A stretch of DNA of 38,171 nt, from positions 26,860,058 through 26,898,228 of the forward strand of contig NC_069002.1 in NCBI RefSeq assembly GCF_001194135.2, in the 5' to 3' direction. Origin of the DNA: Octopus bimaculoides (Eukaryota). The translations under genes and the position numbers were made by a program. Under the pieces are notes generated by a model, which saw nothing but the letters and a program-made list of their open reading frames with translations, was not told the origin of the DNA and did not search any database. Positions 1-38,171 of this stretch are shown here, piece after piece; position 1 is the stretch's first letter, and each line of letters starts with the position of its first letter.

Positions 1-278
1 GGTCTCTTTTTGCCGAACTGCTAAGTTACGGGGATGTAAACACACTAGCATCGGTTGTCAAGCGATGGTGGGGGGACAAACACAAACACACATGCATATA
101 TATATATATATATATGACAGGCTTCTTTCAGTTTCCGTCTACCAAATCCACTCACAAGGCATTGGTCGGCCCAAGGCTATAGTAGAAGACACTTGCCCAA
201 GGTGCCATGCAGTGGGACTGAACCCGGAACCATGTGGTTGGTAAGCAAGCTACTTACCACACAGCCACTCCTGTGCCT
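1..278 (-). mobile_element. tRNA-derived SINE family A, cut by the window start
   Basis: Minus-strand head AGGCACAGGAGTGGCTGTGTGG (box A) and GGTTCAGTCCC (box B), CTTGGGCAAGTG core, internal (TA)n/(TG)n. Confidence 0.85.
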
Positions 279-339
279 GTAAATAACATTTTCATTATTC
301 TCAATTTTAAAATGTATTTTGAATAACAATGACAAGTGA

Positions 340-630
340 GTGAGACCTTTGGCAATATGCTGTGCTTGAGAAGAAGACCCATCAGCTAAGTGAAATCGTA
401 GTTGTGGCAGATACTGGTGTCACGCAGCTGGCATCCATCCTGGCGGCACATAAAAGCATCTATTACACTCTCGGAGTGGTTGGCTTCAGGAAAAGCATCC
501 AGCTGTAGAAACCATGCCAAATCAGACTGGGGTCTGGTGCAGCCCCCTCAGCTTACCAACCCTGGTCAAACTGTCCAACCCATGCCAACATGGACCACAG
601 ATATTAAATGACGATGATGAGGATGATGAT
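340..630 (+). mobile_element. 5'-truncated RTE LINE 3' end
   Basis: gagacctttggcaatatgctgtgcttgagaag matches the RTE ORF end at ~35060; tail caaactgtccaacccatgccaacatgg..(gat)n. Confidence 0.75.
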
Positions 631-1516
631 ACAGCAGTATCTGTGACCACATATTGGATTGTAATAATGGAATTAGATGTTCTTCAAGAGGAAACAGCTG
701 GGATTTATCTGGACGAAGTATTTCTACATTCTGGTGCACACCTGCCCGGAATACATTTATGCATACATACATACATACATATATACACATTGTTGCAAGG
801 CTGTTGACTCCATTGAGATTCCTTTGACAAGTCTTGCTTTTCATCCACCAGGGTTATCCAGTAAATCACCCTTGCCAACAAGCAAACTTCATGGGGTTCT
901 AGGTTTAGTCGCTGATGACACAACCATGCAACACGTTGTAATAGGTTACATGTTACTAACAGCACTTAAGAATAATCTGACACCCCCTCCTACACACACA
1001 CACATAATATAGGCTGTTAGGATGAATCCCACTTGTTTCCTCTTGAGTCACATCTGTTTAATCCATTATTATGATCAAATAGGTGGTCACAGTTGTAGCT
1101 TTATGTTAATCAAAATCTATATTAAAGTTGAGAATTATGGAAATATTATTTGTGAAGTTATTGAATAAGCAAAACAGAAAAAAACGGAATTTTTTTTGTA
1201 TTATTTATTCTCTGTTACACATACTTCATTTTTTAATAGGAATCACAAAAAGATTTACATGTTATATAGACATGTAAGGAATTCCCCCAAGTATAACAAT
1301 GTGTGTGTGTTTTGTATTCTGCCACTACTTGGCAGCTGTCCTCATAACTTAGCAGTTCAGCAGAAGAGCCCAATAGAATAAGTACCAGTATCAAGTTGTT
1401 TGACTGAACCAGTCAAGGTAGTGCCACAGCATGGCCAGAGTCCAATAACTGAAACAAATAAATGATAGAATACTTTTACATATCAGAACTACATTGTCCA
1501 AAGAATTCTTCATGCC

Positions 1517-1695
1517 TTAACCATTTAGCGTTCAGATTCCTCTGTCAAATGTAATCCTTCGAGATTTCAATGATGCGATTGTTTAGGATTTGAATGACAT
1601 TGTAGGGTAAGTGTGAGAGGCTAAATCTGGCCAGTTTGAACATAAAACAGAAAGAAAATTTTGGCTTGATATGGTCGGTTTAACTGCTAAGGTAG
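1517..1695. mobile_element. piggyBac-like MITE, reverse orientation, decayed
   Basis: TTAACCATTTAGCGTTCAGA..gtgtgagaggctaaatctggccagtttgaac..gatatggtcgg. Confidence 0.7.
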
Positions 1696-2081
1696 AAGAG
1701 CGAATTGGTAGACACCTGTTGAAGCATCAGATTAAATGCCTTGAAGTTATTTGTCTGAACTCTTTAGGTTCAAGTTCAAATCCAGTCAAAATCAACTTTG
1801 CTTTCCATTCCTTTTTTTTTTTTATGTCAATAAAGAAAGTTGTACCCATCCAGGATGTTGGCCAGGATGATCAACAATATTCATTCCAGCTCTAAGCATG
1901 TTCAGTTCAAAGTCCACTCTTGGACCATCATTACAATGAAGTAACCCCTTCTGGGATGGACCAACATAATTCGAGAACAAAATAAAATGCTATGGCACCA
2001 AACTCAAAAGAGTTTATATCTTTGTTGAGGACAATCTAAGAACACAACTATGATGATGAGATGTGACAAAAAATGAAGGAA

Positions 2082-2292
2082 TACTCTCTTTTACTGTTTT
2101 ACTTGTTTCAGTCATTTGACTGCAGCCATGCTGGAGCACCGCCTTTAGTCAAGCAAATCGACCCCAGGACTTATTCTTTGTAAGCCTAGTACTTATTCTA
2201 TCGGTCTCTTTTTGCCGAACCGCTAAGTTACTGGGACGTAAACACACCGGCATCCGTTGTCAAGCGATGGTGGGGGTGGGGGACAAACACAG

Positions 2293-2331
<39 letters not shown>

Positions 2332-2490
2332 CGATAGGCTTCTTTCAGTTTCCGTCTACCAAATCCACTCACAAGGCTTTGGTCGGCCCGAGGCTATAGA
2401 AGAAGACACTTGCCCAAGGTGCCACGCAGTGGAACTGAACCCGGAACCATGTGGTTGGTAAGCAAGCTACTTACCACACAACCACTCTTG
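2082..2490 (-). mobile_element. tRNA-derived SINE family A, full length
   Basis: Same head and internal microsatellite; tail GCTCCAGCATGGCTGCAGTCAAATGACTGAAACAAGTAAAA. Confidence 0.9.
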
Positions 2491-2778
2491 GTTGTTAATG
2501 TTAGTATATCAAATGATCACATAGAGAGGCCGCCTTATTGATTTGTGCAGACTGTGACTAAATTTTAGTAGCTCTATAAAACAATTTGTGACAAGGCTTT
2601 GTGGTTTTTTGCACAATTAGAGCATGTTATGTTATAAATACCTGGTTTACTGCAGTCTGCAACTGAAGACAAAGACAGGAAAAGAGCTTATTTCAAAGGA
2701 TTGAAACATTTTTTTTTTTTGTTGTTGATTTATTCATTGTTGCATTTGTAATCTGATTTTCTTTTGTTTTTCTCTCAG

Positions 2779-2868
2779 GTGGAAATTGCTCGTTGGGTTT
2801 CATCTAAGCACAACATGGGCATGGCATTTATTCGCCAGATGTGGTTAGATATTAAAAAATGTGGACTC
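2779..2868 (+). CDS. MGAT2: MGAT2 (alpha-1,6-mannosyl-glycoprotein 2-beta-N-acetylglucosaminyltransferase) internal coding exon, 90 nt, phase 0-0
   Basis: Acceptor ttttgtttttctctcAG|, donor |GTaagt. Translates VEIARWVSSKHNMGMAFIRQMWLDIKKCGL, matching the W.S..HNMG.A motif of MGAT2. Joins the next exon in frame. Confidence 0.93.
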
Positions 2869-3025
2869 GTAAGTAAACACAATCAATTGATTTATTGTTT
2901 TATCAAGAAATTTGTTGTTCAATACCGAATCCAAAAGACTGGTAATTTAAAAAAATTTTTTTTTTTTTAAAAACAAACAAATTGGTCACCAAGTATGAAA
3001 TATTTGTGTTGATCAGATGTGAATA

Positions 3026-3254
3026 CTGGCAGCCAGCAAGGTGGTGGATGGGCAGAAACGCTGGAGCACCAGACAAATTACCTCCTGCTCCTTGTTACGG
3101 ATCTCTCTGTTCTGAGTTCAAATTCTGTGAAAGTCAACTTTGTCTTTCCCCCTTTGGGGGTTTGATAAGACAACATCCCAGTCAAGTACTGAATTGATTT
3201 AATTAATTAACACACTCCTGCTAAAATCAAGAGCCTTGTGCCTAAATTAGAAAC

Positions 3255-3316
<62 letters not shown>

Positions 3317-4166
3317 NNNNNNNNNNNNNNNNNNNNNNNNNNNNNNNNNNNNNNNNNNNNNNNNNNNNNNNNNNNNNNNNNNNNNNNNNNNNNNNNNNNN
3401 NNNNNNNNNNNNNNNNNNNNNNNNNNNNNNNNNNNNNNNNNNNNNNNNNNNNNNNNNNNNNNNNNNNNNNNNNNNNNNNNNNNNNNNNNNNNNNNNNNNN
3501 NNNNNNNNNNNNNNNNNNNNNNNNNNNNNNNNNNNNNNNNNNNNNNNNNNNNNNNNNNNNNNNNNNNNNNNNNNNNNNNNNNNNNNNNNNNNNNNNNNNN
3601 NNNNNNNNNNNNNNNNNNNNNNNNNNNNNNNNNNNNNNNNNNNNNNNNNNNNNNNNNNNNNNNNNNNNNNNNNNNNNNNNNNNNNNNNNNNNNNNNNNNN
3701 NNNNNNNNTAAATATTAAGGCAGCAAGCTGGCAGAATTGTTAGCATGCCAGGCGAAATGCTTTGTGGTATTTTGTCTGTCTTCACATTCTGGGTTCAAAT
3801 TCCACTGAGGCTGACTTTGCCTTTCATCTTTCAGGGGTCAATAAAATAACTGTTGAACACTGGGGTCGATATAATTGACTTAGCCCATACCTCAAAATTG
3901 CTGGCCTTGTGCCAAAATTTGAAACCATTTTTATTATTACTCTTACTAAGTGAGGCAGTGAGCTGGCAGAGTCGTTAGCACGCTGGATGAAATGCTTAAC
4001 AGTATTTCGCCAATCGCTACTTTCTGAGTTCAATTTCCACCGAGGTCAATTTTTGCCTTTCATCCTTTTGGGTTCAATAGATTAAGTACCAGTCAAATAT
4101 TGGGATCATTGTGATCGACTGTCTTCCTCTCCACAAAATCCAGGCCTTGTACCTATAGTAGAAAGG

Positions 4167-4213
<47 letters not shown>

Positions 4214-5000
4214 GGCNNNNNNNNNNGGCAGAATCATTAGCATGCCGTGCAAAATGCTTAGCAGTATTTCGTCTGCCACTATGTTCTGAGTTCAAATTCT
4301 GCCGAGGTCGACTTTCGGGGTCGATCCAGTAAGTACCAGTTACGTTCTGGGGACGATGTAACCAACTTAAACCCCTCCCCCAAGCTGCCCTTGTGGCAAA
4401 AATTTGAAGTCATTATTATAATTATTATTATTTTCAAGGCAGTGAGCTGGCAGAACCTTTAGCATGCCAGACAAAATGCTTAACAGCACTTCATCCATCT
4501 TTACATTCTGAGTTCAAAATGCCGTCAAGGTTGACTTTGCCTTTCATCCTTTTGGGGTCGATAAAATAAGTACCAGTTGAACACTGGGTGTTGGGGGGTC
4601 GATGTATTCGACTCATCTCCAAGCTGCCCTTATGGCAAAATTTTAACCCATTATTGCTATTAAGGCAATTAGCAAAGAAACTCATTAGCATACTGGACAA
4701 AATTCTTTGCAGTATTTCTTCTGACCCTTTACATTCTGAGTTCAAATTCTGCTGAGGTCGACTTTGCCTTTCATCCTTTCGGGATCGATAAATTAAGTAC
4801 CAGTTGCATACTGGGGTGGATCTAATCGACTGATCCCTCCCCGACAATTTCAGGTTTTATGCCTATAGTAGAAAGGATTATTATTATTAAGGCAGCATCG
4901 TTAGCACCCAGACAAAATGCTTAGCAACGTTCCTTCTGGCTTGATCAATTGAGTTGAAGTTCCTGTAAGGTCATCTTTGCCCTTCATGCTTTGAGTTGAT
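3026..5000 (+). mobile_element. Head-to-tail array of ~7 tRNA-derived SINE family B copies with (ATT)n tails (interrupted by gaps)
   Basis: Repeated aaggcag.gagctggcagaa..ttagca (box A), gagttcaaattcc (box B), gactttgcctttcatcc, aagtaccag, ggccttgt.cc, (att)n. Heads near 3026, 3716, 3952, 4228, 4436, 4660 and 4889. Confidence 0.85.
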
Positions 5001-5454
5001 AAAATAAATCACCAATTCATTGTGCTTATCAAGGAAACGTTATCACATCTAAACCTCCACCCCCCACCCCGCCACCATCCCAAACATGGAAAGCAACCAA
5101 CTGGTTGCCATTGATCATCTCATATATTTGACCTCACTGTCAAAGACGATATCTCTTTCCTCAAACGTTCACCCTTCAACGTAACAAACAAAAGACTCCT
5201 TATTTTTATTTTTCTTCTTTCTTCAGATACAGAAAACACTTTAGTACCCTCTCCCCCACATGCACACACAATAACTATTAAGCCTCTAGAATGCCTGGGT
5301 GAGGCCCACAATAGGGTACTACTCCCACCACTAGAATGCTGTTGCTGCTACTTACCCCAACGCACCCACACACATCTTAAAACAAATCCTCAAATAAGGC
5401 CACTCAACCTAAAATCATTTACAAACACTACAAAAACTTGAACCAGCTGATGTA

Positions 5455-5830
5455 GGCTTGGCTATGCCGTAAAGATGTTTGCTTCCCAACCACATGGTTC
5501 CAGGTTCAGTCCCACAGCATGTCACCTTGGGCAAGTGTCTTCTACTATAGCTCAGTACTGTGCCAACCAAAACCTTGTGAATGGATTTGGTCAATGTAAA
5601 CTGAAAGACGCTCATTGTGTGTGTGTGTGTGTGTCTTTGTTTGCCCTCCACCACCGCTTGCCAACCAGTGTTGATAGTTTTACATCCCTGTAACTTAGCA
5701 GCTTAGCAAAGAAGACTGATAGAGTAAGTACCAAAACAAAAACAAAAAAATAAGTGCTGGGGTTGATTCTTCAAGGTGTTGCCCCAGCATTGCCACAGTT
5801 TAATGACTGAAACAGGTAAAAGGTAAGAGA
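5455..5830 (+). mobile_element. SINE family A, diverged near-full copy
   Basis: ccaaccacatggttccaggttcagtccc..cttgggcaagtgtc..gtaacttagc..ccccagcattgccacag..tgactgaaac. Confidence 0.8.
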
Positions 5831-6595
5831 GCAGACATACTGTGTCCTCTCTCTGCTTTTAGTAGCACTACTACAATGGCCTCTGCTCATCAGAGGTGAC
5901 AGGTCTTGTGCCATCTTCACTCAAACCCTTCTGAATCATTCCTCTTCCTCTCATCATCCACATTGTACTCTCCACTCCGACTACAATATCCAATCCCCCA
6001 CCCCCAGAACATGGGCCTTCTTCAATTCCCTCTCAGCACATATTTTTCCTGTGATTCAAAGGGCCAGCCTTGTCCCAATTGGGTGTCATGCTGAATCTCC
6101 CCGAGAACTATGTTAAGGGTACACGTGTGTGTAGAATTCTATTGCAGTGTAATGTTATCAGTAGATCCTTAACAACAGCAATATCACCCATTATGAAGGG
6201 TCTAGAAAAGGGTTTATTCAGGCCTGTTTTCCTGCTGGGCACCTTGGAGGAGGAGGAGGAGGAGGAGGCAGGGTGTCATTACTATCAATAACCAAGAAAA
6301 AAAAAAAGGTGAGTGAAGGCTCCAACTATGAAATACCTAACAGTGAAGCCACCTGGCAGTTCGTTGACTTGCTAGAAACAGCAGCCAAATCTTCCTTGTG
6401 TCCTGCATCTCTGTTTTAAAAAAAGAATCCATAGGACGGTGTGGTCCTTGATATGCACAACTTGATAAAAAAGAAAACTGGTCATGGATTGACTGTCTTT
6501 GATCTTAGGTTTTGTCAATCAGAGCTGATTTGGGGATCAACACCAACCAACAAAAGCTCTTTCTGGTTTTACTTACCTTTACAGTTTATTATTAG

Positions 6596-6830
6596 TTTAT
6601 ATATCAGGTGCAAATTGATTTGATAATCAGCTAGAGGAGGCATTCTCTTAGGGTCAAAATTAGTAGTAATGTCGGTTCACACGGAACAGCCATGTTGAAT
6701 TGGCAATAAGCATTATCTTTTAGTATAGTCACGACTTTACATCTCTTACAGAGAATATCTAACAAACTACTTTGCTTGTTACAAGATTGGTGACTAATTG
6801 TCACTTATCTATACTATAAATTGCAGTGTT
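6596..6830 (+). repeat. Third, 5'-truncated and more diverged copy of the retrozyme-like body (no HHR)
   Basis: Shares tatatcag..gataatcagctagagg..gaacagccatgttgaa..gtatagtca..agaga..tctaacaaactact..ttgtcacttat with the copies at 7540-8150. Confidence 0.75.
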
Positions 6831-7539
6831 CTTGATTGCTTGATTGATTGATTGATTGAGTGTCGGCAGATTCACTCAAGAACGGTGCAGTGGAATCGCG
6901 TGAAATTCAGCACAGAGCGGCAGCATGGTCCGCTCATGTTCAGGAGATTTTTATTGCCCTCCAACTCCCATGGTTACCGAGATAATCGATTATTACTTTT
7001 TAAGATAGGAATATCCCATTCAAAGTGGGGAGGGGCGATTTTGTTGCCTTTCCCATGCGCGAAATGTTACGAAAAACCAGTACAATATAGATTATTTTNN
7101 NNNNNNNNNNNNNNNNNNNNNNNNNNNNNNNNNNNNNNNNNNNNNNNNNNNNNNNNNNNNNNNNNNNNNNNNNNNNNNNNNNNNNNNNNNNNNNNNNNNN
7201 NNNNNNNNNNNNNNNNNNNNNNNNNNNNNNNNNNNNGGGCAAGCGAGTGTAACATCGAAATAACTTGAAAAGAATGCATGTGGGAATGCCGTTATAATGA
7301 ATGCTCATTTAAATGTATTTTGCATGTAGTTGGTGTACTTTTTAACAGGAGAGGAGTGCCTGCAGGCTGGTTCTTTCTCAAGTTTATGCATTTTCAGGTT
7401 CAATGTGTTTCAAATAAGTACTGACAATTGAAGGTGATTGCAAAGACAAAGAACTACCTGTTCTTTTTTTAACAATTTTAACAGTGAGAACATTGGACAA
7501 AATATGTTATTGACATTAATAGTTTGTACCTCAGCTAAT

Positions 7540-8150
7540 TACTGATGATGGGCAAAAATTGACTGAGGCCTTGTCAAGTTGCCAGAAGATGGTTAGAGTT
7601 CACTCACCTACTTGCAATATATCAGATGCAGGTTGCATCGATAACTAGCTAGAGGAGACGTCCTCTTGCGGTTAAAAAACAGTAACATTAGTTTGTATGG
7701 ACACAGCCATGTTGAAGTAGTGACAAACATTACTTCTCGGTATAGTCACCGCTTTCATCCCCTGTAGAGATTTTCTAACAAACTACTTTTATCATTGCAA
7801 GATCGATGACTGGTTGTCACTTATTTTTCTATATATTCCAAGCTGGAGCAAACTACTGCTCTCTCTAGCAGACAGGTGTCCACCACTGATGATGATCAAA
7901 AATTGACCGAAACCAGCCTGGTTTGGTCTGGTGGCCCTGTCAAGTTGCTACAAGATGGTTGGGGTACGCTCCCCTGCTTGCAATATATCAGATACACGTT
8001 ACATTGATAACCAGCTAGAGGCGGTGCCCTTTTGGGGGTAAAAAATAGCAATAATGTTGGTTTGTATGGAACAGCCATGTTGAAGTGGCGACAAACTTTA
8101 CTTCTTGGTATAGTCATTACTTTCATCTCTTATAGAGATTTTCTAATAAA
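7540..8150 (+). mobile_element. Tandem ~345-365 nt HHR-containing repeat (non-LTR retrozyme-like), ~1.7 units
   Basis: CTGATGAT-G..CAAAAATTGAC occurs at 7542 and 7886, each followed by the same body (tgtcaagttgc..aagatggtt..cttgcaatatatcagat..agctagagg..acagccatgttgaagt..gtatagtca..agagattttctaa). The first unit has lost ~20 nt covering stem III and the cleavage site. Confidence 0.7.
7871..7941 (+). ncRNA. Type I hammerhead ribozyme, apparently intact, predicted cleavage after GUC (7928|7929)
   Basis: Core CTGATGA 7886-7892; extra T 7893; stem II GATCAA/TTGACC (one A.C mismatch); GAAA 7909-7912; stem III ACCAG/TTGGT; GTC 7926-7928; stem I CCACCA/TGGTGG, internal loop, then GACAGG/CCTGTC. Confidence 0.85.
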
Positions 8151-9138
8151 TGTATTATTATTATTATTATTATACAAGTGGTTTCCTTTGTGAAATGCTC
8201 TGGGTCCAGTCTTCATATTGCGTAGATAGACAAGTCCCAGCTCACTGAAGGTTTGAAACCCTCACCCTGGCCTGTGAACATCGTTGTTCAGGGCATGACT
8301 GCTGTTGCATGCAGACAGCTTTGAGGAGCCACAGTTGAGAGAGCTGGATGTCAGGTGAGAACCAGGGTGGACGAATTACTCCAAAGGGCACCACATGTTC
8401 CCCCGTCAGAGTTACCATCCCACCAAGACAGTTTACTGCCGCTCTGGTCCTTGGGTGATTTTAGAGGGGTCAACTCTGTTAGCAAACATTCACTTGGACA
8501 AGGCTTTCCACCACCACCCAGTTTTGGAGGCCCTGGAAAGAGTCAAGGGTTTTGGACTGTGCAATAAATATATAAATAAAGACAGCCAGAGGTCTCTTCC
8601 ACACGTCACTGCCCTCAGCATCACTGTTGTCCCCACCATCACATAAGTACTGTTCAAGTTACTATCGACTAAATTGCCTTCCCTCGATATTCCCGGCCTT
8701 GTACCTAAATTAGAAACCATCATTATTGTTATTATAATTATTATTGATTTTGCTGACGAGAATCAAGTTATGATACATAGCAACGAAATTTGCGAAGACA
8801 AACGAATGACGAAAGTGAAAACACTCAAGACATCGATCTGCTAACTGTTATCGATAAACTATTGCATTGTCCACATTTGTCTATGTTTAAAAGAGTTATT
8901 TGGTTCGCCGTCACGCTTTCGATCGAAGTCTGTCTGTCTCCGCCATCGCCACTACTGTCATCAACATCATCATCGTCGTTGCCAACTTCTTTCCCGATGC
9001 ATTTGCAAATACAACAACAACAACAAAAAAATTAATTACGTTACCTTGAAACTTTGGAGTACTTACGTAAGTGTGTGTGTGTGTCCCCGCTGGCTTTATT
9101 TCCTTATAACTTTCAGAAAAATTAGTATTTTTTAATAA

Positions 9139-9375
9139 AACTTTCTACAAATACCTTTCAGGTGTTGAAGATTACGATTATATCGGAATTTAATATATAT
9201 TTTTTTAAAAAGAAAAGTAATCGGTGGCGCGCATATTTGCATACTAACACACGTCACAAAATGAAACTTGGAATTTTACGTTATTGCACACACCTACCAA
9301 TTTTTTTCTCAATTTTCCCCGCATTAATTCCGATATAATTATAATTTACACAATCTGAAAGATATTTGTAGATAA
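9139..9375. repeat. ~55-bp imperfect inverted repeat pair (decayed MITE core)
   Basis: tctacaaatacctttcagg..attatatcggaattt versus aattccgatataatt..ctgaaagatatttgtaga. Confidence 0.55.
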
Positions 9376-9699
9376 GGAAACAAAAGCTGGCGTGGTTGGG
9401 GCACGCTTGTATAGTTAGGCCGAGACAGCGTAGTAAAGGGAGGTAATTAGATGTTTGGGCTAAGGGGAATAACCCTAATCAGATTATCTCAAGAAATTAA
9501 TTACTTGACGAAACCCCGATCTGTATGTATGTTTGTCTTTCGTCTGATACTGGTTTAGGCCAGAGGCTGAGGCCATGCTGGAGCACTGCCTTTGAGTGTG
9601 TTTCGGTTTCTTCTCTGTACTGTTTCTGGAGAAGGAGCAAGTTGGACGGAGATGCTCTTCTTTGTGCCTCGTGTCACGACGTGTAATATTTCCTGGATT

Positions 9700-10140
9700 A
9701 TGGTTGCGAGCTGGCAGAATCGATAGCACACCGGGCGAAATCCTTAGCGGCATTTCGTTCTTCTTTACATCATGAGTTCAAATTCCGCTGAGGTCGACTT
9801 TGCCCTTCATCATCTCAGGGTCGATAAATGAAGTACCAATTGAGCACTGGGGTCGATGTAATCGACACATCCTCTCCCCCAAAATGTCTGCCCTTGTGGC
9901 AAAATTTTTAACCATTATAATTGTTATTATTAGTATTAAGGTGGTGAACTGGCAGAACCATTAGCACGCTAGGCAAAATGCTTAGCGGCATTTCGTCCGA
10001 CTTTACATTTCTGAGTTCGAATTCCAGTGTAGTCGACTTTACTTTTCATCCTTTCAGAGTCAATAAAATAAGTACCAGTTATGCACTGAGGTCGATGTAA
10101 TCGACTTACACTTCCCACCCACACACAGAGACACATAAAA
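9700..10140 (+). mobile_element. Two tandem SINE family B copies
   Basis: Heads at ~9705 and ~9938 with the same internal motifs. Confidence 0.85.
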
Positions 10141-10342
10141 CTGCCAGCCTGGGTACATGCATTGGATTTAGGGAGTACTTATTACTCTTTGATCACTTCA
10201 TATTGCACCGCTTGCTCTGTTGATTGGTTGGTAGATTGTGAATATTACTGGTATTCCTCATGAGTACCCTGTTAGCCAAATGTATGACATGGTGGAGTGC
10301 TTCCAAGTTAATTACCATGATCATTACAGTCCAAACTACTTT

Positions 10343-10495
10343 GGGACGTGTGGTAAGAAGCTTGCTTCCCAACCACATGGTTCCGGGTTCAGTCCCACTG
10401 CTTGGTATCTTGGGCAAGTGTGTTATACTGTAGCCTTGGGCCAACCATAGCCTTGTGATTGGCTTTGGTTGATGGAAACTGAAAGAAGCCTGTCG

Positions 10496-10530
<35 letters not shown>

Positions 10531-10533
10531 TTA
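10343..10533 (+). mobile_element. SINE family A, 5' half, ending at a (TA)n tract and gap
   Basis: gtgtggtaagaagcttgcttcccaaccacatggttccgggttcagtccc..ggaaactgaaagaagcc. Confidence 0.8.
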
Positions 10534-11298
10534 TNNNNNNNNNNNNNNNNNNNNNNNNNNNNNNNNNNNNNNNNNNNNNNNNNNNNNNNNNNNNNNNNNN
10601 NNNNNNNNNNNNNNNNNNNNNNNNNNNNNNNNNNNNNNNNNNNNNNNNNNNNNNNNNNNNNNNNNNNNNNNNNNNNNNNNNNNNNNNNNNNNNNNNNNNN
10701 NNNNNNNNNNNNNNNNNNNNNNNNNNNNNNNNNNNNNNNNNNNNNNNNNNNNNNNNNNNNNNNNNNNNNNNNNNNNNNNNNNNNNNNNNNNNNNNNNNNN
10801 NNNNNNNNNNNNNNNNNNNNNNNNNNNNNNNNNNNNNNNNNNNNNNNNNNNNNNNNNNNNNNNNNNNNNNNNNNNNNNNNNNNNNNNNNNNNNNNNNNNN
10901 NNNNNNNNNNNNNNNNNNNNNNNNNNNNNNNNNNNNNNNNNNNNNNNNNNNNNNNNNNNNNNNNNNNNNNNNNNNNNNNNNNNNNNNNNNNNNNNNNNNN
11001 NNNNNNNNNNNNNNNNNNNNNNNNNNNNNNNNNNNNNNNNNNNNNNNNNNNNNNNNNNNNNNNNNNNNNNNNNNNNNNNNNNNNNNNNNNNNNNNNNNNN
11101 NNNNNNNNNNNNNNNNNNNNNNNNNNNNNNNNNNNNNNNNNNNNNNNNNNNNNNNNNNNNNNNNNNNNNNNNNNNNNNNNNNNNNNNNNNNNNNNNNNNN
11201 NNNNNNNNNNNNNNNNNNNNNNNNNNNNNNNNNNNNNNNNNNNNNNNNNNNNNNNNNNNNNNNNNNNNNNNNNNNNNNNNNNNTATATATATATATAA

Positions 11299-11475
11299 TC
11301 ATCATCAACATTTAACGTCCATTTTCCATGCTAGTATGGGTTGGACAGCGTGACAGGAACTGGCAAGGCCACACCAAGTTCCACAGTCTTTTTTAGCTGG
11401 ATTGTTACAGCTGGATGTCCTTCCTAATGCCAACCACGTTACAGGATGTACTGGACGCTTTTAACGTGGCACCTT
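11299..11475 (-). mobile_element. RTE-type 3' tail fragment
   Basis: catcatc..ttttccatgctagtatgggttggacag..ggatgtccttcctaatgccaaccac, the reverse of the tail at 480-630. Confidence 0.7.
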
Positions 11476-11687
11476 AGTTTTAGGATCTTAATTCTGTTGT
11501 GGTGGGCAGGTTTTCTCGACTATTGCAATGTGCCACATATCTTGGCCTTCAGTACTTCATCCCATGTTTTCCTAGGTCTTCCTGTTCTACCACTTCCTTT
11601 ACTTGAAGTGATCAACCCTTCTTTATGCAGCTGTACTCTCTCTATATATAGATGTATGTATGCATGTCTATATCTCTCTCTCTTGAA

Positions 11688-11725
<38 letters not shown>

Positions 11726-12297
11726 ATATATATGTGTGTGTAGTTTTATTTATCTTTAGTGGAAAGATTTATCAAAGATTACAGCTGCAGTTTTGTTTAT
11801 TCACAAACATTAATTTGATCTTCAGTTTAGATTATACCCTTTGGTAACAGTGCAGCACATGGTTGAATCTTACTAATAGTCTAACAGCTATTCTGATGGG
11901 TCGTTAATACAATAGATAATGTAATTAACTTCAGGTGGTGGTGGTGGTGTTGATTTTAAATAGAACAGTGGTGATTAATCAATACTGTTCACCAATTAAA
12001 TAAATTCAGAAATTAAAATTAGACAACGTTAAAACGTTTTTTGGTGATGTCTGAAATGGAATTTCATTGTTGCAAAGAAGTATGCTGAGATCGAAGAGGA
12101 AATCTAATGCGTTGCCACTTAAACTTCCCAAACACTTTATGGTTTCAAAATAGGTTTTGAGAGTGCTGCTCCATATTGTTTTTTAAAAAATCATGGTTTA
12201 AATTTGTGTAAACATGTCTCAAGTTCTTACTCAAAGTCTCACATGATTTCTTAATGGTCATGGTTGTGTATACCCTAGTTTTGGGACTATGATGTTA

Positions 12298-12610
12298 TCT
12301 TTTACTTGTTTCAGTCATTAGATTGTGGCCATGCTGGGGCAGTACCTTTTCTATTTTTTAAGCCTGGTACTCATGCTATTAGTCTCTTTTGCTGAACTGC
12401 TAAGCTATGGGGATGTAAACACACCAACACTGGTTGTCAAGCAGTGGTGGACACACGACAGGCTTCTCTCAGTTTCCATCTGCCAAATCAACTCACAAAG
12501 TTTTGGTTGGCCTGAGGCTAAAGTAGATGTTTGTCCAAGTTACCATGCAGTGGGACTGAACTCAAAACCGTGCACTTCAGAAGCAAACTTCTTACCACAC
12601 AGCCATGCCA
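12298..12610 (-). mobile_element. SINE family A, diverged copy
   Basis: ttacttgtttcagtc..gccatgctgg..ctaagc..taaacacacc..gtgggactgaac..cttaccacacagcca. Confidence 0.8.
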
Positions 12611-12689
12611 ACACTAATTATGTGAATTTCTTTTCTCAAGATCTTCTATTGCAGTGCTTCACTAAGTATACAGTATCAAGCCCTAAGGG

Positions 12690-12870
12690 TAGATATTATG
12701 GAGGTGGCAACGACGAGGGTTCCAGTTAATCCAATCAACAGAACAGCCTGCTTGTGAAATTACCATGCAAGGGGCTGAGCATTCTACAGACATGTGTACC
12801 CTTAACATAGTTCTCAGGGAGATTCAGCGTGACACAGAGTGTGACAAGGCTGGCCCTTTGAATTACAAGC
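12690..12870 (+). repeat. Unclassified interspersed repeat, with an inverted partial copy at ~6060-6140
   Basis: gtgtacccttaacatagttctc.ggggagattcagc.tgacac..gacaaggctggccc occurs in both places in opposite orientation. Confidence 0.7.
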
Positions 12871-13069
12871 AAATAACTAATGTGAAGTGCTGATGCATCA
12901 GATATTCACTTCCAAGGGAGTGGTTTTGTGGCATGCCATCAGCTGTGTGTGTCATGTGGTCAGCCAGAACTAAATTACTCTGACCTGATGTTAATGTATA
13001 GGTACAGGAAAAATAGGGGGAGGAGGGAAACATCGAAAGGATGTCAGTGAAAGGAAAGGGGTGATATTA

Positions 13070-13717
13070 AGCCTTGCTGTGTGGTTAAGGAGCTTGCTTT
13101 GCAACCATATGGTCTCAGGTTCAGTCCCACAACAGAGCCCTCCTTGTCACGAACTCTCACCTGTTCCCAAGTAGGGTTGTATTTCCCCATGACCAGACAT
13201 GTTTTTATGAGAGATTGAAAAGGGAAGACACTGCTTGAATGATAGTGACATTCACAAGTACAATGCGATGTTAAACCAATGACATAGTAACAAACAGGCA
13301 CACAGATAAACACACACACACATATACATATATATTAGATATACACATTGAGCTTCTTTCAGTTTCCATCTACTAACGTCTTGGTCATCCCAAGTCCACT
13401 TGGCCATTGCATCATGGAATGGGGGCTGAAGCTGAAACCTTGCGGCTGGGAAGCAAACTTTTTACCACACAGCCACACCTCTGCATAAATATACACACAC
13501 ATGTGTGTGTATGTATACACATGCATATATATGTATGTGTGTGTCTATTTGCCCAAAACTTGACCACTGGTGTTGGTTTGTTTACACCCCCGTAACTTAA
13601 CAGTTCAGTAAAAGTGACCAATACAACAAGTACCAGGTTTAAGTAAGTCTTGGAGTTAAGTTCAACTGTACCATTGAAGGTATGGCCCCAGTCCAGTGAC
13701 TGAAACAAGTAGAAGAT
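13070..13717. mobile_element. Cluster of SINE family A fragments (head + at ~13075, 5' half - at ~13345-13490, 3' half + at ~13535-13717)
   Basis: Recognisable head, core and tail motifs; the last fragment ends ~95 nt before the exon acceptor at 13810. Confidence 0.65.
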
Positions 13718-13810
13718 AGTGTTTCACAAACTTTTCTTTTTAAGTATTGTACTGAGTGAAGATTTAAATAATTTTCAGGGATAATAATTGGAAGTATTTT
13801 CTCCTTACAG

Positions 13811-13935
13811 GAATTCTGCAACTTCGATGATTACAATTGGGATTGGACTTTGCAGCATTTAAGTATGAAGTGTATCCCAGGTACTGTGAAGGTAATGAAA
13901 ATGAAGGCCACTCGTGTATTTCATATGGGAACATG
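13811..13935 (+). CDS. MGAT2: MGAT2 internal coding exon, 125 nt, phase 0-2
   Basis: Acceptor ttttctccttacAG|, donor |GTgagt. Translates EFCNFDDYNWDWTLQHLSMKCIPGTVKVMKMKATRVFHMGT+TG, containing the MGAT2 signature FC..DDYNWDWTLQ and R.FH.G.C. Missed by the ORF track. Confidence 0.96.
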
Positions 13936-14021
13936 GTGAGTAGCAGAACCTTTTCTACAGTTCCTTCTATCTTCAATATATTGATTCTTTTATCAGAAAA
14001 TATACATGTATTTAGATGTGC

Positions 14022-14092
<71 letters not shown>

Positions 14093-14663
14093 GTAATCCC
14101 TTACCATATCACAGTTCACCCGACGCGCACTCAGTACATCGTGGATTTTTCTGGTTGATATATGTAAATTTATATCACGGGTTTCTGCGCTCAGTAGGTA
14201 TTTATATTATTTTAGCTTTTAATTATTTCTGTGGGAGNNNNNNNNNNNNNNNNNNNNNNNNNNNNNNNNNNNNNNNNNNNNNNNNNNNNNNNNNNNNNNN
14301 NNNNNNNNNNNNNNNNNNNNNNNNNNNNNNNNNNNNNNNNNNNNNNNNNNNNNNNNNNNNNNNNNNNNNNNNNNNNNNNNNNNNNNNNNNNNNNNNNNNN
14401 NNNNNNNNNNNNNNNNNNNNNNNNNNNNNNNNNNNNNNNNNNNNATGCGTGTGTGCAACAAAACATGAAAAACTTGTCTTACCTTAGGAAGAACATACAC
14501 GCATTATACACGCATTTTTGCCAGTATATACGCAGTGAAGCTATACAATAGCGTCGTTTTTATATCGATTGCTATTCTCCAGCAAATATCGGTACCTTGT
14601 TGTACCATTCTTATGAATTTATATATATATATATATATATACTGACACACACACATACATATA

Positions 14664-15231
14664 TGAGGGTGAGTAAAAAAGCAATGACATTTTGTTTAGG
14701 ACAGGTATAATTACCAACACAGGAGCATGTATCATACATCAAAATGAAGCTGGTCCTCTGTGGATCACATCCCTACTTCTCCACATAGTCACCGTTTCTC
14801 TCAATAGCAATGTTCCATCTTCGAACGAGAGCATGTATCCCTGCCCCATAAAATTCTGCTGATTGTTCTTTGAACAACTTCTTCACTACAGTTTTCACTT
14901 CCTCGTCACTAGAATAATTTAGCGCCTTCAGACTATCATCTCTTCGGCCCCATGAAAGAGGGTTTGAGAGGCAAACATTATTCCAGTGACGAAGAAGTGA
15001 AAACTGTAGTGAAGAAGTGGCGTCAAGAACAGTCAACAGAATTTTACGTGGCAGGGATACATGCTTTTATTCGAAGGTGGAACATTGCTATTGAGAGAAA
15101 CGGTGACTATGTTGAGAAGTAGGGATGTGATCCACAGAGGACCAGCTTCATTTTGATGTATGATACATGTTCCTGTGTTGGTAATTATACCTGTCCTAAA
15201 CAAAATGGCATTACTTTTTGACTCACCCTCA
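14664..15231. mobile_element. Foldback mariner-derived element with two inverted ~255-bp copies of a mariner 3' end, TA-flanked
   Basis: Termini TA|TGAGGGTGAGTAAAAAAG and CTTTTTGACTCACCCTCA|TA; arms 14664-14918 and 14977-15231. Encodes a mariner C-terminal remnant DYHLFGPMKEGLRGKHYSSDEEVKTVVKKW..GIHA.IRRWNIAIERNGDYVEK*. Confidence 0.9.
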
Positions 15232-15577
15232 TATATTTACATATATTTCTTCTCCTTTTTGCTTGTGTACTTCACACAACATTCTGACACATGTACACAC
15301 TTCTATCACCATCTTCTTGTCCCTCCAAATGTCCCAACTATTTTTTTTTTCCTTCTCTCACTGAAACAAGAAAATGATTTTCATTTTTGCACTATTTTTA
15401 TTGATTTCTTTAATTTTTCTTCACCTTTTCAATAGCATCTACACCCATACCCTTGCAAAAAATATGGCTACACCTACACACCAACCTTCCACTACTCCTC
15501 CACATTTGCACATTCAACATACATTCTCCTCCCTTCTTTGCTCCCCTTGCCATATAAACCACATTCTTTTTCTACCT

Positions 15578-15615
15578 CTCTACTGAAGAAGAACTAACGT
15601 CCGAAATGTCAAGAG
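15578..15615 (+). ncRNA. Decayed minimal type I hammerhead at a probable Penelope-like element terminus
   Basis: CTCTA|CTGAAGA|A|GAAC-TAAC-GTCC|GAAA|T|GTC|AAGAG. Stem I 4 bp, stem II 3 of 4 bp, GUC triplet, C15.2 changed to T (CpG-type). Preceded by a C/A/T-rich tract and tataaacc. Confidence 0.55.
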
Positions 15616-16344
15616 TCTTTACCTGAATTAAAGGTTTAGACTAATACAACAATTGTTATAACCTTTGCCTGCCTCCATTGTTGTCTTCTTTTTCTTCAAC
15701 ATTTCTTCCAATGAAATATATATATATATATACATACATATATACACCCTCTCTTGCATACTTCTATTCACATATTCACACACACACATGCTTTCTCTTT
15801 TGCTCTCTCTCTCTCTCTCCTACGTTGTGTCTTTGACTTTCTGCCCCTCTCTCTTTTTCTCTCTCTCCTTCCTTTGCTTCACTTTTCCTCTCTTTCTCTC
15901 TCTCTCCTCCTCTCTCTCTTTCTCTTTCTCCCCACCACCTCACTCTGTTCCGGCAAGCAGTTATTTGGTAGGTGGGGGTTTAAAGACGCAGTACGTTTAC
16001 TTACTCATATCCAGAGTTGGCAGAAACTGAAAAAAAGTCTTTGCATTTGTCATTATTTCTTGTAATGAAATATTTTCTTTAGATGTCCATCAACAGAGAT
16101 TTGGCTAACTTAAGAATCTACACTAAATTCTTCAAAACAAATATATCACTACAATTGCTACAATAACAGCAACATACTTTTGCTTCCCTGAATAATACCA
16201 AGAAACAAATCATCCATGCTATAATTATTATTTTAACTTTTACCGAAATTATCCATGTTGGCAAATGTAAACTTCCATAGTTACGCATTGTATGACTGGT
16301 ATCTCTCACGGTATTGGAATTTGGGATGTGTTAGGTGAGTAAGT

Positions 16345-16660
16345 GCTCTGACAGAATAACCCTCTTCCCATTCAAGGTAGGGTGGATCTCTAGTCCAGGA
16401 CACAACATTCAGTGACATGTTCTCCAGCTCCAACTTTGCTGCATTGGCTGCAGGAGAGAAAAATCAAGAAATACAGGGAGCCTGACCAGCTGCTATCGAG
16501 ACATCGTGTTCCTAAACCCCGTACTATCAATCACCTCTGCAAAATAAGGATAACAGCAGCCTGTTGGAGAAATGAACTCTGTGTGGTGGATAGGCTGCTG
16601 CAGCAAGTGCCACTGGCCCTCCTCCACCATGACACCATTGCAATCATTATCACAAATTGC
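16345..16660 (+). mobile_element. Decayed CRE-like non-LTR retrotransposon 3' end (restriction-like endonuclease remnant)
   Basis: Across frameshifts: SDRITLFPFK/GGSLVQDTTFSDMFSSSNFAALAAGE/RKIKKY/AAIETS/LLQQVPLALLH. Resembles the RPDG.TL.PW..G..LVWD.T..DT...AE.RK..KY..A.ET..L.QR.S.A..RGN pattern of CRE-clade RLE domains. Confidence 0.6.
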
Positions 16661-17294
16661 AGTTGTGCATACTATTTGTTCTGGGGGGAATGTGACCCAT
16701 CACCCCACCACACTTTAGCTGTTCCTTTCTTATCACTTTTCCTGTTTCTTTGTATTTAAATATGAGTATTAGGTCATCCCATAAATAATGCGTTTTTATA
16801 CAATTGCATGAACTAAAAGTCAGAGGGGGACACGATAAACTACCTGCATCAACTTGCTATTAAAGCAGGTAGTAATTTTACCTTGTACTTATTCTTAGTG
16901 CAAGTTTTGAAGAGTGCAGTTTGATTTTAACAGTTATTTTTTCAAAGCTATAATGGAAGTGACAAAGGAGCATATTCAGCATATTTTGCTTTATGAGTTC
17001 AATAAAGGCAACAATGCAACATGATTGTAAGATTTTGGTTTCAATCCCTGGACTGGGTGATCCGTTGTGTTTTTGAGCAAAAACACTTCATATCACATTG
17101 CTCCAGTCCACTCAGCTGTAGAAATGAGTTTAGCCTGGAGAGGGATGGGCTCTGCCAGGCTTTCTCACCCTAGATATGCTGCATGGCTGAAGCACCCCAG
17201 AGACCCCCCCCCAAAGGGTTAAGGGACTTGTCACTTGTCAGTAACAAACCAACCATAGCACCTATGTTGTCACTATTGTGTCATTGAATTAAAT

Positions 17295-17450
17295 TTTTAC
17301 ACAGCTGGTGTTAGGAAGGGCTTCCTGCTGTAAATGCCATGCCAAAGCTGACATTGTGGCCTGGTGCTGCCTCTGCAACTTGTTGGGCCCTGTCAAACTG
17401 TCCAACCCATGCCAGCATGGAAAATGAAATATTTGATGACGATGGTGAGC
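17295..17450 (+). mobile_element. RTE-type 3' tail fragment
   Basis: tgttaggaagggc..gtcaaactgtccaacccatgccagcatggaaa..gatgacgatg. Confidence 0.7.
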
Positions 17451-17598
17451 TGGGTAGCATTTATGTTATTGTTAGTTTAGCACTTAAACCAGCCATATAC
17501 GGCTCAAATATTCTACCTGTTTTGTCTTCAAACTGGTCAGATCCAGCCTCTCTTACCTACCCTGCAATGTCATTTGCAAAATGAACAATCATCACTTT

Positions 17599-18058
17599 AT
17601 TTACATTATTTACATTTGACAGATATTTGTCCTCTTCTTGTTTGTTGTTAACACAATGTTTCGGCTGATATACCCTTCAGCCTTTGGTCAGTCAACCATT
17701 CATCCACTCTTAGGTGCCATCAGAAAAATATAGCTAGCTTTTGATGGAGTTTCTCTATATGTCTCCACTATGCCATATGCCCGGGCATATGGTGTAGTGG
17801 TTAAGAGTGCGGACTACTAACCCCAAGATTCTGAGTTCGATTCCAGGCAGTGACTTGAATAAATAATAATAATAACAACAACATCGAAAAATACTTTAGG
17901 AATGAGAATCCAGGTTCGAAATTTTCCCAAGACACCTGATGAGGGCTGGAGGGTGTATCAGCCGAAGCGTTGTGTTAACAACAAACAAGATGAGGACAAA
18001 TATCCTGTCAAATGTAAATAATGTACATAATTCCTCATCTCTTAAATATAGAACTGAG
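17599..18058 (+). mobile_element. Composite retroposon insertion: inverted tail copy, spacer, tRNA-derived head and minimal-HHR tail, flanked by 10-bp TSD TCATCACTTT
   Basis: TSD at 17589-17598 and 18059-18068. Box A TGGTGTAGTGG 17790-17800; box B GAGTTCGATTCC 17833-17844. HHR motif 17931-17976. Segment 17602-17684 is the reverse complement of ~17942-18025. Confidence 0.8.
17931..17976 (+). ncRNA. Minimal type I hammerhead motif, probably inactivated (GAAA to GAAG)
   Basis: Stem I GACAC/GTGTT; CTGATGA; extra G; stem II GGCTG/CAGCC; GAAG-C-GTT with remnant palindromic stem III. Confidence 0.7.
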
Positions 18059-18204
18059 TCATCACTTTGTAATCTCAAAAACTACAAGATAATACAGGAT
18101 TAACTTTAAAGAATGTGAATAAATAAGCCTTATATTTGACAGAACAATCTGAATGCTAAATCATTGCCACATCATTATGTTTTTTTTTTGTTTTTATTTT
18201 CCAG

Positions 18205-18460
18205 TGGTGTCCATCACAAAGGAAAGGTTTGTAGCCCAGAAGCAAAAAAGAAAGCAGTTGAGAAACTTTTGCTTGATAATAAACAAAACTTCTTCCCAAA
18301 CGTTATCACAATGGCCGGCGTTTCCGGTTTACGTCTACGTGATCCGAAACCAAACGGAGGCTGGGGAGACTACAGGGACAGACAACTGTGTTACAGTTTC
18401 ATCCATAGAAACACTTCAGAATTGAGTTTTATTAAGAACCCTAATATCACAAGGTCTTAA
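18205..18460 (+). CDS. MGAT2: MGAT2 terminal coding exon (phase 2 start, ends at TAA)
   Basis: Acceptor tttttattttccAG|; TG+T completes the Cys. Translates CGVHHKGKVCSPEAKKKAVEKLLLDNKQNFFPNVITMAGVSGLRLRDPKPNGGWGDYRDRQLCYSFIHRNTSELSFIKNPNITRS*, with the conserved CG.HH and NGGWGD.RD..LC motifs. Confidence 0.96.
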
Positions 18461-18548
18461 CGCTTCTCGGTTTTTGACATAGATTAAACAAATTTCTTTT
18501 TTTTTTTTCTTTTGTTTCAAAATCTTGATAACATTGATCAAGCAATTC

Positions 18549-18554
18549 AATAAA
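18549..18554 (+). promoter_or_regulatory. Candidate polyadenylation signal AATAAA for MGAT2
   Basis: First AATAAA ~90 nt after the stop codon; the UTR may extend further. Confidence 0.4.
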
Positions 18555-19143
18555 TAACATTTACTGTCTTGTCATAAATTGAAGAAGAAGAAGATGGATG
18601 GAACCAAATCATTTTGATTCTACAAAAACGAAGGAAAAATGAAAGAAACGACAAGACGTACAGCGTGAAATGTGATCTCATCTAACTGGCTCCATTTAAC
18701 AGTTATGGTTGGTGCTATACAGTCGACACAACCATTTCCCTACAATTACAGATACAGTAGAGACAAACAGACAGAGAGAAGGTGGTGTAGTCGTCTGAGA
18801 TGTCTCTCCCTTACTAAAAAAACTGAATTAACAGGTTTAGTTTCCACTGCTGAACTAAAACGACCTGCTGGAAACTGGAGTGTTAAGATCCTGTGATGTA
18901 ATGTTAAAAAGAGAAAAGGAAACAAAAAACACAACAAAAAAACAACTGTTGCCTGGCTGTTTTATCTTTTTTTTTTCCTACTTCCAATGTTCTATTGTTT
19001 GCCAATAGATCTAACTGCTCATCATCTCAACTGGTGAAGTCTCATTCTTCTCTACTACTGCTCCGTTCTACCAAACATCCGCACATCATTGTTAATCTGC
19101 CTTCTTACTCTGTGATTATTATTATTATTATTATTATTAATTA

Positions 19144-19756
19144 TGGTGGTGGCGAACTGGCAGAATCGTTAGCACGCCAGGCAAAATGCTTAGCAGTATT
19201 TTGTCTGTTGCTTCGTTCTGAGTTCAAATTCCACCGAGATCAATAAATTAAGTACCAGTGAAACACTGGGGGGTCAATTTAATCAAGTAGTCCCCTCCTC
19301 CAAAATTTCAGGCCTTATGCCTATAGTAGAAAGGATTATTATTACTATTATTATTATTATTATTATTATTATTAAGGTGATGAGCTGGCAGAGCCATTAG
19401 CATGCCAGGTGAAATGCTTGGTGGTATTTCATCTGTCTCTACATTCTGGGTTCAGATTCTGCCATGGTCGACTTTGCCTTTCAGGGTCGATTAAATAAGT
19501 ATCAGTTATGCACTGCAGTCAATGTACCCCCTCCCCCATTATTAATTATTAAGATGGCAACCTGGCAGAATCGTTAACGTGCCGCGTAAAATGCTTAATG
19601 GTATTTCGTCCAGAGCTCAAATTCTGCCAAACTTGAGTTTGCCTTTCATCTCTTTCAGGGTCGGTAAAATAAGTATCAGTCAAGCCCTGGGGGTCAATGT
19701 AATTGACAAGCCCTCTCCCCTCAAAAACCTCAGGCCCTGTGCCTTCAGCAGAAATG

Positions 19757-19797
<41 letters not shown>

Positions 19798-20326
19798 GCT
19801 TAACGGTATTTCGTCTGTCTGCACATTCTGAGTTCAAATTCCACCGAGGTCGATTTTGCCTTTCATCCTTTCAGGGTCGATGAAATAAGTACCAGTTATG
19901 CATTTGGAGCCAATGTAATCGACTTATTCCTTCCCCACAAAATTTCAGGCCTTGTACCTTCAGTAGAAAGGTTTATTATTATTATTATTATTATTAATCA
20001 ATAATAACCACAGTGGTTTGGCAGAAATCAGATGGCGGAAACTGGAATAAATGCCTTGCAGTATTTTCTTGTTTTTNNNNNNNNNNTTTTCTATTATTAT
20101 TGTGGCGGTGAGCTGGCAGAATCATTAGCGCATTGGACAAAATGCTTTAGAGACATTTTGTTCGGTTCTTTACGTTCTGAGTTCAAATCCTGCTGAGGTC
20201 AACTTTGCCTTTCATCCTTTCGAGGTCAACAAAGTAAAGTACCAGTCATGTACTAGGGGTCAGTGTAACCGACTTGTCCCCCTCTCCACTTGAAAATTGC
20301 CGGCCTTGTGCCAAAATTTGAAAGCA
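19144..20326 (+). mobile_element. Head-to-tail array of ~5-6 SINE family B copies downstream of MGAT2
   Basis: Repeated ggcgaactggcagaatcgttagca..gagttcaaattcc..aagtaccag..ggccttgt..(att)n. Confidence 0.85.
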
Positions 20327-21162
20327 TTTTTTTTTTTTTCACTATTATTAATTTTTATGACTTGATTTTATTCTTTCAATGTATTATTATTTTTTTTTTC
20401 ATTATTATTATTTTCCACCATATCTGCTGACTTCAATGGAATCAATTCTTTATCTGGCTGTGGAAAATTTCCCCTTCACTTTTTTTTTTTTATTTTTCTT
20501 GCCAATGTTGTCTTTTTCTAAAAAAAAAAAAAAAAAAAGGAAAAAAAAAACTATATTTTGGTCTGGCTTCATTTGATTGTGGGCGGTGAAATTGCTAATA
20601 ATAACAATAATAATAATAATAATAATAATAAAGAAACCAGTTAGAATTTTTTTTTTTTGTAAATTTGTCCTATCATATTCTGACCCCTCACCCACCTCCT
20701 CTCACCACCACTACCTAGCCACTTCCACCACTGCTAAACAACTGAGGCAAGACGTCATTGCTATGCTAAAGCAAGCGGGCTATTCTGGAAAAAAAAAATG
20801 GAATATCTGTTCCTGGAAAACAAAAAATAATGTTTTACTTCAGTATCTCCATGATTTCTTGGGAGATGAGATGAAAGAGTGGAAGAGAGAGAGAGAGAGA
20901 GTGGGAGAAAGGAAGAAGAGAGAGATTCCTTTGTCTATTACATAAGGGACTTCCTAATGAAATTCTACAAGGCCAGGACCTATTTGGAATCTTGTAGAAT
21001 TTACTCCCAAAATTCAAGAGGATGTCAGGTTTTTTTTTTTAAGACCCCTACCAAATATTTACAAGCTGACCCTCCTTATTAAATATTTAAATGCAATTCT
21101 AGAACCTACTCACCTCATCCCCTTCCCCTCTTATGTGACCCATCATCATACAATTCTACAAT

Positions 21163-21389
21163 TTAACCCTTTAGCATTCGGCCATATCCAGCCCAAATAT
21201 TCTCCCTGTTTTTTTTTATGTTCAAACTGGTCAGATCCAGCCTCTCACACCTATCCAAGAGTGTCATTCTCAGTATAAACACCCACATCATTGAACTCTC
21301 AAAGCTAAAAGATAATGCAGGATTAATTGTAAACGAGGTGAATAAACAAGCATTACACTGGTCAGATAATCTGAATGCTGAAGGGTTAA
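21163..21389. mobile_element. piggyBac-like MITE (TTAA|CCCT TIRs)
   Basis: TTAACCCTTTAGCATTC ... GAATGCTGAAGGGTTAA. Confidence 0.85.
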
Positions 21390-21894
21390 GGACTACATCA
21401 ATGTTTGTATCTCCTAATTTTATCCCTAATTTTTTTCCTGGAATTTACAAGAAATTTCCATGCCTGAAACCAAATTACTGGGCTGTTGCGATGTTTTACT
21501 GATCTATTTACTAATAATGGTCCTAGAATCATAGAATAATGTTATTAGATTAGACTAGTTAGTTCTTTAGTTTCTGGTAATGGTTCCAAGAGAAGTTATG
21601 CTTTTGACTAGTATGTGTAATTGTGTCTTTCAATGGTTACTCTTACCGTGAGCAGATAAGGTTATCGTGTCAAACTAGCAAACAACACTTTTAGTGCTTA
21701 TTCGTCTTTCTATAACTAGGAGCAACCTTATTCATGGTTGCTAAGATTTTCATCTTGAAAACCGTGAGAGGGAATAAGGAATGAAATGGTGACCTCGGTC
21801 ATATTATATACATACACACACATACATACACATTGTAACTTTTATCTCTGGCTTTCAGTAATTATTTTAATAACCCTATAACATTACATATCTA

Positions 21895-22446
21895 CAGATT
21901 GTCTATAAATCCGTGTGCAATTTAAAATACTTGTCATAGCTATACATGACAGAACTAATCTGGTAAAAAGTATAAGAAAGAACAAGTATTTAAATTAATT
22001 ATTGGGATTGTTAATTTTCAATATGTCCACAATCATTCCATACACAAATGGTTATATGAAAAATATTTTGCAGCTGGTTTTTCAGTAATACCATCTATCA
22101 CATCAATTATCCTTGTTTGCATGTCCTCTGAAGATTGAAGTTTGGTTGAATAATGGATTCTAAACCTTTGGACAGCAACAGTAGATTTTAGCTCATCTAA
22201 CCAAAGAACAGAGTTTCCTTCCTCTTTGCAGGGAAGCCATAGGTCAACAGCAATTCCACAAAAATAAGACATTTTGAAGTTTAAAGAAAAAGATTAAAAA
22301 AATAGTAGTTAAAACACATAATAAACCAATTTTCCAAAGACAAGGAAAAAAAAAAACTAGAAACATCGAGCTTTCTTACAGATTACTTCTATCAAATATA
22401 AAGCTGTAGGTATTTGAAATTGCACACAGACTTTATAGACACCCTG
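21895..22446 (-). mobile_element. Tc1/mariner-type internally deleted element, TA-flanked, retaining the transposase N-terminus
   Basis: Imperfect TIRs TA|CAGATTGTCTATAAATCCGTGTGCAATTT versus TA|CAGGGTGTCTATAAAGTCTGTGTGCAATTT (reverse complement). Minus strand reads MASLQ/EEGNSVLWLDELKSTVAVQRFRIHY, resembling DUF4817-type HTH starts (EKAQCVLWF.ETKS...VQR.FR..Y). Confidence 0.7.
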
Positions 22447-23769
22447 TATATATAAAGGCTATAGATTGAGAAAGCACTCTGTAAGCAATGATGCCTTTTT
22501 ATTATTTTGCAATATTGAGTTGAGAGTTCAACTCCCCCCTCCCCTCTCATGAGTGTCACTCAGAGCAGAGTGGACTCCTAAGTTTTTCTTGATAAGCCTT
22601 ATAATGATATCTCTCCTAATCCAGTAGATTATTGCTATAGCAACTTGAATATTTTAAACATAATAGAAAAGACTTAAATTTTACTTCTTTGTATTCAAAC
22701 TAACTTCCCAAACCATTCCTTAATCCCTAAAATACTTCCCTAAACTGTTTATTGCCCCTCTCTACCTTTATCTGTGGCATTCAGTCTTTCTAACTTCCAT
22801 TCTATTCTTTATACCATTAATTCTCTGTAGTTTTTTCGCTATGGCATTCTAGTTCAGTTTCATGTTCTTCAGAACTCCAGCTTACTAAATAACAAACAAT
22901 CAAAAATATTCTGCTAACCATACTAAAATCTGCAAAACTTCTTGAACATTACCATCTTTGGAGCAGTTTATATCAATGTCTCTTTTGAAATGTGAATCTT
23001 CTACCAAAATGGTTCATTTCTTCAGAGTTTCATTAAATCACATCAGCTCAAGTTGATAGGTTATCAGAGTGCAGACTGCTGTTGGAATGGACAGTCACAT
23101 TACTCCTGTCTGTGAAATGTCCCATGAACCGAGACATTTAATGATTGAACAGCTAAGTCTATCTAGTTACAAATAGAAGCTATGAATGGTTCTATATCAT
23201 TCTGAGTTGAAGAAGTACCACCTGATGAACATCTTAATGTAACTTGCAATAAACATTGATGTCCCAGGTTCCACAAGGCTAAACTACCTCTAGGTATTTC
23301 AGCCTTTCTATAGAACCAATCTTGAAGTAGATTACCCAATAATCAATGGTTATGGCATTTATGATATTGCAACAAAACAGAAAAAGCCTGGAGGTGATTC
23401 CTCTAAGATTCCTTAATTACATTCAAACTCCCACATATATTTTATTTTCTGTTGAGTATTTTAACTTAAATGACTTATATCCTTGTTTTTGTCCAAAAAT
23501 GGAAAAAACCTAGATTTATTGTTTAATTCAAAAATATCGACTAAACATCATCAAAGGGTTTGTAGGTTCTTTGATCTTAATTAAGGTGTAATTTAACTTA
23601 ATGTGATCGAGTTCGTTGTGAGGATTATTTTATAACATCTTATTTCTATATTCTTTTCGATGTTTACTTCCATACACATAAACACATATCTAATATACAG
23701 ATATAAACATATATACACATTCACACACACAAGCATGCATACACACATGCATACAAACAAACACATACA

Positions 23770-24145
23770 TTTTGTTTCAGTCGTTTGACAGCGGCCATGC
23801 TGGAGCACTACCTTTAATCGATCAAATCAACCCCAGGACTTATTCTTTGTAAGCCTAGTACTTATTCTATCAGTCTCTTTTGCTGAACCGCTAAGTTACA
23901 GGGACGTAAACACACCAGCATCGGTTGTCAAGCGATGGTGGGGCAGATAAACACAGACACACAAACATACACACACACACACACATATACGATGGACTTC
24001 TTTCAGTTTCCGTCTACCAAATCTACTCACAAGGCTTTGGTCGACCCGAGGCTATAGTAGAAGACACTTGCCCAAGGTGCCACGCAGTGGGACTGAACTC
24101 AGAGCCATGTGGTTGGTAAGCAAGCTACTTACCACACAGCCACTT
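23770..24145 (-). mobile_element. SINE family A, near-full length
   Basis: High similarity to the copy at 2082-2490. Confidence 0.9.
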
Positions 24146-25000
24146 TCATTATTCATTAACATATGGAATTGGTTAAAAGTGGAATGAAAGACTTTCTTTT
24201 TCCTTTCCCCATTCCTTAAATGAAAAATATATTTCATTCAGGATCTTCCAAAACAAGAGTCTTTAAATAAATTAGCACAACATCGTCATGACAACAATTA
24301 TAATTAACAACAAAAAGGGTGGCGGGGAATGTTACTGGTGACAGAACAAGGTGATTGGAGGTGGGTATTAATAACCTATATTGAAATGAACTATTTAATC
24401 TGAGGTCATTTGACCTGGTTGATAATTTTTCTGATAGCAGAGTATTAGTCTGTTGCCATCGTTAAGCAATTCACCATTAGCTTATCTTTATACTAAAGCA
24501 GTCTGTCATTATCTTACCCTAACTTACCTTTATACAGATACAATCTACCTTGATTGTTAATGTTTTTTTTTTTTTTTATTTGCTACCATTATTATTGTTG
24601 TTGTGTATTTCTAATAAAAAATCCACTGATAAAGAAATAGAGCCGGTAGGAATTGTTCAGAGTAAACAAGTTGAACTGATGAGAGTAACCTTTACAATAA
24701 AGTCTATGAAATGTCATAACATTATAAGAGAGAGAGACTGTCCTGAACAACTACAGCGACCACCACCAATAACATTGCTACTACCACTACAACCATTGTC
24801 TCTACTATAGCTACTACTGTCCCACCTTGATACAAATTTTATTTCCTTCCTAATTCCTTGTTGCTTTGTCTTCAGAAATGTCCTGTAGGTTGTAATCCCA
24901 GAAACCATGTGCGATATCACAATTCTAGAATAAGGTTTAAAAAACTGAAGAAAAAATAAGAAACTAGGAATTCAATTTATCTGTTTATGGGTGATCTGTG

Positions 25001-25210
25001 GAGGAATGTAGTTCAGTGGTTAGGATGTTACATTCACAATCATGAGATTGTGGGTTCAATTCCCAGACCAGGCAGTGCTTTGCGTTCTTGAGCAAAACAT
25101 AACTTTCACATTGCTGCAGTGCACTCAGCTGTAATTGGGTTGACCCTGCACTGGAATGGTGTTTTGCTTAGGGGGGAATGTTGACATGCCTGCTTAGCCA
25201 GCAGGGTGTA
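25001..25210 (+). mobile_element. Third tRNA-derived SINE type (C); a second decayed copy lies at ~17010-17130
   Basis: gtagttcagtggttagg (box A), ggttcaattccc (box B), ttgagcaaaac..cacattgct.cagt.cactcagctgta shared with 17075-17125. Confidence 0.6.
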
Positions 25211-25763
25211 ACAACGTCCAATAATTTGATCGATACCGTCTTGTGTCAACTACCAATTTAAATATGGAACAAAAACAATTGGTGTTGTGTCATCTAGTTA
25301 AACGTCATAGAATACCAACACTATGTTTAGCTGTAGCTTGGCCAAATGGTTCAGAAGTTCACAACCACAAGAATCCAGGTTCAAACTCACTGTACAGCAT
25401 CTTAAACAAATGTATTTTACAGCGGCCTTGGGTTAACTCAAACCTTGTGAGTGAATGTAGGTTGATGGAAACTATGCTGAAGCCTGCTGAGTAGATTGTA
25501 ACTAATTGCAATTCAAACCATCCACCCTTGTCACATATGTAATTCTCATGGTACTTGGAAATTACATAAATGGTACATGTGTCAATGGAAATGGTCAGTC
25601 ATATACACACAAATTTTATGAACAGGGAATTCAGTTAATTGAACAACTGATGACCCATTATTGAAACCAAATGAAGATCCAATTAATTAATCTACTAACG
25701 AGCACTTACATTCAGTAGTAAGCATTATTGATCTTTGGTCCTATCTCAATCAAAATTTTACTT

Positions 25764-25951
25764 TTAACCCTTTAGCTTATAAACTGGCCATATCTGACCT
25801 TTCTCACCTACTCTACAATGTCATTCTAAAAAATAAACAATTACATCACCAGATACTTAAATCCACAGGACATTGCATGATAAATTCAAAACAATGTGAA
25901 TAAATAATAAGAATTACATTTGACAGAATAATTCGAACACCAAATGGTTAA
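25764..25951. mobile_element. piggyBac-like MITE, internally deleted copy
   Basis: TTAACCCTTTAGC ... ACACCAAATGGTTAA. Confidence 0.7.
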
Positions 25952-26231
25952 AATTCCTGAGAAAACTTACTTCCTACTTTCTCTTTCAATCCCCAAAACC
26001 CAGTAGCAAACAACTAAAGCATCGGTTTTTAGATTCCATTACAGCTTAATTCTCTCTCCCCCCCCCCCCCNNNNNNNNNNNNNNNNNNNNNNNNNNNNNN
26101 NNNNNNNNNNNNNNNNNNNNNNNCACACACACACACACACCACCACCACCACCACTGAATGCTTATAACCTTATGAAACTAATTTGTGATTTTTTTTTTT
26201 TTAACATTTTGCCCTTATTACTAGACAGGGC

Positions 26232-26374
26232 AATAGGTTGGCAGACCTTTTGGAGCATTACTTTGTGGTATTTTCTCCAACTCTGTAAGTTCTGAGTTCA
26301 AATCCTGCCAAGAGCTGCGGTCTAAGGCTCTTAAAATTGTTGGCTTTGTGCCTAAATCAGAGACAATTATTATG

Positions 26375-26406
<32 letters not shown>

Positions 26407-26407
26407 G

Positions 26408-26491
<84 letters not shown>

Positions 26492-26610
26492 GTGGCAAGC
26501 TGGCAGAATTGTCAGCATGGCAGACAATATGCCTGGCAGCATTTCATTTGTTTCTATGCTCTGAGTTCAAATCCCACCAAGATCAACTCCACCTTTCAGG
26601 GTCAATGTAC
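26232..26610 (+). mobile_element. Two degenerate SINE family B copies around a long (ATT)n
   Basis: gttctgagttcaaatcc at ~26290 and ~26560; (ATT)n at ~26370-26490. Confidence 0.65.
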
Positions 26611-26911
26611 TAGGGCTCAACCTTTGAGAGACCCTGGACGTGGTTGGCTAACTTGTTACAAATAGCAGCCAAACCTTCCTCACATCATAGTCTACTCTCT
26701 TAATAAGATTTGAAGACATACCTTAAGCACAGATGGGATGGTCATGGATTGAACCCTTTAGAACAACAAATCTATTCAATGAGGACTGACCTGGGATTTA
26801 ACAATAATAGCTACAACAATTTAAGTTCTGTTTAGTTCATAACCTACACTGTTCAAATATATTGATAATCAAATATTATTTCGTACTTCATTTGAGATTT
26901 TTCTTTTTTAG

Positions 26912-27110
26912 TTTATCGTCATCGTCATTTAACATGCAGTTTCCAAGTTAGCATGGGTTGGGCAGTTTGGCAGGAACTGACAGTCAGAAGAATGTGTCAA
27001 GTTCCAGTGTCTGCTTTGACAAGGTTTCTGTGGTTGGATGTCCTTCCTACTGCCAACCACTTTACAGAGTGTAGTGGGTGCTTTTTATGTTGCACCAGTG
27101 AGGTCACTCA
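26912..27110 (-). mobile_element. RTE-type 3' tail fragment
   Basis: tcatcgtcatttaac..gcatgggttgggcagtttg..ggatgtccttcctactgccaaccac..gtgggtgctttttatg. Confidence 0.7.
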
Positions 27111-27236
27111 GAAAAGCCAAAAACAGGAGAAAAGAAAGATGCCTTGACTGAGGGAAGGTTTGAGAGTCTAAACTATGATAGAGGGACAGAAACTGTCTAG
27201 CTGTGGTAGAGATACATGGTTACCCAACATTATAAG

Positions 27237-27370
27237 TGTTTTTGATCTAGTTTGGATTTTTTGCAATCAAATTTGAATTCTTTGCCATCAAATTTGTACT
27301 ACTTTGCCATCAAATTTGAATTCTTTGCAATCGAATTTGATTGCAAAGAATCCAAACTAGATCGAAAACA
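27237..27370. repeat. Small foldback with 39-bp arms around 21-22-bp tandem units
   Basis: Arms 27237-27275 and 27332-27370 match at 36 of 39 positions; internal repeats (a)attctttgccatcaaatttg. Confidence 0.8.
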
Positions 27371-27777
27371 TCTATACATAAGGGTGGGTTGGAACAGTTG
27401 GAAAGAATATTTCAACCACAAGGTACGAGAAGGTGAAGCAATAATTCTTGCAGTCTACAGTGAAATATATTTACTCTCATTGCACAGACCTCTAATTTGC
27501 TTTCTACAATGTTCTCTATAACAACGTTTGTGAATTCAGACTCCCCCCACCCCAACTTTTGTTTTCTTTTGTGGTGGTGATGAGAGAATAGGGGAGGAGG
27601 GAGGTTGGCTAAGACATTTCATTAGGGAAGGTGAAAGAAATTAATTTTTATTTTCCATATAACTAAATTATAAACTATCCCAATCTGAAATATTCCAAGA
27701 GCTCCCTATTTACTAAGTAAAGAAACATTTCAATTAATGATGTCACATCCCTGCCTCTATATAATTATATATATATC

Positions 27778-27824
27778 TCGTTGCTATTATGTTAAACTGT
27801 CGTATGTCCAAATTTAGCCAAATG

Positions 27825-27859
<35 letters not shown>

Positions 27860-28198
27860 CAATATTTAATTTTGCTTGCAATAGCCGGTTCTTCTGGTCA
27901 AACTATCGTATCTCCAGCTGCTTCACATGCCAAGATATCAAAAATTGTCAAAAGTGTAGTATAATGGTTTAGCATTTTTCAAAAGTGTAGTAACTCCCAC
28001 ATATGACAGTTTTGCAAAAATATTTCTGACTGAAAATATCGTACATACATGGAGTTACGATTTTATGCACCCTACAAAGTATTATTGTTAAGCTGAAACT
28101 GTTGCTAATGTAAAAAGAAGTGGGATGGTGAAACTATTTTTTTGTTTTCTGAAAAAGCAACATTTTGGACTTACGACACTTTTGCTTAATAGCAACGA
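27778..28198. mobile_element. MITE-like element with ~50-bp imperfect terminal inverted repeats in (TA)n flanks
   Basis: cgttgctattatgttaaactgtcgtatgtccaaa versus reverse complement of tttggacttacgacacttttgcttaatagcaacg. Confidence 0.65.
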
Positions 28199-28697
28199 TA
28201 TATATATAATATCTTATTTTAGTCAAGTCACCCTCTTGCTACTCTGAGTTTCACTTGCAAGTATGTATGATCTTCAGGCAAGTTGTGAGGGGAAAATTGA
28301 AGGGGTTTGTTTGCACACTGATATATAGTTGATTAGTCATAAGATATGATGATGGGGAGAAAGTATGATAAAATGAGGAGTGTTGTACTGAACAGCATTG
28401 GCTGGGGGGATTACATCCATTTAGTATTAACTGGACGGGGGGGGAGAATACTCACTACTGTAGTGGAGGTCAGTGACATTTTATTTACAGTGAAAATGTG
28501 CAGACCATCATTTTCCAGTTGCAATTTGCCTGACTACCTTGGGTGCCTACAAACTCAGGGTAGCAAGAAGTTGACTTGACCTAAATAAAATAATAATTTC
28601 TGCCAAGGTATTGAGTATTTTCCATATCATTAATACTAATTTGCATATATGATTAGATTTAGTGACTAATAGAAAACATAAGTTTAACCATCATTCA

Positions 28698-28745
<48 letters not shown>

Positions 28746-28836
28746 AAAAACTGAATGGAAATTACTTTACTGATAATTTTTCCATTTTAATAATTTGATG
28801 TCCATAAACGATTTGCAAACACAAATTTCTAAACAT

Positions 28837-29065
28837 TTAACCCTTTGGTGTTTAAGCCGGCCATATTCAGCCCAAATATCCTACATGATTTACATTCAAA
28901 CTGGCCATATCTAGCCCCTCACACCTAACCTACATTGACATTCTAAGAATAAATTATCACACCATCGAAACTTCAAAGCTGTAAGATAATGCATGATTAA
29001 TTCAAAACAATTTGAGTGCAAAATGTATTACATTTAACAGATTAATCTGAACACTAAAGGGTTAA
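28837..29065. mobile_element. piggyBac-like MITE, same family
   Basis: TTAACCCTTTGGTGTTTA ... TGAACACTAAAGGGTTAA; same internal caaactgg..gataatgca motifs. Confidence 0.85.
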
Positions 29066-29114
29066 TTATTAAAGTGGAAAAATTATCAGAAAAGCCATTC
29101 CTATTCATTTTTTC

Positions 29115-29148
<34 letters not shown>

Positions 29149-29403
29149 AAATGAGAGAATATGCTACATGTTTGAAGTTTATCAATTTAGCTCTAATTGC
29201 AAAGAAAACTTAAAACTTTTAACTTCACAGCCAGATTCTGTAAACGTATATGAGTTGGGCAGTTCACGTTCACTCATTTTGTTGACCATCTCTGGCCAGC
29301 CAGATAAAAGTGCTCTTCAGCTAGCCAAAAGGACAATGTACAAAGGCTTGACTACTGCTGTATAAAAACCCTTATTCTTTATACTATTATTATTATTATT
29401 GAA

Positions 29404-29436
<33 letters not shown>

Positions 29437-29864
29437 TGAATGATTTATATTGATGAAGTTTCTTTTTATATTTAGCACATGTATACTACCATGTATATGA
29501 AAGACATGTATAAGCAATACTGAAACAAAACAAAAAAATCAAAATCACCAAAAAAAAAAAGAGAGAGAGAGAAAGAAAGAGAGAAAATAATGAAAAATAA
29601 CAACAAAGTCTTTAATTAGTCAATTTGGACAATAAGAAAAAGAAAAAAACACAATGATAATATTCTTAACGGTTATTATCTTTATATTTTTTTTAACAAG
29701 ATTCGAAGACAAACAAACAAAAAAAAATATTGTCAACATTTTTTGTAGCCTAAAAGACATTTTCTGCTATGTAAGTGGTTTTTATTTTTTAGTTTTTCTC
29801 TTTTTTTTTTATATTTTCATTTTTTAAATTATCTTTCTAACATTTACTGTGCTGAAGATTTATT

Positions 29865-30290
29865 TACTGTGTGTGTGTGTTTGTATAATATCTGTATGTA
29901 TATCCATATATGAATGTATATGTATACATGTGTATGAGTATGTGTGTGTCTAAGTATATATATAAGTGTGTGTATGTGTATATATATGTGTGTGTGTGTG
30001 TGAGAGAGAATATGAGTATGTATGTATGTACGTGTGTGTATTAGTCTACATGTATATATGTTGTGCTTGTGTATATCTGTGTATATATATGATTGTGTGT
30101 GTATGTGTAAGAGAATATGAGTATATGTATACAGGTGTGTGTAGGTGTATGAGTGTATACGTATGTACATATATGTCTGAATGTATATGTTATTTATATA
30201 TATATATGTATATATATATGTACATGTGTGTATGAATGTACATGTATATGCTGTGTGTGTGTGTGTGCTTGTATAAATACACACATAAAT
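29865..30290. repeat. Degenerate (TA)/(TG) microsatellite tract
   Basis: Low-complexity alternating purine-pyrimidine sequence; source of spurious ORFs. Confidence 0.9.
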
Positions 30291-30965
30291 TACACAGGAG
30301 TGACTGAAATACTTTAAATATTACATAGATTTTTCCATAATATGTGTTCCCTAGTTAAAACCTAAGTCAAATACAATAATATAATTTTCTGAAACTATAT
30401 GATAATAATAAAACTCGATATCCATTTTAACTATATTTAATACGGGGGTGGGGGGCATAAATTAAAGGGAGACAACTAGAGTATATGTAATAGTTGAATA
30501 ACTTGAGTAATATTTATAACTTCTATATTTGCCCCAGGCATGACACATTACGTTACAATTTTACAAAGGACTTGTGACATCACTTGTGGCTCTTTCTGGA
30601 ACTGGGAAAATAAAGTTCCAGTCGAGAACTGGACTGAGCCTCCCTCATCCCCATCTCTTTTGAACTTACTGGCTTTGTGCCTTAATTAGATGCAATTAAT
30701 GCATTAACGAGTGGTATATCATCTGAAATAAACAATACACATTATATATATATATATATATATATATATNNNNNNNNNNNNNNNNNNNNNNNNNNNNNNN
30801 NNNNNNNNNNNNNNNNNNNNNNNNNNNNNNNNNNNNNNNNNNNNNNNNNNNNNNNNNNNNNNNNNNNNNNNNNNNNNNNNNNNNNNNNNNNNNNNNNNNN
30901 NNNNNNNNNNNNNNNNNNNNNNNNNNNNNNNNNNNNNNNNNNNNNNNNNNNNNNNNNNNNNNNNN

Positions 30966-30996
<31 letters not shown>

Positions 30997-31557
30997 TAGA
31001 GAGGGAGACGGTGTATTCTCTTGACTATTGAGTTTCCTTCTTCAGCAAGATCCTCATCTCACCCCACTTAAAGCAACCATCTTCTTAGGTTGAACCTTCC
31101 TAGGAATTGCGGTTGTGACTGTTTAACATTCTAAATCATAGAACAACTTGTTCTACAATAAAGTGGGGATGGTCATATATGGAAGCACATAGTTTATTTG
31201 ACCACCTCCACATCATGAGGCTATGACTTGATCAGGGCTGACTGTGGCTCATCTAAACACTACGAAGAATTCACTTCATTTCAGTCAAAGACAATCCATC
31301 ATCTAATTAACGTTTTAAGACCAAACACGATCCAGTTTTATTAAAATTACAATGTAACTGCAACATTAGTCTAATTAATTACTGTCTTCATTAGCAACAG
31401 ACAACATAGTCCAGTTGTTAAGGTTACGAGGTGGCTAGGGCATTGCAGCAGTGACCACTAAATGTCCACTCATAAGTTTACATATTTCCAATGGTAGATA
31501 GGAATCTGTGCATGATTTGTCTCATTCGAATGCATCAGAATCACCTATATATATATA

Positions 31558-31766
31558 TACTCTCTTTACTCTTTTACTTGTTTCAGTCATTTGACTGCGG
31601 CCATGCTGGAGCACCGCCTTTAGTCGAACAACTTGACCCCGGAACTTATTCTTTGTAAGCCTAGTACTTATTCTATTGGTCTCTTTTGCCGAACTGCTAA
31701 GTGACGGGGACATCAACACACCAGCATCAGTTGTCAAGCAATGCTAGGGGGGACAAACACACACAC

Positions 31767-31801
<35 letters not shown>

Positions 31802-31973
31802 CATATATACAACAGGCTTCTTTCAGTTTCCGTCTACCAAATCCACTCACAAGGCTTTGGTCGGCCCGAGGCTATAGTAGAAGACACTTGCCCAAGATGC
31901 CACGCAGTGGGACTGAACCCGGAACCATGTGGTTGGTAAGCAAGCTACTTACGACACAGCCACTCCTGCGCCT
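31558..31973 (-). mobile_element. SINE family A, full length and young-looking
   Basis: Complete head AGGCGCAGGAGTGGCTG through tail AAGTAAAAGAGTAAAGAGAGTA. Confidence 0.92.
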
Positions 31974-34608
31974 ATATATATACACACATACACACACACA
32001 TGCACTGATATATGTACAGTTGCCTGTGTATAGCATATACAGATATACATGCATATACATACAAATGTGCATACATTTAAATATTTTGTATGTGTAAATG
32101 TTACACACATACATATATATGATGTTGTTATATATGCATACATGTGTGTTTGAGTCTGTTCTGATTTGTCTGTATATACTTGTATATACATGTGTGCAAA
32201 GGTAAAATGATTGAATGTTATATTTGTAGGAGGAGAGCAAAGCGTGCTTGAACTGTCTGACTGTAACCAATCTGCTGTGAAGACATTGCCCCACAACCTC
32301 ATTTACTTTTGTTTCGTGTTGTTTTGTTTCTTTTACTTTCTCATTTCCTTTCTATTGTTCCAGCCTTAAATGTTTAAGTAAGGTTTTGTATTATTTACAA
32401 TTTATGATCCTCTGCTATGTCCCCCCACCCCATCTGACCCCCAATTTACTAGACACTTTCTATTTATAGGCTCTGTTTGGCTGTGTCAGCCACCGTAAAA
32501 GCAACAATCATAACAATTCCTTAGAATTAACACAACCATTAATAATATCTATCTTGATTAGATGCTGCATTTAGTGTTGATAATTAACATGATCAATAAC
32601 TCAATAACCTTCAGTAAAAATCACTTTAGCATGGAATCGAAACTGTGTCCTGGACTTACGTCCTGGACGTATTGCCAGGTCCATAGTAATGCCCAACCAA
32701 GGAGTTAATTGTTTGTCTCTGATGTTGTATCGGTAATTATCAATGGATGAAACATTTGAAGTAGATTTATCAATTTTAAGAGTTCAACATATGGCTATAA
32801 GGAAGTTGAATTAATTATGTATGTGTGTGTGTATACATATTATGTATAACGTGCATGTATATATGTTTGTTATACTAAAGTAGGTACATCATCATCACAG
32901 AAATTGTATACACATGTTTATATACATTAAATGTATACACACATTTTTATACATTAACTGTATACACACATTCATATACATACATATTGTTTTCAAGTGT
33001 TTCGTTGCAATGTAAAAGAAAATTTTCTTTATTCAATCAAAACACTATTTCCTTTAATTATTCTTTAATCTTCTTCAGATTATAAACTAAACAACTTCAA
33101 TTTGAGAAAAAACAAATCCCTTTTCTTTTTTTTTAATTTTCTCCTCTTCTTTTTCTCTTCATTTTCTCACAGGGTGCCTCACTTCCAATCATTTTAGACA
33201 GAAAACCCTTTCCTTTAGTCTATAAATTAAACATAGAGCCGATACAGATAAGCTATCATTTCATTTTTCTTTATATTCTTCCCAATTTCAAGCTAACCTC
33301 TCCAGTGCTATTAACCTTCAACATTTCACACAATTGATATCCAATCCCCATGACCACCTCCTACAATTTCTATATTTTCTGCTGTCTTTTGTTATAAAAG
33401 CTGAAATATATCTTCCACTTTTTTTTTCTCTTCAAGCATTTATAAAACTAAAATCTTTTGATATTTTTCGAAGCTGCTGAGAAACACGTTTTTCTTTCTT
33501 TCTTTTTTTTCCTTCCTCCTCCTCCTCCTTTTAGTCTACAAAGTTTCTTATTCCTTAACTTCATTCTAAGAGATTCTGCCATCCATATTCTTACTATTTC
33601 ATGAGGAATAAAACTTTGGAGTAGTTTGCACAAATCAGATAATCTATAGACAGAACCTGTGAACTATTCCAAACTCCCTGTTGAAGTCATGGGTTTATTT
33701 GAGCCAAGCAATCATTGATCACTTTTGGAATCTCTCTGCAACAAATTCTTCAAATTATCTGGTCCATTCTACTCTAAGTCTAGAAGTTTCTTTATCGTAG
33801 TTCTTAAGCCATTTAGTTCCTATAAGAAATCTCCTTCAATATTTCTGACCCCTTAAGAATTTGAGTAGTTAAATCATTCTAATTTACAGTTAGAATAAGT
33901 CATCTAAGAGGAAGAATGGTTACTAAACATCATAGGGCAAAAAAAAAGAAACAAAAAACGTTTGTACAATATTCCTTGTGACTGCTAAATTGCTAAGGAA
34001 AAAAAAAGAGAAACAGAGATAATTGCCTTCCTATCCCTAATTAGACCATCATTAAACTGTCCCCTATCATAAACCAATATTAGTCAACTTGAAGAAACAA
34101 AAGGATCAGACACATACCCTTCAAAAGAACAAAACCATAATAAGCAGAACAACCATAGTTAGAATATTTCTTAGAATCTAGTAAAGCCCTTAAGTGTCTC
34201 ACATGACATTCTTTATTTGTATCAGAATCATGTCAAAATTTGTATCTTCAAATTTCTTTTATATATTTTTTTATGTCTAAAACAAAAAAAAAATTGCTCT
34301 TGTATCATTTACTGGTACCATTTTTTTGTTGTATGTTGGGTTTTTTTTCCTTCTTCTCTCTCCTGTAATTGCTCTTTGACCATTTTTATCCATTTTTTTC
34401 AGTTACTGTTTTTGTGAAATATTCTTACAAACAGACTGTATTGTCTGTTAGTTGTATATAAGAGGTGTTTATGGAACGGGAGAGAATTGAAAAATCGCAG
34501 TTGTAGTCAACAGACTGCAATCATTATCAGAGATTTGCATATATGAATAAATTATTTTTTAAATATATCCATTGGTTTTTGTGTTTTTGTGATCATCTTT
34601 TGGCACAG

Positions 34609-35793
34609 TCATCATCATCATCTTTTTACTGTCCATATTTCTTTATATAGTGGGTGCTTTTACGTGCCACCATCACAAGGGCCAGTCAGGCGGTACTGGC
34701 AACAACCAAACTCAAAAGGTGTTTTTTTTTATATGCCACCGGCAAGGGAACCAGTCCAGCAGCACTGGCAACAACCATGCTCGAATGTTTGTTTTTCATG
34801 TGCCAGTAAGGTGACGCTGGCAACAATCATGCTCGAAAGGTGCTTTTTACATGCCACCTGCACAGGAGCCAGTCAGTGGCCCTGGCAACAATCACACTCG
34901 GATGGTGCTTTTAACGTTCCACTGGCATGAGTGCCAATCAGGTGCTTCTGTCATTGGCCCCATCAGCGATTTTGATTTCACTTGCCTCAACAGGTCTTCG
35001 CAAGCACTGGTTATACACCACTGGCATAGGCCACAGGTTATGGTCTCACTTGGCATATCTCCAAAGGTCTCAGTCACTAGTCATTGCTTCGGTGAGGCCC
35101 AATGTTCGAAAGTTGTACTTCACCACCTCATCCTAGGTCATCCTCTTCTGCAGCTTCCCTTAACTGCTAGGGTGTGACACTTTTCCACGCAGCTGTCCTC
35201 ATCCATTCGCAACACGTAACCATACCAACACAGTCATCTCTTTTTCACACCACATCTGATGCTTCTTAAGTCCAACTTTTCTCTCAGGGTGCTTAGATTG
35301 TCGTGTATGCACACTGACATTACATATCCAGCGGAGCATACTACTTCATTCCTTGCGAGCTTACGCATGTCCTCAGCAGTCATGGCCCATGTTTCACTGC
35401 CATGTAGCATGGCTGTTCGTACACGTGTCATACAGTCTACCTTTTACTCTGAGCGAGAGGCCCTTTGTCACCAGCAGAGGTAAGAGCTCTCTGAACTTTG
35501 CCCAGGCTATCCTTATTCTAGCAGCTACACTTTCAGTGCACCCACCCCTGCTACTAACTGGGTCACCTAGGTAACAGAAACTACCAACTACTTCTAGTTT
35601 TTCTCCCTGGAATGAGACAGAAGTTGTTCTCTACACATTTTCAGGGTTTATTGCTCCTGAGCATTTGCGACAGACAAAAACTATCTTCCTAGTTAGCCTC
35701 TCTTTGATATTGCTGTACCTCTGATGTGTCCATAGCTTGCACTGGGTACATCTTATGAAGTTTCTACCTACGCCTTTTCTACAGATCGAGCAG
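34609..35793 (-). mobile_element. RTE-clade LINE 3' portion (decayed ORF C-terminus, 3' UTR, (ATG)n tail); 5' side ends at an assembly gap
   Basis: Minus strand reads CSICRKGVGRNFIRCTQCKLWTHQRY..CRKC..GEKLEVVGSFCYLGD..ARIRIAWAKFRELLPLL..RVKGRLY/VRTAMLHGSETW../DEVVKYNFRTLGLTEAMTSD*DLWRY, with stops and frameshifts; catcatcatc tail at ~34609. Confidence 0.9.
34655..34945. repeat. Degenerate ~50-70 bp tandem repeat (~4-5 units) in the RTE 3' UTR
   Basis: Recurrent tg(c/t)tttt..(a/g)tgccac..ccagtc..ctggcaacaa(c/t)ca..ctc(g/a)(a/g)a. Confidence 0.75.
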
Positions 35794-35893
35794 NNNNNNN
35801 NNNNNNNNNNNNNNNNNNNNNNNNNNNNNNNNNNNNNNNNNNNNNNNNNNNNNNNNNNNNNNNNNNNNNNNNNNNNNNNNNNNNNNNNNNNNN

Positions 35894-36271
35894 TCTTTTT
35901 GTTAAATTGACTTGTGTAAGTATGGCGTCCTGATGTGTTTCATCTGGTGTGCGTTGGCTGTTCGGTCTGTTTGTGAATACCGACTTTAGTGTAGTACACA
36001 GAGTGTTTAAATCTTTACTAATTTGTTCTTGTTTTAAAATGAATTTGTCGACAGTATCGTGTAGAGGAGGTTGTTGTTCATTGTTAGGTTTGTTAATGTA
36101 CATTGATTTGAGGGTTGTGCAGAAAAGTTGTAAATCATTACTAACCTGATCAGTGTAGTGAGTAGTGATTTCACTGTTTATCCTTTCCCGGGTGAGAAGA
36201 TTTGAGTCCTCAATTTTGTTATTTAAGGAAATGAGGTGTGAGTTAATATTTTTGAGTTCTTTAAGTATATC
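35894..36271 (-). CDS. Uninterrupted 126-codon reading frame of unknown origin (possible retroelement ORF1/coiled coil, or an exon), running into a gap
   Basis: No stop from GAT at 36271 to the gap: DILKELKNINSHLISLNNKIEDS..VSNDLQLFCTTLKSMYINKPN..ISKDLNTLCTTLKSVFTNRPNSQRTP.. Preceded by in-frame TAG, which could also be a splice acceptor. Confidence 0.35.
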
Positions 36272-37416
36272 CTAGTTTGTAATATATATAAATATACAGG
36301 GATTAGCAATTGAGTTGCTTCTCCAACATACTGAAAATTTAGAAATAGCAGTCAAAGAACTACTGATTCCAAACTACAAATTTTCTCCAAAGTGGATGGC
36401 GATATTTATGGCACACATAGAACAAAAAACCGGAGGGAAAAGCGTAAACAAGCCAAGCCTTTAGTTAATTGGATACGAATCGTTTCATGGTTAAGTGAAT
36501 GGAAATTTCACTATTNNNNNNNNNNNNNNNNNNNNNNNNNNNNNNNNNNNNNNNNNNNNNNNNNNNNNNNNNNNNNNNNNNNNNNNNNNNNNNNNNNNNN
36601 NNNNNNNNNNNNNNNNNNNNNNNNNNNNNNNNNNNNNNNNNNNNNNNNNNNNNNNNNNNNNNNNNNNNNNNNNNNNNNNNNNNNNNNNNNNNNNNNNNNN
36701 NNNNNNNNNNNNNNNNNNNNNNNNNNNNNNNNNNNNNNNNNNNNNNNNNNNNNNNNNNNNNNNNNNNNNNNNNNNNNNNNNNNNNNNNNNNNNNNNNNNN
36801 NNNNNNNNNNNNNNNNNNNNNNNNNNNNNNNNNNNNNNNNNNNNNNNNNNNNNNNNNNNNNNNNNNNNNNNNNNNNNNNNNNNNNNNNNNNNNNNNNNNN
36901 NNNNNNNNNNNNNNNNNNNNNNNNNNNNNNNNNNNNNNNNNNNNNNNNNNNNNNNNNNNNNNNNNNNNNNNNNNNNNNNNNNNNNNNNNNNNNNNNNNNN
37001 NNNNNNNNNNNNNNNNNNNNNNNNNNNNNNNNNNNNNNNNNNNNNNNNNNNNNNNNNNNNNNNNNNNNNNNNNNNNNNNNNNNNNNNNNNNNNNNNNNNN
37101 NNNNNNNNNNNNNNNNNNNNNNNNNNNNNNNNNNNNNNNNNNNNNNNNNNNNNNNNNNNNNNNNNNNNNNNNNNNNNNNNNNNNNNNNNNNNNNNNNNNN
37201 NNNNNNNNNNNNNNNNNNNNNNNNNNNNNNNNNNNNNNNNNNNNNNNNNNNNNNNNNNNNNNNNNNNNNNNNNNNNNNNNNNNNNNNNNNNNNNNNNNNN
37301 NNNNNNNNNNNNNNNNNNNNNNNNNNNNNNNNNNNNNNNNNNNNNNNNNNNNNNNNNNNNNNNNNNNNNNNNNNNNNNNNNNNNNNNNNNNNNNNNNNNN
37401 NNNNNNNNNNNNNNNN

Positions 37417-37494
<78 letters not shown>

Positions 37495-37509
37495 AATATA
37501 TACACACAC

Positions 37510-37830
37510 ATACACATGTGTTGGTGTGTTTATGTCCCTGTAACTTAGAGGTTTGGTAAAAGAAACCAATAGAATAAGCAGTAGGCTTACAAAGGATAAG
37601 TCCTGGAGAGTCAATCTATTTCACAAAAATACATAAATGCATATTTACACCTACACACGCACCAGGCTTCTTTGAGTTACTGTTTACCATATTCATTCGT
37701 AAGGCTTTTATTAACCCAGAGCTACAATGAAAGACACTTGACCATTGTGGATAGAGTGTGACAGAGATGAAAACGAGGAGATCGGAAAGTCACCTTCTTA
37801 ACCATAGAGCCACACCCATACCTGACATGG
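37510..37830. mobile_element. Two degenerate SINE family A fragments (3' part on +, 5' part on -)
   Basis: gttggtgtgtttatgtccctgtaacttag..aagtcctgg, and aaggcttt..gaaagacacttg..cttaaccatagagccac. Confidence 0.55.
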
Positions 37831-37951
37831 TTCTTAAATTTCATGGTGTGTCTGAAGTAAATACGGTATTGGAGAGCAGAAGGAAATATGCTATGGAGAG
37901 CAAGATGTTTAATTTAGAAACAACTGAATGGGTTATGGTGAGCAGATTTAT

Positions 37952-38171
37952 GATATTTAATTATCTAATTAATAATATTATCCAATTAATGATATTTAAT
38001 TATCTAATTAATAATATTATCCAATTAATGATATTTAATTATCTAATTAATGATATTATCCAATTAATGATATTTGATTATCTAATTAATAATATTATCC
38101 AATTAATGATATTTAATTATCTAATTAATGATATTATCCAATTAATGATATTTGATTATCTAATTAATAAT
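37952..38171. repeat. 39-bp AT-rich minisatellite, at least 5.6 units, running off the window
   Basis: Unit gatatttaattatctaattaat(a/g)atattatccaattaat starts at 37952, 37991, 38030, 38069, 38108 and 38147. Confidence 0.95.

What the first reader, a model, noticed from the sequence alone, without database searches (positions are those of the whole stretch)
7871..7941. Apparently intact self-cleaving type I hammerhead ribozyme on the sense strand of an MGAT2 intron
Seen in sequence: all invariant core bases are present (C3-U4-G5-A6-U7-G8-A9; G12-A13-A14; A15.1-U16.1; C17 in a GUC triplet). All three helices fold: stem I is 6 bp, an internal loop (UGU/C), then 6 bp, with possible further pairing TAGCA 7866-70/TGCTA 7946-50; stem II has 5 of 6 bp and an AAA loop; stem III has 5 bp. 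Established: an extra nucleotide between A9 and G10.1 is tolerated in natural hammerheads (e.g. chrysanthemum chlorotic mottle viroid), a stem I bulge contacting loop II accelerates type I HHRs, and conserved intronic HHRs exist in amniote genes. Inference: the MGAT2 pre-mRNA could be cut at 7928|7929, which could affect splicing or output of an essential N-glycan branching enzyme.
Basis: partly seen in the sequence, partly recalled or inferred. Interest (0 to 1): 0.9.

Follow-up and report, generated by a model that had tools for sequence, protein, structure and literature searches.

The report
Retroelement-borne hammerhead ribozyme in MGAT2 intron
The hammerhead ribozyme motif is real and its catalytic core is intact, but it is the processing ribozyme of an old, decayed tandem-repeat retroelement (a "retrozyme"-type element) that landed in an intron of a mollusc MGAT2 gene, which is a common kind of sequence in invertebrate genomes and not a sign of gene regulation.

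Summary
Window 7871-7941 (+) holds a type I hammerhead with every invariant core base, three helices and a GUC cleavage triplet. A structural descriptor finds it once in the window and never in 300 dinucleotide shuffles. It lies in the sense strand of a 10.9-kb MGAT2 intron.

The element ends in a (TAT)n run. The upstream unit carries a dead hammerhead. Unit size, 40-41% GC, a strongly self-paired monomer and the lack of coding capacity match metazoan non-LTR retrozymes. The unpaired U after A9, the G10.1-C11.1 pair and the 6-bp helix II match Penelope-like-element hammerheads.

Two distant relatives have a much shorter orthologous intron with no copy. Rfam scores it at only 21 bits (HH9; gathering score 52). 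Helix II has an A.C mismatch, and a competing hairpin is about 10 kcal/mol more stable than the active fold.

Most likely this is a retroelement relic that may still cut weakly. A host role is unsupported. It is a new member of a known kind, of low interest.

The parts
7871..7941 (+). Type I hammerhead ribozyme motif: helix I 7871-7885 / 7929-7941, core CUGAUGA 7886-7892, unpaired U 7893, helix II 7894-7908, GAAA 7909-7912, helix III 7912-7927. The predicted cleavage is after C7928.
   Evidence: Read directly. Pair list checked. Descriptor gives 1 hit against 0 in 300 shuffles. Rfam HH9 aligns over the full model at 21 bits.
7866..7950 (+). Hammerhead with the extra closing pairs of helix I (UAGCA 7866-70 / UGCUA 7946-50).
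   Evidence: The MFE fold keeps the whole of helix I. z-score is -4.87 against shuffles.
7905..7928 (+). Competing hairpin: GACC / GGUC plus AAACCA / UGGUUU. It sequesters A13, A14, A15.1 and C17. The stretch 7919-7933 reads as three tandem UGGUN pentamers.
   Evidence: MFE structure. Active fold is -23.7 to -25.1 against MFE -35.0 kcal/mol. The pentamers are read directly.
7885..8150 (+). Repeat unit C (3'-most and incomplete). It starts inside the hammerhead at A-CUGAUGA and ends at ...TTTTCTAATAAA.
   Evidence: BLAST of the element on the window gives 81-82% identity to unit B, E about 1e-56. Families D1, D5, D9, D10. Alignment A2.
7541..7884 (+). Repeat unit B. Its own hammerhead (7541-7575) is dead: the 5' strand of helix I is missing, and 22 nt are deleted (A13/A14, helix III, the cleavage site and part of helix I).
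   Evidence: Alignment A2, columns 26-100. Family D10.
6599..6835 (+). Partial repeat unit A (73-76% identical). It is separated from unit B by about 700 bp of unrelated sequence that includes an assembly gap (7099-7236). It is probably the same array, interrupted.
   Evidence: The intervening sequence is not repeated elsewhere in the window.
8151..8174 (+). (TAT/ATT)n run directly after the last unit. It is either a retroposon-type 3' tail or a microsatellite target site.
   Evidence: Read directly. A SINE-like repeat pair in the same window ends in ATT-rich runs. The only candidate target-site duplication is low-complexity TTATTATTA.
2779..2868 (+). MGAT2 exon upstream of the host intron (AG acceptor at 2777-78, GTAAGT donor at 2869-74).
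   Evidence: Pfam PF05060 positions 213-243. Splice sites read.
13811..13935 (+). MGAT2 exon downstream of the host intron (encodes ...EFCNFDDYNWDWTLQ...FHMGT).
   Evidence: Pfam PF05060, E 3.7e-16. Splice sites read. The frame joins exon 18205-18460 to read ...FHMGTCGVHHKG.

Best explanation
The hammerhead is the self-processing ribozyme of a non-autonomous retroelement of the metazoan 'non-LTR retrozyme' kind, with a Penelope-like-element (PLE) type ribozyme. An array of about 2.3-2.7 units of a ~366-nt sequence was inserted long ago, in sense orientation, into an MGAT2 intron of a mollusc. In the life cycle described for such elements, a multimeric transcript is cut by the hammerhead in each unit. 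The unit-length RNA, with 5'-OH and 2',3'-cyclic phosphate ends, is circularised by the host tRNA ligase RtcB. The circle is then reverse-transcribed for more than one unit length and inserted as a tandem array. That life cycle is established for relatives and is not shown here. At this locus the array is decaying. Units differ by 14-27%, the upstream hammerhead is destroyed, and the array seems to be interrupted. The locus can therefore no longer release a unit-length RNA. The surviving hammerhead keeps a complete core, so it may still cut the MGAT2 pre-mRNA intron at 7928|7929. Any cutting is probably slow, because of the A.C mismatch in helix II and the strong competing hairpin. Since the cut would lie 5.9 kb upstream of the next exon in an intron, splicing is expected to tolerate it. 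No host function is needed to explain the motif's presence. Shown here: the motif, the repeat architecture, the gene context, and the absence from two distant orthologous introns. Inferred: the mode of mobilisation, the age, the weak activity and the neutrality.
For: (1) Tandem architecture. Units B and C are 81-82% identical with a 366-368 nt period, and a third partial unit is 73-76% identical. (2) A hammerhead remnant sits at the equivalent place in the upstream unit: ACUGAUGAUGGGCAAAAAUUGACUGA at 7541-7566 is 88% identical to 7885-7910. (3) The published retrozyme properties are met. These are type I hammerheads in 150-450 bp tandem repeats, GC below 45-50%, no LTR/PBS/PPT, and 170-400 nt highly self-paired circular RNAs; the mussel monomer is 353 nt (PMC7229834). 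Here the unit is 366-368 nt and GC is 40-41%. The reconstructed circular monomer folds to -105.7 kcal/mol, z = -3.46, with 0 of 200 shuffles as stable. No ORF of the unit has a homologue. [quoted passage not shown] The window has U7893, G7894-C7908, a 6-position helix II and ACCAGCCUGGU. (5) The module CUGAUGA-U-GGUCAAAAAUUGACC-GAAAC recurs 27/28 identical in minimal hammerheads on four unrelated metagenome contigs, where helix I covaries (GGAC/GUCC, CUCC/GGAG, CCUC/GAGG). (6) A 2026 preprint derives animal retrozymes from PLE terminal repeats and finds about 43% of Xenopus copies in introns. (7) Hammerheads are already counted in a cephalopod genome: 235 Hammerhead_1 loci in the giant squid (PMC6962438). 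(8) The orthologous intron of two relatives is 2.6-4.3 kb and has no unit and no hammerhead.
Against: No other genomic copies of the 366-nt unit could be retrieved, so the family's existence outside this locus, its consensus and any covariation in this ribozyme are untested. Only about 2.3-2.7 units are present, and only one carries a complete hammerhead. No convincing target-site duplication was found. No PLE reverse transcriptase or GIY-YIG ORF was seen in the window. A Pfam scan of most + strand ORFs of 45 aa or more gave only MGAT2, and just five selected ORFs (four on the minus strand, one on the plus strand) were scanned separately. Helix I (6+6+5 bp) and helix III (5 bp) are much longer than in PLE minimal hammerheads. 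The ATT-rich end fits LINE-type tailing as well as PLE microsatellite targeting, so the mobilising enzyme is open. The two relatives compared are distant (exon nucleotide identity 75-81%, introns unalignable), so the element's absence there does not exclude conservation among close relatives.
Confidence: 0.78

Rival explanations
1. Exapted host regulator. The hammerhead has been domesticated, like the amniote intronic HH9/HH10 hammerheads or the CPEB3 intronic ribozyme. Co-transcriptional cleavage of the intron at 7928|7929 would compete with splicing and set MGAT2 output.
For: The motif is in sense orientation in an intron and has a complete core. Its helix I architecture (6 bp, internal loop, outer stem) aligns over the full length of the Rfam HH9 model. 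The cleavage site is 5.9 kb from the next exon, comparable to the 9.9 kb of the CPEB3 ribozyme, whose inhibition raises CPEB3 protein (PMC10919898). The core survived while the neighbouring unit's hammerhead was destroyed.
Against: It is embedded in a decaying repeat whose units differ by about 19% from each other. It is absent from the orthologous intron in two relatives. At about 10% divergence per unit, survival of roughly 15 core bases by chance is not rare (about 0.2; my estimate). Helix II carries a mismatch and the active fold is strongly disfavoured. Introns cut by a slow hammerhead are still spliced (PMC2995048). About 43% of retrozyme copies lie in introns in Xenopus, so the location is unremarkable.
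Confidence: 0.05
2. Dead relic. The sequence descends from a hammerhead but no longer cleaves at all, because it folds into the GACC.AAACCA/UGGUUUGGUC hairpin and has a weakened helix II.
For: MFE is -35.0 against -23.7 to -25.1 kcal/mol for the active fold. The core-unpaired ensemble fraction is about 3e-7 in the nearest-neighbour model. There is an A.C mismatch at 10.2-11.2, where the metagenome relatives have G-C. PLE-type hammerheads show low self-cleavage in vitro (PMC4209133). The Rfam score is less than half the gathering score.
Against: Energy models ignore the tertiary core, and the proven HH9 consensus also shows a 5.5 kcal/mol gap. All invariant bases, the G10.1-C11.1 pair, a 5-bp helix III and a 12-17 bp helix I are present. 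An extra base after A9 is a natural feature.
Confidence: 0.15
3. Chance resemblance. This would be a fortuitous hammerhead-like string with no ribozyme ancestry.
For: Rfam E-value is 0.82 over the whole window and there is no gathering-score hit.
Against: The descriptor finds 0 hits in 300 shuffled windows. A second, degenerate copy lies one repeat period upstream. The CUGAUGA-helix II-GAAAC module is 27/28 identical to covarying minimal hammerheads elsewhere.
Confidence: 0.02

Closest known systems
Metazoan non-LTR retrozymes (Cervera & de la Pena 2020, PMC7229834). They include the newt satellite-2, Schistosoma Sm-alpha and mussel (353-nt) hammerhead repeats.
   Same: Both have a type I hammerhead once per unit of a head-to-tail repeat. 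Unit length of 366 nt falls in the 150-450 nt range, GC is about 40%, there is no coding capacity, and the monomer is strongly self-paired. Both occur in molluscs.
   Different: Only about 2.3-2.7 decayed units are present, with a single complete ribozyme. Family copy number, expression and circular RNA are unknown. The ribozyme has the PLE-type unpaired base and a 6-bp helix II instead of the canonical 4-bp helix II, and loop 1/loop 2 contacts are not recognisable.
Minimal hammerheads of Penelope-like elements (Cervera & de la Pena 2014, PMC4209133).
   Same: Both have an unpaired nucleotide between A9 and G10.1, a G10.1-C11.1 pair and a 6-bp helix II. The helix II/loop 2 sequence is 27/28 identical to minimal hammerheads found here on metagenome contigs. 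Helix III is near-palindromic.
   Different: PLE hammerheads have a 4-5 bp helix I and a 1-2 bp helix III and act as dimers. This one has a 6+6(+5) bp helix I and a 5-bp helix III, and should fold as a monomer. No PLE ORF or pseudo-LTR arrangement is seen around it.
Amniote intronic hammerheads HH9/HH10 (Rfam RF02275/RF02277; de la Pena & Garcia-Robles 2010, cited).
   Same: Both are type I hammerheads in the sense strand of an intron. Helix I is 6 bp, followed by an internal loop and an outer stem, and loop 2 is A-rich. HH9 is the best Rfam match.
   Different: HH9 is single-copy and ultraconserved across amniotes. This motif scores 21 bits against a gathering score of 52, lies in a repeat, and is absent from the orthologous intron of the two relatives available.
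CPEB3 intronic HDV-like ribozyme (PMC10919898).
   Same: It is a self-cleaving ribozyme in an intron several kb upstream of the next exon, and it is a precedent for cleavage competing with splicing.
   Different: It belongs to a different ribozyme class, is conserved in mammals, and has a measured effect on the host mRNA. None of this is shown here.

Membership tests
Hammerhead ribozyme (catalytic motif) | Invariant core C3 U4 G5 A6 N7 G8 A9, G12 A13 A14, A15.1-U16.1, H17 | tested here: met
   CUGAUGA 7886-92, GAA 7909-11, A7912-U7927, C7928
Hammerhead ribozyme (catalytic motif) | Three helices around the core, with a G10.1-C11.1 pair | tested here: met
   Helix I 6+6+5 bp, helix II 5 of 6 bp including G7894-C7908, helix III 5 bp. 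0 of 300 shuffles match the descriptor.
Hammerhead ribozyme (catalytic motif) | Mg2+-dependent self-cleavage after position 17 | not testable with these tools
   Needs in vitro transcription. Energy models put the active fold about 10 kcal/mol above the MFE, against 5.5 for the HH9 consensus.
Rfam Hammerhead_HH9 (RF02275) | Covariance-model score at or above the gathering score (52 bits) | tested here: not met
   21 bits. No Rfam family reaches its gathering score.
Rfam Hammerhead_HH9 (RF02275) | Conserved at the orthologous intronic site across species | tested here: not met
   No unit and no hammerhead in L001 or L002, which carry the orthologous MGAT2 exons. Both relatives are distant, so the test is weak.
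Metazoan non-LTR retrozyme | Type I hammerhead inside head-to-tail repeats of 150-450 bp, one per unit | tested here: met
   366-368 nt period. Units B and C are adjacent and unit A is nearby. A hammerhead or its remnant sits at each B/C-type junction. Only one ribozyme is complete.
Metazoan non-LTR retrozyme | Low GC (<45-50%), no LTR/PBS/PPT, non-coding | tested here: met
   GC is 0.40 for the element and 0.41 for the monomer. The unit's ORFs have no homologues. Primer-binding-site and polypurine-tract motifs were not searched for. No long terminal repeats appear among the direct repeats.
Metazoan non-LTR retrozyme | Highly self-paired unit-length RNA | tested here: met
   Circular fold of the 368-nt monomer is -105.7 kcal/mol, z -3.46, 0 of 200 shuffles.
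Metazoan non-LTR retrozyme | Multi-copy family dispersed in the genome; expressed as linear and circular RNA | not testable with these tools
Protein-space look-ups of unit ORFs found nothing.
Metazoan non-LTR retrozyme | Target-site duplication flanking the array | tested here: inconclusive
   Only TTATTATTA, which is part of ATT microsatellite on both sides.
PLE minimal hammerhead | Nucleotide between 9 and 10.1; G10.1-C11.1; helix II of 6-8 bp | tested here: met
   U7893, G7894-C7908, helix II of 6 positions with one mismatch. Criteria are from PMC4209133.
PLE minimal hammerhead | Short helix I (4-5 bp) and minimal or absent helix III (dimeric action) | tested here: not met
   Helix I is 6+6+5 bp and helix III is 5 bp with a 6-nt loop.
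PLE minimal hammerhead | Located in pseudo-LTRs flanking an RT/GIY-YIG ORF | tested here: not met
   No such ORF next to the element. A Pfam scan of most + strand ORFs of 45 aa or more gave only MGAT2. Five selected ORFs, four on the minus strand and one on the plus strand, gave nothing. The minus strand was not scanned exhaustively.

The most novel reading that the evidence does not exclude
A retroelement-derived, monomer-competent hammerhead has been retained in the sense strand of an MGAT2 intron in a molluscan lineage. It would act as a kinetic brake on the pre-mRNA of an essential N-glycan branching enzyme, making it an invertebrate counterpart of the amniote HH9 or CPEB3 intronic ribozymes.
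Probability: 0.05. Interest if true: 0.6.

Novelty: new member of a known kind. Interest (0 to 1): 0.2.

Why it matters
As it stands this is an annotation point. A hammerhead in a gene's intron need not mean regulation, because in invertebrates thousands of such motifs ride on retrozyme and Penelope-like retroelements. Two modest points of interest remain. First, this unit combines a PLE-type ribozyme module (unpaired base after A9, long helix II) with the tandem ~366-nt organisation and stable helix III of retrozymes. That fits the recent proposal that animal retrozymes derive from PLE terminal repeats, and would extend it to a mollusc. Second, the 28-nt core-helix II module is nearly identical (27/28) to minimal hammerheads on unrelated metagenome contigs, which points to deep conservation or horizontal spread of these elements. 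If the ribozyme still cuts, the locus would be a natural test of how an essential gene tolerates an intronic self-cleaving RNA.

Tried and rejected
(1) Rfam at gathering score over the whole window gave no hit. The sub-threshold HH9 match alone is not significant window-wide (E 0.82). The other sub-threshold hits are microsatellite-driven miRNA noise.

(2) I tried to retrieve further copies of the repeat through its spurious ORFs. Exact look-up of five ORFs found none in the collection. A profile search with an alignment of the three units' minus-strand translations gave 127 candidates, none scoring.

(3) A viral-contig scan with the ribozyme module found nothing.

(4) The orthologous-intron test reached only two distant relatives whose introns do not align. 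It shows absence there but cannot speak for close relatives.

(5) The target-site duplication search found only low-complexity ATT repeats.

(6) The ~700 bp between units A and B is not repeated in the window or in L001/L002, so its nature as an insertion is inferred only.

(7) Deleting one of the three UGGUN pentamers in silico, to test a slippage origin for the competing hairpin, was uninformative.

(8) A Pfam scan of transposon-looking ORFs (mariner-like, non-LTR RT-like) gave no family. A 14-bit, E 0.048 match to an unrelated bacterial protein family is far below its cut-off, so I treated it as noise and did not follow it.

(9) ARAGORN found no tRNA-like heads in the window.

(10) No paper in the library links retrozymes to cephalopods beyond a hammerhead count in the giant squid. 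The supplements held no cephalopod sequences.

Full report
THE OBSERVATION. Window 7871-7941 (+) reads GACAGG-UGU-CCACCA-CUGAUGA-U-GAUCAA-AAA-UUGACC-GAA-ACCAG-CCUGGU-UUGGU-C|UGGUGG-C-CCUGUC. Inner helix I (7880-85/7929-34) has 6 bp and outer helix I (7871-76/7936-41) has 6 bp. The UAGCA/UGCUA extension (7866-70/7946-50) adds 5 bp. Helix II has 5 of 6 pairs, including G10.1-C11.1 (G7894-C7908), with an A7895.C7907 mismatch. Helix III has 5 bp, one of them G.U. All invariant core bases are present, and C17 is base 7928 in a GUC triplet.

A descriptor of my own finds exactly this site on the two strands of the window. It requires CUGAUGA, 0-1 extra base, a G-C-closed helix II of at least 4 bp, GAAA, a helix III of at least 3 bp, UH, and a helix I of at least 5 bp. 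It finds nothing in 300 dinucleotide-preserving shuffles. The bare string CTGATGA-N(6-30)-CGAAAC is expected 0.04 times per window.

Rfam is much less decisive. No family reaches its gathering score. The best match is Hammerhead_HH9, aligned over the whole model but scoring only 21 bits against a gathering score of 52. Its E-value is 0.013 in a 601-nt search and 0.82 over the whole window.

GENE CONTEXT. A Pfam scan of + strand ORF pieces gives three hits to MGAT2 (PF05060) in colinear order, at profile positions 213-243, 245-323 and 287-349. Reading the DNA gives exons with canonical splice sites at 2779-2868, 13811-13935 and 18205-18460. The frame joins across the last junction to read ...FHMGTCGVHHKG.... 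The hammerhead is thus in the sense strand of the 10.9-kb intron 2869-13810. It lies 5.06 kb from the donor site and 5.88 kb from the acceptor site. The best named relatives of the exon peptides are gastropod and bivalve MGAT2-like proteins at 58-61% identity. The organism is a mollusc. I could not verify 'octopod'.

The motif is part of a direct tandem repeat with a period of 366-368 nt. Unit B runs from 7541 to 7884 and unit C from 7885 to 8150, and they are 81-82% identical (E about 1e-56). A third partial unit, A (6599-6835), is 73-76% identical to both.

Unit B begins inside a hammerhead, at A-CUGAUGA-U-GGGCAA-AAA-UUGACU-GA (7541-7566, 88% identical to 7885-7910). This copy lacks the 5' strand of helix I. 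It also has a 22-nt deletion that removes A13, A14, helix III, the cleavage site and part of helix I (alignment A2). The array therefore once carried a hammerhead per unit, and only the B/C junction copy is still complete.

Unit C stops at ...TTTTCTAATAAA (8150) and is followed by a (TAT)n run (8151-8174). The SINE-like repeat pair at 9697-10170 in the same window ends in ATT-rich runs. Unit A is separated from unit B by about 700 bp of unrelated sequence that contains an assembly gap (7099-7236). If that stretch is a later insertion, A, B and C are one array of about 2.3-2.7 units. Sequence just upstream of A contains TTATTATTA, and the same string occurs in the 3' run. This is too low-complexity to count as a target-site duplication.

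COMPARISON WITH KNOWN ELEMENTS. Cervera and de la Pena (2020, PMC7229834) showed that most type I hammerheads of animal genomes lie in short tandem repeats. The monomers are 150-450 bp, GC is below 45-50%, and there are no LTR, PBS or PPT motifs. These repeats are transcribed, self-cleaved and circularised by RtcB into 170-400 nt, highly self-paired circular RNAs, the 'non-LTR retrozymes'. A mussel has about 5000 copies, and one of its monomers is 353 nt.

The element here fits on each point I could test. The unit is 366-368 nt and GC is 0.40-0.41, against 0.37 for the window. No ORF of the unit has a homologue. A circular monomer reconstructed from cleavage site to cleavage site (7929-8150 + 7783-7928) folds to -105.7 kcal/mol, z = -3.46, with none of 200 shuffles as stable.

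The ribozyme itself carries the marks of Penelope-like-element (PLE) hammerheads listed by the same authors (2014, PMC4209133). [quoted passage not shown] Here ACCAGCCUGGU matches its own reverse complement at 10 of 11 positions.

A metagenome scan with CTGATGATGNNCAAAAATTGACNGA returned four contigs, L003-L006. In these, CUGAUGA-U-GGUCAAAAAUUGACC-GAAAC (27/28 identical to the window) sits in textbook minimal hammerheads: GGAC...GAA-ACAUGU-A|GUCC. Helix I covaries between copies (CUCC/GGAG, CCUC/GAGG, UCCUC/GAGGA), and helix II differs in two further copies on L005. This also suggests that the A at 7895 is a mutation of an originally paired G.

[quoted passage not shown] It also reports that about 43% of copies lie in introns in Xenopus. 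Rfam-based annotation has already counted 235 Hammerhead_1 loci in a cephalopod, the giant squid (PMC6962438). The window's motif differs from PLE minimal hammerheads in having a long helix I and a stable 5-bp helix III, so it should fold as a monomer. No PLE ORF is nearby.

IS IT STILL ACTIVE? This cannot be settled in silico. In its favour are a complete core, the G10.1-C11.1 pair, a stable helix III and a very stable helix I. Against it are the A.C mismatch at 10.2-11.2 and a competing hairpin at 7905-7928. That hairpin pairs GACC/GGUC and AAACCA/UGGUUU, with a GCC loop and G7909 bulged, and it buries A13, A14, A15.1 and C17.

The MFE structure (-35.0 kcal/mol, z -4.87) keeps helix I but adopts this hairpin. 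The hammerhead fold evaluates to -23.7 kcal/mol, and the best fold with an unpaired core to -25.1 kcal/mol. As a yardstick, the Rfam HH9 consensus, which represents a proven ribozyme, also has its active fold 5.5 kcal/mol above the MFE. A gap is therefore normal, but the gap here is about twice as large.

The stretch 7919-7933 reads UGGUU-UGGUC-UGGUG. A slippage duplication may have created the competitor, but an in-silico deletion was uninformative. PLE-type hammerheads cleave poorly in vitro. My estimate is roughly even odds of detectable cleavage in vitro, and that cleavage would be slow.

HOST ROLE? I found the orthologous MGAT2 exons on two ENA contigs, L001 and L002. Exon nucleotide identity is only 75-81% and the introns do not align. 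The orthologous intron is 2.6 kb in L002 and about 4.3 kb in L001. Neither 20-kb locus contains the repeat unit or any hammerhead. This argues against deep conservation but says nothing about close relatives.

The 19% divergence between units B and C, the destroyed neighbouring ribozyme and the probable later insertion all indicate neutral decay. At about 10% change per unit, survival of about 15 core bases by luck has a probability near 0.2, which is my estimate. Experiments cited in PMC2995048 showed that an intron cut by a hammerhead is spliced normally, and that only a fast ribozyme aborts splicing. The CPEB3 ribozyme (PMC10919898) shows that a host effect is possible in principle. With one live ribozyme the locus cannot release a unit-length RNA, so the element is also dead as a retrozyme source.

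VERDICT. The motif is real and correctly described. It is the ribozyme of a decayed retrozyme/PLE-type tandem retroelement that sits by accident in an MGAT2 intron. It is a new member of a known kind. The regulatory reading remains a low-probability possibility (about 5%). Settling it needs the source genome, close relatives and a cleavage assay.

Noticed in passing
window 17931-17976 (+): A second hammerhead-like motif of the PLE 'minimal' type: GACAC-CUGAUGA-G-GGCUGG[8-nt loop]UCAGCC-GAA-GCGU-U|GUGUU. Helix I is 5 bp, there is an unpaired base after A9, helix II is 6 bp, and helix III is reduced to GCGU. Position 15.1 is G instead of the invariant A, so it is probably inactive. It lies 229 nt upstream of the acceptor of the last MGAT2 exon, in the sense strand. 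The relaxed descriptor gives 0.02 hits per shuffled window, and 0 of 300 at this helix length. There is no Rfam match.
   Followed up: partly
L003-L006 (JGI metagenome contigs Ga0099364_10183978, Ga0209755_10386855, JGI24700J35501_10647854, JGI24702J35022_10130452): Minimal hammerheads with the same CUGAUGA-U-GGUCAAAAAUUGACC-GAAAC module as the window (27/28 identical), a covarying helix I and the palindromic helix III ACAUGU. L003 carries two copies in inverted orientation that form a long hairpin, which attracts spurious miRNA-family matches. L005 has two further variants with different helices I and II. The host organism of these contigs is unknown to me. It is unexplained why a 28-nt module is shared with a mollusc.
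   Followed up: partly
window 9697-10170 (+), also 8680-8743: Two adjacent copies (about 80% identical, 238-nt period) of a SINE-like repeat ending in ATT-rich runs. Similar ATT/TAT microsatellites are scattered through the window (3258-3316, 4167-4212, 19335-19374, 19757-19797, 26366-26491). ARAGORN finds no tRNA-like head.
   Followed up: no
window ~14640-15040, both strands: Two ORF fragments in opposite orientation end in ...SDEEVKTVVKK..EFY.AGIHA..RRWNIAIERNGDYVEK. From memory this resembles the C-terminus of mariner-family transposases. Pfam gave no hit.
   Followed up: partly
window 35237-35630 (-): ORF fragments (…FCYLGDPVSSRGGCTESVAARIRIAWAKFRELLPLL…GRLYDTC…, …MLHGSETWAM…) that from memory resemble the C-terminal part of non-LTR (LINE) reverse transcriptases. 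Pfam gave no significant hit.
   Followed up: partly
window 3317-3708, 7099-7236, 10535-11283, 14238-14444, 30770-30965, 36516-37416 and others: There are ten runs of N (2756 bases in all), so this is a gapped draft assembly. The gap at 7099-7236 lies between repeat units A and B and could hide further units.
   Followed up: no
window 37946-38171 (+): A 39-bp AT-rich minisatellite, 5.8 copies at 95% identity, that runs off the end of the window.
   Followed up: no
window 1-280, 2120-2540, 5415-5700, 10240-10450, 12320-12730, 23790-24240, 31700-32100: A dispersed repeat family, present on both strands, whose translations recur (…RHLPKVPRSGTEPGTMWLVSKLLTTQP…). It is often next to (TA)n/(CA)n-like runs and is probably another SINE/MITE-like element. 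It was seen only in ORF listings.
   Followed up: no
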